Origin: Minisyncoccota bacterium
Lineage (GTDB): Bacteria > Patescibacteriota > Minisyncoccia > Phycocordibacterales > UBA9973
Direction: 5' to 3'
Length of the DNA stretch: 64,000 nt
Assembly: GCA_035994985.1 (NCBI GenBank)
Contig: DASYKZ010000008.1
Location: 3,643-67,642 of the forward strand
A program made the translations under genes and the position numbers. The notes under the pieces are model-generated. The model was not told where the DNA came from. It was given only the letters and a program-made list of their open reading frames with translations, and searched no databases. This document shows positions 1 to 64,000 of the stretch, piece by piece. Numbering within the stretch: position 1 is the stretch's first letter; each line of letters begins with the position of its first letter.

Positions 1-19
1 AAGTTGAAAGTTATAAACA

Positions 20-1774
20 ATGAAACATGAGATACAAAAATTAATAACAGATGCACTTCTGAACTTGAACATAGAAGTGAGTGATATCGTGGTGGAGCAT
101 CCCACAGATTTAAAAATGGGGGATTATTCCACGAATGTAGCCATGGTTATCGCTAAGAGCATAGGTCATCCGCCAGCTGGCGGACCAAAAGAGCTTGCCG
201 GAAAAATTGTCACTGAAATATTGAGGTTAAACACGGATAAAAATATAGAGCATGTCGAGGTGGCCGGCGCGGGGTTTATAAATTTCCATCTATCCCGTAA
301 TTTTTTCGCCCATAGCGTGGAAGATATTTTGAACTCCGGAGCGGATGTCGGCAAAAATGACTCCCTTTCAGGGCAAAAAATAATGGTGGAGTATACCGAC
401 CCAAATCCCTTTAAGCCGTTTCATATTGGTCATCTCATGACTAATGCTATCGGCGAATCTATTGCTGGAATTTTAGAACACTCCGGAGCTAGCGTTTCCC
501 GGGCAAACTATCAGGGCGATGTCGGCCCACACGTAGCAAAGGCAATTTATGGGCTTATGCAGGATAAAAAGTTACAAGATAAAATGAGTTCTCATGCTAA
601 CAATATTAAACAGGCTGGAAATATTGGAAAAGCTTACGTGGAAGGTTCGGAGGCTTATGAAAATGAAAATAATCCTTTGGCTAAAAAAGAAATAGATGAA
701 ATAAATACAAAAATTTACGACAAGAGCGACCCAAAAGTAAATGAAGTATACGACTGGGGTTTCAAGGTGACGATGGAAGCTTTTGAGGATTTATACAAGC
801 TGCTTGGCACAAAATTTGAATTTTACTTTTTGGAATCCATGGTGGCTATACTAGGCATAGAAGCGGTCAAAAATAATATGGGCGAAGTTTTTGAAGAGTC
901 CGACGGAGCTGTAGTTTTCAAGGCTGAAAAATACAACAAAGAAGGACAGCCGAAATTGCATACCAGAGTATTTTTAACCTCCAAAGGATTGCCTACGTAC
1001 GAGACTAAAGAATTAGGCCTTACCGAAGAAAAGTTTGCGAGGATGCCCGACATGAATCTTTCCATCGTTATTACCGCCAATGAACAGATGGATTATATGA
1101 GAGTGGTCGCCAAGGCGCTTTCGCTGATTCATCCAAAATATGAGTCAAAGATGAAACACATCACCCACGGCATGATGCGTTTGGCTGCAGGCAAGATGTC
1201 TTCCCGAAAAGGCAATGTGGTGACAGGAGAATCTTTGATTCGGGACACCATCGCTCTGGTTTCCGAGAAGCTCAAAGAGCGGGATTGGGATGAAGAGCAA
1301 AAAAATAAAGTCGCCGAAGTTGTCGGCATAGCAGCGCTAAAGTATTCAATTTTAAAACAGTCTACCGGCGGGGACATAGCCTACGATTTTGAAAAATCCA
1401 TTTCATTCGAGGGGGACTCCGGCCCATACCTTCAATATTCGTATGCTAGGGCGAATTCAGTCATAGAAAAGTCACAACGGGAAAATATCTTGCCGGACCC
1501 GCATGCTTTCGGAGAGGAAATTTTTGAGATAGAAAAATTGTTATATAAATTCCCTGAAGTCGTAGAGAGAGCATCAAGGGAATATGAGCCGCACTATATC
1601 GCGAATTATCTGATAGAAGTCGCCCGCTCTTACAACAGCTTTTACGGCAACACTATTATAGTAAACAAAGAAGATAAGACTTCGGGATATAAAATTGCCC
1701 TTACCTATTCATTTTCTTTCGTCATGAAAACGGGCCTGCATCTCCTCGGCATCCAGGCTCCAACAAAGATGTAG
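20..1774 (+). CDS. argS: arginine--tRNA ligase
   Basis: 584 aa; N-terminal ArgRS anticodon/Add-1 like region, class I HIGH-like PFHIGH, KMSSRKG (KMSKS-like), C-terminal DALR-type region. Confidence 0.9.
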   Translation: MKHEIQKLITDALLNLNIEVSDIVVEHPTDLKMGDYSTNVAMVIAKSIGHPPAGGPKELAGKIVTEILRLNTDKNIEHVEVAGAGFINFHLSRNFFAHSVEDILNSGADVGKNDSLSGQKIMVEYTDPNPFKPFHIGHLMTNAIGESIAGILEHSGASVSRANYQGDVGPHVAKAIYGLMQDKKLQDKMSSHANNIKQAGNIGKAYVEGSEAYENENNPLAKKEIDEINTKIYDKSDPKVNEVYDWGFKVTMEAFEDLYKLLGTKFEFYFLESMVAILGIEAVKNNMGEVFEESDGAVVFKAEKYNKEGQPKLHTRVFLTSKGLPTYETKELGLTEEKFARMPDMNLSIVITANEQMDYMRVVAKALSLIHPKYESKMKHITHGMMRLAAGKMSSRKGNVVTGESLIRDTIALVSEKLKERDWDEEQKNKVAEVVGIAALKYSILKQSTGGDIAYDFEKSISFEGDSGPYLQYSYARANSVIEKSQRENILPDPHAFGEEIFEIEKLLYKFPEVVERASREYEPHYIANYLIEVARSYNSFYGNTIIVNKEDKTSGYKIALTYSFSFVMKTGLHLLGIQAPTKM

Positions 1775-1878
1775 CTTATTGTTGCTTGTGATACAATTAG
1801 GAAAAGGCACCTTGAAAATTAAATACTCAATTCAGAGTTTAATTCTAAAGATAAATTCTCAGGCAGGAAGGAGGTTTT

Positions 1879-2154
1879 ATGAAAAAAGCAAGTTTTGGAG
1901 CTCGTTGTCCATACTGTGGTGTTGGAACTATGACTATTTCAACATTACTAAATGACAAAAACGAACCTCACCTTTTCTACATCTCCAGCGCTGGAGACAT
2001 TTGGTTTGACTGTACGTGTTCTTTTTGTGGGGTTCAATTCTCAGCTAGTTTTTCACTTATGGAACTAATAGCTCAGTGTCCGGCAGAGGAAGATGAGACT
2101 GCTCCCCCGAGAAAAGAAAATTTATATATTTTCAAAAAACGAGTAATTTTGTAG
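1879..2154 (+). CDS. small Cys-rich zinc-ribbon-like protein (CPYCG ... CSFCG)
   Basis: 91 aa ORF with RBS ggaagga 8 nt upstream; two CxxC pairs. Confidence 0.4.
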   Translation: MKKASFGARCPYCGVGTMTISTLLNDKNEPHLFYISSAGDIWFDCTCSFCGVQFSASFSLMELIAQCPAEEDETAPPRKENLYIFKKRVIL

Positions 2155-2273
2155 GAGTACATCTTGAACAGACAAAGGAAAGAGAACCAGAAAATTAACC
2201 CACACAAAGAGAGCAAAGAGCTCATTCTTATGTGGGTTCTTTGTTTTTATATATTGTAGTAAAATATTAGTTT

Positions 2274-3680
2274 ATGACCCAAAGCGAAGCATTGAACATT
2301 TTAAAAACCGGAGCGAATATTTTTTTGACAGGCGAGCCGGGGTCCGGAAAGACGTACACTATAAATACGTATGTAAGCTATTTGCGTACATACGGCGTGG
2401 AGCCTGCCATCACAGCTTCCACAGGCATCGCCGCGACGCATATCGGCGGGATGACCATTCATTCCTGGAGCGGTATCGGCATCAAGAACAGGCTCGACAA
2501 ATATGATTTGGATAAAATTGCGAGTAGTGAATACATCAGTAAGCGGGTCCGCCGGACGAAAGTATTAATTATAGACGAGGTGTCCATGCTTTCGGCTGGC
2601 ACTCTTGATATGGTGGATATGGTTTGCCGTGAAATCAAACAAAGCGATGAGGCGTTTGGCGGGATACAGATTGTTTTAGTGGGGGATTTTTTTCAATTGC
2701 CGCCAATTATAAAAAAAGACTTCAAAGAGAATACAGCGAAGAGACAAAATTCTCTACTGGATGATGAAAATGTAAGTACAGATTCAGGAACTTTTGCTTA
2801 TGAGGGAAGCGCATGGCAGAGGGCGCATCTCGTAGTATGTTATTTGGGCGAACAGCACCGCCAGGACGACAAAGAATTTCTTTCAGTGCTTTCCGCCATC
2901 CGCGCGAACAATGTGACGGATGAACACCTGAACTATATAAACAAAAGGCAGATGGACTATGATGATATGTCCGAAGAAGAAATGAACACTATTACCAAGC
3001 TTTTTTCGCACAACTTGGATGTGGATAGGGTCAATTATGGAGAACTTTCAAAAATTGAAGAAGAGGCGAAGATTTTTGAAATGATGACGAGCGGCAATGA
3101 CAGGATAGTAGAGACGCTCAAGAAAGGCTGCCTGTCGCCGGAGAGTTTAGAGCTCAAAATCGGTGCCGTGGTGATGTGCACTAAAAACAATCAAAAAGAA
3201 AGGTTCGCAAACGGCACGCTTGGCACGGTGACCGGCTTTGAGGAATTTAGCGGTACTCCAATCATCAAAACACGGAGCGGGCGGAGCATTACCATTCATC
3301 CTATGGATTGGGTGGTAGAAGAAAACGGAAAAATCCGAGCGCAGATTACCCAGGTGCCGCTCCGCCTCGCTTGGGCTATTACCGTGCACAAGAGCCAAGG
3401 CATGAGCATGGATGCAGCGGTAATGGATCTTTCCCAAGTGTTTGAATTTGGGCAGGGATATGTCGCGCTCTCCCGGGTGCGCAGGCTTTCAGGGTTGTAC
3501 TTGCTTGGCATAAACGAACACGCGTTTAAAGTGAGCCCGCAAGTGCTGGAGCAAGATATCATGTTTAAAAAAACTTCTGCAGAAGCCGAAAAAGTTTTTG
3601 GGAAACTAGCAGGACCTAAAATAAGAAAAATGCACAAAGATTTTATCGTTGTCTCTGGCGGCAAGTTAAAAAAAGATTAA
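2274..3680 (+). CDS. PIF1-like ATP-dependent DNA helicase
   Basis: Walker A GEPGSGKT, PIF1 family motifs ITASTGIAA, LIIDEVSM, VLVGDFFQLPPI, C-terminal ITVHKSQGMS. Confidence 0.8.
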   Translation: MTQSEALNILKTGANIFLTGEPGSGKTYTINTYVSYLRTYGVEPAITASTGIAATHIGGMTIHSWSGIGIKNRLDKYDLDKIASSEYISKRVRRTKVLIIDEVSMLSAGTLDMVDMVCREIKQSDEAFGGIQIVLVGDFFQLPPIIKKDFKENTAKRQNSLLDDENVSTDSGTFAYEGSAWQRAHLVVCYLGEQHRQDDKEFLSVLSAIRANNVTDEHLNYINKRQMDYDDMSEEEMNTITKLFSHNLDVDRVNYGELSKIEEEAKIFEMMTSGNDRIVETLKKGCLSPESLELKIGAVVMCTKNNQKERFANGTLGTVTGFEEFSGTPIIKTRSGRSITIHPMDWVVEENGKIRAQITQVPLRLAWAITVHKSQGMSMDAAVMDLSQVFEFGQGYVALSRVRRLSGLYLLGINEHAFKVSPQVLEQDIMFKKTSAEAEKVFGKLAGPKIRKMHKDFIVVSGGKLKKD

Positions 3681-3769
3681 AAAAAATCTAAAGTCGTTTT
3701 CCACAGAAAATATTTACAGTTTTTCCAATTGTGAAATAATAGAAAAATATTAGAGTTATTTTATTTCAT

Positions 3770-6385
3770 ATGCGTCTACAAAAAATTGTTCTTTTATTTG
3801 CATTTATTATTTTTTCCTGTTTTTTTATTCCGAAAGTTTTTGCTGTTTCCGAATTGGATGTATCTGTCGTGGGCGGCAACTTGCTTATAGATTCCTGCAA
3901 TTCTAATCTGCAGCCCATTATGGGGTATAAGGGTTATGTAAACGATATGGAGATTTTTACTACTGGTCCCTCTGGGGGATATCCTTGCTATGCCAGGGAT
4001 CTTTTTTTCGAAAACATAGCAACTTTTCTCGCATCGTATCCCACTCCTCTTGCTCTAAGATTTGATTTTTATTCTGACCCCGGTTTTAGCTCTCCGGTGG
4101 ATGCGAGTTTTACGATATATTATGATGGCTCTATATTTACCACCACTCCTTCCACTCCGCCCGCTACAACTTTAAGCTCTGAAAAAGCTATTACTTCATT
4201 TAGTTTTCAAGATTTACCCACTCCTGTGAATGGGGTCATTGATGAAACAAATCATACAATTGCTTTGACTGTACCTTTTGACACAGATATCACAGACCTC
4301 CGTCCTACGATTGATATTTCTTCCGGAGCTACTATTTCTCCTGTTAATAACATCGATTTCTCGAATCCTGTCGTGTACACAGTCACCGCAGAAGATGACT
4401 CGACGGAAGAGTATACTGTTATAGTAGTTGTCGGCGCCCTAGTTCGCAATCCTGTTATTATAATCCCTGGAGTTTTAGGGACGGAAATTAGTAAAGGGGG
4501 AGATAAGCTCTGGCTGGATCTTTCACGCAATTTGACAGATATTGGAGATCAATTTATGGATTCTTTAGAGTTTAATGAGGATCTGACTCCTTCGGATTTA
4601 AGTTTGAGCTTAGGGAACGTGATTAGGAAAGAAGTTGCAAAAGTTGGAAATGTGAACTTTCCGCTTTTTGATTATTCAGAACATCTTATTCAAGAATTTC
4701 AGGATCAAGGTTACGTGGAAGGCACAGATATTTTTCTCTTCCCTTATGATTGGCGTAGCGGAGTAAACGAAGGAAACGTAAACCAGCTAAAACAAAAAAT
4801 TGCAGACGTTATAGCAGAGACTGGTGCCAGTAAAGTCGATAGCATAGCACACAGTACTGGCGGGCTTTTATTGAAAAAATATGTGATGGAAAATTCTATG
4901 GACAATCATATTGATAAAGCTGTGTTTGTCGGCGTGCCGAATACAGGAGTCCCAAAAGCTGTGAAAGTATTATTACAAGGAGATGGTTTTGATATTCCAT
5001 TTCTCTCCGATGGAGAAATAAAGAAAATTGCCAAGAATTTACCTGTAATATATGACCTTTTGCCAAGTGAGCAGTATTTTAATAGTAAGGGAAGTTATAT
5101 AAAAGTGATTGAACAAAAACTTTTTGGCTACACAGAAAAGGATTTAAATTTTGATGAAGCAAATACTTTTCTTGCAGTCGACCATCAATTAAATGTGCAA
5201 GCTCTAATCAATTCTCACCATTTACACACTGCGGATTTTGACGATTATGATATGCGTACCGCAGGAGTAGATGTATATGCCATAAATGGATGCAAAGCTG
5301 GAACTTTAGGCAAAGTGAGGGAAGTTCGTTCACACAGTCTTTTTGGAGACTTTACGAGCTATATGGTGCCCGAGCAAATTCCCGGAGATGGCACAGTGCC
5401 ACTTGAAAGCTCTACAAACTTACCCATCAATGAGAGTAATAAATATTATGCCTTAAAAACCACCAACCATGGGAAAATGCTGACTGCGGATGGTATCCGG
5501 CAGCAGATTGTGAATATTATTTCCGGTAGCAATCTCTCTGCGGGTGATATAATTACTCAAAATATTTCAGAATGTAAATTGAGCGGGCGGGCCATTTCTG
5601 TGTATAGTCCTCTCTCTATTGATGTCCTAGACCAAGACGACAACCATGCGGGTTTGGCATCTGATGGAGTGAGTATTGAAAATAATATACCAAATGCAGA
5701 TTTTGAAATTTTTGGCGAGCACAAGTTTATATATTTACCTACTGACGAAGGACAAACATATACGATAAATATTGCAGGCACAGGCACGGGTGTTTTTACG
5801 CTTACTGATACGTCTATAAATGAAAATGATGTGACGGGAATGCAAGTATTTGAAAATGTTTCTGTAACCCCGAGTTTGCTCGGGAATGTTAATCTTTCTG
5901 ATAATACGAGTTTGGATTTAGATACAAATGGAGATGGTACCACAGACGAAACGTTGACGCCGACGGCTTCTCTTAACAGAGAAGAGGCAGAAAATTTTGT
6001 ACCAAACAAAGAAGGGGACACAAACGATAATCCACTCGAAGATGATTCTGCAAGCAATACAAACTCTGGCGGAGACACTATCGCGAAGCCTTCTGATCCG
6101 TTGCCTGCAACTCCTACAGATTCTACAACACCAGCCCAACCCCCGTCAGAAATTATTCCGGCTGTAAAAGAGGAGCCTGCTCCTGAGGCTGGAAACGACC
6201 TTGAAAATCCTAAGCCAAAAGTGGAAAATGAAAAAGCAGAAGAAACACAGCATTTACCACAAGAAAGTTCACTTACCGGAAGCGTTGCTGACAGCAACGT
6301 GCCTATTAGTTATGCAATTGTTATTGCAGTAATTGGAGGAGCTTTACTAATTTCATTGCTAGCAAAAAAATTCAGTAAGTTGTAA
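3770..6385 (+). CDS. secreted LCAT/PGAP1-like alpha/beta-hydrolase (putative phospholipase/acyltransferase) with Pro/Thr-rich stalk and C-terminal TM anchor
   Basis: N-terminal signal peptide; YDWR and AHSTGG (GxSxG) motifs typical of lecithin:cholesterol acyltransferase-like lipases; C-terminal PT-rich region then hydrophobic helix IVIAVIGGALLISLLA. Confidence 0.6.
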   Translation: MRLQKIVLLFAFIIFSCFFIPKVFAVSELDVSVVGGNLLIDSCNSNLQPIMGYKGYVNDMEIFTTGPSGGYPCYARDLFFENIATFLASYPTPLALRFDFYSDPGFSSPVDASFTIYYDGSIFTTTPSTPPATTLSSEKAITSFSFQDLPTPVNGVIDETNHTIALTVPFDTDITDLRPTIDISSGATISPVNNIDFSNPVVYTVTAEDDSTEEYTVIVVVGALVRNPVIIIPGVLGTEISKGGDKLWLDLSRNLTDIGDQFMDSLEFNEDLTPSDLSLSLGNVIRKEVAKVGNVNFPLFDYSEHLIQEFQDQGYVEGTDIFLFPYDWRSGVNEGNVNQLKQKIADVIAETGASKVDSIAHSTGGLLLKKYVMENSMDNHIDKAVFVGVPNTGVPKAVKVLLQGDGFDIPFLSDGEIKKIAKNLPVIYDLLPSEQYFNSKGSYIKVIEQKLFGYTEKDLNFDEANTFLAVDHQLNVQALINSHHLHTADFDDYDMRTAGVDVYAINGCKAGTLGKVREVRSHSLFGDFTSYMVPEQIPGDGTVPLESSTNLPINESNKYYALKTTNHGKMLTADGIRQQIVNIISGSNLSAGDIITQNISECKLSGRAISVYSPLSIDVLDQDDNHAGLASDGVSIENNIPNADFEIFGEHKFIYLPTDEGQTYTINIAGTGTGVFTLTDTSINENDVTGMQVFENVSVTPSLLGNVNLSDNTSLDLDTNGDGTTDETLTPTASLNREEAENFVPNKEGDTNDNPLEDDSASNTNSGGDTIAKPSDPLPATPTDSTTPAQPPSEIIPAVKEEPAPEAGNDLENPKPKVENEKAEETQHLPQESSLTGSVADSNVPISYAIVIAVIGGALLISLLAKKFSKL

Positions 6386-6397
6386 AATTAGCCGTAT

Positions 6398-6694
6398 ATG
6401 GCTAAAAAAAATTTTATAAATGTTTTGTTATTTGGAATGTGTCTAATTCCTTGGTGCTTATTGCATATTTTTCAGGAGAATACTGTTAAGATGGAACACA
6501 TTCAAGTTCCATTGTTATTCGTTATATTTATTGGTTCATCTTTGTTAATTTATTTAAATTACAAAAACAAAAAAAAGAGTTTAGGGCATAAATTCTCTTG
6601 GTTAATTTTTATAGTTATTGGAATAATTGGGTTATTATACTCAGGGTTCGTTTTGTCTTTACTTTTTGCTCTTAGAAACTGTTGTGGTTTTTAA
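6398..6694 (+). CDS. small integral membrane protein, unknown function
   Basis: 98 aa, three hydrophobic segments. Confidence 0.3.
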   Translation: MAKKNFINVLLFGMCLIPWCLLHIFQENTVKMEHIQVPLLFVIFIGSSLLIYLNYKNKKKSLGHKFSWLIFIVIGIIGLLYSGFVLSLLFALRNCCGF

Positions 6695-6849
6695 GTAACT
6701 TTACCCAACTAAAGTAGGAAAATTTTGCTCCTAAACAAAAAAATGTAAATGCTAAGTTGCATAGGTCATTTATGATAGGGGGGGGTTTTGCCTTGCAAAT
6801 TTATTTTATAAGTTCATAATTAAATTTATTAAAAATAACGTAAAAATAT

Positions 6850-7242
6850 ATGAGTCAAGAAGGTATAGAAAAAATAGAGGGAAAAGAAATTGTAACTTCT
6901 GATAATGAAATTCGGACAAGTTCAACTTTTCGTAATGAAACACAACCTGGAACTTTGCTGAAGAAAATTAAACATACACCAGAATACACTGATTTACGGT
7001 TGAAAGAAATTATTGATAATTGCCCAAAGGAGTTTTCAGCAGCTTTGCTTAGGGGTATTATGCATGTGAAATTAAACTACCCTGATGCTTCTAAAAGAGA
7101 ATTAGCCATAGTGACAGAGGCTCTGATAGAAAATCATAAAGCTTATGTAGAGAGGAAAGTAAAAGACCGTATGACCCCTGAGGAAGCTATTGCCAAAGTA
7201 CGTCAGTTATTAGCACAACAAAAATTTGAAACTTCTGAGTAA
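6850..7242 (+). CDS. hypothetical protein
   Basis: 130 aa ORF, AT-rich promoter region upstream, followed by intrinsic terminator. Confidence 0.4.
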   Translation: MSQEGIEKIEGKEIVTSDNEIRTSSTFRNETQPGTLLKKIKHTPEYTDLRLKEIIDNCPKEFSAALLRGIMHVKLNYPDASKRELAIVTEALIENHKAYVERKVKDRMTPEEAIAKVRQLLAQQKFETSE

Positions 7243-7270
7243 AAAACACCGTTTTTTGTTAAAAAGTTAT

Positions 7271-7296
7271 GCACCTTGCAAAGGGTGTTTTTCTTT
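7271..7296 (+). terminator. intrinsic terminator (stem caccuu/agggug, GCAA loop, U-run)
   Basis: gcaccttgcaaagggtgtttttcttt directly after stop of 6850..7242. Confidence 0.6.
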
Positions 7297-7317
7297 AATA
7301 GGTATATAATTAATTGG

Positions 7318-7584
7318 AACTAAATATTCTAGTTCTTTCAAGAATTTTTCTAGCTGACAATCTGGCTGAAAGGACAACCATGAAACTATCACGTGGCCTC
7401 TACTATTTTTGCAGACTCGGGAAGAAGAGTGCAAATATAGGGAAGATTCGAAATTATTGCGCGCTGAATCAGTGTCCTCACTTGGGGACACGCCGAAGGA
7501 AAAACATGCCTATAAAGATAACGAGACTTAAAACTCGTGCTGGCAAATCATCAGGTGGCGCCCCGGGCCCACCTGTTTTTTTTA
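7318..7584 (+). ncRNA. candidate small non-coding RNA of unknown class
   Basis: own -10-like TATATAAT at 7303-7310, no credible ORF/RBS, ends in strong terminator caggtgg-cgccccgggc-ccacctg + T9 (7552-7584); lies between two terminators and the ileS T-box leader. Confidence 0.25.
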
Positions 7585-7599
7585 TTTGTGTATGTTATA

Positions 7600-7792
7600 G
7601 TATTTATACAAGCGTTGAAGGGGGCATCGCCCTGGAGCTTTGGGAAGAAACCTCATAGAAAATTACAGAGGGACTAGACCCCATAAAATGAGAAGTAAGC
7701 AAGGTGGTACCACGGATTTTATCCCATTTGCGGGAAGAAGCTCGTCCTTGTATAGCAATTTTTAATTGTTGTACGTGGACGAGTTTTTTTAA
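7600..7792 (+). promoter_or_regulatory. T-box riboswitch leader of ileS
   Basis: AAGGTGGTACCACGG at 7700-7715 matches T-box consensus AGGGUGGNACCGCGG at 13/15; followed by terminator gctcgtcc...ggacgag + T7 (7740-7790) immediately upstream of ileS ATG; AUC (Ile) triplet in putative specifier region gggggcATCgccc. Confidence 0.5.
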
Positions 7793-7801
7793 TATAAACA
7801 T

Positions 7802-10800
7802 ATGGAAGACAAGGAAAAAAATAAAAAAAGTGATGCAGCTCTTCGTGAAGAGCAGGTTTTGGAATTTTGGAAAGAAAAAGATATTTTTCAAAAGTCTTTA
7901 AACAAAAATTCGCCTAAGGGAGAATTTGTTTTTTACGATGGTCCGCCGACGGCTAATGGAATGCCGGGCATACACCATCTGATTCCGCAGTCTTTCAAAG
8001 ATGCTATTCCGCGATACAAAACAATGCAGGGCTTTCATGTGCGCCGAAAGGGAGGGTGGGATACACACGGTCTTCCCGTAGAGCTTTTAGTTGAAAAAGA
8101 GCTTGGACTCAAATCTAAAAAAGAAATTGAAAGCTATGGTATTGCGGAGTTTAACCAAAAGTGCAAAGAGAGCGTCTGGAAATATGTCGATGCGTGGTAT
8201 AAATATCGCGACCGTGTAGGCTATTGGGTAGACAAAGATAATCCATACGTAACATATCACAATATGTATATAGAGTCTGTCTGGAATGTTGTCAAAAAAA
8301 TACAGGAGAAAAATTTATTGTACAAAGATTATAAAGTGGTGCCGTGGTGCCCGCGCTGCGGAACGGCGCTGTCCAGCCACGAGCTCGCGCAAGGCTACGA
8401 AGAAGTGAAAGATTTGTCGGTATATGCGAAATTCAAAATTGTAGCAAAAGAGAATACAGGTCCAGATGCGTATTTCTTAGCCTGGACTACGACTCCATGG
8501 ACATTGCCCGGAAACGTCGCCCTTGCAGTGGGGAGCGATATTGATTACGTGGAAGTCAAAACAGGGTCGAGCGAAATTCTTGTCCTTGCTAAATCCCGCC
8601 TTTCCATCTTGGATTCTGTTACTGATTCCTATGAAATCATCGCCGAGCACAAGGGCGCAGAAATGGCGGGCATGCAGTACGAACCGCTGTTTCCATATTT
8701 GAAAGAACATATTGAAAAGAAAGGCGAACCAACGGATAAAATGTTTAAGGTGTATATCGCGGACTTTGTAAATACCGAGGACGGCACCGGCATCGTGCAT
8801 ACGGCAGTAATGTACGGACAGGATGATTTTGTACTGGGGACACAGGTTGGCTTGCCGAAGCATCACCTTGTAAATCCTGAAGGGAATTTCATAAAAGGCA
8901 CAGGCTTTTTGGAAGGCAGGTTTGTCAAAGAAACAGACCGCAGCATAGATGGCAAGACGGGCAAGCCGACTTTGGCTGTGGACATCATTGAAGACTTGAA
9001 GAAGAGAAATTTATTTTTCAAGCAGGAAAATTATAAGCACTCATATCCGCACTGCTGGCGCTGCAAGACCGCGCTCATATACTATGCTCGCGACTCCTGG
9101 TATATCCGGATGTCTGAGCCTGGGATAAAAGCAGAGATGATTGCCCAGAACAAGCAAATAAATTGGGAGCCGGGCTACATACGGGACGGGCGCTTTGGCG
9201 AATGGCTGCGCGAAATAAAAGACTGGGCGATATCCAGGGAGAGATATTGGGGAACTCCTTTGCCGGTGTGGCAATGCACCGCTTGCAACAAGGTGGACGT
9301 GATTGGCAGCATGGAAGACCTGAAAAAGAAAACAAAAAAATCCGGCAATAAATATTTTGTCATGCGGCATGGGCAGTCAGAGAGCAATGTAAAAGAGGGC
9401 GCGCATGGCGTAGTGTCTTCCCGCGCTGAAAATGTGGACCATCTGACCGCAGCCGGGGTTGAGCAAGTAAAAGAAACGGCAAAGAAACTAAAAGAGAAAA
9501 ATATTAATTTTGACCTCGTATTTGTGTCGCCATTTATGCGTACCTGGGAAACGCTTGATATTTTAAAAGAAAATCTGGGATTCAAAGATGAGCAAATAAT
9601 ACTTGATAAAAGGTTGGGAGAGCTGGATGCCGGAGATTTTGAAGGCAAGCCGTGGGATGAATATAGGAGAATGTTTAAGAATGAAAGAGAAAGATTTTTA
9701 AACCCGATTCATGGCGGCGAATCAATCCTCGACGTGAAGAGGAGGATGGGGGACGTGTTTTATGAACTGGAAGAAAAATACAAGGATAAGACTATATTGG
9801 TAATTTCCCACGGAGCGCCGCTTTGGATGCTGTATGCTCTCTTGAAGGGATACAATGTAGACGAATCTATAGATATGACGGGCGGAGTATTCAGGCACAG
9901 GGAGCAAATTGAACAAGGGACATCTCCTCTTTTTTGCCTTTTTGCCAATGCGGAATATAGGGCAGTGGACTTTGTATATATCCCGCATAATAAAGATTAT
10001 GAGCTCGACTTGCACCGGCCGTTTATAGATGAAGTTAAGCTCGCATGCGCCCATTCGACGGACTCAGGGCAAGCTTGCGGCGGGGATTTAATGCGAACAC
10101 CCGAAGTCATGGATGTGTGGTTTGATTCCGGAGCCATGCCGTTTGCGCAGGACCACTATCCTTTTGATGTATTAGAGCCCCTGTACCCGGCGGATTTTAT
10201 TTCTGAAGCGATAGACCAGACTCGCGGATGGTTTTATACTTTGCACGCTGTCGGCGTACTGATGGGGCGGGGCAAAGCGTATAAAAATGTAATTTGCCTC
10301 GGCCACCTGATGGACGCTACGGGCAAGAAAATGTCGAAATCTCTTGGCAATATTATTGAGCCTTTTGAAATGATAGAAAAATACGGAGTCGACACGCTTC
10401 GCTTGTGGATGTATTCGGTAAACCAGCCGGGCGAACCGAAAAATTTTGACGAAAAGACTGTGGCTTTAATTCAAAGCCAAGTTTTCGGATTGTTGTATAA
10501 TGTACTCGCTTTTTATGAACTCTATAGGGACAAAAATTTGGAGAAAGGAGAGCAACCCAACTTTAGACCACAGTCGAAAAATATTCTCGACCAATGGATA
10601 CTCGCCCGGCTGGATGAGCTGACAGAATCTATGACGAAGAGTATGGATAGCTACAAGCTCCTTGAGCCGGTGCGGGCTGTGAGAGATTTTATCGGAGACC
10701 TCTCTACGTGGTATCTCCGCCGTTCTCGAGACAGAATAAAGGATGGAGACGCAGAAGCGAAGCAAACGCTGTATTTTGTATTAAAAACTCTGGCGAAACT

Positions 10801-11437
10801 TATGGCTCCCTTTGCGCCATTTACCGCTGACGATATTTGGCTGAAGTTAAAAAACGAAAATGACGCCGAGAGCGCGCATTTGGCGCCATGGCCGGTGAAA
10901 AAAGCAAGAAGAATGTTTTCTTTCCGCATGTTCAACAGCACGCCGGAAGTCTTGGAAAAAATGGAAGCAGTACGCACTATAGTAACCCTCGGGCTTGAGG
11001 CCCGGCAGAGTGCGGGAATAAAGGTCCGCCAGCCCTTGAATAATCTATGGGTGATAGCTGAAAGCCTGCCAAGCCGATATATAGAAATAATAAAGAGCGA
11101 ATTGAACATCAAAAATGTTATCTTTTTATTGAAAATAAAAGCGGGTATCACAAAGGTGACGCTCGACAAAACTATCACTCCCGACCTGAAGCAGGAAGGG
11201 GGCTATCGCGAGCTTGTGCGCGGGCTGCAGGACATGAGGAAAAAGCTGGGGCTTACCCCGAGCGATATGGTGGCCATAGCATTTGAGACCGGCGACATGG
11301 GCAAAAAATTGATAGAAAAGTTTGAATCTGATATGAAAAAAACCGTAATGGTTTCTAAAATTGATTTTAAGGATAATGATGGAACAGAAATAAAAGTAGA
11401 CGACTTGGTGTTTAAGGTTAAAATTGGTAAAATCTAA
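7802..11437 (+). CDS. ileS: isoleucine--tRNA ligase with an inserted histidine-phosphatase (PGAM-like) domain
   Basis: PGIHHL (HIGH), CP1 editing domain TTPWTLPGN, Zn knuckle WCPRCG/WQCTACN, KMSKS, DVWFDSG; aa ~505-735 carry RHG, SPFMRTWET, GGES, VISHGAP histidine-phosphatase motifs. Confidence 0.9.
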   Translation: MEDKEKNKKSDAALREEQVLEFWKEKDIFQKSLNKNSPKGEFVFYDGPPTANGMPGIHHLIPQSFKDAIPRYKTMQGFHVRRKGGWDTHGLPVELLVEKELGLKSKKEIESYGIAEFNQKCKESVWKYVDAWYKYRDRVGYWVDKDNPYVTYHNMYIESVWNVVKKIQEKNLLYKDYKVVPWCPRCGTALSSHELAQGYEEVKDLSVYAKFKIVAKENTGPDAYFLAWTTTPWTLPGNVALAVGSDIDYVEVKTGSSEILVLAKSRLSILDSVTDSYEIIAEHKGAEMAGMQYEPLFPYLKEHIEKKGEPTDKMFKVYIADFVNTEDGTGIVHTAVMYGQDDFVLGTQVGLPKHHLVNPEGNFIKGTGFLEGRFVKETDRSIDGKTGKPTLAVDIIEDLKKRNLFFKQENYKHSYPHCWRCKTALIYYARDSWYIRMSEPGIKAEMIAQNKQINWEPGYIRDGRFGEWLREIKDWAISRERYWGTPLPVWQCTACNKVDVIGSMEDLKKKTKKSGNKYFVMRHGQSESNVKEGAHGVVSSRAENVDHLTAAGVEQVKETAKKLKEKNINFDLVFVSPFMRTWETLDILKENLGFKDEQIILDKRLGELDAGDFEGKPWDEYRRMFKNERERFLNPIHGGESILDVKRRMGDVFYELEEKYKDKTILVISHGAPLWMLYALLKGYNVDESIDMTGGVFRHREQIEQGTSPLFCLFANAEYRAVDFVYIPHNKDYELDLHRPFIDEVKLACAHSTDSGQACGGDLMRTPEVMDVWFDSGAMPFAQDHYPFDVLEPLYPADFISEAIDQTRGWFYTLHAVGVLMGRGKAYKNVICLGHLMDATGKKMSKSLGNIIEPFEMIEKYGVDTLRLWMYSVNQPGEPKNFDEKTVALIQSQVFGLLYNVLAFYELYRDKNLEKGEQPNFRPQSKNILDQWILARLDELTESMTKSMDSYKLLEPVRAVRDFIGDLSTWYLRRSRDRIKDGDAEAKQTLYFVLKTLAKLMAPFAPFTADDIWLKLKNENDAESAHLAPWPVKKARRMFSFRMFNSTPEVLEKMEAVRTIVTLGLEARQSAGIKVRQPLNNLWVIAESLPSRYIEIIKSELNIKNVIFLLKIKAGITKVTLDKTITPDLKQEGGYRELVRGLQDMRKKLGLTPSDMVAIAFETGDMGKKLIEKFESDMKKTVMVSKIDFKDNDGTEIKVDDLVFKVKIGKI

Positions 11438-11439
11438 AT

Positions 11440-12021
11440 GTGCATCACATTTATCACACAGAAGGAATAATATTGGGGAGCAAGAATTTCAGGGAATCAG
11501 ACAAATATTATTATATTTTTACCCGCGACTTGGGGCTGGTGTATGCTTCGGCTTCGGGCGTGCGCAAGATGTCTTCCAAGCTTCGCTTCATACTGCAGGA
11601 TTTTTCCTATGTGAAGGTCGACCTCGTCCAAGGCAAAAATATCTTCCGGGTGACGAGCGCCTCCAAGAAAAATCTTCTGGAAAACATCATCAAGCGCCCT
11701 CTAACATTTAAAATTTTACACAATATTGCCCGCCTGCTCAGGCGTCTGCTCGCCGGCGTCGAGCCAAACGAAGCCTTATTTGTGGATTTGCTGCATAGCC
11801 TGTCTGTCTTGGAGAAGATTGATACAAAGGAGGACTTGCACAACATTGAAGCGATTATAGTTTTACGCATATTAAACAATCTGGGGTATATCGGTGACAA
11901 TGAAAATCTGAAAGAACTTGTAAAATCACCATTTGAGGAGACAATGATATTTGAAGCTTCAAAATCCAGAAGCCATATCTTGAATCAAATCAACAAAGCA
12001 TTGAAAGAGACCCATCTTTAG
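11440..12021 (+). CDS. recO: DNA repair protein RecO
   Basis: N-terminal OB-fold pattern EGIILGSKNFRESDKYYYIFTRDLGLVYASASGVRK typical of RecO. Confidence 0.7.
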   Translation: MHHIYHTEGIILGSKNFRESDKYYYIFTRDLGLVYASASGVRKMSSKLRFILQDFSYVKVDLVQGKNIFRVTSASKKNLLENIIKRPLTFKILHNIARLLRRLLAGVEPNEALFVDLLHSLSVLEKIDTKEDLHNIEAIIVLRILNNLGYIGDNENLKELVKSPFEETMIFEASKSRSHILNQINKALKETHL

Positions 12022-12122
12022 AAAATTAAAAGAAGTTCTTTCTCGCGGCTCGCACTCTGTCTTGAAAATGGCTGACCGAGCTTTGGGAGCGAAAGCCGAA
12101 GAAAGAACTTCTTTTAATTTTC
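12021..12122 (+). repeat. perfect 23-bp inverted repeat enclosing a structured 56-nt core (long hairpin; terminator or small structured RNA)
   Basis: gaaaattaaaagaagttctttct ... agaaagaacttcttttaattttc are exact reverse complements; interior has further gctcg/cgagc pairing. Confidence 0.6.
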
Positions 12123-12142
12123 TCTATGTTATATATAGAGTA

Positions 12143-12210
12143 CTATATAGCAATGGCGTTCGGACATTAAACAAACGTATTTGTTTATGCTCCTCACTTA
12201 TTGCTATAAT
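12143..12210 (+). promoter_or_regulatory. conserved promoter/leader module, copy 1 (CAATGGCGYTCGGAC ... TCCTCACTTATTGnTATAAT)
   Basis: near-identical module at 37939-38014; extended -10 TGcTATAAT sits 6 nt before the ATG of 12217 (leaderless-type start). Confidence 0.5.
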
Positions 12211-12216
12211 GTTTAA

Positions 12217-14157
12217 ATGGCGTTAAACGACAGGAATAAACTAAACAGAATAGAGGAATTGAAGACCAAGCTCTTTAGTAAAAATTACCAGACAAAGATA
12301 GAACATCGGGACAGCTTTATGCGCCCAAACAGGCCGGATGTGCCCGATTCGTGGGGTGACGTTAAAAAGCCGGAGTCTGACGGCCTCGGCTATCAGGAAA
12401 AATTTTTCATGAAAACCTCCAGATTCAAGAAATTTTTCATTTTTTCGATAGTTTTTTTTGTTTTGACGCTTACCTATGGAGGCTACGTGTTCTTTTTCGC
12501 AGCCAACAGTGTTTCTAACAATAATATAGACATATCCATACTGGGAAATACATTTACTGCCGGAGGGGATGAACTGTCTCTCGTCGTCGGCATTACTAAT
12601 AGAAACAGTTCTGCACTCGACTTGGTGGACCTAGTCGTGGAGTATCCAAAAGGGGGAGATGCTGACATGTCTTCCGGCACAGAGCACTTCCGCCAATCGC
12701 TCGGGAGCATTCCCGCAGGCGGAGTACATAATGAAAATGTAAAACTGGTTCTGTTTGGCCAGCAGGGAGCCGTGCGTCCCATAAAAGTTTCTATTGAATA
12801 CAGAATCGCCGGCTCTAATGCCATTTTTGTCAAAGAAAAACCTTACCAAGTTACTATAAGCTCCACTCCGGTAAACCTTTTGATTGACGCGCCTGCCACC
12901 ATAAGCCCAAACCAAGACATTGTTCTTAATATAAAATCCACGCTGAACGCCACCCAATCCATACCAGATGTGCTCTTGAGGGTCGACTATCCGGCCGGAT
13001 TTCAGTTTGTCTCCGCTAATCCTGCGCCTTCTATGGGAAACAACGTCTGGAATATGGGAGATTTGGCGCCCGGGGTGGACCGGAATATAGCCATATCCGG
13101 CAGGATGCTGGATGTGATTGAAGGAGAAGAAAAAAACTTCCGCGTATCAAGCGGACAGCAATCCGCTACGGATAAATCTGCCATCGGAGTCGTCTTCAAT
13201 TCTCTGACCCATCTGGTGACAGTAAAGAGGCCGTTCATCGAAGCAAATCTTTCTATTAATGACGTATCTACCGGAGAGTATACTGTAAACTCTAAAACCG
13301 CCATCAGCGGAAGGATAAACTGGAGCAACAATTTAAACACCAAGATAGACGACTTGGTAATCAAAGCAAAGATTTCCGGCAATGCCTACAATACAAAGAC
13401 TGTGACAGCGGACCAGGGAACTTATGATTCGCTTCAGGGTCTGATAACGTGGGATAAATTTTCACAAAGCCAATTTACAGAAATAAATCCGGGAGATTTC
13501 GGCTCTGTAAACTTTTCTATTTCCCCGGTCGCGCTTTATTCTGTCGCGGGCGGAATTTTGGCCGACCCTTCAATCAAGATAGAAATTTCTATCTCCGGCA
13601 AGCAATTGACGGAAGGGTATCAGCCGCAGGAATTAAACAATTCTGAATCTAAAGTAATCAAGGTCATCTCCGAGGTGGGTTTTAATCCAAAAGCATCGTA
13701 TTCTGCGGGGCCTTTTACAAACACCGGCGCCATACCTCCGAAAGCTGAAAAAGAGACCACCTATACTGTCACCTGGGCTCTCTCAAACACGTCAAACAAT
13801 ATTTCCAAAGCCGAAGTACGCGCCGTTCTGCCGACATGGGTCCGTTTTATCGGCCCTATTTCCCCGGCGACTGAAAATTTAGCTTACAATTCTTCAAGCC
13901 GGGAAATGGTCTGGAACGTGGGCAGAATTCCGAAAGGCGCAGGCATCACAGGCTCAGAAAGAACAGTTTCTTTCCAAATTGGATTTGTCCCGCTTTTATC
14001 GCAAATAAATACTGTCCCTGCCATAGTGAATGAGGCAGTTTTGACCGGGCATGATGATTTTGCTAATGTAGGTGTGCGGGTCACCAGGCCGGCCTTGCTT
14101 ACAGATATAAAGGGAGATGCTTCTTTTTCGGCTACGAGCGCCGTAGTAGCGCCGTAG
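12217..14157 (+). CDS. membrane-anchored protein with large extracytoplasmic beta-rich region, unknown function
   Basis: 646 aa; single N-terminal TM helix (FFIFSIVFFVLTLTYGGYVFFFAA) then repetitive Ig-like segments. Confidence 0.5.
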   Translation: MALNDRNKLNRIEELKTKLFSKNYQTKIEHRDSFMRPNRPDVPDSWGDVKKPESDGLGYQEKFFMKTSRFKKFFIFSIVFFVLTLTYGGYVFFFAANSVSNNNIDISILGNTFTAGGDELSLVVGITNRNSSALDLVDLVVEYPKGGDADMSSGTEHFRQSLGSIPAGGVHNENVKLVLFGQQGAVRPIKVSIEYRIAGSNAIFVKEKPYQVTISSTPVNLLIDAPATISPNQDIVLNIKSTLNATQSIPDVLLRVDYPAGFQFVSANPAPSMGNNVWNMGDLAPGVDRNIAISGRMLDVIEGEEKNFRVSSGQQSATDKSAIGVVFNSLTHLVTVKRPFIEANLSINDVSTGEYTVNSKTAISGRINWSNNLNTKIDDLVIKAKISGNAYNTKTVTADQGTYDSLQGLITWDKFSQSQFTEINPGDFGSVNFSISPVALYSVAGGILADPSIKIEISISGKQLTEGYQPQELNNSESKVIKVISEVGFNPKASYSAGPFTNTGAIPPKAEKETTYTVTWALSNTSNNISKAEVRAVLPTWVRFIGPISPATENLAYNSSSREMVWNVGRIPKGAGITGSERTVSFQIGFVPLLSQINTVPAIVNEAVLTGHDDFANVGVRVTRPALLTDIKGDASFSATSAVVAP

Positions 14158-14182
14158 GCTAGAAATTTTTTAAAATAAAACT

Positions 14183-15805
14183 ATGAAAGAAGAAAAAAAC
14201 AACAAAGAGAATGATAAGAATAAGCTGATGGAAAACATAGTCTCGCTTTGCAAAAGGCGCGGATTTATTTTTCAGGGTTCGGAAATATATGGAGGGCTCT
14301 CCGGTACATACGACTGGGCGCATTTCGGGGTCGCTCTGAAAAACAATATAAAACAGAACTGGTGGAAAAAATTTGTAGATTCCAGGCGGGATATGTATGG
14401 CATTGACGCGGCTATTCTGATGAATCAAAAAGTATGGGAGGCTTCAGGCCACGTGGCAGGGTTTGCGGACCCAATGATAGAATGCAAAAGCTTGGATTGT
14501 GGTTTTCGAGAAAGATTAGATAAATTATTTGAAGCTTCTAATCTTAGTTTGCAAGATTCTTACGATTTATACATAAAAAGCAAATTCAAAGAAACTGAAA
14601 TTAAAAGTAAAAAATTTGCAGAATACTATGCAAAAATCAAAGCACCTAAAGAAAAAGATAAGATAGATAGAGCCTTAAGAGATCTTATAGAAATAGATGC
14701 TGTTTTAGATATTAAAGATGTGTTACTTGATTTAAGGGAAAATAATATTAATTGGGTGGATGAATACAAAAAAGACCCTGCAAAATATATGTTTTTTGTT
14801 GCTCATGACCTTGTTAAGGAGTACAAAATTGTTTGTCCTAAATGTAAAAAAGAAAATTTTGCAGCTCCTAAAAACTTTAATATGATGTTCGCTACTAAAG
14901 TTGGTGCGGTGGAAGACTCTTCTGCTACTTCATACCTTCGTCCTGAAACGGCGCAAGGCATATTCGTTAATTTTAAAAATACAGTTGATGCTTTTCACCC
15001 AAAGCTTCCTTTCGGCATGGCCCAAATCGGCAAGGCCTTTCGAAATGAAATTACACCTAGGGATTTTTTATTTCGCCAGCGGGAATTTGAACAGATGGAA
15101 ATAGAATATTTTATCCGCCCTGCCGACTGGGAAAAGTATTTCGAATACTGGAGGGGGGAGATGCTCGACTGGATGGAAGAGCTCGGGCTTGATATGGCAA
15201 AGGTGCATGAAATAGATGTGCCTGATGCTGACCGCGCACACTATTCTAAAAAGACTATTGATTTCGAGTTTGATTTTCCTTTCGGACAAAAAGAACTTTT
15301 CGGGCTGGCCTACAGGACAGACTTTGATTTAAAAACCCACAAGCTGGAATACATAGACGAAGAAAATAAAGAGAAAATGGTTCCGCATGTCATCGAGCCG
15401 TCCATGGGGGTGGACCGTGCTATCCTCGCCTTGCTTATCTCTGTGTATGCCGAAGATGAAAAGGATGGGGAGATGCGTTCGTACCTGAAATTCAAACCAA
15501 ATATTGCGCCTGTTATTTGTGCCGTATCGCCGCTCTTAAAAAATAAGCCAGAGCTGGTGGAATATGCGAACACACGAGTATACGCTCCGCTCAAGGCAGA
15601 GTTTGGCCGGGTGGCATGGGACGACAATGGCAACATCGGCAAACGGTACCGCCGGCAGGATGAAATCGGCACGCCATTTTGCATCGTAGTGGATTTTGAT
15701 ACGCTGACTGATGATACTGTGACTGTGCGGGACAGAGACACCGGCGAGCAGGAGAGAGTGAAAGTGGAAAATTTAGAAAGTTATATAAAAGAAAGGATAA
15801 GCTAG
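14183..15805 (+). CDS. glyQS: glycine--tRNA ligase (alpha2 type)
   Basis: FQGSEIYGGLSGTYDW, YLRPETAQGIFVNFKN, class II motifs, C-terminal anticodon-binding domain. Confidence 0.85.
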   Translation: MKEEKNNKENDKNKLMENIVSLCKRRGFIFQGSEIYGGLSGTYDWAHFGVALKNNIKQNWWKKFVDSRRDMYGIDAAILMNQKVWEASGHVAGFADPMIECKSLDCGFRERLDKLFEASNLSLQDSYDLYIKSKFKETEIKSKKFAEYYAKIKAPKEKDKIDRALRDLIEIDAVLDIKDVLLDLRENNINWVDEYKKDPAKYMFFVAHDLVKEYKIVCPKCKKENFAAPKNFNMMFATKVGAVEDSSATSYLRPETAQGIFVNFKNTVDAFHPKLPFGMAQIGKAFRNEITPRDFLFRQREFEQMEIEYFIRPADWEKYFEYWRGEMLDWMEELGLDMAKVHEIDVPDADRAHYSKKTIDFEFDFPFGQKELFGLAYRTDFDLKTHKLEYIDEENKEKMVPHVIEPSMGVDRAILALLISVYAEDEKDGEMRSYLKFKPNIAPVICAVSPLLKNKPELVEYANTRVYAPLKAEFGRVAWDDNGNIGKRYRRQDEIGTPFCIVVDFDTLTDDTVTVRDRDTGEQERVKVENLESYIKERIS

Positions 15806-17083
15806 ATGAAATTCTCAAAAAAAGTTTTAAAGAACGGCCTTCGGGTGGTGACTGTGCCGATGAAAGACAACCCGACGGTAACAGTCTTGGTCTTGGTGGA
15901 AGCCGGCAGCAAATATGAAACGAAGAAAGTAAACGGCATTTCACATTTTTTGGAGCACATGTGTTTTAAGGGCACCGCTAAAAGGCCAAAAGCAATCGAT
16001 ATTTCCAAAGAGCTGGATAGCCTGGGCAGCCAGTACAATGCGTTTACTTCTGCGGAATACACGGGGTATTATGCAAAGTCGGATGCCCGGCATTTTGCTC
16101 AGGTTTTTGATATTGTCACAGACGTATATTTGAACTCAACGTTCCCCGAAGCGGAAATGCAGAAAGAAAAAGGAGTGATTATTGAAGAAATCAATATGTA
16201 CGAAGACATGCCAAGCAGGCATGTACAGGACCTCATGATGAAGCTCTTGTATGGGGACACGCCGGCAGGCTGGAACGTAGCCGGCGAGAAAAAAAATATC
16301 TTAGGCATGAAACGCACCGATTTCGTGAAATACAAAAAAGAGCACTATGTGCCCAAAGCCACACTCATGGTAGTGGCAGGGAAAATTACTTCAAAACAGG
16401 TAATGAACGAAGTAAATAAAGTTTTTAAACATATCAAAAATGATAAAAAAGTTCCTAAAATAAGGACAAAAGAAGCGCAAGCCAAACCGAAAGCCTTGAT
16501 AAACTTTAAAAAGACCGACCAGACGCATTTTGTACTCGGTGTCCGTACCTATGATTTATTTAATAAAAACAATGCCATACTTTCCGTGCTTGGCGGAGTG
16601 CTTGGCGGCGGAATGAGCTCGAGGCTTTTCCAGAAATTGCGCGAAGAAATGGGCGTCGGCTATTATGTCCGTGCCTACAACGACACATATACTGACCACG
16701 GATTTTTCCAAATTTCGGCCGGAGTCGACAATAAAAGAATCGATGAAGTTCTCGAAGCTGTGCTCGAAGAATGCAGGATGCTGAAAAATATAAAAGTAGA
16801 CGCGGAAGAATTGAATAAAGTAAAAGAGTGCCTCATCGGCAACATGAAGCTGGGGCTCGAGTCCAGCGACGACATTGCAAACTTTTACGGCGGGCAGGAA
16901 CTCTTAAAAAGAGAAATAAAAAGCGCAGAAGAGCGGGCAAAGGAAATACGTGCTGTCACCGCGGGACAAATCCAAAAAGTTGCAAAAAATATTTTCAAAA
17001 ACAAAGGGTTGAACCTGGCTCTCATCGGGCCTTTTAAAGGTAAAGTAACAGAGGGAAAATTTTTGAAAAAACTGAAATTTTAG
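15806..17083 (+). CDS. M16 family (insulinase-like) zinc peptidase
   Basis: inverted zincin motif HFLEHMCFKGT (HxxEH). Confidence 0.75.
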   Translation: MKFSKKVLKNGLRVVTVPMKDNPTVTVLVLVEAGSKYETKKVNGISHFLEHMCFKGTAKRPKAIDISKELDSLGSQYNAFTSAEYTGYYAKSDARHFAQVFDIVTDVYLNSTFPEAEMQKEKGVIIEEINMYEDMPSRHVQDLMMKLLYGDTPAGWNVAGEKKNILGMKRTDFVKYKKEHYVPKATLMVVAGKITSKQVMNEVNKVFKHIKNDKKVPKIRTKEAQAKPKALINFKKTDQTHFVLGVRTYDLFNKNNAILSVLGGVLGGGMSSRLFQKLREEMGVGYYVRAYNDTYTDHGFFQISAGVDNKRIDEVLEAVLEECRMLKNIKVDAEELNKVKECLIGNMKLGLESSDDIANFYGGQELLKREIKSAEERAKEIRAVTAGQIQKVAKNIFKNKGLNLALIGPFKGKVTEGKFLKKLKF

Positions 17084-17114
17084 GTTTTTATTCTGATTTT
17101 ATTCCAGCCGGTTT

Positions 17115-18224
17115 TTGTGGTATTATATGTATATGTTTGACCAGGACAATAAGCATAACGGGGCAAATATTAATCATATTTCCATAACCACGGGCACGAT
17201 GATACGGGTCGCTTTGGTGGCTTTGGGCATATTCCTGCTCTGGTTTTTACGGGATTTAATACTTGTGATTTTGACTTCGATTGTTATTGCTTCTTTCGTG
17301 GAGTCTGCTGTTCCGCACTTTAAGAAATATGGCATCAACCGGGTGTTTGGAATCGTTCTTTTATATGGAGTTGTGCTCGGCATCGCCGGCGGGCTATTTT
17401 ACCTGTTCGCCCCGCTTCTCATTACCGAACTATATAATTTCTCCACATTTTTATCATCCTATATTCCGGGAGTGTCTTTGTTGAATTTTTTCCAAAACGA
17501 AGCGTTCTCCGGCGCCAAAGAAATCGTCGGCAGCTTGTCTGGAGGCTTTTCTCTGGCCGGCCTTATGTCCGTATCTAAAGCCTTCATCACAAATCTCTCG
17601 GGCGGATTCTTTCAGACATTCTCTGTGCTGTTTGGCGGCTTATTTAACTTTATGCTCATAATTTTGATTTCCTTCTATCTTTCCATCCAAGAGCGCGGCA
17701 TAGAAAATTTTCTTCGGGTTATTTTTCCTATAAAATATGAAGATTATGCGGTGGACCTCTGGCAGCGTTCCCGCAAGAAAATTGCCCTATGGATAAAAGG
17801 CCAGCTTCTTCTCGGAGTGGTGGTGGGCGTGCTGGTATATCTGTCTTTGTCGCTCCTTGGTATCCAATACTCGCTCCTCTTGGCCCTGATTGCCGGCATC
17901 ATGGAGCTCGTGCCGTACGGAATGATAGTGTCACTCATTCCGGCTTTTGCGTTTTCTTACCTCTCAGGCGGCCTTTCGAGCGCGCTTCTGGTGTCCGGAG
18001 CGTATCTGATTATCCATGAATTTGAAGTCTTTCTGCTTGCTCCGCTGATTATAAACAAGGTAGTAGGCTTATCTCCTATTGTTATCATTTTATCTATTTT
18101 GGTTGGATTCGAACTGTCAGGTGTGTGGGGAGCAGTGCTCTCTATCCCCGTGGCTGTATGCGTGATGGAGTTTATGAATGACATTGAAAAAGATAAAATA
18201 ATCGCCCGAACGCAAAGCAGGTAA
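17115..18224 (+). CDS. AI-2E family transporter (PerM/UPF0118-like) membrane protein
   Basis: 369 aa, ~8 TM helices, typical N-terminal MIRVALVALGIFLLWFLRDL topology. Confidence 0.65.
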   Translation: MWYYMYMFDQDNKHNGANINHISITTGTMIRVALVALGIFLLWFLRDLILVILTSIVIASFVESAVPHFKKYGINRVFGIVLLYGVVLGIAGGLFYLFAPLLITELYNFSTFLSSYIPGVSLLNFFQNEAFSGAKEIVGSLSGGFSLAGLMSVSKAFITNLSGGFFQTFSVLFGGLFNFMLIILISFYLSIQERGIENFLRVIFPIKYEDYAVDLWQRSRKKIALWIKGQLLLGVVVGVLVYLSLSLLGIQYSLLLALIAGIMELVPYGMIVSLIPAFAFSYLSGGLSSALLVSGAYLIIHEFEVFLLAPLIINKVVGLSPIVIILSILVGFELSGVWGAVLSIPVAVCVMEFMNDIEKDKIIARTQSR

Positions 18225-18228
18225 TATT

Positions 18229-19707
18229 ATGACAAGCGAGACAAGTAAGAAAAGTTTCTATATTACTACTACAATTCCATATGTGAACGCAGACCCTCAT
18301 ATTGGCTTCGCGCTGGAGCTCGTACAGTCTGACGCTATGGCCAGATGGAAACGTCTGAGAGGCGAAGAAGTTTTTTTTAGCACAGGTACTGATGAGTACG
18401 GCCAGAAGATTTGGGAGGCGAGCGAGAAACAAGGTATGCCTGTCCAAGAATATGTAGACCATTACGCGCAAAAATTTCTGGACCTCAAAAAACTACTCAA
18501 TCTTTCGACTGATAATTTTATCAGGACTACGAGCGGGCAAAACATACAGGCGGCGCAGGAGCTTTGGCGGCTGTGCGATGCGAAGGGTGATATTTATAAA
18601 TCAAAATACACAGGACTGTATTGCGTTGGGTGTGAGACATTTTATACAGAAAAAGATTTAATAGACGGCAAATGCCCGATACACCTTGTTCCAGTGGAAA
18701 AAATTGAAGAAGAAAATTATTTTTTCAAGCTGACTAATTATAGGGAGCAAATCCTAAAATATTTTGAAAACAAAGGGTCAATTTTGCCGGAGTGGCGACG
18801 GCTAGAAGCGATTAAATTTGTGGAGCGGGACATGGAGGACTTTTCAATTTCCCGCAGTTCTAAAAGGGTTTCTTGGGGCATACCTGTCGTCGGAGACGAT
18901 ACACAGGTAATGTATGTGTGGTTTGGGGCCCTGGTAAACTATATTTCCACGCTCGGATGGCCCTTTGCTTCCGCTCAAGACTTTCGGCCCGAAACAGACC
19001 AAATAAATAATTTTGAAAAATTTTGGACGAATGGTTTTACAGTGCAAACTGCGGGAAAAGACATGGTGAAATTCCAGTCTGTGATGTGGCAGGGGATGCT
19101 GTTGTCTGCAGGACTCGCTCCTACCGACCAAGTAGTGTACCACGGGTTTATTACCGGCGAGGGCGGGATAAAAATGTCCAAGTCTCTCGGCAATGTAATC
19201 AATCCAAGTGAAATTGTACAAGAATACGGCACAGATGCGCTCCGGTATTTTTTGCTCCGTGAAATTTCTCCGTTTGAGGACAGCCCTTTTACCATGGAGC
19301 GATTTAAGGATGCATACAATTCAGGCCTGGCAAACGGGCTTGGAAATTTGGCTTCTCGAATTTTAACTTTGTCAGAAAAATATCTAGAACAGTGTCCTCC
19401 AATTCCGGAGCATTCTATCCCCGAGGAATTTAAAGACTTGCTCGGTAAATTTGAAATTCAAAAAGCGGTAAATTTTATATGGAATGAAATAGGCGAATTA
19501 GATAGATTTATTCAGGAAACAGAGCCGTTTAAAGTGATAAAAGTAGATGAGACAAAAGGTAAAAAATTAATTTCTGAAATGGTTCTGCGCCTGTACACGA
19601 TAGCCAGAATGTTAAATCCAATAATGCCGGAGACAAACGTGACTCTAAAAAAACTCATCAAAGAAAACAAAAAGCCGGACAAGCCGCTTTTCTTGAGAAA
19701 AGAATAA
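18229..19707 (+). CDS. metG: methionine--tRNA ligase (short form without C-terminal tRNA-binding domain)
   Basis: YITTTIPYVNADPHIGFA (HIGH region), CxxC zinc knuckles, KMSKSLGN. Confidence 0.9.
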   Translation: MTSETSKKSFYITTTIPYVNADPHIGFALELVQSDAMARWKRLRGEEVFFSTGTDEYGQKIWEASEKQGMPVQEYVDHYAQKFLDLKKLLNLSTDNFIRTTSGQNIQAAQELWRLCDAKGDIYKSKYTGLYCVGCETFYTEKDLIDGKCPIHLVPVEKIEEENYFFKLTNYREQILKYFENKGSILPEWRRLEAIKFVERDMEDFSISRSSKRVSWGIPVVGDDTQVMYVWFGALVNYISTLGWPFASAQDFRPETDQINNFEKFWTNGFTVQTAGKDMVKFQSVMWQGMLLSAGLAPTDQVVYHGFITGEGGIKMSKSLGNVINPSEIVQEYGTDALRYFLLREISPFEDSPFTMERFKDAYNSGLANGLGNLASRILTLSEKYLEQCPPIPEHSIPEEFKDLLGKFEIQKAVNFIWNEIGELDRFIQETEPFKVIKVDETKGKKLISEMVLRLYTIARMLNPIMPETNVTLKKLIKENKKPDKPLFLRKE

Positions 19708-19708
19708 T

Positions 19709-20056
19709 ATGAAAAATCAACCACTAGAAAATTCACAACCTAGATTTAAAGAAACCCCAGAGTCTATTAAAGTTGGGGATATTTTGAAGTATCATTCGGA
19801 AGACGGAGGATATTTTACTAATCAATTTGGTTTTAGGATAGATACAATCCCAGTAAAGGCTCGAGTTAAAGTATATCCAGCTTCTAGTCCTCTTAATTAC
19901 ATTGGCGATAATAAACAGCTTGAAGGGGTAATCCTATTTAAGGATGGTAAAACACTTTTTAATTTAGAATCAAAAATGCATAGTGCTTCTCCAGTACATT
20001 ATCAAGAATCTAAGTTTTTTAATGGAGATGGAATTGAAATAATTGGTTTGCTTTAA
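19709..20056 (+). CDS. hypothetical protein
   Basis: 115 aa ORF translationally coupled to metG stop. Confidence 0.35.
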   Translation: MKNQPLENSQPRFKETPESIKVGDILKYHSEDGGYFTNQFGFRIDTIPVKARVKVYPASSPLNYIGDNKQLEGVILFKDGKTLFNLESKMHSASPVHYQESKFFNGDGIEIIGLL

Positions 20057-20068
20057 TATATTAAAATT

Positions 20069-20926
20069 ATGAAATACATAGACATCCATTCGCACGTAAA
20101 CTTCAAAGCCTTTGACGAGGATAGGGATGAGGTCATGAAGCGTGCCTTGGAAAATGACACCTGGGTCATCAACGTCGGCACACAGATAGATACCGCGCGG
20201 AAAGCTGTCGAAATGACAGGGCAGTATCCGGAAGGCGTGTATGCCATCATCGGCCTCCATCCAATACATACTGGAGCTTCATACCACAATGAAAAAGAAC
20301 TTGGCGAAGGCGGAAAGGAGTTTGTATCTCGCGGTGAGGTTTTCGACAAGCAAGCATATAGAGAGCTTTTGAAAAATCCTAAAGTTTTAGGGATAGGCGA
20401 ATGCGGGCTCGATTATTACCGGATGGATGAGGAATCCATTGCTACGCAGAAAGAAGCATTTATAGCCCAGATAGAGCTTGCCAACGAGGTAAACAAGCCG
20501 ATGATGCTGCACATCCGGAATAACCAAAAACAAGAATTAATCACAGGCAAGGAAGGCGCTCCCAATGCGTATTTTGATGCGCTGGATTTACTGAAAAAAC
20601 ATTGCAAGGTCAAAGGCGACGTGCATTTTTTTGCAGGAGGGCTAGAGGAAGCTAAAGCATTTCTGGATTTTGGCTTTACGTTATCGTTTACAGGAGTCAT
20701 TACCTTTACCACGGACTATGATGAAGTCATAAGAAATACACCGCTCGATATGCTAATGACGGAGACAGACTGCCCGTATGTGACCCCGGTGCCGTACCGC
20801 GGCAAGCGCAACGAACCCATATATGTGAGGGAAGTAGTCAAAAAAATAGCCCTTGTGAAAGGCTTGCCCGAAGATGAAGTGGCACAGGCAATCATCGCAA
20901 ACGCCAAGCGGGTTTTTAAAATCTAG
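20069..20926 (+). CDS. tatD: TatD family metal-dependent hydrolase/DNase
   Basis: IDIHSHV start, GECGLDYY, HxR and TDCPY motifs of TatD. Confidence 0.85.
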   Translation: MKYIDIHSHVNFKAFDEDRDEVMKRALENDTWVINVGTQIDTARKAVEMTGQYPEGVYAIIGLHPIHTGASYHNEKELGEGGKEFVSRGEVFDKQAYRELLKNPKVLGIGECGLDYYRMDEESIATQKEAFIAQIELANEVNKPMMLHIRNNQKQELITGKEGAPNAYFDALDLLKKHCKVKGDVHFFAGGLEEAKAFLDFGFTLSFTGVITFTTDYDEVIRNTPLDMLMTETDCPYVTPVPYRGKRNEPIYVREVVKKIALVKGLPEDEVAQAIIANAKRVFKI

Positions 20927-21645
20927 ATTTTTGGAGTTTTCTTAACTACTATGTTAGGTTCAAGCCCTCTTTTTATACTGATTTTAATACTTAACTTATT
21001 CTCTAATTCAGCTAAAGTATCATCTGAAATTTCCTCTTCGTAACCATGATAACCACCTTTTATGCTAGCTATGCCATTTGGTTTTAATTTAGAAGAAATT
21101 ATGGTTAAATAATTTTCAAAGGCCTTTGCTTTTTCTTGTGAAGTTGAATTTCTATGTTTTTCGTAGACATCATAGTAATATTCTCCATAGGTATCAATTA
21201 TCAAATCAAACTCTTCACAATTTGACAGTTGTTTGATAGAACGCCACTTGAGATCCCTGGGATTTAATTTTTCACTAACTTTGTGGTAATTTTCATTTCT
21301 CAATTGCTTTCTTTCATTTTTTACAGCTTGTTTTGAGAGACCAGTTGAATAGACTATTACCTTATCTGGGAAAGATTGCCTTATTTTTTCTGCAAAAAGA
21401 CTTAACCCTCCTCCGACGTCCAAAATTCTAACTTTTTCGCCATTTTGTTTTTTTGCGATTAAATCTGGAATTATTTTTGTTATAAATGCCAAATTGTGTT
21501 CTAAATCTATTGTAACTCTATGACGGTTATGAATGTATTCATAACCTGTTTCCTTAGATTCCGATTGGTTAACAGAAGCTTTCCATCCCAAAGCTTCTTT
21601 CTTTATTTCTGCTTCAGGTAAGAATTTTTCTCCTTTAAATTTCAT
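20923..21645 (-). CDS. class I SAM-dependent methyltransferase
   Basis: motif I ILDVGGGLS, Rossmann-like layout. Confidence 0.6.
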   Translation of the reverse strand: MKFKGEKFLPEAEIKKEALGWKASVNQSESKETGYEYIHNRHRVTIDLEHNLAFITKIIPDLIAKKQNGEKVRILDVGGGLSLFAEKIRQSFPDKVIVYSTGLSKQAVKNERKQLRNENYHKVSEKLNPRDLKWRSIKQLSNCEEFDLIIDTYGEYYYDVYEKHRNSTSQEKAKAFENYLTIISSKLKPNGIASIKGGYHGYEEEISDDTLAELENKLSIKISIKRGLEPNIVVKKTPKI

Positions 21646-21720
21646 AACTAGTTAAGTATATCATAGGTATCTAAGGCGCAAAGTTTGCCTTTTTAAGGCA
21701 TTTTTGATAGTATAAGATTC

Positions 21721-22227
21721 ATGTCCAAAGCTGAAAACACGAGCGACGAAAACGAAATAAAAGAAGACTTAAACGGGCGAGTATACGAACTCGGCTACCT
21801 TTTGGTGCCTACCCTCGCGGCGGAAAACATCACTGCCGTGTACGGTGACCTAAAGGACCTCATTACTTCAAAATTTAAAGGTGAAATCATCGCGGATGAT
21901 ATGCCAAAGACCATGACTCTGGCGTATCCTATGCTGAAAGTCGTCTCAAACGTGCGCAGCAAATTTGACAATGCCTATTTCGGCTGGGTAAAATTCACTA
22001 TGAGCCCTGAAGAAATCTTGGAACTAAAGAAGCATCTCGACCTTGATATAAACATGATTCGGTTCCTCCTTATAAAGACAGTAAAGGAAAATACAATCGC
22101 TACAAAGAGGTTCGTAGCCCGTGGAGGACTAAAGCGGACATTTACTCCTAGAAAATCAGACGAAGTTACGGCTCCGATAAACAAAGAGGAAGTGGATAAG
22201 GAAATTGATGCGCTTATAGCACCATAA
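21721..22227 (+). CDS. rpsF: 30S ribosomal protein S6 (with N- and C-terminal extensions)
   Basis: YELGYLLVP...LAYPM pattern; gene order rpsF-ssb-rpsR. Confidence 0.7.
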   Translation: MSKAENTSDENEIKEDLNGRVYELGYLLVPTLAAENITAVYGDLKDLITSKFKGEIIADDMPKTMTLAYPMLKVVSNVRSKFDNAYFGWVKFTMSPEEILELKKHLDLDINMIRFLLIKTVKENTIATKRFVARGGLKRTFTPRKSDEVTAPINKEEVDKEIDALIAP

Positions 22228-22231
22228 TAGT

Positions 22232-22684
22232 ATGTATTTAAACAAAGCAATTTTAATAGGAAACCTGACCCGCGACCCAGAACTGAAGTCCCTGCCTTCC
22301 GGCATCAAAGTGTGTTCATTTTCCCTGGCTACCAACCGTGTCTGGAAAGACAAATCCGGCACCCGCCAAGAATCCGCTGACTATCACAATGTCGTAGTAT
22401 TCGGACGGCAGGCAGAAACAGTCGCCCAATATATGAAAAAGGGAAGCTCAATATTAGTGGAAGGCCGGATGCAGACGAGGAGCTGGGATGACAAGACAAG
22501 CGGAGAAAAGAAATACCGTACTGAAATCATTGCCGACCGCACACAGTTTGGACCAAGAGGCGGAGCGACGACAGGAGGCGCGCCAAGCGGGGGACAAAGT
22601 TCTTCGGCAAAATCCAACTCTGAAGATATAGATTCTATAGAATACCCCGAAGAAGACATTAGCCCGGAAGACATTCCATTTTAA
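22232..22684 (+). CDS. ssb: single-stranded DNA-binding protein
   Basis: OB-fold NKAILIGNLTRDPEL..., Gly/Ser-rich linker, acidic C-terminal tail ending DIPF. Confidence 0.85.
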   Translation: MYLNKAILIGNLTRDPELKSLPSGIKVCSFSLATNRVWKDKSGTRQESADYHNVVVFGRQAETVAQYMKKGSSILVEGRMQTRSWDDKTSGEKKYRTEIIADRTQFGPRGGATTGGAPSGGQSSSAKSNSEDIDSIEYPEEDISPEDIPF

Positions 22685-22703
22685 TAATTATTCGTAAAAT
22701 CAA

Positions 22704-22904
22704 ATGAAACAAGATTACTTTTCAGCCAACAATATAAAATATATAGACTACAAGGATATAGACATCTTAAAGCGTTTTTTGAACCCAAGCGGTAAAATCA
22801 TGAGCCACAAGAGGACAGGGGTAACGGCTAAAAACCAGCGTCAACTGACCGCAGCCATCAAGCACGCCCGCTTCCTAGGCTTACTTCCTTTCGTTATAAA
22901 ATAG
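22704..22904 (+). CDS. rpsR: 30S ribosomal protein S18
   Basis: [50 protein letters not shown]. Confidence 0.85.
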
Positions 22905-22910
22905 ACAAAA

Positions 22911-22941
22911 CAAAAAATCCCCTTTCTGAGGGGATTTTTTT
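22911..22941. terminator. bidirectional intrinsic terminator between rpsR (+) and efp (-)
   Basis: aaaaaatcccctttctgaggggattttttt: A-run, 5-bp GC stem, T-run. Confidence 0.7.
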
Positions 22942-22988
22942 ATACTCGCTCGGCCCAGAATATTACTATATTCTGGATCTCAAGGGCC

Positions 22989-23567
22989 TTACGCCCTTTC
23001 GACATACTCACCGGTTTCGGTATTGAGGCGGATGGTGTCTCCTTCGTTTATAAACATGGGAGCGTTCAAGGCTGTACCGTTTTCAAGGATTATTACCTTG
23101 ATGCCTCCTTTTGAAGTATCTCCGCGTACGGCAGGCGGAGCTTCTTTCACTTTAAATTCCATCTTAATCGGCAGGGTAATTTTAATTATTTTCTCTTCGT
23201 CATTATCGTCCCAGACGAGGGCAGTGACATTGCCATTTTGCTTTAAGAATTTTCCGGCAGCACCGATTAAATTTCCAGCCAATTTAAATCTATTGCTTTT
23301 ATCTTCCGGGTCACAAAACCAATATTCGTCTTTAGCGCTGTATAAAAATGTGATTTCTTTCTTTTCTATGTCTGCCTCGTCCGCCATATCAGATACATGA
23401 AAGGTCGCCGCTATCGTCTTACCAGAGATTAAACTCTTTAGCTTTACCTGGTTTTGCGGTTTGCGTTGCTGTGTTCTCGCGACATGGCTTTCTACCACTT
23501 CACAAGGTTCATTGCTATATATAATTATTTTTTTCTCCCGAATTTCGCTGTATTCTAGTTTAGCCAT
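22989..23567 (-). CDS. efp: elongation factor P
   Basis: 192 aa; KPGKG-like loop region and three OB domains pattern. Confidence 0.85.
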   Translation of the reverse strand: MAKLEYSEIREKKIIIYSNEPCEVVESHVARTQQRKPQNQVKLKSLISGKTIAATFHVSDMADEADIEKKEITFLYSAKDEYWFCDPEDKSNRFKLAGNLIGAAGKFLKQNGNVTALVWDDNDEEKIIKITLPIKMEFKVKEAPPAVRGDTSKGGIKVIILENGTALNAPMFINEGDTIRLNTETGEYVERA

Positions 23568-23639
23568 AATGGATATATTATCAGAAAATTCAATAAAATC
23601 AACCTCTATAAATATAAAATCTATGTTAAAATATTATCT

Positions 23640-24137
23640 ATGGATAAAAAGAATATCTATATTGACGGAAATAATTTATATCGCGGAGCTAAAGAGCTTG
23701 GATTCGAAATTGACTATAAAAAATTTAGAGGCTGGCTTCGTCAAAAATATAATCCTAATAAGATTTATTTGTTTATCGGACTTGTTCCAGATAGAGTAAA
23801 ATTTTATCAATATCTTCAAGAATGTGGATTTATTTTAATTTTCAAACAAACAATTTCTATTGATGGAAAAGTAAAAGGCAACTGCGACGCGGAACTTGTT
23901 TTAAAGACTGTCTCTGATTTTTATAAAAAGGAATTTACCGCTTGTGTGCTAGCAACTGGAGATGGTGATTTTGGGTGTCTTGTTGAATTCTTAAGAGAAG
24001 AAGAAATATCAGTTGGAGTTTTGGCGCCTAATAAAAATAAATGTTCTTTTCTTCTTCGTAATAAAAGTGGAATTGACCTTACGTTTCTAAATGAGCATTA
24101 CCATAAGTTTTCAGTGAAAATTAAAGGATATTTTTAG
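23640..24137 (+). CDS. NYN-domain (LabA/DUF88-like) putative RNase
   Basis: IYIDGNNLYRG and ATGDGDFGCLV motifs of NYN/PIN-like fold. Confidence 0.6.
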   Translation: MDKKNIYIDGNNLYRGAKELGFEIDYKKFRGWLRQKYNPNKIYLFIGLVPDRVKFYQYLQECGFILIFKQTISIDGKVKGNCDAELVLKTVSDFYKKEFTACVLATGDGDFGCLVEFLREEEISVGVLAPNKNKCSFLLRNKSGIDLTFLNEHYHKFSVKIKGYF

Positions 24138-24268
24138 GAGCTTAAAAGAAAAAGCCCCCGATGCAGACGTATCTACACAAGGGTCTTCTTCATAGTTATA
24201 CTTTAAATTATATACCAACATTTGCTTATATGCAAGTACATTTAGTCATCTAAGTTTTACACGTTTTC

Positions 24269-25372
24269 TTACGCCTCCTCCGCAAATTTCTTTTTGATTT
24301 CTTTCAAGATTTGGTCTCCGGTTTTTTTATTTTCCCGCAGGAATTTCCGGGTGGCATCGTAGCCCACACCGAGTTTTACTTTTGATTCTGCAGAATCATG
24401 CCGCGCACTGTCCTTTGAAGCGCGGCCCTCTCCGGCAGGGAGGTACGAATATGTATTACCACTTTTTTCTACAATTTTAAATTTCTCTCCGAGCGCCAGT
24501 ATCTCTCCTTCTCTGGATATGCCTTCATTATAAATGATATCAAATTCTGTCTGCTTGAAAGGCGCGGCGACTTTGTTTTTCACCACCTTTACGCGGGTCC
24601 GGCTTCCCACCACTTCTTCTCCTTTTTTTATCTGGGCAATTTTTCGGATATCCAGGCGGACAGAAGTATAAAATTTCAAAGCCTTTCCTCCTGGGGTCGT
24701 TTCCGGATTGCCGAACATTACTCCGATTTGCATCCTGATTTGGTTGATGAAGATGACCACAGTCTTGGAGCGAGCTACTATGGCGGTGAGCTTGCGGAGC
24801 GCCTGGGACATGAGCCGGGCTTGCTTGCCCACATGATACGCGCCCATGTCGCCCTCTATTTCATCTTTTGGAGTGAGCGCGGCCACAGAGTCTACGACGA
24901 TGACGTCGATTTTCCCCGTGCGCACGAGTGATTCCACTATTTCAAGCGCCTGCTCGCCGTTGTCCGGCTGGGAAATGAGCAGGTTGTTTATATTTACTCC
25001 TAGCTTCTTGGTGTAGTCCGGGTCCATCGCATGTTCGGCGTCTATGTACGCACACACGCCGCCAGCTTTCTGGGCTTCGGCTACTATATGCAAAGATAGA
25101 GTAGTCTTGCCGGAAGATTCCGGTCCGAATATCTCAATGATTCTGCCTCGCGGTATTCCGCCCACTCCGAGAGCCATGTCGAGGCCGATAGAGCCGGTCG
25201 AGATGACATTGATGTCTACTTTCGGCGAATCGCCGAATTTCATTATGGACCCTTCTCCAAATTTAGTTTGGATTGATTTTAGGGTGTCTTCTAACGCATT
25301 TACCCCCACAGTTTTGTCTTCCTTTTTTTCTTTCTTCTTTTGCATGTGATTTTGCGAAATCATGCCGCGCAA
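24269..25372 (-). CDS. recA: recombinase RecA
   Basis: Walker [11 protein letters not shown]1/L2 loop regions, full-length 367 aa. Confidence 0.95.
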
Positions 25373-25379
25373 TCGTCGA

Positions 25380-25754
25380 TTAAGGCGCGGCTACTTCGTG
25401 GATTAATTGATAATTCTTTTCATCTATATAGCCAAACTTGTCTCTGGCCGTTATGTTCATTATATTATATCCCGGAAGAAGGGCAATTGTCTCGTTGAAG
25501 TTTCCGCTCTGGTCTACAGATATTTCCCGGCCGTTCATGCTCAAATGTATCGCATTTTTAGCAACTCCAGAGACTTGCATCACGCTTTCGGGGATTGTGG
25601 CGCCTGATTGCAGGGCTGCCTCGTTCACGCGCACGTTTTTAATTTTTACCCCAAATACCAGGTCGTAAGAGCGGAAAAAAGCAAAGACAATTATAATCAA
25701 AAAGAATGCTGAAATACTGCCTATCTTTAGTACCCTTTTCGCATTAATGTTCAT
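25380..25754 (-). CDS. membrane-anchored hypothetical protein
   Basis: 124 aa, N-terminal TM helix, downstream of ftsK in same orientation. Confidence 0.35.
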
Positions 25755-25845
25755 CCCGTTAGAAATAGGAAATGCTCTGCATTTCCGTAGTTATGTAACT
25801 TTTTGTAATATTTTTAATCATGGGATTTCTAACGGGATTCATTTC

Positions 25846-28101
25846 CTACAAAATATTTTCTCCCGTCTCTGTCCGTTCAATTTTCTCCAGCACTTCTCTT
25901 GGCTTGGCGCCGTCGCCGGGGCCGATGACCCCGCGCTCTTCCAGCTTGTCCATCAGCCTCGCCGCCCGGGCATAGCCGAGCTTTAATTTTCTTTGCAGGT
26001 ACGAGGTAGACGCCTTGCCGGCTTCTATCACGCAGGCTCTCGCTTCTTCATACATCTCATCATCGTCTTCAGCATCTCCATCAAGCGTGCTTTCAAAAAT
26101 ACTCTTGTCGGACATTACCGAGCTGGCAGAAAGGGATATTTCTTCGGATATTTCATCCCGGTACGCATCGGCCAGATATTTCACTACCTTCTTTACTTCG
26201 CCTTCAGATATAAACGCAGACTGAAGCCGTTCTGGCTGGGCTTCTCCCGACGAGTAAAGCATGTCTCCGGCGCCCAAAAGCTTTTCAGCGCCGCCGGCAT
26301 CCAGAATAGTGCGTGAATCTATCTGGGAAGACACTTTCAAGGCCACCCGGGCAGGGACGTTGGCCTTTATCAAGCCTGTAATGACATTTACTTCCGGGCG
26401 CTGGGTAGAGAGCACGAGATGGATGCCGACAGCCCGCGACATTTGGGCCAAGCGGACTATTGCCGATTCGAGCTCTCTCGGGTACGTACTCATGATATCC
26501 GCGAGCTCGTCTATGACGATGACTATGTATGGCATGCGGTCGTTTGCTACTTCTTCTTCCACGCCCTCAGAGTTCTTTTTCATTTTCTTTGGAGTCTTAC
26601 TATACACAGTATTGTGGTAAGACTCGATGTCCCGCACGGATTCTGCTTCTAGGATGTCGTATCTGCGGTCCATCTCTTTCGCCGCCCATTTCAAGGCCAG
26701 AATTGTTTTCTTGGCCTCAGTAATTACAGGGGTAAGCAGGTGGGGGATATTGTTGTACAGAGTCAGCTCCACCCGCTTTGGGTCTATCAATATGAATTTC
26801 AAATCATCCGGACCGTTCCTATATAAGAGGGAAGTAATCATAGAGTGGATGGTTACCGACTTTCCGGAGCCGGTAGTTCCCGCGACGAGCACGTGAGGCA
26901 TCTTTGCCAAGTTGCCAAAGATTGCCTTGCCGGAAATACTGCGGCCGAGGGCGGTCGTCAGCGGTTTTGGAGAATCTTTAAACTTCGTGTCAGAGAGAAG
27001 GGTAGCCAGGCCGACGATAGACTTGGATTTGTTTGGAATCTCAATGCCGACGAGCGACTTGCCCGGAATCGGCGCTTCAATGCGGATAGGGTGCGCCGCG
27101 AGCGACAAAGCCAAATCATTTTGCAGGCCGACGATGCGGGAGAGCTTTACTCCCTCCGCCGGCTTGAGCGCGTAGCGGGTAACTGTCGGTCCCACGGTTA
27201 TTTCGTCCATCTCCACTTCTATGCCAAAGTTTGCCAAGGTGCGCTTGATGATATTTGCATTGGCTTTGATGTCGCCGGTGTTTGGCTTGCCGGAATCTTC
27301 TTCGAGAAGCGAGAGCGGAGGAGGAACGTAATTAGTGTTTAGATGAGAAGTTCTAGGTTTTAGTTTTTTAAATTCAATTTCATCATCGTCTTCTGTTTTG
27401 TTTTTTACAATTCCTAAAGCGCCTTTTACTTTTTCCATGGTTGTGGTTGACTCCGGCTGCGGCTCTTCAATCTCTTTTGGCTCCTCTTCATCTGATTCTG
27501 GAGAATCATCCCCGACAGCCTCAAGTGACTCTTTCGCAAAGATTGATTTAATTCTTTCAAAAATTTGCCCAAAATCTATCTTTGCGTCAAACATTACCAA
27601 AATTGAAATTATTAAAATTGCCCCGAGGAAAACAATACTGGCATATACATCAAAAAGGCTCACAAAAGGCATAGACGAAATTTCTCCCAAGAATCCGCCG
27701 GCGTGCGTGGTGGAAGCAGACGAACTGCTCATAGAAGAACCAGAACCGATGTCTATCATTCCGAGAGATGAGAGGAGAAATAAAATACCGCTGGCCACCC
27801 GCGTCCAGCCGATGTTCGGCACCTCTGATTTTATAAACGAGTAGCCGAGTAAAATAAAAAGTATAGGCAAGAGTATGTAGCCGACACCGAGGAGGGGCAA
27901 GAAGAGGGTGCTGTAAAAAAAGTCTCCGGCGACGCCGGCCATACCTACCCATGCCATTAAAAAAAATACCGCTAAAACAAAAAAAACTATTCCGATTATC
28001 CCATGCTTGGTGTGAGTTTTCAGTCCGAAAGTATAATCCCGGGCCGGGGTATTTTCCCTGTTTTTTTCTCTTGCCTTTTGCTTAGATTTCTTTTTCGCCA
28101 T
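25846..28101 (-). CDS. ftsK: DNA translocase FtsK/SpoIIIE
   Basis: N-terminal TM helices, linker, motor domain with GTTGSGKSV Walker A, C-terminal gamma winged helix (SYLQRKLKLGYARAARLMDKLEERGV). Confidence 0.9.
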   Translation of the reverse strand: MAKKKSKQKAREKNRENTPARDYTFGLKTHTKHGIIGIVFFVLAVFFLMAWVGMAGVAGDFFYSTLFLPLLGVGYILLPILFILLGYSFIKSEVPNIGWTRVASGILFLLSSLGMIDIGSGSSMSSSSASTTHAGGFLGEISSMPFVSLFDVYASIVFLGAILIISILVMFDAKIDFGQIFERIKSIFAKESLEAVGDDSPESDEEEPKEIEEPQPESTTTMEKVKGALGIVKNKTEDDDEIEFKKLKPRTSHLNTNYVPPPLSLLEEDSGKPNTGDIKANANIIKRTLANFGIEVEMDEITVGPTVTRYALKPAEGVKLSRIVGLQNDLALSLAAHPIRIEAPIPGKSLVGIEIPNKSKSIVGLATLLSDTKFKDSPKPLTTALGRSISGKAIFGNLAKMPHVLVAGTTGSGKSVTIHSMITSLLYRNGPDDLKFILIDPKRVELTLYNNIPHLLTPVITEAKKTILALKWAAKEMDRRYDILEAESVRDIESYHNTVYSKTPKKMKKNSEGVEEEVANDRMPYIVIVIDELADIMSTYPRELESAIVRLAQMSRAVGIHLVLSTQRPEVNVITGLIKANVPARVALKVSSQIDSRTILDAGGAEKLLGAGDMLYSSGEAQPERLQSAFISEGEVKKVVKYLADAYRDEISEEISLSASSVMSDKSIFESTLDGDAEDDDEMYEEARACVIEAGKASTSYLQRKLKLGYARAARLMDKLEERGVIGPGDGAKPREVLEKIERTETGENIL

Positions 28102-28120
28102 TGGTCTATTTTAGCATGGG

Positions 28121-28148
28121 CTAGGCATTAGGCGCTAGGCTTTAGGCA
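28121..28148. repeat. four tandem heptamers TAGGCNN (TAGGCAT TAGGCGC TAGGCTT TAGGCAG) in ftsK upstream region
   Basis: direct reading; related 26-nt motif recurs inside 23S intron 2 at 44189-44216. Confidence 0.7.
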
Positions 28149-28152
28149 GTAA

Positions 28153-28301
28153 AGAAACTAAGAATAGTTTTTTAAAAGTCTTGCGCAGGAGATTAGAAAA
28201 TAAAGAAAGTACTCTTTCTATTATTTTCTTGATTGACGAGCAGGTTCGCTAGCAAAGCTTTGCTAGATAGATTGCTTTTTAAAAATTGATTCTTAGTTTC
28301 T
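28153..28301. repeat. MITE-like element: ~26-bp imperfect terminal inverted repeats (AGAAACTAAGAAT...TTTTTAAAAG) flanking ~95 bp that contains an 18-bp perfect palindrome CTAGCAAAGCTTTGCTAG (28249-28266)
   Basis: left arm 28153-28178 vs reverse complement of 28275-28301 match 13/13 at ends plus T/A run; located in divergent promoter region between ftsK and 28319 gene. Confidence 0.5.
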
Positions 28302-28318
28302 ACCTAAATTGACTTATT

Positions 28319-29074
28319 TTGTCTTTTATAGTTATAATGGACAACATGTTTGGAAATGACCAAAATCTAAAAGACACGGGAGGAAACTCTTTAAAAGACA
28401 CTTTCTCTGCGCCTGTCCCTTACAAAAATACAGACACCTTTTTTGTGCATTATCCAAAGCTCGGGAAGCTCATCACAGCTCTCTACATGGTAACGGACAT
28501 AATGGACAAAGGGGAGCCAGTCCGCTTGAAATTAAGGACATTCGGAACAGAAATTCTATCGGACATACATTCCGCATCAAGGACAGAGCTGAATCAAAAA
28601 ATACAAACTCTCCTCTCCTTTCTGGATATTGCGCTTGCGGTAAGCTTGGTTTCGGAAATGAATTTCAGCATTTTAAAAAAAGAGTTCATAGAACTCAGCC
28701 AGTCTTTGGCGGAGTCAAAAGAATACAGGGAGCCGACTCCGGTAAACCATATATGGCTGGAAGAATTTCTAAAGCCAGAGCAATCTCTCGGCAAGCCGGA
28801 AATGAAAATTCCACAAAAGGGCAAAGATGCTAGCTCTATTCCCGGCCAAGCCAAAGACAGTAATACCTCGAAGAAACAAAGGCGCGATGAGATAATCCAA
28901 GCCATAAGAGACAATGGCAATAATGCTACGATAACCGATGTGAAACTGAAGGCTTCAGGCTCGCTTGTGGCTTGCGGGGAGAAGACTCTGCAAAGAGAAC
29001 TCATAGCTATGGTCAAAGACGGCATTTTAGACAAAACCGGCGAAAAACGGTGGAGTAAATATTACGTGCACTAA
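28319..29074 (+). CDS. hypothetical protein with predicted C-terminal winged-helix DNA-binding domain
   Basis: 251 aa; C-terminal ~70 aa resemble wHTH (RDEIIQAIRDNGNNATITDV ... LIAMVKDGILD). Confidence 0.4.
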   Translation: MSFIVIMDNMFGNDQNLKDTGGNSLKDTFSAPVPYKNTDTFFVHYPKLGKLITALYMVTDIMDKGEPVRLKLRTFGTEILSDIHSASRTELNQKIQTLLSFLDIALAVSLVSEMNFSILKKEFIELSQSLAESKEYREPTPVNHIWLEEFLKPEQSLGKPEMKIPQKGKDASSIPGQAKDSNTSKKQRRDEIIQAIRDNGNNATITDVKLKASGSLVACGEKTLQRELIAMVKDGILDKTGEKRWSKYYVH

Positions 29075-29284
29075 CAACGGTGCCTGCCCGAATCGCTACG
29101 CGAAGCGTTGCGGGCGGGGAGCCGGTATTCTGTCAAAAGTCAGGTTTTTGCCGGGTAGTTTACAGTAAGAAATACCGCATTTGGTCGTCTATTCTATACA
29201 TGTGGAGGCTACTCTTTTCATTTGCATTTTAGATTAAAATATGCAAATATATAAGAGTGGAAATTTGCTTGTTTATTCGAGCAG

Positions 29285-29332
29285 TTATCCACACAGTATA
29301 TATTGCCCTAAGGTAGGACTGTATATATAATG
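29285..29332 (+). promoter_or_regulatory. conserved upstream motif GTTATCCACAnAGTnTAT ... TATATATAAT (contains perfect DnaA-box nonamer TTATCCACA); copy 1
   Basis: same motif at 31875-31920 upstream of paralogous gene at 32000. Confidence 0.45.
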
Positions 29333-29678
29333 TTGTTGTGGTTACGGACTGCGTATTTTTTATGCAATTCGTAATTCGCGCATATCTATTTTTGCTTTAA
29401 TTTTTGTTTGGGATTTCGTCGAAAAAATCTCAAGCGATGACCTAGCGAAAATAGGTTCCCCGGCGAAATAGTTTATTTTGGTCGGGGAAAAGAAAGGTCA
29501 TTGAAAACTGAATAGCTATGTTTTCAATGATGTTAGTTTATCTCTGTTCATTGTTTCCTTGTCCGCCATATTATTAGCAATTATTAATTAGTTAATGGCG
29601 GGTAAAAAATAATGATAGGAAAAAATACGCTTTTAGTTTTGTCGAAACTTATTAATGGCGTAGTAATTATAAAAATTT

Positions 29679-31787
29679 ATGAGTAACTTATTAAAATCAA
29701 AAACTTTTAAAGTTGGAGGTTTAGTCGTAGCTTTGGCTATGATGGTTGCTGTAGGTTCTGCAAGTGCAGCAACTACTACAACAACTAGTACAACTACAAC
29801 TGTAGTTGCTTCTGCGTATACATACTCAGGAGTGATGAAAGCTGGTTCAAAAGGCCCTGGAGTTTCTACTCTACAGGCTGCATTGAACAGTGTACAAACA
29901 ATGCAAATCGTTGTTGACGGATCTTTCGGTCCTGCGACAAAATCTGCTGTGATGGCTTTCCAAGCTTCTCACGGTTTGGTTGCTGACGGTGTTGTCGGTC
30001 CTATGACTGGCGCAAAGCTTACTGAAGCAACAGTCGCTGTTATCACCATCCCTGGTGGTTTCCCAGCAGGTTGTACTTCAAACAACGGATTCAGCACTAC
30101 TACCGGTATGTCATGTGCAGTTAGCACGACTCTTCCAGCAGGTTGTACATCAACTTCTGGATTCAGCCCAACTACTGGCATGTCTTGCGGAAGTGGAACA
30201 TCTGGCGGAACTCTTTCAGGTGGTGAAACTGATGTGAGCAATGTTAGCATCGACGATGCTGATGATGACACAATCACCGAGAATGCAAGCAAGGCTCCTG
30301 TTGCCGACATCCAATTTGATGTCGACGATGCTGATGCTCAGCTTGTTCGCGCTGATGTAGTATTCCAAATTAAAAGTGGTGAAACTGGCGAAGACAAGCC
30401 TTGGGACGCTTTTGACAAGGTTTACTTGATGGACGGTTCTACTGTCCTAGCAAGCATGGATGCAAGCGACTCAGACAATTGGGATGACGCTGCAGACATT
30501 ACTGGTGGCGACACTGGTTCTGATGCACAACGCATTCGTTTCAATGGTATCAACAAAATTTACAAGGAAGGCTCTAACAACAACGAACTTTGGGTAGCTG
30601 TTGATGTGGCTTCTTCTGTTGATGGATCTGACACTGGCAATGACTGGCTCGTAGAAGTTGACGACGAGGGTCTACGCTTCACCGATGGTGCAAGCATAGA
30701 TACTTTTGTTGATACTGATACAGCTTCGGAATCTGCTGGCTTCGCAATTGAAACCTCAGGAGGAAATTCTGACATTACTATCACCAAAGATTCTTCAAGC
30801 CCAGACGCTCAGAATCTAGAAGTGAAAGAAAGCTCTTCTACAACAGCTACTGTTGCAGTCTTCAAAATCAAGGCTGACGAAGACGGTGGTGATATAAAGA
30901 TCGATGATTTCCCAATATCTCTTGCAGTTACTAACTCAGTTGCAACGGTTAGCAACGACCATGTAAACGATGTTGTAGACGATGTTATGATTGTCGTAGA
31001 TGGTCATACATATTCTGCTGATGAATCTCCTGTTACCAATACTCCACAAACATTCCATTTCAGCGATATTGAAGATGATGATGTTGTGGTTAACGCTGGC
31101 GATACAATGACTGTAACTGTAAAGGTTAAATTCAAGTCACAAAGCTCAGGTCCAGTTAACTACGACAACGGTGCTACTGTAATAGCTACATCTGCTGTTG
31201 ATGATAGTGACTTCGAAGACGCTGATACTGGCGATGATGTCGCTACTCAGACTTTGGCCACTCCAAGTGGAGAGACTATGACATTGTTCTCCTCAGGAGT
31301 AGCAATCTCTAACTTCGACTCATCATTCGATACAACATCTGATGGTGGTCTTATCTCAAAGCAAACATTCACAATCGACTTCGATGTGACTGCCTTTGGT
31401 GATACGTTCTACATCCCTAAGCCTGTAGCTCGAGAAACCTCAGCAACAGCTTTGGCTGCTCTCTTGGATGACAGCGCCGGATTGGCCTTCACTGTAGAAA
31501 ACAGTGCTGGTGTTATCCAGAACGCTGGTACCATAGCTTCCGCTAACTCATCTTTGACATCATCTGCTGATACTGATTTCGCTGGGTTCTTCACAGTTAA
31601 CGAAGGTGATACTGAAACCTTCCATGTAACTGTTGAACTTAACGATACCGGTTCTACAGCTGGTTTCTATCACGTACAGCTCACAGAGCTTATGTATGAC
31701 TTAGACAACAGCAATGGTTCTAACGAAGCTGTTTCTACATTCTCTCCTGCTCAAGACTACGAGACTCAGGACGTGAAGGTAGACTAG
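29679..31787 (+). CDS. secreted surface protein: signal peptide, Thr-rich linker, PG_binding_1-like domain, 2x Cys-bracketed 17-aa repeat, large acidic (Asp-rich) beta-rich region
   Basis: GPGVSTLQAALN...DGSFGPATKSAVMAFQASHGLVADGVVGP matches peptidoglycan-binding domain consensus; repeats AGCTSNNGFSTTTGMSC / AGCTSTSGFSPTTGMSC. Confidence 0.6.
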   Translation: MSNLLKSKTFKVGGLVVALAMMVAVGSASAATTTTTSTTTTVVASAYTYSGVMKAGSKGPGVSTLQAALNSVQTMQIVVDGSFGPATKSAVMAFQASHGLVADGVVGPMTGAKLTEATVAVITIPGGFPAGCTSNNGFSTTTGMSCAVSTTLPAGCTSTSGFSPTTGMSCGSGTSGGTLSGGETDVSNVSIDDADDDTITENASKAPVADIQFDVDDADAQLVRADVVFQIKSGETGEDKPWDAFDKVYLMDGSTVLASMDASDSDNWDDAADITGGDTGSDAQRIRFNGINKIYKEGSNNNELWVAVDVASSVDGSDTGNDWLVEVDDEGLRFTDGASIDTFVDTDTASESAGFAIETSGGNSDITITKDSSSPDAQNLEVKESSSTTATVAVFKIKADEDGGDIKIDDFPISLAVTNSVATVSNDHVNDVVDDVMIVVDGHTYSADESPVTNTPQTFHFSDIEDDDVVVNAGDTMTVTVKVKFKSQSSGPVNYDNGATVIATSAVDDSDFEDADTGDDVATQTLATPSGETMTLFSSGVAISNFDSSFDTTSDGGLISKQTFTIDFDVTAFGDTFYIPKPVARETSATALAALLDDSAGLAFTVENSAGVIQNAGTIASANSSLTSSADTDFAGFFTVNEGDTETFHVTVELNDTGSTAGFYHVQLTELMYDLDNSNGSNEAVSTFSPAQDYETQDVKVD

Positions 31788-31835
31788 TAGCTTAGTTACC
31801 ATCTCTACACTGGCTGATACACCTTAGAACGTATC

Positions 31836-31868
31836 TAAAAAACCACCCCTTACCCGGGTGGTTTTTTG
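31836..31868 (+). terminator. intrinsic terminator
   Basis: aaaaaaccaccccttacccgggtggtttttt. Confidence 0.7.
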
Positions 31869-31875
31869 TTTGGGG

Positions 31876-31920
31876 TTATCCACAGTCTATTGCGTTTGTG
31901 AGTCTATATCTGCTATAATT
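31876..31920 (+). promoter_or_regulatory. conserved upstream motif with TTATCCACA nonamer; copy 2
   Basis: ggttatccacagtctat ... tgctataattatatatag. Confidence 0.45.
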
Positions 31921-31999
31921 ATATATAGCTTTATTAAAAAGCGCTTAGTTGTTAGGTCTTTATTATAAATCATTATTAATTAGCATTAAATAAAATCAT

Positions 32000-34012
32000 A
32001 TGAGTAATATTAAAAAAGTTTTAGGTCTAAGCATGGCTGTTTTAGCCGTTGCTTTTGTTTTTAGTTTTTCTGCTCCGAAAGCAGAAGCAGCGGCGACAGT
32101 ATGTACTGCAACTGCTACAGGTCTATGGAGCGCAGCTACTACATGGGACGCTGTTTGTAATGGAAGTGATGCCGCTATTCCTGACGCAGATGATACTATC
32201 GTAATTAACAGTGGCGTGGTTGTTACTGTAGATGCAGGCAACCCTTCAGTCGCAGGCATTACAATCAATAGTGCGGCTGCTGCAAACGGGCTTATAATTT
32301 CAACAGGGCAAACTCTGACAGATACAGGTAGTTTGGCATATGTAGCAAACGCAGGAACCGCTGACCAGACTATAACCATAGCTGGTACAGGAGCTCTTTC
32401 AGTTGCTACTACTTCTACGATTCCTGCTCCTACTAATACTGGTAGTTCAATAATAACTATTACTGGCGCAGGAACATTTACAGCGACTGGAACCTTAGCG
32501 CTTACGGGAGGCGCTACTGCGGGAAATGTAACTGTTGCAGTAGGCGCAGGTACTTTGGCTGCTGGGGGTGCTGTTAACATTACCGGAGCAGCTGGTCCTG
32601 GAGTAGCTCAAATTACAGTAAGTACTGGAGCTATGACTACTGTTGGCGCTGCTACTCTTGCTGGGTCAGCTACCACAGCTAAATTAACTTTTACAGGTGC
32701 CGGCACAAGAACTCTTGCATCTTTGACTGATACTCTTGGAGATGTTGACCTTACGGGTACAACTGGAATTACTGGTGGGCTTACTTATACAGCTGGTACA
32801 TTTGATATAAATGCTGGTACAACAACAGTTGGCGGGGCTACAACAATTGCTGCTAGTAAAACACTTGTAATAGCAAGTGGAGCAACAGGTAATTTTGCAG
32901 CGGTAACTGGTACAGGATCAGCAGCTATAACAAATGCTGGTACTCTTAGTACTGCAGCTTTAACCTTGGGTGCAGGAGGAGCATTAACAAACTCTGGCAC
33001 ATCAACTTCTTCAGGTACTATTACTTTAGGCGCAGCAGCAACTGTCACAAACTCTGGCACAATGACTGCTTCCGGTACTTTTGGTACAGGGGCTGGTGTC
33101 GTTGTAAACACTGGCACATTGAACCTTGCTGGAGCTACTACTAATGCTTTGAATGTCACAACGTTGACTGCAAGTACTTCAGGTATCGTTGATTATAATT
33201 TAGCTGCAGCTCAGACAATCATGACTGGAGCTTATTACGATCTTAAACTTACTGGTGGTAGTAGTGCAGTAAAGACTATTGCCGCTACTTCCTCTGTTGC
33301 TCACGATTTGACCATAGCAACAGCTACTCTAGCTAGTTTGACTAACGGTGGTGCTTCCACTGCTGCCTTCATGATTCTTGGTACCAACGACTCGAATCCT
33401 GGTACTTGGGGCGGTACTTCTTCTGCAGCATCATTTACAAATTCCACTTTCTTTTCCACAGGACCAACAGGTACCATCGATGTGGACCATGAACACGGCA
33501 GCAGCACTGTGACTCACCACAGTGGTGGAGGAGGAAATTCATCTTCTAGTTCTTCATCATCTTCAACAACTACTACTCCTACTGACACTACTACAACTAC
33601 AACTGACGCAGGTTGCGTAAATGGTAATGCTTTCAGTGCAACAACTGGAAAAAAGTGTACTTCTACAACAACCACTACGACTGCAACAGTCGCACCTGGA
33701 TGTGAGAATGGACACATATTCAGCTCAGTAGACGGCAAGAAGTGTGCAGTTATCGCTTCTACCACAACTACTACGACAACCACAACCTCTACTACAGGTT
33801 TTGGAAGCGCTGTAACAAAGCTAGGCAGTAAGGGAACAGCTTGCTTGGCTTGGCAGACATTCTTCAACAACAAAGCTAATGCTGGCCTAGTCTTGGACGG
33901 AAACTGCGGACCAAAAACTATGGCTGCAGCGAAAGCTTGGCAGGCATCTGCCGGCTTGGTAGCTGACGGACTTCTTGGCCCAAAGAGTATCGCCAAGGCA
34001 TTGAGCATGTAA
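32000..34012 (+). CDS. secreted surface protein: signal peptide, long Thr/Gly/Ala-rich beta-helix-like repeats, 2x Cys-bracketed repeat, C-terminal PG_binding_1-like domain
   Basis: DAGCVNGNAFSATTGKKC / PGCENGHIFSSVDGKKC then LGSKGTACLAWQTFFN...DGNCGPKTMAAAKAWQASAGLVADGLLGP. Confidence 0.6.
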   Translation: MSNIKKVLGLSMAVLAVAFVFSFSAPKAEAAATVCTATATGLWSAATTWDAVCNGSDAAIPDADDTIVINSGVVVTVDAGNPSVAGITINSAAAANGLIISTGQTLTDTGSLAYVANAGTADQTITIAGTGALSVATTSTIPAPTNTGSSIITITGAGTFTATGTLALTGGATAGNVTVAVGAGTLAAGGAVNITGAAGPGVAQITVSTGAMTTVGAATLAGSATTAKLTFTGAGTRTLASLTDTLGDVDLTGTTGITGGLTYTAGTFDINAGTTTVGGATTIAASKTLVIASGATGNFAAVTGTGSAAITNAGTLSTAALTLGAGGALTNSGTSTSSGTITLGAAATVTNSGTMTASGTFGTGAGVVVNTGTLNLAGATTNALNVTTLTASTSGIVDYNLAAAQTIMTGAYYDLKLTGGSSAVKTIAATSSVAHDLTIATATLASLTNGGASTAAFMILGTNDSNPGTWGGTSSAASFTNSTFFSTGPTGTIDVDHEHGSSTVTHHSGGGGNSSSSSSSSSTTTTPTDTTTTTTDAGCVNGNAFSATTGKKCTSTTTTTTATVAPGCENGHIFSSVDGKKCAVIASTTTTTTTTTSTTGFGSAVTKLGSKGTACLAWQTFFNNKANAGLVLDGNCGPKTMAAAKAWQASAGLVADGLLGPKSIAKALSM

Positions 34013-34044
34013 CAAAACTTGAGCCTCTGGCTTAAGTAAAGAAA

Positions 34045-34076
34045 CTAAAAACCGCCCTCTTTGGGCGGTTTTTAGT
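34045..34076 (+). terminator. intrinsic terminator
   Basis: aaaaaccgccctctttgggcggttttt. Confidence 0.7.
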
Positions 34077-34116
34077 TGGTTGACTTTTAAAATTACTTTG
34101 TATATACTTTAGGTAT

Positions 34117-34386
34117 ATGAAAACATCAGCATTAAGCATTAAAATAGACCCGAAAGTAAAGCATGAGGCACAAAAAGTTGCCGACCAGCTTGGCTTTTCT
34201 CTTTCCGCTATCATAAACGCTTCACTTAAAAATTTAGTTCGCTCTAAGACCGTATCTTATTCTCTGTTAGAGCCTGCACCGCTTTTGAAAAAAGCTATTA
34301 CTTCTGCTCGCGCGGAACGCGCTCGCGGCAAGTCTGCCGGCCCATTTTATTCATCTAAAGATATGATGAAATCACTCACGTCTTAA
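34117..34386 (+). CDS. dinJ: type II antitoxin, RelB/DinJ family
   Basis: 89 aa; ribbon-helix-helix N-terminus (LSIKIDPKVKHEAQKVADQLGFSLSAIINASLKNLV) typical of DinJ. Confidence 0.7.
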   Translation: MKTSALSIKIDPKVKHEAQKVADQLGFSLSAIINASLKNLVRSKTVSYSLLEPAPLLKKAITSARAERARGKSAGPFYSSKDMMKSLTS

Positions 34387-34390
34387 TTTT

Positions 34391-34651
34391 ATGACTGTTG
34401 CCTATAGCCGGATTTTCAAAAAAATGTTCAAGAAAAAGAATGCTTGGGTGCAAAACAAATTCGGAGAACGTCTTTCTCTGTTTATGAAAGATAGAAACAA
34501 TCCAACACTGAACAATCACCCGCTTGGTGGAATATGGGCGGGTTGTAGAAGCATAAATATAACTGGAGATTTTCGGGCGGTGTACGAAGAGCTCGGCGAT
34601 GACCAATTTCAATTTATTGCGATAGGTACACACAGCGAGCTATACACATAA
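34391..34651 (+). CDS. yafQ: type II toxin, YafQ/RelE family mRNA interferase
   Basis: 86 aa; HPLGGIWAGCRSINITGDFRAVY pattern of YafQ (H..L.G.w.g.re.HI..D..liY); 5-nt gap after antitoxin. Confidence 0.7.
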   Translation: MTVAYSRIFKKMFKKKNAWVQNKFGERLSLFMKDRNNPTLNNHPLGGIWAGCRSINITGDFRAVYEELGDDQFQFIAIGTHSELYT

Positions 34652-34723
34652 GAAGTTTTTATTACACTATTACAACCAAAGGTTGAGCTTTGCAAAAGTT
34701 TCACCACAAGGTACAATTAGAGC

Positions 34724-34909
34724 ATGTTTGCAATCATAATGAAGATTTTTTATCTGGTAGTCATATTGCCCTTTTATATATTCCAGGAAGGCAATGAGCT
34801 CTTGGTAAAGTCTTTAAAACATAGAGGCATATACTGGGATTCGTGGTATTCCTTGCTCTGCTTGCTTATTCTATTGGTAATCATTTTATTATTGATGGGG
34901 TATTATTAA
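34724..34909 (+). CDS. small hydrophobic membrane peptide
   Basis: 61 aa, two TM segments; a second 49-aa TM peptide ORF follows on + strand at 34919-35068. Confidence 0.25.
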   Translation: MFAIIMKIFYLVVILPFYIFQEGNELLVKSLKHRGIYWDSWYSLLCLLILLVIILLLMGYY

Positions 34910-35173
34910 AAATTATTTATGTTTAATAAGCATTTTTTTAAAATGGCCGTCACTTTCATAGGCATCATAATTCTCGGCCTGATTGGAGTCTTTGTGGTCG
35001 GCAATATGGAGAAGGGAGACAAGCAGGATACAACAGACACGTCTTCTACGTGTTGCAAAGCAAAATAATTGTGATATAGTGTATATGCCGCAAAGAAGAT
35101 AGGTGCATATATGCATAAATCCTATCTAGTGGGTCGACGGCTGTTTGCCGTTTTTTTAATTTAAAAACCAATT

Positions 35174-35653
35174 ATGTTATTAAAATCAAAAAAAGAAGAA
35201 ATAATCAAAGACCTTGAAGGAGCCATCAAAGAATCGCAATCTGTGGTGTTTGTGAATTTTCACGGGCTCAAAGTGAGCGACGAGACAGCGCTCCGCCGGG
35301 ATTTGCGGAATGAAGGCGTGAATTACAAGGTATCCCGAAAGACGTTGCTCAAGCGCGCGCTCACGGGCAAGGCCGGAGGAGAAATTCCGGAGCTCTCCGG
35401 CGAAGTGGCTATAGCTTACTCAAAGGATGAGACATCAAGCCCGCGGGAAATTTACAACTTTCAAAAAACCCATAAAGGAGCCTTGAGCATTTTAGGAGGA
35501 ATATTTGGAGGGCAGTTTGTCGGCGGAGAGAGGATGATGGAAATAGCCACCATCCCAAGCAGGGAAGTATTGCTGTCCAAGATTGCATTCTTGCTAAAGA
35601 GCCCTATGCAGCGTTTTGCGCTGGCCTTGAGCGAAGTGGCCAAGAAGAAGTAG
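35174..35653 (+). CDS. rplJ: 50S ribosomal protein L10
   Basis: KEEIIKDLEGAIKESQSVVFVNFHGLKVSDETALRRDLRNEGVNYKVSRKTLLKRAL. Confidence 0.85.
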   Translation: MLLKSKKEEIIKDLEGAIKESQSVVFVNFHGLKVSDETALRRDLRNEGVNYKVSRKTLLKRALTGKAGGEIPELSGEVAIAYSKDETSSPREIYNFQKTHKGALSILGGIFGGQFVGGERMMEIATIPSREVLLSKIAFLLKSPMQRFALALSEVAKKK

Positions 35654-35733
35654 AAATTTACACATTATAAAAATTAATTTAAAAAATAGCGTCGCGCCGA
35701 AAGGACTTACGCGACGTGATTTAGCAAAATCAT

Positions 35734-36102
35734 ATGAATAAAGATACATTGTTAGAATGGTTAGACAAAGCGACGACTCTCGAACTAAACGACATCGTCA
35801 AGGCTATAGAAGAAAAGTTTGGCGTATCAGCTGCTGCTGTAGCAGTATCAGGCGGTGCGGCGGCGTCCGGCGCTGAAGCCGCAGAAGAACAGAGCACTTT
35901 CTCTGTCGTCCTGACTTCAGCCGGCGAAGCTAAAATCGCCGTGATGAAGGTGGTCAAAGAAGCGCTGGCCCTTGGCCTCAAAGACGCTAAGGACCTGGTA
36001 GACGCCGCTCCTTCAACCCTAAAAGAGGGAATGAAGAAAGAGGAAGCAAACGACCTCAAGAAGAAAATTGAGGAAGCAGGAGGGAAAGTCGAATTGAAAT
36101 AA
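35734..36102 (+). CDS. rplL: 50S ribosomal protein L7/L12
   Basis: Ala-rich hinge and C-terminal domain ...[27 protein letters not shown]. Confidence 0.9.
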
Positions 36103-36129
36103 TCAATCAAAATAAAGCTAAAAAATACC

Positions 36130-36160
36130 CAGCAGATGCTGGGTATTTTGATATATAATA
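36130..36160 (+). terminator. intrinsic terminator after rplL
   Basis: aaaatacccagcagatgctgggtatttt. Confidence 0.7.
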
Positions 36161-36199
36161 TAAGTGTAACAAGTCACTTACTGGTACGTCATACTAACT

Positions 36200-37249
36200 A
36201 TGAAAAAATATACATTATTTTTGGCGAGTTTCGTCTTTATTATTCTTAGCTTATTTAGTTTTAACATAAATTCTGCGAGTGCCGCCAATTGCGCACCCGG
36301 GGATTTGTTTGATACGTCTACCGGCCAGTCTTGCAGTAATATAGATGCGACAGCAGGATGCCAGAGCGGCTATTTATTTAGCCCGCTTACCGGCAAACCT
36401 TGTTTTGTATCACCTCGTCCTTTATGCCCAATTGTACTGGCCGAGGATTTTAGAATTGGCGCAAAGGGAGAAAGTGTCCGGGCATTTCAGCAAATGTTAA
36501 TAGATGCTGGTTTCTTTCCTGGGAAAATCGATGGAATTTATGGTCCTATTACTTCTGCGGCCGGCATAAATTATTATAAAAAATGCCCTAAGCCTTTCCC
36601 GTCTCCAGATGCTCCAATCATTAGCGGCGTAAGTGGTCCGCAATCATTAAACGTAAATCAACAAGGGACGTGGACCATTACAGCTTCAAGTGCAACCGGA
36701 GGAAATCTTTCTTATTCGGTTGTTTGGGGAGACATGGTTTACATACCTGAGTCAGGAATAAAATTTGATGTGACCCAACAGTCCGCTACATTTACCCATA
36801 GCTATTCTCTACCGGGAACATACACACCACAATTTACTGTCACCAGCGCAAATACAATAAATTGCATCACGGCTCCGTGCCCTTCTAACGCGGGAAGCGC
36901 GCAAGCAAGTTTGAGCGTGAACGTAGGCGGAATATCAGCTAGTAGTCCAGTGATTACTTCTATTTCTCCTGTTTCGGGCAGAGTCGGCACAAAAATTACC
37001 ATTACCGGAAAAGACTTTGCCTCTACTGGCAACAGCGTCAAGTTTGGCAAAGGGTATATAAACGGACTTGATTCAAATACTGACGGCACATCTATAACTT
37101 TTACGCTGCCGAGCGGCATGGGAGTTTGCCGTGGTGACGCAGAAATATGTATTGCCCTCGCTATGCAGGTTTCGCCCGGCACGTACGAGGTTTCGGTATG
37201 GAACACGCATAATACCAGCAACTTAGCTTATTTCACAGTAACTGAATAA
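36200..37249 (+). CDS. secreted protein: signal peptide, 2x Cys-bracketed repeat, PG_binding_1-like domain, C-terminal IPT/TIG-like domain
   Basis: ANCAPGDLFDTSTGQSC / AGCQSGYLFSPLTGKPC; FRIGAKGESVRAFQQMLIDAGFFPGKIDGIYGPITSAA; PVITSISPVSGRVGTKITITGKDF. Confidence 0.55.
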   Translation: MKKYTLFLASFVFIILSLFSFNINSASAANCAPGDLFDTSTGQSCSNIDATAGCQSGYLFSPLTGKPCFVSPRPLCPIVLAEDFRIGAKGESVRAFQQMLIDAGFFPGKIDGIYGPITSAAGINYYKKCPKPFPSPDAPIISGVSGPQSLNVNQQGTWTITASSATGGNLSYSVVWGDMVYIPESGIKFDVTQQSATFTHSYSLPGTYTPQFTVTSANTINCITAPCPSNAGSAQASLSVNVGGISASSPVITSISPVSGRVGTKITITGKDFASTGNSVKFGKGYINGLDSNTDGTSITFTLPSGMGVCRGDAEICIALAMQVSPGTYEVSVWNTHNTSNLAYFTVTE

Positions 37250-37274
37250 ATAAAACTATATATCTTGATTTTTC

Positions 37275-37904
37275 TTGAGAAACCACTACAATAGAGGGAT
37301 GGAAATTCTCGGTAAAATATTGGGCAACGGGTCCCGGGTAAAAATAATGCGCCTGTTTTTGCTGAACAGGACAACGGGCTTTAAGAGCAAGGATGTCGCG
37401 AAGCGCAGCCGGGTCAGCTCTCCCATTACCACCAAGGAGATAAAGCTTCTCTCGTCCGTGGGTTTTATAAAAAAGCGCTCTGCCACTTCTATGGAGTGGA
37501 TTTTTAACCCTATGTTTAAATACGCAAAGGAGTTTGAAGACCTGCTCATCGGGTCTGACAGCCTCTCCAACCAGACTGTCTTGGACAGTTTTAAGAAAAT
37601 TGGCCGGGTAAAGCTTCTGGTGGTGTCCGGCGTGTTCATAAAAAATAACGACAGCCGGGTGGATTTGCTCATAGTGGGCGACAAGATGAAGCGGACGAAG
37701 ATAGAGGAGGGGATTCGCCGGCTCGAAGCTGAGATAGGCACCGAGCTAGTCTATGCTATTTTCGAATCTAAAGAGTTTATGTACCGCTTAAATATGTACG
37801 ACAAGCTTGTCCGGGACATTTTGGACTTCCCCCATGAGGTTATAATCCAAGGAAAAGGGTTCCTGGAGTTATCCACACAAGCCCCCAGAAAGGCTGTAAA
37901 ATAG
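37275..37904 (+). CDS. hypothetical protein with N-terminal winged-helix-like segment
   Basis: 209 aa ORF; no recognisable catalytic motif. Confidence 0.3.
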   Translation: MRNHYNRGMEILGKILGNGSRVKIMRLFLLNRTTGFKSKDVAKRSRVSSPITTKEIKLLSSVGFIKKRSATSMEWIFNPMFKYAKEFEDLLIGSDSLSNQTVLDSFKKIGRVKLLVVSGVFIKNNDSRVDLLIVGDKMKRTKIEEGIRRLEAEIGTELVYAIFESKEFMYRLNMYDKLVRDILDFPHEVIIQGKGFLELSTQAPRKAVK

Positions 37905-37938
37905 CTAAATATTGATATATGGCAAGTATTTAACTGCC

Positions 37939-38014
37939 ATATATCAATGGCGCTCGGACCACTAGGCAAAAGTGGATAACTTTTTTGCCTATGTTCCTCA
38001 CTTATTGATATAAT
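37939..38014 (+). promoter_or_regulatory. conserved promoter/leader module, copy 2
   Basis: tcaatggcgctcggacc ... tgttcctcacttattgatataat; followed 6 nt later by 13-codon mini-ORF MTFIRSKLKKFIN. Confidence 0.5.
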
Positions 38015-38079
38015 ATCACTATGACTTTTATAAGGTCGAAACTTAAAAAGTTTATTAATTAACGTTTTTTTAATAATTT

Positions 38080-38775
38080 ATGAACAATATTTGGCTTACA
38101 TGGGGTGAAGTTTTCAACGCGTCACTTCAAAATTTATGGTGGGGTTTCATTCAATTTGCCCCAAAGTTTATCATAGCGGTAGTTTTCTTTATAGTCGGCT
38201 GGATTTTGGGCTCTCTCATAGCCAAGGCTATTGAGCAGGTTTTCACCGCCCTAAAGATAGATACCCTTTTCAAGTCTGTCGGCGCTGATGATTTCTTTAA
38301 GAAGGCGGGTATGAATTTAAATACCGGATATTTTATCGGGCAAGTGGTGAAATGGTTCGTGATTGTCGTTTTCCTGCTTCCTTCCTTGAACTTGGTAGGC
38401 TTGAACGATATTTCAGCTTTCTTGCAATACAGCGTCCTCGGATTTTTGCCTAGGGTGATCGTCGCTGCGCTTATATTGATAATCGCTACGATTATTTCTG
38501 AAGCTCTTTCCAAGACTGTCATTGCTTCTGCAAAGTCTATGAGCCTGACTTCTGCAAACATGCTCGGAGCTGTAACCAAATATATAATTTGGGTATTTGC
38601 TTTCATCATCGCGCTCGGCCAGCTTGGGGTAGCTGAATACTACATGAATGTCCTCTTTACCGGCGTCATCGCCATGCTTGCACTCGGAGGCGCTCTCGCT
38701 TTCGGATTGGGCGGAAGGGAACATGCTTCCAGGTTTATCTCAAAGCTTAGCGAGGAAATGTCCCACAGGGGATAA
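38080..38775 (+). CDS. polytopic membrane protein with two related TM-hairpin repeats, unknown function
   Basis: 231 aa, 5-6 predicted TM helices. Confidence 0.4.
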   Translation: MNNIWLTWGEVFNASLQNLWWGFIQFAPKFIIAVVFFIVGWILGSLIAKAIEQVFTALKIDTLFKSVGADDFFKKAGMNLNTGYFIGQVVKWFVIVVFLLPSLNLVGLNDISAFLQYSVLGFLPRVIVAALILIIATIISEALSKTVIASAKSMSLTSANMLGAVTKYIIWVFAFIIALGQLGVAEYYMNVLFTGVIAMLALGGALAFGLGGREHASRFISKLSEEMSHRG

Positions 38776-38882
38776 ATTGCTGTTTTTACAATTTTCTCCT
38801 TAGAAAAAGCCCCATAATGGGGCTTTTTCTTTTTCCCATGCTGACATTTACTTTCCCGCTATTGAGTTGTACAATTAAGGAT

Positions 38883-40475
38883 ATGTTAAAGATGAAAAAC
38901 TTATTGTTTTTGGGGCTTGTATTTGGCCTTTTCATATCTATTACTAGTTTAGAAGCAATTAAAAAAGTAAGCGCAGAAGGTAAAGGAGAGGTACAAACGG
39001 GCACGAAGGGAGAGGTGCGAAATCCGAGCCTCATAAAACATAACTCTACTGTAAAAACGCCCGAGGCAGAGCCAAGAGAGATACAAGAAAATTTGAAGGG
39101 CACGCTCCGGGAAATAATCCTAGACTCATTTGAGAGGGACCCAAGCAAAGCTGGCGCAGGCATCGCGTACGCGATAGAAACACCAGACTTAAAATCGGTA
39201 TCCGTAGAATTTTCCGGAACCAAAGCAAGTGAAAAATTCCGCAATGCAGATATTGAAGTCGAGGGCGGATGGAATAGAAATGGTAGTTTTACGGTAAAAA
39301 AAGTAATTTCTGTAGTGCCTCAAAATATCGAAAGCGTAGTCCGCAGCGAAATAGAAACTCTGGACGCAAACGGGGCGCCGACCAAATCGAGCCTGCTCGG
39401 CCCGGAAGCTACCACAGGAGCCTATACAGTCTTGGTTATACCGGTAAATTTCACCGACGTCACTTCACAGCCGGTAACGGTAGCCCAGATACGGGATGTC
39501 CTTTACGGAAGCAGCTCGTCGATAAATTCTCAATTTAAAGAAATGTCCCAAGGCAGATTTTACCTGACAGGCATCCAGCGTCCCGACATAGATATCCTGG
39601 ATTGGGTTACACTCCCGCATACAAGCGACAATTGTCCAAGTAATATGCTCGGCACATGGGCAAACGAGGCGAGAGTCCTTGCCCGGGCCCAGGGTTTTGA
39701 ACCAAACAACTACAGAAGCGTTGTATTGATTTTTCCGTCAAATATCCCAAGTTGTAATGGCTGGGGAGGGCAGGGTGCCATTGGTACCCTTGGCAGCACT
39801 ATTGGTTCCAACAATGTATGGATACAATATGAGGCCGGGCTGGACTTAAAATTTTTAAGAAGCATGCTTATGCACGAGATGGGGCATAACCTCGGCTTAA
39901 TGCATTCGAGCCTGGTAAAACATTGCCAGGAATCAGCTTTAATTCCCCAAGATTGCCAAAGCATAGAATATGGTGACCATTTTTCACCCATGGGAAATAC
40001 CGTTTTCTTCCTCCGCAATTATAATAATTTTCATCTCGAGCAGCTTGGCTGGCTCGGTGCCGGAGCTAAAGTTACAAATTTGCCGCAAGCCGGAACCTAT
40101 AATCTGAATTTATTTTCTCCGTCGTTTATAAAAGGGTCTCAGGTCGTCAGTATTCCTCTGAAGAATTCAAATGGAGTTCCCACGGGACAGAGCGTGTACT
40201 TGGAATTCCGCAGACAAACGCCGCCGTTTGATATGTTTACAGGCGACTTTTTTCAAAATGTAACCAGAGGCGTCTCAGTCAGATTTGCCCCATCCAGCCT
40301 CACGGCCCAGACAAATACGTATTTGCTGGACTACACCGAAACAACTGAACCAATTGATGATGCGGCAATTGAGGTGGGGCAAACGTATGTAAATTCAACC
40401 TATGGTTTCAGCATTAGGACAAATTCTATCAATCCCGGACGGGGAGCAAGCATTACTATTCAGCTGACCCGCTAA
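38883..40475 (+). CDS. secreted metzincin-type zinc metalloprotease
   Basis: signal peptide MLKMKNLLFLGLVFGLFISITSLEA; HEMGHNLGLMH (HExxHxxGxxH); longer ORF from 38817 lacks signal peptide so ATG 38883 preferred. Confidence 0.6.
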   Translation: MLKMKNLLFLGLVFGLFISITSLEAIKKVSAEGKGEVQTGTKGEVRNPSLIKHNSTVKTPEAEPREIQENLKGTLREIILDSFERDPSKAGAGIAYAIETPDLKSVSVEFSGTKASEKFRNADIEVEGGWNRNGSFTVKKVISVVPQNIESVVRSEIETLDANGAPTKSSLLGPEATTGAYTVLVIPVNFTDVTSQPVTVAQIRDVLYGSSSSINSQFKEMSQGRFYLTGIQRPDIDILDWVTLPHTSDNCPSNMLGTWANEARVLARAQGFEPNNYRSVVLIFPSNIPSCNGWGGQGAIGTLGSTIGSNNVWIQYEAGLDLKFLRSMLMHEMGHNLGLMHSSLVKHCQESALIPQDCQSIEYGDHFSPMGNTVFFLRNYNNFHLEQLGWLGAGAKVTNLPQAGTYNLNLFSPSFIKGSQVVSIPLKNSNGVPTGQSVYLEFRRQTPPFDMFTGDFFQNVTRGVSVRFAPSSLTAQTNTYLLDYTETTEPIDDAAIEVGQTYVNSTYGFSIRTNSINPGRGASITIQLTR

Positions 40476-40491
40476 ATATCTCCTTGCTTGA

Positions 40492-40558
40492 CCCCGTAGT
40501 AGATTTTGGCGAAGCCCTTTAGGGCATGCTACGCATATCGCCAAAATTCACTACGGGG
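40492..40558. repeat. extragenic palindromic element CCCCGTAGTAGA-WTTTTG ... CAAAATTCACTACGGGG, copy 1
   Basis: second copy at 59461-59508; both sit immediately 3' of a + strand stop codon. Confidence 0.6.
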
Positions 40559-40659
40559 TTGACATCTTTTTGGCTTTAGTATAGTATCAACCTATCAGTA
40601 TGAATATTACAAGAAACAGTTTAAAAGGGCGGTCTCGGTAGACTATTTCTTTTGTCTGC

Positions 40660-40690
40660 TACCCGCCTGAAAGGCGGTTTTTTTATTGTA
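40660..40690 (+). terminator. intrinsic terminator
   Basis: acccgcctgaaaggcggtttttttatt. Confidence 0.6.
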
Positions 40691-41393
40691 AAATCAGCAC
40701 GGTTTGAAAATTGAAAACTTAATTCTTGCCCTATTTCTTTTCCCGTTCGCGGGATTGGGTCTTTTTAGAGGCAAGAAAAATTCGTTTACATGGTTATCCG
40801 AGCGGTCGGAAATTATAATTATGTAAAAGGATTCTTGCCCGCCTTTGGCGGGTGAATTTTTCCACTGAAAAGGTGGAATTGTGATTTTCAAATTTCTTAA
40901 CAGGAAATTTAAGGGCGTACGGTGGATGCCTTGACTGTAAGAGGCGATGAAGGACGTAGCAAAGCTGCGATAAGCTTCGGGGAGGTGCCTAGCAACCTTT
41001 GATCCGGAGATTTCCGAATGGGGAAACCCTGCATAGTAAACCTATGTAACTTTTATCTTTATGATAATAAGAGCGTACCCTGGGAAGTGAAACATCTCAG
41101 TACCAGGAGGAGTAGAGAACAATAGTTATTTTCTTAGTAGCGGCGAGCGAAAAGGAAGAAGCCCAAACCGATGTAGCAATATATCGGGGTTGTAAGATGA
41201 CAATGTAGATTTCTAGAAGAGTCAAAAAATACATAATTAGTTGAAGTTGCTGGAAAGCGACACCATAGGGGGTGATAGTCCCGTAAGCGAAAATTATGTG
41301 TCTCTTTTATTGTTATTCTTGAGTACCCCAGGACATGAATGGCCGGGGGGAATCCAGCGGAACTAACCGCTAAGGCTAAATACTCTTACAGAT

Positions 41394-41430
<37 letters not shown>

Positions 41431-42165
41431 CAGCCCGATTAGGGCGGTGAAATAGACCTGAAACCGTATGTCTACAAGGAGTCGATGCACTGCTTCGGCG
41501 GTGCTACGGCGTGCCTATTGAAGAATGAGCCAACGAGTTTATTCATACTGCAAGGCTAAGTGGGCTAAAACCACAGAGCCAAAGGGAAACCGAGTGTTAA
41601 TAGCGCGACTTTAGTAGTATGCATAAGACCCGAAGCCAGGTGAGCTTGCCATGAGCAGGTTGAAGTTCGCAGAAATGCGGATGGAGGACCGAACCGGTAG
41701 ATCGTACAACGTCTTCGGATGACTTGTGGTAAGGAGTGAAAAGCTAATCGAACCTGGTAATAGCTGGTTCTCTCCGAAATAGCTTTAGGGCTAGCGTCGT
41801 GTGTTTTTTCTGGGGGTAGAGCACTGGAAGATTTCGACAGGGAGCAATCTCGCGAAACCTATCAAACTCCGAATACCAGAAACCATAGCACGGCAGTTAG
41901 GCCATGGGGGCGAAGCTCCATTGGCCAAAAGGGAAACAGCCCAGATCTCAAAATAAGGTCCCTAAATATATACTAAGTGTAAGACAAGAAGGTGAGATTT
42001 CTTAAACAATGAGGAGGTTGGCTTAGAAGCAGCCATCCTTTAAAGATAGCGTAACAGCTCACTCATCTAGAGATTTTGCGTCGAAAATAATTGGGGCTAA
42101 GTATATTACCGAATTTGAGGATTCGTAGACTTCATCAAGAAAAAATTGTTCTTTTGTTTTAATGT

Positions 42166-42241
42166 GGGGGCGTAGCTCAGATGGTAGAGCACTTCGCTGG
42201 CAGCGAAGGGGTCGGGAGTTCGATGCTCCTCGCCTCCACCA
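42166..42241 (+). tRNA. tRNA-Ala (anticodon GGC), encoded inside the 23S helix-45 intervening sequence
   Basis: 76 nt cloverleaf: acceptor GGGGGCG/CGCCTCC with G3:U70, D arm GCTC-AGATGGTA-GAGC, anticodon loop CTGGCAG, T arm GGGAG-TTCGATG-CTCCT, encoded CCA. Confidence 0.8.
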
Positions 42242-42277
42242 CTTCATTTTTTGAAGTGAATTGTTTTGTTTTTACGT

Positions 42278-42355
42278 AGCCGCTTAGCTCAACATGGATA
42301 GAGCACTTGCCTAACAAGCAAGGGGTTACGGGTTCGAGCCCCGTAGCGGCCACCA
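42278..42355 (+). tRNA. tRNA-like gene, formally Val (anticodon AAC), atypical (A1:C72 mismatch, A34)
   Basis: D arm GCTC-AACATGGATA-GAGC, anticodon stem CTTGC/GCAAG loop CTAACAA, T arm ACGGG-TTCGAGC-CCCGT, 3' ACCA; may be a tRNA mimic rather than a decoding tRNA. Confidence 0.45.
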
Positions 42356-43170
42356 CCTTACTTTTTGTAAGGTAACAAATATTTTTTCCCAAGGAATTTT
42401 CTTTCGAGAACTTTCTTTGGGTTCTTGATGAAGTCTACGAGTGGTAGGAGAGTGTTCCACTCTGCTGTGAAGGAAGACTCGTGAGAGCTTCTGGAGCGTG
42501 TGGAAGTAAGAATGTTGGCACAAGTAACCGCAATGATGTTGAGAACGCATCACGTCGAAAGATCAAGGTTTCCTTGGTAATGATAATCAGCCAAGGGTTA
42601 GTCGGGCCTAAGGGAATGGTGAAAACCGTACTCGATGGACACAGGGTTAATATTCCCTGACTTCTGTATATAGTGATGGGATGACGGAGGGTAGTATGTA
42701 TCGCTCATTATTGGATTTGAAGTTTATGCCTTAATTGTACGCTATAGGAAAATCCGTAGCGTGACTTAAATGTCATATGAAAGAGGAGTAAAAAGTTTTC
42801 CGTTCGCGGAGGGCAATGATACAAAGCACGCTTCCAAGAAAACTCTCTAAACTTATATATATAGAATCCGTACCGCAAACCGACACAGGTGATCAGGTCG
42901 AGTAGACCAAGACGAACGAGTGAGTGGTCCCCAAGGAACTCGGCAAAAAAGCAGCCGTAACTTCGGGATAAGGCTTGCCCCTCTTTATTGAGGGGCCGCA
43001 GCGAAAGTATCTCTGGCAACTGTTTACCAAAAACACAGCTCCCTGCGAACTCGTAAGAGGATGTATAGGGGGTGACACCTGACCAATGCCAGAAGGTCAA
43101 ATATCGGCGTTTCTAATAGCAATATTATTGGTGACTGATATAAGCCCTGGTGAATGTCGGCCGTAACTAT

Positions 43171-43494
43171 AGACAAAACCGTTGTAGTTACGCAAATAAA
43201 TCTTGCTATATGCTGGAAAACCCGTGTATCTTCAAATACTCATTCAAGGAAACTTGAGTAGTGAAAATTTTGAAGCGTTGCCTAAATCTTAATTGATCGG
43301 TTAACGGATAATCAGCAGGCAACCTGCGCAAGCAGAGAGTCCTCAGAGACTATACGCAAGACAATTTCAAATCAATAATTGGAGTCGACGATTTGAAAAT
43401 GATGATATAGTCCGACCTCTATGGCGACATAGAGCTAACACGTTTTAGTTTTTGTTTGGTAAACAATAGATTACATATTCAACCTTAAGAAAAG
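43171..43494 (+). mobile_element. group I intron in 23S (site equivalent to E. coli ~1917), ORF-less
   Basis: splits conserved GGCCGTAACTAT | AACGGTCCTAAGG; IGS ccgttGTAGTT near 5' end pairs with 5' exon AACTAT (P1, U.G) and 3' exon AACGG (P10); P7 halves cagAGACTAta / gaTATAGTCcgacc (cf. Tetrahymena GAUAUAGUCGGACC); ends in G. Confidence 0.75.
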
Positions 43495-44171
43495 AACGGT
43501 CCTAAGGTAGCGAAATACCTTGTCGGGTAAGTTCCGACGCGCACGAATGGTGTAATGACTGGAGAACTGTCTCGGGGACCAGCTCGGTGAAAATACAATA
43601 CCGGTGAAGATGCCGGTTAAGTGCAGTTAGACGAAAAGACCCTAGAAGCTTTACTATAACTTGATATTGAGTATGTTTTTAGACTGCGTAGCATAGATGG
43701 GAGAGGTTTGATGGATAAGGTTTCGGCTTTGTTCTACTCGTCAGTGAAATACCATTCTTTTTGAAGGCATATTCTAACCAATGCGGCAAAAACGCATTGA
43801 GACAGTATCTGGTGGATAGTTTTACTGGGGCTGTACCCTCCTAAAAAGTAAAGGAGGGGTTTAAAGGTAATCTAGGCGCGAATGGAAACCGTGCCGATAG
43901 TGTAATAGCACAAGATTGCTTGACTGTGAGAGGTACATCTCGAGCAGGTGGGAAACCAGAATATAGTGAACCGACCACCCGTATTAGACGCGGTGGAAGA
44001 TTAACGGATAAAAGCTACTCTAGGGATAACAGGCTAGTTCCGCCCAAGAGTTCATATCGACGGCGGAGTTCGGCACCTCGATGTCGGCTCACCTTAGCGC
44101 GGTGGCGGAGAAGCTACCAAGCGTTTGGCTGTTCGCCAATTAAAAAGGTACGCGAGCTGGGTTCAGACCGT

Positions 44172-44555
44172 TTTGAAAATACAGGCACTAGGCTTTAGGC
44201 GCTAGGCATTAGCATTAGATTTTGCTAGAGCCTAAAGCCTAAATTTCCTAAAGCCTTGTTTTCGGGACAGTCTGAACCCTCAGAGGAAATAAGAGCTCAA
44301 ATGAACTTATACTGTTTTAATCGAAGACAACCAAGTGTATTAAATTACACACCACGGCGGTTCTAAATTTTATTTAGGAAGAAGTCGGGGTTTTCGGTGA
44401 AATCCAATCCTGAGATTTATCGAAGGAGGACAACACCGAGTGCCGTAAAGGCATGTAGAGACTACAAACCGACCACGAGAAATTGTGAATGTATAGTCCA
44501 ATCCCTTTAGTAATAAAGGTTCCGCGCTTGTAGAGCGCGGAAGTAAAATAAAATG
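44172..44555 (+). mobile_element. group I intron in 23S (site equivalent to E. coli ~2593), ORF-less
   Basis: splits conserved GGGTTCAGACCGT | CGTGAGACAGGTTGGTC; P7-like tAGAGACTAcaaa / tgTATAGTCc; ends in G; boundaries +/- few nt. Confidence 0.6.
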
Positions 44556-44989
44556 CGTGAGACAGGTTGGTCTCCTATCTACTGCACTCGTTGATTCTTG
44601 AGAAGATTTGCCCCTAGTACGAGAGGACCGGGGTGAACTGACCTCTGGTGTACGAGCTGTCCTGCCAAGGGCACTGCTCGGTAGCTATGTCGGGAATGGA
44701 TAACCTCTGAAAGCATCTAAGAGGGAAGCCAGCTTCAAGATTAGGAATCGTTAAGAACCCTGAGAGATGATCAGGTTGATAGGCTTTAAGTGTAAGCGCA
44801 GTAATGCGTTCAGCTGAGAAGTACTAATGTTTCGATTCCTGTTAAGAAATTTGGAAATCACACCCCGCACATAACTTACTAAATAATCTAAAAAAATTAA
44901 GTGAATTTTATCTCATGGAATATTCATTTAAAGAAAAAGGTTGTTTGTTAAGTTATGTGCGGGGACCAAAAAATATTCGCTTCGAATAT

Positions 44990-45104
44990 AATGTTCTGGT
45001 GCTTAAACGGCGGAGTCACATCTCTTCCCATTTCGAACAGAGCAATTAAGCCCGCTAGTGCCGATGATACTTGTAAAGGAAAAGTAGGTAGGTGCCAGAA
45101 CAGT
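44990..45104 (+). rRNA. rrf: 5S ribosomal RNA
   Basis: TTCTGGTGC...CCCATTTCGAACAGAG...GCCGATGATACTTG...GGTGCCAGAA aligns with 5S helices I-V; preceded by 18-bp spacer stem ccccgcacataacttac / gtaagttatgtgcgggg (44863-44966). Confidence 0.8.
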
Positions 45105-45158
45105 GTATTTGAAGACTAAAAAGCCAGTAGATATCTGATGGTTTTTTGGTATACTTAA

Positions 45159-45518
45159 ATGATTATGATTAATGGCGATTATTTTTTTGTGATTGTTTTA
45201 GGGGTTGTTGCAGGTACTCGGCTTTTTCTTTTAGCAAACATACCTAGCCCAACTATTAAAGGTTTTCGGACTCGTCATTATATGACTGGGATGGTCTTAA
45301 TTATTTTATCTTTTTTAAGCAATAATCTGGTAATTTTTGCTGTAGGTTACGCTTTCATTATAGATGAATTACCTTTAATTATCGCCAGAGGTCCGGGGCA
45401 TAAAGAACAATACTGGAAACCAGGAGAAGATTATTGGTCTCGTTGGTGTATTGTAGGAGTATTGATTTTAATCTTTTTAACTTATGTTTTTAGGGGCGTC
45501 ATCGCAGGATTAATATAA
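45159..45518 (+). CDS. small membrane protein, unknown function
   Basis: 119 aa, 3-4 TM helices, between 5S rRNA and rpsS. Confidence 0.35.
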   Translation: MIMINGDYFFVIVLGVVAGTRLFLLANIPSPTIKGFRTRHYMTGMVLIILSFLSNNLVIFAVGYAFIIDELPLIIARGPGHKEQYWKPGEDYWSRWCIVGVLILIFLTYVFRGVIAGLI

Positions 45519-45617
45519 CTAAGGATATTATAGGTTTTATTTGACATTTTACCCCAATTTGCTATTATGAAGCCAAGCTCTGTGAGAGCTTTTTTAAATG
45601 AACATACAGTAAAAATC

Positions 45618-45965
45618 ATGACAAGATCAATCAAAAAAGGTCTATATGTGGACGAAAAACTGCTTTCAAAAATCGCAGGCAAAAACCCGCTCAATACCCC
45701 CATGATAAAGACATGGAAGAGGGCTTCCACCATATCTCCGGAAATGCTTGGTTTCGTCTTTGGCGTGCATAATGGCAAGACTCATGTGGAGGTATTGGTT
45801 ACCGAAGACATGGTGGGCCACAAACTCGGCGAATTTTCACCAACAAAGAAATTCATGAAGCACGGAGGAAAAATGCAGAAAGAGCTTGAAGCAAAGAAGA
45901 AAGAGTCTGAAATAGCGGCAGCCAAGTCTGCCACAGCGGCCGCAGCCGATGCAAAGAAAAAATAG
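45618..45965 (+). CDS. rpsS: 30S ribosomal protein S19 (Lys/Ala-rich C-terminal extension)
   Basis: [15 protein letters not shown]...[29 protein letters not shown]; start chosen at MTRSIKKG. Confidence 0.85.
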
Positions 45966-45984
45966 AAAGAAATAATAAAACATC

Positions 45985-46413
45985 ATGAAAGCTTATTTAA
46001 AAAATTACAGACAGTCTCCCCGAAAAGTCCGCCTTGTCGCGGGACTAATAAAGAAAAAGACTGTGGGTGAAGCCATAGCCGAACTTGATTTCCTAGCCAA
46101 GCGGGCGGGCACTCCGATGAAAAAGCTTTTAATGTCAGCCGTAGCAAACGCCAAAGACATGGGCAAGGATGTGGAGAATTTAATTATCAAAGAATTGCGG
46201 GTGGACAAAGGCGTGACTTTGAAAAGGATGATGCCGGCAGCCATGGGCAGCGGACACCGCATAAACAAGCGCACCAGCCATATACTTTTGACTCTGGGAG
46301 AAAAAGTTGTAAAAGCAGAAAAAAAAGTGCAAAAGAAAGTAGCTAAAGTATTACCAACTAAAGTTAAGAAAGCAAAACCCGCCTCAGCTAAAAAAGCTGA
46401 TTCGGGCAAGTAA
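45985..46413 (+). CDS. rplV: 50S ribosomal protein L22
   Basis: AYLKNYRQSPRKVRLVAGLIKKKTVGEAIAELDF. Confidence 0.9.
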   Translation: MKAYLKNYRQSPRKVRLVAGLIKKKTVGEAIAELDFLAKRAGTPMKKLLMSAVANAKDMGKDVENLIIKELRVDKGVTLKRMMPAAMGSGHRINKRTSHILLTLGEKVVKAEKKVQKKVAKVLPTKVKKAKPASAKKADSGK

Positions 46414-46418
46414 TTTAT

Positions 46419-47108
46419 ATGTCAAAAATAGTTCACCCATATGCGCATAGGCTAGTAATACTCCGGGATTGGAAATCCCGCTGGTTTGCTGAGCCGAAAA
46501 AGTATGTAGCCTATCTAAAGGGTGATGTATTAATCCGGCAGTGGCTGGAAAAGAAATTGCGCGGCATGTATGTATCCGGGATTGAAATTGAAAGAAGCCG
46601 AAAAGCTACGCGATTTATAATCAAAACTTCCCGCCCGGGCATCTTAATCGGCCGGAACGGGGAAGGGGCAACAAAGCTCAAAGAAGATATTTTAAAGAGA
46701 ATGGATTATCTAAAACTAGACCGGCCGGAAGATTTCAAGCTTGAAGTCGTCGAAATATCTAGCCCGGAAGCAGACGCGGCCATAGTAGCCTATATGATAG
46801 CCGAAGGCTTGGAAAAGAGGATGCCGTACCGAAGAGTCATCAAGACAATCATTGAAAAAGTCATGGCTGTGCGCGGAGTAGAAGGAGCCCGAGTAGTGCT
46901 CTCAGGCCGCCTCGGTGGCGCTGAAATTGCCCGCACGGAAGATCTCAAGCGTGGAAGTATTCCGCTTCAGACTTTCCGTGCTGACATAGATTTCAAGCGA
47001 GAACGCGCGACGCTTCCATACGGAGTCATCGGCATAAAAGTCTGGATTTACCGGGGAAAAATATTTTCCAAAAAAACAACCAACGATAGCAATAAAGAAA
47101 TAAATTAA
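46419..47108 (+). CDS. rpsC: 30S ribosomal protein S3
   Basis: KIVHPYAHRLVILRDWKSRWFA, KH domain, GRLGGAEIARTE. Confidence 0.9.
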   Translation: MSKIVHPYAHRLVILRDWKSRWFAEPKKYVAYLKGDVLIRQWLEKKLRGMYVSGIEIERSRKATRFIIKTSRPGILIGRNGEGATKLKEDILKRMDYLKLDRPEDFKLEVVEISSPEADAAIVAYMIAEGLEKRMPYRRVIKTIIEKVMAVRGVEGARVVLSGRLGGAEIARTEDLKRGSIPLQTFRADIDFKRERATLPYGVIGIKVWIYRGKIFSKKTTNDSNKEIN

Positions 47109-47112
47109 TTGT

Positions 47113-47541
47113 ATGTTATTACCGAAAAAAGTAAAATTTAGAAAATGGCAGACACAGAGGAGCAATCCAAAGTCGAGGACGCCGGACACCAGGGGCACAA
47201 AGCTTGCTTTTGGTTCTTTCGGCTTGAAATCGGAAACTCAGGCCCGTGTAAAATCAAACCAGATCGAAGCCGCCCGAAAAGTGGTATCCCGTACTCTTAC
47301 GAAAACCGGCAAATACTGGATTCGTATTTTCCCCGACCGACCATTTACCAGTAAAGCTGCGGAAGTAGGAATGGGAAAGGGAAAGGGAGATCCGCAAGGG
47401 TATTGTTTTGACGTGGCTCCAGGACGCATCATTTTTGAAGTAGACGGCGCGCCGGAAGCGATAGCAAGGGAAGCCCTAAGGAAGGCCGGCAGCAAGCTCC
47501 CGGTCAAGACAAGGATAATTTCCAGGGTTCACAAGCAATAA
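47113..47541 (+). CDS. rplP: 50S ribosomal protein L16
   Basis: MLLPKKVKFRKWQTQRSN... RIFPDRPFTSKAAEVGMGKGKG. Confidence 0.9.
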   Translation: MLLPKKVKFRKWQTQRSNPKSRTPDTRGTKLAFGSFGLKSETQARVKSNQIEAARKVVSRTLTKTGKYWIRIFPDRPFTSKAAEVGMGKGKGDPQGYCFDVAPGRIIFEVDGAPEAIAREALRKAGSKLPVKTRIISRVHKQ

Positions 47542-47545
47542 TTAT

Positions 47546-47749
47546 ATGGCAAAGAAAAAGGAAAATTTAAAAGATGTGGGAAGTGCCGAGCTGGAAAAAA
47601 ATCTGGCGACTCTTGGGGAGAGTTTGCGAGTCATCAGATTCAAAGCCGAGGGCTCAAAATCAAAGAATGTAAAAGAAGCGTCAGCGCTAAAGAGAAAAAT
47701 AGCTCAAGCGATGACGGCCTTAAACCAAAAAAAGCAAGCAGTTAAATAA
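47546..47749 (+). CDS. rpmC: 50S ribosomal protein L29
   Basis: 67 aa, position between rplP and rpsQ, ELEKNL...[11 protein letters not shown]. Confidence 0.8.
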
Positions 47750-47772
47750 TCACGCCAAAGGCGCTACCAAGT

Positions 47773-48042
47773 ATGAAAACCAAAACAGCAAAAACAAAAG
47801 ACGCAGCAGCCAAAGAAGGTAATATCCTAAAGGGTAAAGTCGTAGGGGACAAGATGGACAAGACTGTCGTGGTTTCCGTTTCCCGTTTTATCAAGCACCC
47901 ATTGTACGGAAAATTTTACAAAGTCAGCAAGAAGTACAAGGCGCATGACGAGGAAAACAAATCCAAAGTAGGCGACACTGTAGAGATGATAGAAGTCCGC
48001 CCTATGTCCAAGGACAAGCGTTTTAAAGTAATTTATAAATAG
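47773..48042 (+). CDS. rpsQ: 30S ribosomal protein S17
   Basis: [43 protein letters not shown]. Confidence 0.9.
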
Positions 48043-48069
48043 ATAATTTCCCGCCATAGGCGGACAAGT

Positions 48070-48441
48070 ATGATACAACCAGAAACATTAGTAAAAATAA
48101 CAGACAACGCCGGAGGCACCGTAGGAAAGGTGTTCAAGGTTTTAGGCTCTTCCAAAAAGAGATATGCCAGTATCGGCGAACTCGTTATAATTTCGGTCAA
48201 AGTAGCCAGCCCCCGGAAAGGAGTCAAAAAGAAAGACGTGCATCAGGCTGTCGTCGTCCGCACTAGAGCGGCATACCGCCGGAAGGACGGTTCATATATC
48301 CGCTTTGATGACAATGCAGTGGTGATTTTAGAAAAAGGCAAGAAAGACCCAAAAGCCGGACGCGTGTTCGGGCCGATTCCAAGAGAGCTTGCAGAGAAAG
48401 GTTTCCAGAAGATAATTTCCTTAGCACCCGAAGTGATATAG
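48070..48441 (+). CDS. rplN: 50S ribosomal protein L14
   Basis: MIQPETLVKITDNAGGT ... VVVRTRAAYRRKDGSYIRFDDNAVV. Confidence 0.9.
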   Translation: MIQPETLVKITDNAGGTVGKVFKVLGSSKKRYASIGELVIISVKVASPRKGVKKKDVHQAVVVRTRAAYRRKDGSYIRFDDNAVVILEKGKKDPKAGRVFGPIPRELAEKGFQKIISLAPEVI

Positions 48442-48464
48442 ACAATACAAATTTTGATAAATAT

Positions 48465-48770
48465 ATGAAATTAAAAAAAGGAGACAACGTAATAGTAATC
48501 ACAGGCAAGGACAAAGGCAAAAAAGGAAAAATTGTCCGCGTCTTGTTAACTTCTAACAAGGTTATCGTAGAAGGCATAAATATGATTAAGAAGCATCAGC
48601 GCCCTCGCCGGTCCGGAGAGAAAGGCTCTATGAGAGATATGCCGACCCCGATGAGCGCTTCAAACGTCATGATGCTCGACCCAAAGAGCGGAAAGGCTAC
48701 CCGCCTCGGCAAAAAGAAAGTAGGCGACAAGATGGTCCGGATTGCAAGAAAGAGCAATCAAGAAATATAG
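48465..48770 (+). CDS. rplX: 50S ribosomal protein L24
   Basis: MKLKKGDNVIVITGKDKGKKGKIVRV (KOW motif). Confidence 0.85.
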   Translation: MKLKKGDNVIVITGKDKGKKGKIVRVLLTSNKVIVEGINMIKKHQRPRRSGEKGSMRDMPTPMSASNVMMLDPKSGKATRLGKKKVGDKMVRIARKSNQEI

Positions 48771-48786
48771 TAAGAAATATAAATAT

Positions 48787-49341
48787 ATGGCAAACAAACA
48801 CATGACAGTAAAAGAAAAGGAAACGGAAGCATTTTCAAAGATGAAAGCTGATTTTCATTATAAAAATGCCATGGCTGCACCAAAGCTGCAAAAAATTACA
48901 ATCAATGTAGGCACAGGCACTGCTATCAAAAAAGACAAGAATAAAAACGATGCTATATCCGACCGTTTGGCGAAAATTACCGGCCAACAGCCTACTAAAG
49001 TCGGCGCAAAGAAATCTATCGCCTCTTTCAAAATCCGCCAAGGCGACCCTATCGGTATCGTGGTCACTCTCCGCGGCAAGAGGATGTATGCACTTTTGGA
49101 CAAGCTCATAAACGTAGCTCTTCCCCGTACTAAAGACTTTCGGGGCATCAACCGCACCTCAGTGGACAGCATCGGCAACGTGACTATCGGCATAAAAGAA
49201 CACACTATTTTTCCGGAAACAGCCGACGAAGACAGCCGCGATGTGTTTGGCATGTCGCTGACTATAGGCTCTACAGCGAAAGATAAAAAAGAAGGCATGG
49301 CTTTCTTCACACTCCTCGGCATTCCTTTCAAGAAGGAATAA
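48787..49341 (+). CDS. rplE: 50S ribosomal protein L5
   Basis: PKLQKITINVGTGTA ... IGIVVTLRGKRMYALLDKLINVALPRTKDFRGIN; start at MANKHM preferred over overlapping upstream ATG. Confidence 0.9.
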   Translation: MANKHMTVKEKETEAFSKMKADFHYKNAMAAPKLQKITINVGTGTAIKKDKNKNDAISDRLAKITGQQPTKVGAKKSIASFKIRQGDPIGIVVTLRGKRMYALLDKLINVALPRTKDFRGINRTSVDSIGNVTIGIKEHTIFPETADEDSRDVFGMSLTIGSTAKDKKEGMAFFTLLGIPFKKE

Positions 49342-49477
49342 TTGACTAATTAAGACAATTTTATATAATTTAAAAATGAAAGAATTAAAGCTTTTTACAA
49401 TGGTAATCAAAACCCTAATTATTCGTCATATATAAGTGTGTGTTGTTATTAACAATCTATATTAGTATAATAATATT

Positions 49478-49969
49478 ATGAACGATGTAAATCATGAAAA
49501 AATAGAAAATTTAGCATTGAGTATATTAGATAGTTATAATATTACAGAACCAGTAGTTGATGTTACCAAGATAGCTAAAGATAAAGGAATAGAAATTAAG
49601 GAGATATCAATGCCTACGGGATATAACGAGGTTGCTGGTTTCTATGACAAAGATCAAAAAACTATTTATATTGAAGCTAGCGACAAACCATCTCGAAAAT
49701 TGTTTACCATTGCACATGAATTGGGCCATATTTTTTTGGAGCATACAAATTATGGTGTTCTTTTTCGAATTCCTAAAAAGGATGCAAATTACATAAAAGA
49801 GGAAAAAGAAGCTAATAGTTTTGCAGCTAATTTATTAATGCCAGTAAACATGGTATTTGATTATATGGAAAAATATAATCTTTCTCATTCGGACTACAAA
49901 AAAATGTCCGATATATTTGGTGTTCCTATAGTTGCTATGAAAATGCGACTAGAAGACCATCTTAAATAA
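49478..49969 (+). CDS. ImmA/IrrE-family (DUF955) zinc metallopeptidase
   Basis: HELGHIFLEH (HExxH) with downstream conserved Asn/Glu region; AT-rich gene inserted between rplE and rpsN. Confidence 0.6.
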   Translation: MNDVNHEKIENLALSILDSYNITEPVVDVTKIAKDKGIEIKEISMPTGYNEVAGFYDKDQKTIYIEASDKPSRKLFTIAHELGHIFLEHTNYGVLFRIPKKDANYIKEEKEANSFAANLLMPVNMVFDYMEKYNLSHSDYKKMSDIFGVPIVAMKMRLEDHLK

Positions 49970-49970
49970 T

Positions 49971-50339
49971 ATGGATGAAGTAGAAATAAAACCAGAAGAT
50001 ATTGTTTCCAAGTTGAGTAATTCTGGTAGTGACGTAGATGAGAGTACTTTCTATTGGTTCGATAAGTTACAACAAGAAAAAAAGGAAACAGAAACAACAG
50101 AAAAAAAGGAAAATGAAGGTATTCTGGGCATGAGGAAAGTGTGGTCTCGCACAGTTCTTTGTCTAATTGTAGCGATAGTTATTTTTGATATGGTGCTTGT
50201 TATTTTGTATGGGTTGGGAAAGTTAGATTTCCAAGACTCAAATGTTGTAATTGTTATTATAACTGATAATTTTCTAAAGATTTTTGGTTTAGGATATTTA
50301 ATTACTAGAGAAATTTTCAAGAAAATCTACCATAGATAG
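49971..50339 (+). CDS. hypothetical protein with acidic/Lys-rich N-terminus and one TM helix
   Basis: 122 aa, translationally coupled to ImmA-like gene (stop/start overlap). Confidence 0.35.
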   Translation: MDEVEIKPEDIVSKLSNSGSDVDESTFYWFDKLQQEKKETETTEKKENEGILGMRKVWSRTVLCLIVAIVIFDMVLVILYGLGKLDFQDSNVVIVIITDNFLKIFGLGYLITREIFKKIYHR

Positions 50340-50544
50340 TCTTTAAGTTGACTATTTTTGGTAAATTTGCTACTATCTAAGTAGGGGAATATGGCTTTGA
50401 TTAATCCGCTTTTCTCCTTTAGACCTTATATTGCTTAGTCAATTTGGGCTTAAAGAAAAAAAGTGAGATATTATTGAAGTTTAGCTCCGACCAGAGTCGG
50501 AGTAATGATTTTAATAGTCATTTCATTCCTTTAAAATAAATCAT

Positions 50545-50730
50545 ATGGCAAAAACATCCGTTATAGCGCGAAGCAAAAAGACACCAAAGTTCAGCACCCG
50601 GCAAAAAAACCGATGTTTTCGCTGCGGCCGGGGCAAGGCTTTCATGAGGGATTTCGGCCTATGCCGTATTTGTTTCAGGGAATTAGCAAATGAAGGAATG
50701 TTGCCAGGGGTTCGCAAATCGAGCTGGTAG
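50545..50730 (+). CDS. rpsN: 30S ribosomal protein S14 type Z (zinc-binding)
   Basis: 61 aa, CFRCGRGKA...CRICFRE. Confidence 0.85.
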
Positions 50731-50750
50731 CTATAATTATTTTGATTTAT

Positions 50751-51137
50751 ATGGATTCAATTTCAAACATGTTAATAATGATGAAGAACGGAGGCCTTGC
50801 CGGCAAGGAGTCTGTTTCTTTTCCATATTCCAAAGTCAAAAACGCCATCGGCGAATGTTTGAAAAAAGAAGGCTATGTAAAGCAAGTGGTCAAGAGGACA
50901 AAAAAAGGCTTTCCCGTCCTGGAAGTGGAGCTGGCATATACAGATAAAAAGCCAAAAATCATGGAAGTAGAGAGAATTTCAAAATTGTCACGACGCGTGT
51001 ATTTCGGAGTAAAAGACATCCACAAAGTCAGAAACGGTTCAGGCTTGCTGGTGCTTTCTACTCCAAAAGGAATTTTATCAGGGGGAGATGCCCGCAAAGA
51101 GCAGGTAGGAGGCGAAGCATTATTCAGAATTTGGTAG
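50751..51137 (+). CDS. rpsH: 30S ribosomal protein S8
   Basis: MDSISNMLIMMKNG ... GGEALFRIW. Confidence 0.9.
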   Translation: MDSISNMLIMMKNGGLAGKESVSFPYSKVKNAIGECLKKEGYVKQVVKRTKKGFPVLEVELAYTDKKPKIMEVERISKLSRRVYFGVKDIHKVRNGSGLLVLSTPKGILSGGDARKEQVGGEALFRIW

Positions 51138-51164
51138 TTCATAGGATTTAAATAATAAAAATAT

Positions 51165-51698
51165 ATGTCACGAATAGGAAAACAAGAAATACTAATACCA
51201 AACGGAGTCAAAGTCACCCAAAATGGCGAAGTTATTTCTGTTACCGGCTCCAAGGGTACGCTCTCAAAGATTTTCCGCGACGACATTGATATAAAAATAG
51301 AAGCGGACAAAATCACTTTAAATATAAAAAGAAACGACAAATTTTCAAAGTCTCTTTGGGGCACATACGCTTCACACCTTAAAAATATGATTGCCGGGGT
51401 AGAAACTCCATATCAAAAGAAATTAATATTGGAGGGTATCGGATTCAAGTCTGAAGTAAAAGGCAAAGAGATTCATTTTGCTCTCGGCTTCTCTCATCCG
51501 GTCATAGTGCCGATTCCAGAAGGGCTTACAGTCACAGCCGAAAAGAACAACATTACAGTTTCAGGTATCGACAAAGAATTAGTCGGAAGCTTTACAGCCT
51601 CTGTGCGTGCCAAAAAGAAGCCTGAGCCTTACAAGGGCAAGGGTATGCGCTATGAAGGTGAAGTAATCAGGCGCAAGCAGGGCAAGAAGACAGTATAG
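51165..51698 (+). CDS. rplF: 50S ribosomal protein L6
   Basis: MSRIGKQEILIPNGVKVT, two L6 alpha/beta domains. Confidence 0.9.
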   Translation: MSRIGKQEILIPNGVKVTQNGEVISVTGSKGTLSKIFRDDIDIKIEADKITLNIKRNDKFSKSLWGTYASHLKNMIAGVETPYQKKLILEGIGFKSEVKGKEIHFALGFSHPVIVPIPEGLTVTAEKNNITVSGIDKELVGSFTASVRAKKKPEPYKGKGMRYEGEVIRRKQGKKTV

Positions 51699-51722
51699 GG
51701 CGAGGATTTAGAGAATAAAAAG

Positions 51723-52064
51723 ATGATAAATAAAACTGACAAAAGAATACGATTAAAGAAAAGGATTAGAGTAAAAATGAACGGTACGCCAGCGCGCCCA
51801 CGGCTTTCCATTTTCCGCTCAAACAAATTCATCTACGCGCAGGTCATCGATGACACCGCCGGGAAGACACTTACTGCTGCGAGCGACGTGAAGATAACCA
51901 AGGGTACAAAGAACGAGCGGGCAAAGCAAGTCGGCAAGCTCATCGGTGAATTTTGCCTGAAACAAAAAATCAGCAATGTTGTTTTCGACAGAAACGGATT
52001 CAAATATACCGGCCGGATAAAATTATTAGCAGATGAAGCCAGAGCTTCCGGACTGAAATTTTAA
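51723..52064 (+). CDS. rplR: 50S ribosomal protein L18
   Basis: [31 protein letters not shown]. Confidence 0.85.
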
Positions 52065-52090
52065 TTGACGAGTAATATAATTGTAATTAT

Positions 52091-52651
52091 ATGGATAAAC
52101 CAAACCCACAAGCGAATAATACGGATACAAGAAGGAATAACCCGAGGAGAGGCTCTTCTTTCGGCCGGCCAAAACCGGAATTTGACCAGAAGATTTTAAA
52201 TATCCGCCGGGTTACCCGGGTCACGAGTGGCGGACGCAGGTTTTCTTTTAGCGTCGCCTTGGTTGCCGGAGACCGCAAAGGCTCTATCGGGCTTGGCCTT
52301 GGCAAAGCCGGAGATACGGCGCTTGCTATCAATAAAGCCGTCAAAAATGCCAAGAAAAACATGGTTAAGCTCAATCTGACAAAGACAATGAGTATTCCCC
52401 ACGAGCTTTCTGCCAAGTTTTCCGGCAGTTCTGTGGTTCTCATCCCAAATAAAGGGCGCGGAATCGTAGCGGGAACAGTGGTGCGCGATATCATAAAGCT
52501 CTCCGGCATGAAAGACATTACAGGGAAGATTTTATCCAAGAGTAAAAATAAACTGAACAATTCCAAAGCAGTCATGAAAGCGCTTGCTCCTGTTTCCTTA
52601 AAGTATACAAAAGTAGTAAAGCCGGCAGTTCCAAAAACTGTAGCAGAATAA
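52091..52651 (+). CDS. rpsE: 30S ribosomal protein S5
   Basis: ILNIRRVTRVTSGGRRFSFSVALVAGDRKGSIGLGLGKAGDTALAINKA. Confidence 0.9.
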   Translation: MDKPNPQANNTDTRRNNPRRGSSFGRPKPEFDQKILNIRRVTRVTSGGRRFSFSVALVAGDRKGSIGLGLGKAGDTALAINKAVKNAKKNMVKLNLTKTMSIPHELSAKFSGSSVVLIPNKGRGIVAGTVVRDIIKLSGMKDITGKILSKSKNKLNNSKAVMKALAPVSLKYTKVVKPAVPKTVAE

Positions 52652-52655
52652 TTTT

Positions 52656-52955
52656 ATGCAAATACATGACTTAAAAAGAACTCATAAGAACAAGAAGGAC
52701 AGGATGGTCGGCCGCGGAGGCAAGCATGCCAAGACTTCAGGCCGCGGAGGCAAAGGGCAGACAGCCCGCGCCGGAAACAAACGCCGCCCCGAACTTCGTG
52801 ATATCATAAAGAAGCTCCCAAAGAACAGGGGATATAGCTTCAATTCTAAAAAGAAGCCGCTTATCCTCACGAGTGATAAGGTGACCAAGGGCGAAAAGTT
52901 TTCCGAGATACGAAAGCGCTTGGGCGTGAAAGGAAAAAAGATTATACTAAAGTAA
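52656..52955 (+). CDS. rplO: 50S ribosomal protein L15 (short form); no rpmD (L30) between rpsE and rplO
   Basis: RVGRGGKHAKTSGRGGKGQTARAG Gly/Arg-rich N-terminus. Confidence 0.7.
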   Translation: MQIHDLKRTHKNKKDRMVGRGGKHAKTSGRGGKGQTARAGNKRRPELRDIIKKLPKNRGYSFNSKKKPLILTSDKVTKGEKFSEIRKRLGVKGKKIILK

Positions 52956-52986
52956 GCCCAAAGTTAAAACCAGAAGTAAAAATCAT

Positions 52987-54258
52987 ATGCAGAATTTTTT
53001 AAATAAATTAAAATTGGTTTGGACAGACAAATCCTTGCGTAATAGGGTGCTTTTTGTGCTTGCCGCCTTGATAATATTCAGGCTCTTTGCCGCTATTCCT
53101 ATCCCGGGCATCGATACCCTTGCCCTCAACAGATTCCTTTCAAACAACCAATTCCTCGGCATTTTAAACATATTCTCCGGCGGAGGATTGACCAATCTTT
53201 CCATCATCATGCTCGGCGTAGGTCCGTACATTACAGGCTCCATCATCATGCAACTCCTCACTATCATGGTTCCAAGCCTTAAGAAAATGTACAGTGAAGA
53301 AGGCGAAGCAGGCAGAAAGAAATTTACCCAATACTCAAGACTTCTCACCATCCCTCTCGCAGCCATTCAAGGCTACGCTCTTTTAGCTATTTTGGAAAGC
53401 CAGGGAATTTTAGTAAATCTCACAGTTTTTGACCGGGTAGTAGATTTGTTTATCGTCGTTGCCGGTTCGGTGTTCCTGATGTGGCTCGGTGAACTGATTT
53501 CAGAGTTTGGCATCGGCAACGGAGTATCAATCATAATCTTCGCCGGCATCGTTTCCCGTCTTCCGGCCAAAGTGAGCGAGCTCGCTTTTACTTTTGATGC
53601 TTCCCAAATTCCACTATATCTCGGATTCCTCGTGGCAGGGCTTATCGTTATCGCCGCCATTGTTATAGTTACCGAAGCCGAACGCCCTATCCCTGTGACG
53701 TATGCCAAGCGCGTGCGGGGCATGAAGATGTATGGGGGAGGGTCTACATACCTGCCGCTTCGGGTAAACCAAGCGGGAGTTATTCCGATAATTTTCGGCC
53801 TGGCTATTCTTTCTTTCCCGCAGATGATCGGGACTGTGTTGTCGCGGTTTGCCAATCCAATACTGGCAAAAATTTCTGCCGTCCTTGTTTCTTTTAACAA
53901 TACGACTATCCTGTACGCCGTGCTGTACTTTATTTTGGTATTTCTGTTTACGTACTTTTACACTGCAGTTACCTTCGACCCGGAAGCGCTGTCCACAAAC
54001 CTGCAGAAAAATGGCGCATTTATTCCGGGAGTCCGTCCGGGAGTTTCCACTTCAAATTACATCTCCAAGGTGCTTACCCGCATCACGCTTCTCGGCGCTA
54101 TATTCCTTGGTTTCATCGCTGTACTCCCGATAATCATGCAGCACGTTACCGGCATAACCTCGCTCGCTATCGGAGGTACGTCTATCCTCATCGTCGTCTC
54201 TGTAGTCCTCGACCTCATGAAAAAAGTAGACGCGCAAGTGTCTATGCGGGAATACTAA
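52987..54258 (+). CDS. secY: preprotein translocase subunit SecY
   Basis: 423 aa, 10 TM helices, LGVGPYITGSIIMQLL plug/TM2 region. Confidence 0.9.
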   Translation: MQNFLNKLKLVWTDKSLRNRVLFVLAALIIFRLFAAIPIPGIDTLALNRFLSNNQFLGILNIFSGGGLTNLSIIMLGVGPYITGSIIMQLLTIMVPSLKKMYSEEGEAGRKKFTQYSRLLTIPLAAIQGYALLAILESQGILVNLTVFDRVVDLFIVVAGSVFLMWLGELISEFGIGNGVSIIIFAGIVSRLPAKVSELAFTFDASQIPLYLGFLVAGLIVIAAIVIVTEAERPIPVTYAKRVRGMKMYGGGSTYLPLRVNQAGVIPIIFGLAILSFPQMIGTVLSRFANPILAKISAVLVSFNNTTILYAVLYFILVFLFTYFYTAVTFDPEALSTNLQKNGAFIPGVRPGVSTSNYISKVLTRITLLGAIFLGFIAVLPIIMQHVTGITSLAIGGTSILIVVSVVLDLMKKVDAQVSMREY

Positions 54259-54290
54259 AATAGCTAGGTAAGACCTAGTCAAAAAAGATT

Positions 54291-54821
54291 ATGTCTGATG
54301 AAAATCGTAAAATAGAAATAATATTAACTGGAGGAACCATAGACTCTACATGGGACGGTATTTCCGATACTGCAACTGTGAATTCTCATTCAGTCATTCC
54401 AAATTATTTTAAAAAGTTAATTGTTTATCCTGAAGTAAAATTTAATGAAATTTGCATGAAAGACAGCCGACAAATTAACGAGCAAGACATTTCTAAAGTA
54501 CTAGAATCTATTGAAAAAAGTGAAGCTAATAAAATTATTATCACTCACGGCACTTATACAATGCCAGACACTGCTAAGTTCATTGAAGCAAATCTAACCA
54601 GGAAAGACCAAACAATTATTTTTACTGGTTCGATGGTTCCATTGGAAGGATTTTATCCAACCGATGCACCCTTCAACTTAGGTTTTGCAGTTTCAAAATC
54701 CCAGGAATTGTCTCCTGGGATTTACCTGTGCATGAATGGGGAAACATTTACTCCGCAAGAAGTTGCCAAAAATTTAGGAGAAGGCAAGTTTTATTCTATA
54801 TTTCAAAAAAATATTAATTAA
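54291..54821 (+). CDS. L-asparaginase N-terminal-domain-like protein (catalytic Thr motif TGGTIDS), stand-alone
   Basis: IEIILTGGTIDS and HGTYTMPDTA resemble asparaginase/GatD N-domain; only 176 aa (no C-terminal domain). Confidence 0.5.
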   Translation: MSDENRKIEIILTGGTIDSTWDGISDTATVNSHSVIPNYFKKLIVYPEVKFNEICMKDSRQINEQDISKVLESIEKSEANKIIITHGTYTMPDTAKFIEANLTRKDQTIIFTGSMVPLEGFYPTDAPFNLGFAVSKSQELSPGIYLCMNGETFTPQEVAKNLGEGKFYSIFQKNIN

Positions 54822-55400
54822 TTATTCTCTCCACTTTTGGTATTCCGCAATAATAATATCAACAACCTCTTCAAGGTTGTTTTTGTTTGTGTCTATGACT
54901 AGATCAAAGTTAGCTCTGTCGGTGTGATCTACGCCATACAAATCTTGATATCTCTTTCTCTCGGATTCCAATCTTGCAGTTATTTTTTTATAAATTTCTT
55001 CTGGCGTAGAGGAGTCTTCACTTTCCTTGCGTAGCGCATTTTCTTTTAAATTGTTTGATATTCTTTCTTTGGCTATCTCAGGGGGGAGGTCTAGGTAAAC
55101 TTTGAAAGACTCAGGTATAAAGTGGAATGCCATACGAGCATCTATGACACTTTTTTCTACTTCTCCGGCCTTTTTAAGTTCTTCGTCTACTCTTTGGTCT
55201 ACGGTCGGATCGATATTTTGCTGCAGGCTAAGCTCGTTTAATGACATACCCATCTCAAGGGCGACTTTTCGTGTCAGGTCCCCAGCAGAGAAGCGCTTAA
55301 AGCCGAGCTTCTCTGCCAGAAGGTCAGCAGTGCTAGACTTTCCGCTGCCTGGATTTCCGGTTATTGCAATGATTTGTTTTTTTACCATCATTATTATCAT
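54822..55400 (-). CDS. cmk: archaeal-type cytidylate (CMP) kinase
   Basis: IIAITGNPGSGKSS P-loop, FSAGDLTRKVALEMGMSLNEL, IDQRVDE, FDLVIDT; start taken at internal MIIMMVKK (upstream 73 codons lack homology). Confidence 0.6.
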   Translation of the reverse strand: MIIMMVKKQIIAITGNPGSGKSSTADLLAEKLGFKRFSAGDLTRKVALEMGMSLNELSLQQNIDPTVDQRVDEELKKAGEVEKSVIDARMAFHFIPESFKVYLDLPPEIAKERISNNLKENALRKESEDSSTPEEIYKKITARLESERKRYQDLYGVDHTDRANFDLVIDTNKNNLEEVVDIIIAEYQKWRE

Positions 55401-55447
55401 TATACCACAAGGTTGATTTTTAAGCCTAAATTCGCTATTGTTACTAC

Positions 55448-56041
55448 ATGCAACCGCAGACTTTTTTATTTTTTGGAATAGTGGGCTCCGGCAAGGGCAC
55501 TCAGGTGGGTCTCTTGAAGGACTTTTTGAAGTCCAAAGACGGCAAGGAATCCGTGTATATAGGTACAGGGGATATTTTCCGAAAAATAGCCAGTTCCACT
55601 GAAGACAATGAGGATACAAAGAGAGTACAAGGCATTCTGACCTCTGGAAAACTGATGCCTGACGATGAAACTAATATTGTTGTGTCAAAAGCCATGGAGA
55701 CTGAGATGTCAGCAGACAAGCATGTAATTTTTGACGGATATCCAAGGACAGTTTTCCAATCGGAATTTTTTGAAGAAAAAATAAAATTTTACGGCAGGGG
55801 GGATATAAAAATTGTCTATATAGAATTGAGCGAAGCTGAAGCCATGAAGAGAAACCTGCTCCGGGGCAGGGCAGATGATACAGAAGCAGGACTCAAGAAA
55901 AGATTCGATGAATATGTAAACAACGTCGTCCCCGCGATGAATTATTTTAAAGATAAGGCAGGCTACACGATATATACGATAAATGGCGAGCAGTCAGTAG
56001 AAAACGTACAAAAAGAGATTATAAATAAATTAGGTTATTAA
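55448..56041 (+). CDS. adk: adenylate kinase-like NMP kinase
   Basis: GIVGSGKGTQ P-loop, DGYPRT, LID-less short form. Confidence 0.75.
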   Translation: MQPQTFLFFGIVGSGKGTQVGLLKDFLKSKDGKESVYIGTGDIFRKIASSTEDNEDTKRVQGILTSGKLMPDDETNIVVSKAMETEMSADKHVIFDGYPRTVFQSEFFEEKIKFYGRGDIKIVYIELSEAEAMKRNLLRGRADDTEAGLKKRFDEYVNNVVPAMNYFKDKAGYTIYTINGEQSVENVQKEIINKLGY

Positions 56042-56055
56042 CCACGTAGGTAATT

Positions 56056-56748
56056 TTGCTAAATCATATGGAAGAAACAATTATAATTTCACTTGGCGGG
56101 TCAATGATAGTGCCGGAAAAGATAGATATTCAATTCTTGAAAGATTTCAGAACGCTGATACTGGAAGAAGTAAAAAAGGGGAGAAAATTTGTCCTCGTCT
56201 GTGGTGGCGGAGAAACCAACCGCACATACAACGCTGCCGCCCAAGAACTCATAAATCCTTCTACCGAAGATTTGGACTGGATCGGCATTGCAACTATCAT
56301 GCTAAATGCTGAACTTATCCGGGTAATTTTTGGAGAGCACGCGCACCCAAAGGCTATAGCCGACCTGACCAAGCCGCTTGCCGTAGAGAATCCGGTAATT
56401 ATCGGAGGCGCACTAGAGCCGGGGCACAGTTCTGACCTCGATGCGGTGCTTGCGGCAAAAAATTTGAAAGCAAAAAAGATTATTAATTTATCAAATATAG
56501 ACCACGTATACGATTCTGACCCAAGAAAAAATCCAAACGCTAAAAAATTTGAAAAAATTTCCTGGGCAGAATATAGAAAATTAATTCCCGAAGAATGGAG
56601 CTCGAAGCTAAGCACTCCTTTTGACCCGATAGCTTCCAAGGATGCCGAAGAGGCAGGCATCGAAGTCGTGATTATGAATGGCAAACCAATTGATAATCTA
56701 GCAAACTATTTAAATGGAGAGAAATTTTTAGGGACAGTAATTTATTAA
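56056..56748 (+). CDS. pyrH: amino-acid-kinase-family UMP kinase (archaeal-like PyrH)
   Basis: ISLGGSMIV ... VLVCGGGETNR ... IIGGALEPGHSSD. Confidence 0.6.
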   Translation: MLNHMEETIIISLGGSMIVPEKIDIQFLKDFRTLILEEVKKGRKFVLVCGGGETNRTYNAAAQELINPSTEDLDWIGIATIMLNAELIRVIFGEHAHPKAIADLTKPLAVENPVIIGGALEPGHSSDLDAVLAAKNLKAKKIINLSNIDHVYDSDPRKNPNAKKFEKISWAEYRKLIPEEWSSKLSTPFDPIASKDAEEAGIEVVIMNGKPIDNLANYLNGEKFLGTVIY

Positions 56749-56886
56749 TCATGAATTACAAAACTCTTTCTTGGCATACTTTTTATAAAGCAATCTATCT
56801 GGCTCGGCTTCGCCAGCGAACCTGCTCGGACCGTCGCCCTGCGCAAGACTTTCTAAAAAATACGCCTGCAACAAGTTTTTAAAACA

Positions 56887-57666
56887 ATGTCAATTATAAT
56901 TAAAACACCAGAACAAATAGAAATACTGCGGGAGGGCGGCAGGTGCTTAGCGACCGTGCTGTATAAAGTGCGCGACATGATAGCAGTAGGGGTAACAACT
57001 AAAGATTTGGATGCCTATGCTGAAAAATTAATCCGTGAGATGGGCGACGAGCCGGCATTTCTACATTACCAACCGGAAGGAGCAAAAGTTCCATTTCCGG
57101 CGACCTTGTGCGTGTCTGTAAACTTTGAGGTCGTGCACGGTATTCCAAGCGCAAAGAGAATCCTAAAAGATGGCGATATTATTTCAATTGATTTGGGTAT
57201 AAAGCACAAAGGGCTTTTCACTGATATGGCACTCACTGTGGGGGTGGGCAAAGTCAGCAATGGGGACCAAAAACTCATGGAAACGACAGAAAAAGCCTTG
57301 AAAGTGGGCATAAGCGCTGCCCAAGGAGGCAACAGGACCGGAGATATAGGACATGCCATAGAGAGCTTTGTGCGCGGGAAAAAAGGCACTAAATATGGAA
57401 TTGTAGAGGTTCTCGCCGGTCACGGCGTCGGTGTAAAAATTCACGAAGACCCATTTATTCCGAACTTTGGAAAGGCCGGCACGGGAGCAAAGCTCGTTCC
57501 CGGTATGGTCATCGCCATAGAGCCGATGCTGAACAACGGCACCAAGCACGTCACGCTTGATAAAGATGGATATACATTTCACACAGATGACGGAAAGCGA
57601 AGCGCGCATTTCGAACATACCATTCTCATCACAGACGGCGAGCCAGAACTTTTAACTAAGATATAA
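56887..57666 (+). CDS. map: methionine aminopeptidase type I
   Basis: IKTPEQIEILREGG, metal ligands D..D..H..E..E pattern (DIISIDLG, HGVG, IEPM, FEHT). Confidence 0.9.
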   Translation: MSIIIKTPEQIEILREGGRCLATVLYKVRDMIAVGVTTKDLDAYAEKLIREMGDEPAFLHYQPEGAKVPFPATLCVSVNFEVVHGIPSAKRILKDGDIISIDLGIKHKGLFTDMALTVGVGKVSNGDQKLMETTEKALKVGISAAQGGNRTGDIGHAIESFVRGKKGTKYGIVEVLAGHGVGVKIHEDPFIPNFGKAGTGAKLVPGMVIAIEPMLNNGTKHVTLDKDGYTFHTDDGKRSAHFEHTILITDGEPELLTKI

Positions 57667-57674
57667 TATTTGAA

Positions 57675-59453
57675 ATGGTTAAATATTCAGCGGAAGAATT
57701 AAAGAATAATAAATATTCTTCATTTCAATTAATGAAGGACATTTCTCAAGTACTCAAACCATACAAGTGGCGTTTTATTTTTGCTTCTCTGGTTAGGTTG
57801 TCTGGCGATGTGGCATACCTCTATCCGGTTTTTGCTTTTGCCAGTATAATTACTTTTTTAACTACCTATAAATCCGGGGACTCCCTGAGGTATGTGTGGC
57901 TAGTACTAGCTCTGTCACTTCTCGCATATATTTTTAGAAACGTAAGCTTGTTTGTCGCTAAATATAACGGGTATTGGATTGCCGAAAAATTGTCCATAGA
58001 TTCGACCCTGAAAACTATGCAACATATGTTTCTTTTAGACATGGCTTGGCATGAGCGAGAAAACTCGGGCAATAAAATAAAAAGGATTCAAAATGCCGGA
58101 GACGGCTTGAATAAAATAATCAGGCTTTATTTTGATAATTTAATAGAAATTACTGTGAATTTAATCGCTATAAATATTATTATTGCGAGGTTTGATTTAA
58201 AAGTTTTAAGTATTTTGTTGGCTTTCATATTTACTTACTTTATAATTTCTTTTTTCTTTATAAGAAAAGCGGGGATGTCTTCTTATTTAGTAAATAAACA
58301 AGAAGAAAACATCAACGGACTTCTTTTTGAAGCAATAAATAACATACGTACCGTGAAGGTCATGTCCATGGCCCGGGCTTTATATGATGTTATTCTTATT
58401 GGCGCTGATGAGTTGATGGGGAGGATTAAGATAAGGATTATTTGGTTTCTATCTAGAAATAGTTTCTTGTCTATTTGGGCAGCTATATTCAGAGTCGGTA
58501 TTATCGGAGTTATAATTTACGGGATTACACAGGGGCATTTTGCTTTAGGTTTTTTGATTCTATTTAATGGCTATTTTTCCAGCCTTCGTGAATCTATCGA
58601 TGAACTGTCTACATCTACTCAGGACTTTGTGACTGCAAAATTCAGCATAGCCAGGATAAAAGAAATACTTAATGAACCTATAACTATCGATGACGAAAAT
58701 AATAAAATTTTGCTTAAAAAAGATTGGCAAAAAATTATAGTTGAAAATCTGTCGTTCTCATACGGAGAAAATGAGGTTCTGGATAATATTTCTTTTCAAA
58801 TAAACCGTGGAGAAAAAATCGGAATCGTAGGACTTTCCGGAGCGGGAAAATCAACTTTGTTTAAATTATTACTGAAAGAGCGTGAAGAATTTGAAGGTGA
58901 TATATTTTTTGATGACATTTCAATAAAACAAATACAGAAAAATGATTACTTCAAACAAGTATCCGTGGTATTGCAAGATACGGAAGTATTTAATTTTTCC
59001 CTGAGAGATAATATTACAGTTACTAACAATAAACAAAAGGAAAATGAAAGGTTATTGCATCAAGCACTCGATACTGCCCATATATCAGAATTTGTACATA
59101 AACTTCCTCAAGGACTAGATACTATTATTGGGGAAAAAGGGTTCAAGCTTTCCGGCGGAGAGCGGCAGAGGCTGGGTATTGCCCGGGCTATATTCAAAGA
59201 GCCCCAGATATTGCTCCTTGATGAAGCGACTTCTCATCTGGATATGGAATCAGAAGAAAAAATCAAAGATTCGTTGCATAAATTTTTTGAAAATGTCACC
59301 GCCGTTGTTATTGCCCACAGGCTGACAACCATAAAGGAAATGGATAAAATACTGGTGATTGAAGATGGAAAACTGATAGAATCTGGAAACTTTGATGAGC
59401 TGTATGCAAAGAAAGGTAGATTCTTTGAGCTTTGGGAAAAGCAAAAACTTTAA
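57675..59453 (+). CDS. ABC transporter permease/ATP-binding protein (type I exporter)
   Basis: 6 TM N-terminal domain; GLSGAGKST Walker A, LSGGERQRLGIARA signature, LLLDEATSHLD Walker B. Confidence 0.8.
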   Translation: MVKYSAEELKNNKYSSFQLMKDISQVLKPYKWRFIFASLVRLSGDVAYLYPVFAFASIITFLTTYKSGDSLRYVWLVLALSLLAYIFRNVSLFVAKYNGYWIAEKLSIDSTLKTMQHMFLLDMAWHERENSGNKIKRIQNAGDGLNKIIRLYFDNLIEITVNLIAINIIIARFDLKVLSILLAFIFTYFIISFFFIRKAGMSSYLVNKQEENINGLLFEAINNIRTVKVMSMARALYDVILIGADELMGRIKIRIIWFLSRNSFLSIWAAIFRVGIIGVIIYGITQGHFALGFLILFNGYFSSLRESIDELSTSTQDFVTAKFSIARIKEILNEPITIDDENNKILLKKDWQKIIVENLSFSYGENEVLDNISFQINRGEKIGIVGLSGAGKSTLFKLLLKEREEFEGDIFFDDISIKQIQKNDYFKQVSVVLQDTEVFNFSLRDNITVTNNKQKENERLLHQALDTAHISEFVHKLPQGLDTIIGEKGFKLSGGERQRLGIARAIFKEPQILLLDEATSHLDMESEEKIKDSLHKFFENVTAVVIAHRLTTIKEMDKILVIEDGKLIESGNFDELYAKKGRFFELWEKQKL

Positions 59454-59460
59454 TTTTATT

Positions 59461-59508
59461 GTATACCCCGTAGTAGAATTTTGTAAAAATTTCACTACGG
59501 GGTATACT
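59461..59508. repeat. extragenic palindromic element GTATACCCCGTAGTAGAATTTTG taaa AATTTCACTACGGGGTATAC, copy 2
   Basis: shares CCCCGTAGTAGA / TCACTACGGGG arms with 40492-40558. Confidence 0.6.
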
Positions 59509-59515
59509 TATATAA

Positions 59516-62296
59516 ATGGAACCGTCGTTTTTCAAGGAAATGCCAAAGTTCAAGTCTCCGGAAGAGGAGCTGGATTATTTGCGCGCACATGTGGCCAAGC
59601 GGGAAGCGGACCTGATTGACAAGGGGCATTTTGAACACGCGGGCGAGGATGCAGCCAAAGAAGTAGCCGGTGCATATAGAAACATTCCCATCGAACGTGC
59701 AGTCCATCCGGACAGTATTATAGAAAAGCATGACAGAGAAAATATAGTGCTCGCCCTCAAGCCCGAGCCGCACGACGTAGTGATGGAAGAGCTCCTTGGT
59801 ATCGTCCTCACCAAAGGCATCAGGAACGCGCTTGAAGTCGTCGAAGGTATGAACAGCCCGCATATTGACGATGATTTCCACAGGCTGCTCATCCAATATT
59901 TAAAAACCGGCCAAATCCAAGGACTACAGAATGACTTTAAAGAGGGTACGCCTCTATACAAGTCTCTCAATATGACCCTCTTTGAGATTACGCTTCCGCC
60001 GCCTACTGCTGAGGCTGACAAGTCAAAGGGATTCAAAGAATTCATCGGCGCCATGGAGCAGTTTTATGCCGGCATGCAGTCCATTTCCGCCGACAAATCC
60101 AACAAGGATGAAATTTATTTTACTTTGGAAGTAGCTCTCGGAAACCAGAGCGACCAAGTAGTGGTATACGCCGGCATACCAAACAAATATATTTCGCTTT
60201 TTGAAAAGCAGATCCTGGCTTTTTACCACGATGCGAAAGTCCACGAAATCACCGACGATTATAATATATTTAATGAAAATGGCGGTTCTGCCGGAGCCTA
60301 CGCTTCTTTTGCCGAGCGCGCGGTAATGCCTATCAAAACGTATGACAATATAGACCACGACCCCATGAATACTATTCTAAATGTCTTCTCCAAGCTAGAG
60401 ACAGAAGGAGAGGGGGCAGCCATCCAGCTCATCGTCGCCCCCGCGGGAGACAAGTTTATAAATGAATTTCATATGATTTTAGATGACGTGAAAGACGGCG
60501 TATCAGTGAAGCATGCTGCAGACAATTTCTATAAATTCAACAAAGCCTTTCTGAAAGTGGGCAAACATCTTATTTTTGGAAAGAATTCAAAAGAACCGGA
60601 AGGAAAAAATCAGGATAAATATATGAAAGGCCGGCGCGCGGTAGACGAGGGCGCCGCCGAGAAAATAGGCAATAAAATAAAATCGAGTATTATGAAGGCA
60701 AATATCCGCGTCATCTCATCCGGAGAAACAAAAGAGCGCGCAGAAGCTATTCTGAAAGAAATAGAATCCTCCTTTAATCAGTTTAGCGAGGCAGCCAGCA
60801 ATTCTTTCTTTTTTGAACAAATGCACGGAGCTGACCTCCGAAAACTTTTTCATGATTATTCATTCCGTTCTTTTTCCGGAGACAAGGTTTTGCCTATGAA
60901 CCTAAAAGAGCTGGCTTCTGTCTTTCACTTTCCGGTCGGCATCGGCAGCCAACCCCAGCTCAAGGAGGCCAAGGCCGGTATCGCCCCCGCACCACTTGAA
61001 ATGGGCAATCAAGGCATTACCCTCGGCATAAACAGCTACCGAGGTAAAGACACTGAAATAAAAATGGCACGGGAAGACCGGATGCGACACTTTTATGTTA
61101 TTGGTCAGACGGGTACAGGAAAGACCAATATAATGCTCAATATGATTACCCAGGACATCAAAAATGGCGATGGCTGCTGCTATATCGACCCGCACGGCAC
61201 AGACATCCAGACTATCCTGTCCCGCATACCAAAGGAGCGTATCGACGATGTTATTTATTTCGACCCGGCATATACTCCGCGTCCGATGGGTTTGAACATG
61301 CTGGAGTACGATTCAAACTATCCGGAACAAAAAACTTTCGTAGTGAATGAAATGATGGGAATTTTCAACAAGCTTTTCGATATGAAAGTGGGCGGAGGAG
61401 CTATGTTTGAACAGTATTTCCGAAATAGCGCCTTTCTGGTGATGGAAGACCCGGAGTCTGGCTCGACCCTGCTCGAGATTACGCGCGTGCTTGGCGACAA
61501 AGAATTTCGGGATATGAAGCTGGCCCGCTGTAAAAACCCGATTATCAAGCAATTCTGGGTGAATGCCGAGCAAACGACAGGAGACCAGAGCTTGGCAAAC
61601 TTTGTGCCGTATATTTCCTCAAAGTTCGACAACTTTATTTCAAACGATATCATGCGCCCAGTGGTGCTGCAGCAAAATTCTGTTTTCAATTTCAGGAAAA
61701 TCATGGATGAAAAAAAGATTCTTTTGGTCAATCTTTCCAAAGGGCGCCTGGGAGACATTAATGCGAACTTGATTGGCCTTGTGCTGGTGGGTAAAATCCA
61801 GATGGCGGCGCTTTCCCGAGTGGATATGTTTGGCAAGCCGATGAATGATTTTTATCTGTATATTGATGAATTCCAAAACGTCACTACGGACTCGATATCT
61901 TCTATTTTGTCTGAGGCCCGAAAATACCGTTTGTCGCTCAATATCGCCCATCAATATATTACCCAGCTCGAAGAGAAGATTAAAAACGCTGTTTTTGGAA
62001 ACGTAGGCTCTATGGCTGTCTTCCGTGTCGGCACCGAAGACGCAAACTTTTTGGAACCAAAATTCAAACCGCAGTTTACCGCTTCTGATATTACCAAGCT
62101 GGACAACTACAATGCATACATGAGCATGCTCGTAGCCGGCCAGCCGACCAAGCCTTTCAATCTAAAGACCTTGGCGCCGGAGAAAGGCAACCCGGATATA
62201 GTCGACAGCTTAAAAGAGCTCTCCTATATAAAATTCGGCCGTGACAGAGCTGAGGTGGAAGAGGAGATTATGGGCAGATATAAGACGATGGAATAA
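59516..62296 (+). CDS. HerA/DUF87-like (FtsK-HerA superfamily, VirB4-related) P-loop ATPase with ~480-aa N-terminal domain
   Basis: VIGQTGTGKTN Walker A, YIDPHGTD (HerA-type DPHGEY box), LYIDEFQNV Walker B, SEARKYRLSLNIAHQYITQL (RK..TQ box). Confidence 0.55.
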   Translation: MEPSFFKEMPKFKSPEEELDYLRAHVAKREADLIDKGHFEHAGEDAAKEVAGAYRNIPIERAVHPDSIIEKHDRENIVLALKPEPHDVVMEELLGIVLTKGIRNALEVVEGMNSPHIDDDFHRLLIQYLKTGQIQGLQNDFKEGTPLYKSLNMTLFEITLPPPTAEADKSKGFKEFIGAMEQFYAGMQSISADKSNKDEIYFTLEVALGNQSDQVVVYAGIPNKYISLFEKQILAFYHDAKVHEITDDYNIFNENGGSAGAYASFAERAVMPIKTYDNIDHDPMNTILNVFSKLETEGEGAAIQLIVAPAGDKFINEFHMILDDVKDGVSVKHAADNFYKFNKAFLKVGKHLIFGKNSKEPEGKNQDKYMKGRRAVDEGAAEKIGNKIKSSIMKANIRVISSGETKERAEAILKEIESSFNQFSEAASNSFFFEQMHGADLRKLFHDYSFRSFSGDKVLPMNLKELASVFHFPVGIGSQPQLKEAKAGIAPAPLEMGNQGITLGINSYRGKDTEIKMAREDRMRHFYVIGQTGTGKTNIMLNMITQDIKNGDGCCYIDPHGTDIQTILSRIPKERIDDVIYFDPAYTPRPMGLNMLEYDSNYPEQKTFVVNEMMGIFNKLFDMKVGGGAMFEQYFRNSAFLVMEDPESGSTLLEITRVLGDKEFRDMKLARCKNPIIKQFWVNAEQTTGDQSLANFVPYISSKFDNFISNDIMRPVVLQQNSVFNFRKIMDEKKILLVNLSKGRLGDINANLIGLVLVGKIQMAALSRVDMFGKPMNDFYLYIDEFQNVTTDSISSILSEARKYRLSLNIAHQYITQLEEKIKNAVFGNVGSMAVFRVGTEDANFLEPKFKPQFTASDITKLDNYNAYMSMLVAGQPTKPFNLKTLAPEKGNPDIVDSLKELSYIKFGRDRAEVEEEIMGRYKTME

Positions 62297-62305
62297 AATT
62301 CATAT

Positions 62306-62833
62306 ATGATAAAAGTTTTTACGGATGCACATAAACTGAGGGAAGAAATACAAAAGCAAGTAGATATAAAAACAGCTTTAACCAATGGATGCTTTGACGT
62401 TTTACATGAAGGACATGAAAAATACCTGAAAGATGCCAAATCTAGAGCGGATATTTTGATATTACTTTTACAATCTGACGAAATGATAAAACAAAGGAAA
62501 GGTGCAGGGCGACCAATATTTAACGTGAATGAGAGAATTAATCAACTTTCTGATATTGAAGGTTATAAAAATACTGTGGACTATATCTTGGTAGTAAATA
62601 ACGCAAAAGATTTGCATGCTTCAATAAATGAAATTCATCCAGATATTTTAATAGCATCAAAAGCAACCGAAAATGATGAGACTGGGCCAGAGACGATGAA
62701 AGAACTTTTTGATAAAAAGATGCAAGTCATTATACTTGAGCCTAAATCAAAAATTCATAGTTCGGATATTATACGTGAAAAAAGATTAAGGCCCATAAAA
62801 AATGCTTTAAAGAGTGAGATAAAATTAAAATAA
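62306..62833 (+). CDS. cytidylyltransferase-like nucleotidyltransferase (HxGH family)
   Basis: NGCFDVLHEGH matches (T/H)xGH nucleotidyltransferase motif as in TagD/RfaE domain II. Confidence 0.55.
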   Translation: MIKVFTDAHKLREEIQKQVDIKTALTNGCFDVLHEGHEKYLKDAKSRADILILLLQSDEMIKQRKGAGRPIFNVNERINQLSDIEGYKNTVDYILVVNNAKDLHASINEIHPDILIASKATENDETGPETMKELFDKKMQVIILEPKSKIHSSDIIREKRLRPIKNALKSEIKLK

Positions 62834-63408
62834 TGGAAGAATTTGAAATAAAATTTTTAGAAGTCGACGTTGCAGCTTCAGAAAAGAAACTTTTAGAGAT
62901 TGGCGCGGAGAAAATAGGGGAGTTCGATTATATTCGAACTATTTTTTATTTAACCAATGAACATGAAGACGACAGTAAGGGTTGGATAAGAGTACGTACC
63001 GACGGCAGAGAAACTACGCTTACATTTAAAAAAAATATTACACAAAAATCAGAAGACGGCTCTATGAAAAATGTCGGAATGAATGAAATCGAAGTCATAG
63101 TCGATGACTATGAAAAGACTTGTGAACTCATGAAGGCGATGGGGCTGATAGTAAATAAAACAGAAAAAAACAGGAGAATACGATATACAAAAGGAGATGT
63201 AGCCTTTGATATAGATTTTTGGCCGCAGTTGCCTCCATATTTGGAAATAGAGTCTGATTCTTATGAAAAAGTGAAAAACGCCGCGCGTGAGCTTGGCTTT
63301 CACTCGGAACAAGGAATGATAGGAACAGCCGGCAGCGTGTATAAAAAATATGGATTTAACGTGGATGACTATTCTTCGATAACTTTTGAAAGCATGATTA
63401 AACGTTAG
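62833..63408 (+). CDS. CYTH-domain (triphosphate tunnel metalloenzyme / class IV adenylyl cyclase-like) protein
   Basis: MEEFEIKFLEVD N-terminal ExExK motif, acidic/basic tunnel residues; stop/start overlap with upstream gene. Confidence 0.5.
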   Translation: MEEFEIKFLEVDVAASEKKLLEIGAEKIGEFDYIRTIFYLTNEHEDDSKGWIRVRTDGRETTLTFKKNITQKSEDGSMKNVGMNEIEVIVDDYEKTCELMKAMGLIVNKTEKNRRIRYTKGDVAFDIDFWPQLPPYLEIESDSYEKVKNAARELGFHSEQGMIGTAGSVYKKYGFNVDDYSSITFESMIKR

Positions 63409-63446
63409 ATTTTACAAAAGAATTTGTTTCTGCTATAATCCTTTTC

Positions 63447-63695
63447 ATGGAAAGTGCACCAAATATTACTGGAGTGGAAAGAACTAGCAAGGAAATTCAA
63501 GAATTTGAACAGAAGGCTATGAATATTTTAAATAGTGAAATTCTTGGAAATCTTATTACAACCTTTAATAAAATTCTTTCAGAAAAATCAAAAAAGTTTA
63601 GAGAAAGCGGAGGAGATTTAGATTCAACAACTGGACAATTACTAAATGAAATTCGCACTGAAATTAATGGCTCGAAATTTACCAAAATAAAATAA
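63447..63695 (+). CDS. hypothetical small protein
   Basis: 82 aa ORF. Confidence 0.3.
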   Translation: MESAPNITGVERTSKEIQEFEQKAMNILNSEILGNLITTFNKILSEKSKKFRESGGDLDSTTGQLLNEIRTEINGSKFTKIK

Positions 63696-63703
63696 ATCTA
63701 TTT

Positions 63704-64000
63704 ATGAAAAATCAACATGAAAGAACTTTAATCGTTTTTAAGCCTGATGCAGTAAGTCGTGGCATTGTGGGAGAAGTTTTAGCAAGGTTTGAAAAAGTTG
63801 GGCTAAAAATTGTCGGTACAAAAATGTTGCAGCCAAACACTGAATTTTTCCATAAGCATTATGAAGGCATAGGTACTATGATTACTCGCCATGGTCAAAA
63901 AATATTTGATACTACGGTTGCAATGATGCAGGGAGGTCCTGTAATAGCTGTGGTCCTCGAGGGCATAGACGGCGTAGCAGTAGTTCGTAAGATGGTAGGC
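63704..64000 (+). CDS. ndk: nucleoside diphosphate kinase (3'-truncated by window end)
   Basis: ERTLIVFKPDAVSRGIVGEVLARFEKVGLKIVGTKM. Confidence 0.85.
   Translation, partial: MKNQHERTLIVFKPDAVSRGIVGEVLARFEKVGLKIVGTKMLQPNTEFFHKHYEGIGTMITRHGQKIFDTTVAMMQGGPVIAVVLEGIDGVAVVRKMVG

Follow-up and report, generated by a model that had tools for sequence, protein, structure and literature searches.

The gap between rplE and rpsN in the window (the whole 64,000-nt stretch of DNA analysed here, which comes from a Paceibacterota/Nomurabacteria-like CPR genome) carries a compact mobile unit of ~0.9 kb, composed of its own promoter, a gene for a stand-alone M78 metallopeptidase and a coupled gene for a two-helix membrane protein. 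Upstream of the unit lies the stop codon of rplE; downstream come the native promoter and leader that serve rpsN-rpsH-rplF..., and the regulation of rpsN is left intact. By analogy with characterised systems, the gene pair is best read as a known kind of system in a new form, a RosmerTA-like protease/membrane-effector module without the usual HTH. The features of the locus are as follows.

48787–49341, + strand: rplE (ribosomal protein L5), upstream host gene; ATG start; Pfam Ribosomal_L5 and L5_C
49342–49369, + strand: left copy of the host rpsN promoter segment (TTGACT-16-TATAAT), abutting the rplE stop; promoter scan 11/12
49363–50347, + strand: inserted DNA proper (~985 nt); GC 0.27–0.33; missing in the nearest relatives
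49443–49471, + strand: the module's own promoter-like site (TTGTTA-17-TATAAT); promoter scan 10/12
49478–49969, + strand: stand-alone Peptidase_M78 (ImmA/IrrE-type Zn metallopeptidase), 163 aa; PF06114
49971–50339, + strand: 122-aa membrane partner, starting 1 nt past the M78 stop (TAA-T-ATG)
50348–50376, + strand: native rpsN promoter, with –35 TTGACT (50348–50353) and extended –10 TGCTACTAT (50368–50376); promoter scan
50377–50544, + strand: native structured 5′ UTR of rpsN-rpsH-...; RNAalifold and covariance model
50484–50503, + strand: extra hairpin specific to the window (GCTCCGAC-CAGA-GTCGGAGT), towards the 3′ end of the leader; terminator scan and MFE fold
50545–50730, + strand: rpsN (S14, 61-aa Zn-ribbon form), downstream host gene; Pfam Ribosomal_S14, 82.8 bits

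The rplE–rpsN gap is only partly foreign

The first-pass annotation described a canonical run of ribosomal protein (r-protein) genes interrupted after L5 by ~1.2 kb. The interruption is real, with a gap of 1,203 nt, and the order of rplE and rpsN is as described, but the run starts at rpsS, straight after the 23S-5S rRNA genes, and the S10-L3-L4-L23-L2 genes do not lie upstream of rpsS in the window. As for the flanking genes, L5 (184 aa by the JGI gene call; an alternative TTG start at 48742 is also open) is 63–86% identical to its counterparts in 80 Nomurabacteria/Paceibacterota genomes, and S14 is 77–100% identical in relatives.

A GC profile in 300-nt windows across 49250–50450 bears out the reported AT-richness of the cassette (GC 0.27–0.33, compared with 0.41–0.50 in the r-protein genes). 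The M78 gene has a GC content of 0.30 and a GC3 of 0.22, the partner gene 0.31 and 0.28, while the 63 ORFs of the 64-kb window average 0.419 (s.d. 0.058) and 0.421. Comparable AT-rich islets are found at 12 of these 63 ORFs, and since about one-fifth of the window ORFs share this property, composition alone is no proof of recent transfer.

Comparison with relatives delimits the insertion. The claim that the 1,203-nt gap is an insertion holds for ~49363–50347, but the last ~200 nt (50348–50544) are the native rpsN promoter and leader. Blastn alignments to three relatives (L010, L011 and L017) stop at 49341–49362; they pick up again at 50348–50363 in L010 and L011, and only from rpsN, at 50544, in L017. 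In L010, the nearest species representative, the equivalent of window position 49362 is joined straight to that of 50348. Window segments 49342–49362 and 50348–50368 both match L010 4556–4576 in blastn, and ~21 nt of promoter region is found on both sides of the insert. This apparent duplication is short and could in part reflect two similar promoters instead.

The only direct repeats around the module in the five loci compared are promoter-like and 16–21 nt long, and no terminal inverted repeats were seen in these five. The copy that follows the 23S/5S rRNA genes in another genome (L004) is accompanied by a 74-nt duplication of the 3′ half of 5S. There is no recombinase in or beside the window copy; recombinases occur near the module only in distant copies (L259 and L262–L264). 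An insertion mechanism based on transposon-end repeats was considered and not adopted, the repeats being suggestive of a mechanism without establishing one.

The rplE|rpsN junction: an operon boundary that repeatedly takes up other genes

The module had been thought to lodge inside one highly conserved operon. This idea does not survive comparison, as the junction is never tight in this lineage and rpsN has its own promoter and leader. Among the 66 related species whose fetched locus includes both genes, rplE and rpsN lie 145–366 nt apart in 28 and 486–3,786 nt apart in the other 38, where the interval holds varied other cargo: N_methyl pilin-like proteins, PemK with MazE (MazEF), SocA_Panacea, HigB-like Gp49 with HTH_3, the reverse transcriptase RVT_1 with bAvd, AAA_14/DUF4143 and kinases. 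The cargo always sits upstream of the rpsN promoter and leader. With other cargo in 38 of 66 relatives, the rplE|rpsN junction of Nomurabacteria/Paceibacterota is an operon boundary that acts across the lineage as a hotspot where foreign or accessory genes repeatedly land.

The conserved r-protein gene block is split into separate transcription units in this lineage, and the boundary serves as an accessory-gene hotspot in over half of the relatives, which is of relevance to genome annotation, to binning and phylogeny that draw on r-protein synteny, and to regulatory-RNA discovery in uncultivated bacteria.

The rpsN leader is a candidate r-protein leader

The native promoter is widely shared: a TTGAC-N14-17-TGnTAnnAT signature lies 127–216 nt ahead of the rpsN ATG in 59 of 67 loci. 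Downstream of it, RNAalifold predicts 22 base pairs in the leader, 16 of which show compensatory changes, and 93.8% of the alignment cells are able to pair, compared with 79% in shuffled alignments and 37–56% in slid ones. Helix 1 pairs 50402–50411 with 50461–50473, leaving U50469 and A50470 bulged, and is followed by an invariant UUUCUCCUU loop; helix 2 pairs 50417–50419 with 50453–50455 and leads to a variable hairpin. A covariance model built on this structure matches the window at 50368–50507 (72.7 bits) and 65 relatives, with every match upstream of rpsN, while an Rfam search of 49300–50600 at a permissive threshold returned chance-level matches only (E 1–8), and no Rfam family describes the leader. 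The 5′ UTR here has the conserved, covarying structure by which leaders of r-protein operons are recognised.

We propose the rpsN leader as an unreported r-protein leader candidate, possibly responsive to S8. It resembles the E. coli S8 site (spc mRNA/16S helix 21) in its core, 5′-RAUC-3′ / 5′-GA[UA]UY-3′ with a two-base UA bulge, and in lying upstream of an operon that encodes S8. The E. coli sequence was checked for this comparison; we take its pairs to be A596-G597-U598-C599 / G639-A640-[U641-A642]-C643-U644. Two differences stand out: the leader precedes rpsN, whereas the E. coli element lies at the start of rplE, and the G597-C643 pair is swapped for an invariant A-U pair in the leader. 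The E. coli S8 mRNA element is restricted to Gammaproteobacteria (PMC3616713).

The extra hairpin at 50484–50503 is terminator-like, though with only a weak T tract after the stem, and is missing from most relatives in the leader alignment. We also considered the leader as a mimic of the 23S/5S rRNA of the window (targets of L6, L18 and L15) and rejected the idea, an A-rich 11-mer being all that the two have in common.

The gene pair travels as a unit

The module was proposed to be horizontally acquired, and comparison supports this: tblastn finds the pair at rplE–rpsN in none of the 66 related species, the site is empty in L010, and the pair occurs at unrelated loci elsewhere. Besides its position after 23S/5S in L004, it lies in the dnaE–thrS interval (L005), after rny (L007), after a sortase gene (L251), within a type IV pilus operon (L253), after an aminoacyl-tRNA synthetase gene (L256) and after rplM-rpsI (L260). 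L004 is the closest copy; it shares 80% nucleotide similarity with the window over 49442–50333, exactly from the promoter through the partner gene. In all 8 loci examined the module has a GC content 10–14 points below its flanks. The two genes are separated by 1–13 nt (in most loci 1–4 nt) or, at the other extreme, overlap by 8 nt. They stay together as a conserved pair even where M78 identity has fallen to 43%. One distant pair, in a Peregrinibacteria genome, adjoins a Type III restriction endonuclease and a serine recombinase, and another, whose M78 is 43% identical, adjoins a tyrosine integrase and a phage-like polyvalent protein. No close homologue (at least 56% identity) was found among IMG/VR viral contigs, where the M78s that did match were generic prophage ones of no more than 39% identity, and a metagenome scan with the M78 profile returned nearly exclusively distant M78s (28–45% identity) and one close locus (L090).

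L002 is 100% identical to the window and was rejected as an independent strain copy. In L260, an M78 pseudogene beside an intact partner, which if real would be an argument against an antitoxin role, proved to be a gene-calling error, the M78 ORF being intact.

The genomic context bears on two alternative readings. The pair might be an ordinary, non-selfish accessory pair of CPR bacteria placed downstream of highly expressed operons, for instance one for regulated membrane-sensor proteolysis or membrane-protein quality control. Consistent with this, it is always co-directional with, and 50–180 nt downstream of, a housekeeping gene; mobility genes are absent from the window; and module GC tracks that of the host (0.28–0.31 in hosts of 0.34–0.45, and 0.39–0.42 in hosts of 0.46–0.54), suggesting long residence in CPR genomes. 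We nonetheless consider this reading quite unlikely, given the patchy distribution with a different location in each lineage, the absence from this site in 66 of 66 close relatives, a GC content consistently 10–14 points under that of the host, the integrases, recombinase and restriction enzyme that neighbour the module in other lineages, and the bona fide toxin-antitoxin (TA) modules that occupy the same hotspot in relatives. An inert, decaying mobile-element remnant devoid of present function would likewise be small, AT-rich and without mobility genes nearby, yet it would hardly retain two intact, coupled ORFs whose catalytic and membrane motifs are invariant across 66 and 31 homologues, respectively, a sequence identical in two independent samples and a promoter conserved with the closest copy (L004); this reading is very improbable.

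The protease is a stand-alone M78 domain

The annotation of a 163-aa HExxH peptidase of the DUF955/M78 type is confirmed by a PF06114 match of 65.5 bits (cut-off 22) that covers profile positions 1–122 of 123. Residues H80-E81-x-x-H84, H89 and E109, the last being the Glu of the 'EANSFA' motif downstream of HExxH, are invariant in 66 homologues. In the PDB, sequence matches are to IrrE (1e-10) and CapP (3.5e-7), and the AF2 model (pLDDT 90) has Foldseek matches with probability 1.00 to CapP (7t5t), IrrE (3dte) and PprI (8sln) with TMq of 0.62–0.69, CapP 7t5t and IrrE 3dte being the best. Judged by its invariant catalytic residues and predicted fold, the protease is likely active. A simple binding antitoxin does not require so strictly conserved an active site.

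The protein has neither an HTH domain in Pfam nor a C-terminal sensor domain, and PADLOC models match its protease part only: the CapP model with 89 bits over positions 3–150 of 242, and 16 RmrA models, of which the best scores 72.2 bits (E 8.8e-21), over profile positions ~125–290 of ~380 with starts at ~125–148. The 1.2-kb gap contains no HTH ORF, as had been noted for the cassette. The –35 element of the module promoter sits within the palindrome TTGTTATTAACAA, and its –10 element ends 6 nt ahead of the ATG, so the M78 mRNA may be leaderless.

The M78 domain, fold and HExxH...E residues are common to ImmA/ImmR (ICEBs1 and phage phi105), IrrE(PprI)/DdrO (Deinococcus) and CapP/CapH (CBASS). 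The substrate of ImmA, IrrE and CapP is an XRE-type repressor encoded next to them, and each has an additional signal-receiving domain at the C terminus, whereas the window M78 has neither, and its conserved neighbour is a membrane protein, unlike in those three systems. Neither the gap nor the other module loci examined hold the adjacent XRE/HTH repressor of ImmA/ImmR; the window copy, located between rplE and rpsN, lacks a prophage or ICE setting with integration and excision genes; and its neighbours are r-protein genes in place of an adjacent CapH (HTH) and a CBASS operon.

These comparisons weigh on a reading in which the M78 protein is an orphan ImmA/IrrE-type anti-repressor that cuts an XRE/HTH repressor encoded elsewhere, as in a stress or mobile-element switch, and the partner is a passenger or signal input. 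Such a role would follow the canonical biology of ImmA/ImmR, IrrE/DdrO and CapP/CapH and the fact that the M78 protein is nearest to IrrE and CapP in both sequence and fold, and relatives of the module do lie near integrases (L262–L264). However, an HTH gene is adjacent in no examined module locus (the HTH_3 gene of L007 is 2 kb off, beside a methyltransferase), the membrane protein is the invariant neighbour across M78 divergence to 43% identity, and the C-terminal sensor that activates IrrE/PprI and CapP is absent, the protein having 163 aa compared with 240–330 aa in the structural matches. We regard this reading as unlikely. The earlier suggestion that the pair is an orphan remnant of a repressor switch is also unlikely, since M78 always occurs with the same membrane-protein family and both proteins are conserved and intact.

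The partner is a predicted membrane hairpin

The 122-aa partner is tightly coupled to M78, as first described, but has two hydrophobic segments (residues 57–83 and 92–111 by hydropathy) rather than one transmembrane helix. Its AF2 model is a helical hairpin, with helices at 26–81 and 90–119. In the alignment the hairpin is the best-conserved part, preceded by a conserved juxtamembrane motif (E47 N48 ... R55 ... W58) and an acidic, variable N-terminal region (1–45) that is predicted to be cytoplasmic by the positive-inside rule. Searches of Pfam, NCBIfam, PADLOC, PHROGs and the PDB returned nothing significant, and PADLOC models, including RmrT, gave no match at E≤1; by these comparisons the partner appears to belong to no described family. 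For the partner family, 422 clusters at 50% identity reach E≤1e-3. Conserved KPEDIVSKL / KENxGIL motifs also occur in the gene pair. A JGI label of 'NapE' on one homologue is an artefact of a small membrane protein.

A RosmerTA-like module as the favoured reading

[quoted passage not shown] RmrA often has an N-terminal XRE HTH, and in Gordonia phage Kita the partner of RmrA is the toxin RmrT-D5, which has a membrane region at its C terminus, depolarises cells and gives defence against phages (PMC10440598). The module resembles RosmerTA in having two genes, one with an ImmA/M78 Zn-peptidase domain and the other encoding a small protein of no known family (the Kita toxin likewise with a C-terminal membrane region), and in being mobile and patchily distributed. 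It differs in that the 163-aa M78 protein lacks the N-terminal XRE HTH of the RmrA profiles, in that the partner fits no RmrT or PADLOC model (the RmrT families are heterogeneous, D5 being a membrane toxin), and in its protease-first gene order and CPR hosts. On the basis of architecture, mobility and analogy, we give an even chance to the pair being a RosmerTA-like toxin-antitoxin or abortive-infection module. The anti-phage sensor suggested previously is possible, and the RosmerTA-like reading is a form of it.

In such a module the membrane hairpin protein would be the effector, acting through pore formation or depolarisation, with its acidic N-terminal domain facing the cytoplasm. The cytoplasmic M78 protein would restrain it by cleaving or binding this domain or, alternatively, would release it when triggered, for example by phage infection or by module loss. 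Since M78 here lacks the DNA-binding or sensor domain of RmrA, ImmA, IrrE and CapP, control would be purely post-translational.

Against the RosmerTA-like reading stand the missing HTH, a partner that matches neither RmrT nor any other PADLOC model, and the absence of close homologues from the IMG/VR contigs; given the strictly conserved active site, reversed roles or another M78 substrate are conceivable. If the roles were reversed, M78 would be a toxin cleaving essential cytoplasmic proteins and the membrane protein an antitoxin or tether that sequesters or inhibits it. COG2856/M78 proteases have been proposed or reported to be the toxic member in pairs with Xre-type antitoxins (Makarova 2009, PMC2701414; Brucella ZnMP/HTH-Xre, PMC10538038), the title of PDB entry 7t5t reads 'CapP toxin', and the M78 catalytic site is invariant. 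Set against these points, the best-conserved part of the partner is the hairpin and not the cytoplasmic region needed for contact with the protease, the protease is encoded first, as antitoxins more commonly are (PMC10440598), and the ImmA domain is on the antitoxin side in the NetFlax and RosmerTA experiments (PMC10440598; 10.1101/2022.05.11.491447). We hold reversed roles to be distinctly improbable.

A more far-reaching reading joins these elements, and as a whole we consider it unlikely. The pair would be a distinct defence or addiction system, widespread among CPR bacteria, in which M78 directly gates a membrane pore protein, without any DNA-binding part, through cleavage of the acidic N-terminal domain that this protein has in the cytoplasm; the unit of 0.9 kb would spread by promoter-targeting or homology-assisted integration that duplicates 20–75 nt of the target, with a preference for places where highly expressed operons (rRNA, r-protein, dnaE and pilB) end; and the rpsN leader would be an S8-type autoregulatory RNA of a new kind, setting the operon boundary that serves as the landing pad.

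Few defence or addiction systems are recognised in CPR/Patescibacteria, whose genomes are tiny, and the module would offer a testable candidate in several CPR classes. If the RosmerTA-like reading is true, it would represent a minimal form of the ImmA/RmrA logic, with M78 controlling its partner without a DNA-binding part.

The module also invites comparison with Panacea (PanA)/PanT and other depolarising type II TA systems, which similarly pair a cytoplasmic antitoxin-like protein with a short toxin; PanT-type toxins have a hydrophilic N-terminal region ahead of transmembrane helices (PMC10440598). The antitoxin domain there is DUF4065, in contrast to M78 here, and the membrane partners are unrelated in sequence. 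A SocA_Panacea gene is nevertheless found at the same rplE|rpsN hotspot in a relative.

A protease-membrane protein cassette between rplE and rpsN

The region around the rplE-rpsN junction is AT-rich (GC 0.27-0.33 across 49250-50450 vs 0.41-0.50 in the flanks) and contains the following features:

49341, end of rplE
49443-49478, promoter-like region of the module
49478-49969, plus strand, gene for a 163-aa Peptidase_M78 zinc protease (M78)
49971-50339, plus strand, gene for a 122-aa membrane protein (partner)
50348-50376, rpsN promoter, with TTGACT at 50348 and TGCTACTAT at 50368-50376
50377-50544, plus strand, leader upstream of rpsN
50545, start of rpsN

We fetched the rplE regions of 80 species representatives and located rplE, rpsN, M78 and partner by tblastn. 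Neither cassette gene was found at this site in any of the 66 loci holding both rplE and rpsN, which, with the composition, bears out the first-pass annotation of an AT-rich insertion. Contiguous DNA of the nearest species representative (L010) aligns with 45534-49362 and 50348-50473 of the window at 76% nucleotide identity; because this alignment breaks there, the insert proper is about 49363-50347, and the remainder of the originally claimed interval, 49342-50544, does not belong to it. L010 positions 4556-4576 align twice, with 49342-49362 and with 50348-50368, and a stretch of about 21 nt from the native promoter (TTGACTA and spacer) is present on each side of the insert. Both genes are AT-rich (M78, GC 0.30 and GC3 0.22; partner, 0.31 and 0.28) relative to the window means (0.419 and 0.421), but 12 of 63 window ORFs are comparably so (GC ≤ 0.35); low GC here is typical of accessory islets as a class and does not single out this one event.

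The proposed ImmA/IrrE-type HExxH peptidase was confirmed by the Pfam Peptidase_M78 model (65.5 bits against a cut-off of 22), and all three tests of family membership were positive. Residues H80-E81-x-x-H84 and E109 are invariant, and the structure model (pLDDT 90) most closely matches CapP, IrrE/PprI and an M. tuberculosis regulator. M78 is thus apparently an active protease, with neither an HTH nor a sensor domain predicted. The partner ORF starts 1 nt past the M78 stop codon, in line with the proposed coupling; the single transmembrane helix originally assigned to it is replaced by two hydrophobic segments (57-83 and 92-111), modeled as a helical hairpin. Its N-terminal 56 residues are acidic (net charge -6), and the charge distribution places this region on the predicted cytoplasmic side.

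The -10 hexamer of the module ends only 6 nt 5' of the M78 ATG, so the M78 mRNA may be leaderless; -10-like hexamers also lie 6-7 nt ahead of M78 in two other loci (L004 and L252). The -35 element falls within a perfect palindrome, TTGTTA-T-TAACAA, which is incompletely conserved in L004.

The rplE-rpsN spacer is a variable-gene hotspot

The first-pass annotation regarded the cassette as breaching a highly conserved operon. For this lineage the view does not hold: across 66 related species rplE and rpsN are never close, lying 145-366 nt apart in 28 and 486-3,786 nt apart in 38. In those 38 species (loci L012-L089) the spacer is a hotspot whose 90 ORFs of at least 60 aa are very varied, including N_methyl pilin-like proteins (n=9), guanylate and adenylate kinases, TruB, dCTP deaminase, PemK/MazF with MazE, SocA_Panacea, Gp49 (HigB-like) with HTH_3, reverse transcriptases with bAvd, AAA_14/DUF4143 ATPases (PADLOC candidate PDC-S01) and CAAX proteases. 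ORFs of 448-536 aa in L083 and L089 cluster together; they may account for the two reverse-transcriptase matches.

Downstream of all such cargo comes a conserved promoter, TTGAC-N14-17-TGnTAnnAT, found 127-216 nt ahead of the rpsN ATG in 59 of 67 loci, and an intrinsic terminator directly follows rplE in several relatives. What was inserted here is one cargo among many at an operon boundary specific to the lineage. As far as our searches show, this hotspot is undescribed in the literature and extends known phenomena. In the window, a terminator scan found nothing in the stretch from rplE to the cassette, nor in that from the cassette to the leader; transcripts may read through both junctions.

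The cassette is a mobile unit

M78 homologues form about 60 clusters (56-88% identity, all 160-170 aa), and partner homologues form 29 on the same short contigs, with M78 preceding the partner in every context look-up. The module occurs after an intron-rich 23S/5S rRNA (L004), between dnaE and thrS (L005), after rny (L007), after a sortase gene (L251), in a type IV pilus operon between pilB and response-regulator/pilT/pilC (L253), after an aminoacyl-tRNA synthetase gene (L256) and after rplM-rpsI (L260/L261, where M78 looked truncated only because of a gene-calling error). Its GC lies 10-14 points below the flanks in all eight loci examined. Nucleotide similarity to the closest copy, L004 (M78 88% identical in amino acids), spans 49442-50333, from the module -35 through the partner gene end, which defines a unit of about 0.9 kb. 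On both sides of the L004 module lie copies of a 74-nt direct repeat (5814-5887 and 6855-6928, 84% identity), apparently a duplication of the 5S rRNA 3' half; together with a third partial copy from 7041, this hints at integration duplicating its target.

A partner profile search retrieved 422 clusters (50% identity) at E ≤ 1e-3 and 102 at E ≤ 1e-10. All three distant members examined, the L260/L261 copy among them, are preceded by an M78 of about 165 aa. With this pairing and the invariant catalytic residues, it is highly improbable that the cassette is an inert remnant. In a Ca. Peregrinibacteria complete genome (CP065009.1; locus L259, positions 1-6411), consecutive genes encode a Type III restriction enzyme, the M78-membrane pair, an unknown protein of 370 aa and a large serine recombinase, possibly a defence islet on a mobile element. 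In L262-L264 the pair (M78 43% identity; partner confirmed by hhalign at 98.6%) has a phage-like polyvalent protein (LPD38) on one side and a tyrosine integrase on the other; no close copy of the module was found in IMG/VR.

A candidate protease-gated membrane toxin

ImmA/ImmR-type and CapH/CapP-type switches are defined by an HTH partner, which the cassette lacks, placing it outside both. M78 could still be an anti-repressor acting on an unlinked XRE, which we consider rather unlikely beside its constant pairing with the membrane protein. ImmA-type proteases are a hub antitoxin domain of type II toxin-antitoxin (TA) networks (PMC10440598), and RosmerTA combines such a protease with diverse toxins in phage defence (PMC10440598; 10.1101/2022.05.11.491447). 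The RmrT(D5) toxin of Gordonia phage Kita has a C-terminal membrane region and causes membrane depolarisation (PMC10440598). M78 shares the protease domain of RosmerTA but has no HTH, and the partner is not recognised by RmrT models, suggesting only partial membership.

The conserved partner is a membrane hairpin with a cytoplasmic acidic N-terminal domain, and the module combines tight gene coupling, its own promoter and mobility. By analogy, the 122-aa protein would be a membrane-damaging effector controlled post-translationally by M78, through cleavage or binding of its N-terminal domain, leading to addiction and/or abortive infection; we hold this reading with roughly even confidence. The same gene pair with the roles of M78 and membrane protein reversed appears distinctly unlikely. 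Module neighbourhoods are rich in TA, defence and recombinase genes, a setting in which a non-selfish accessory function of the pair seems unlikely. On the effector reading, the cassette carries a candidate minimal protease-gated membrane toxin module at an operon boundary.

A structured leader precedes rpsN

Window 50348-50544 (upstream of rpsN in L010-L089) holds the conserved rpsN promoter and, directly 3' of it, a structured, covarying 5' UTR of about 100 nt, with a bulged helix like an S8 site and an invariant UUUCUCCUU loop. RNAalifold on a 43-sequence alignment gives 22 pairs, 16 with compensatory changes. Pairing holds in 93.8% of cells vs 79.0% after column shuffling, with none of 500 shuffles attaining the real figure, and sliding the partners lowers it to 37-56%. 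We counted 164 double-sided changes where 59 were expected, but much of the covariation is between two sequence subtypes, so independent events are fewer than the cell counts imply. From the same alignment we built a covariance model, which has one plus-strand match in the window (50368-50507, 72.7 bits) and matches 65 relatives, about 20 of the matched loci being outside the model-building set, every time just upstream of rpsN; it matched no unrelated locus, and the leader matched no Rfam family.

The invariant core, 5'-RAUC-3' facing 5'-GA[UA]UY-3' with UA bulged, is similar to the S8 site in helix 21 of 16S rRNA. We confirmed the E. coli sequence (A595-C599/G639-U644); the pairing scheme is that of the S8 literature. 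E. coli S8 acts at rplE to repress the spc operon, through an element limited to Gammaproteobacteria (PMC3616713), whereas the leader here lies upstream of rpsN. Given this resemblance and the E. coli precedent, an S8-responsive leader for rpsN-rpsH is a reasonable but tentative hypothesis. The leader is a candidate new ribosomal-protein leader, undescribed in the literature searched, that extends known phenomena.

Genomic setting of the ribosomal-protein genes

The window DNA is also a portion of the 116-kb JGI metagenome contig Ga0372941_0000128 (3300035667), whose proteins NCBI labels Candidatus Paceibacterota; its L5 is 63-86% identical to Nomurabacteria/Paceibacterota L5. The ribosomal-protein genes begin with rpsS, directly 3' of 23S and 5S rRNA. 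Genes farther upstream are unrelated to the set, so S10-L2 must lie elsewhere, which means that the organism's gene cluster was already broken up. Two further AT-rich islets within the r-protein/secY region carry a 119-aa membrane ORF without family match between 5S rRNA and rpsS (45159-45518) and a 176-aa asparaginase-like gene between secY and kinase genes (54291-54821). At 52651-52656, rpsE is directly followed by a short (99-aa) L15 with no intervening rpmD (L30), a known CPR loss.

The 23S rRNA gene spans 40898-44846. An insertion within it carries, at 42166-42355, strong predictions for two tRNAs, Ala-GGC and Val-AAC (59 bits each); 23S model positions 1-1234 stop at 42170 and positions 1191-2925 restart at 42350, near helix 45, which implies that the rRNA is fragmented by tRNA processing. 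A survey paper of CPR rRNA insertions makes no mention of such tRNAs. The gene also contains a group I intron (43105-43434, 82.5 bits), a known CPR trait.
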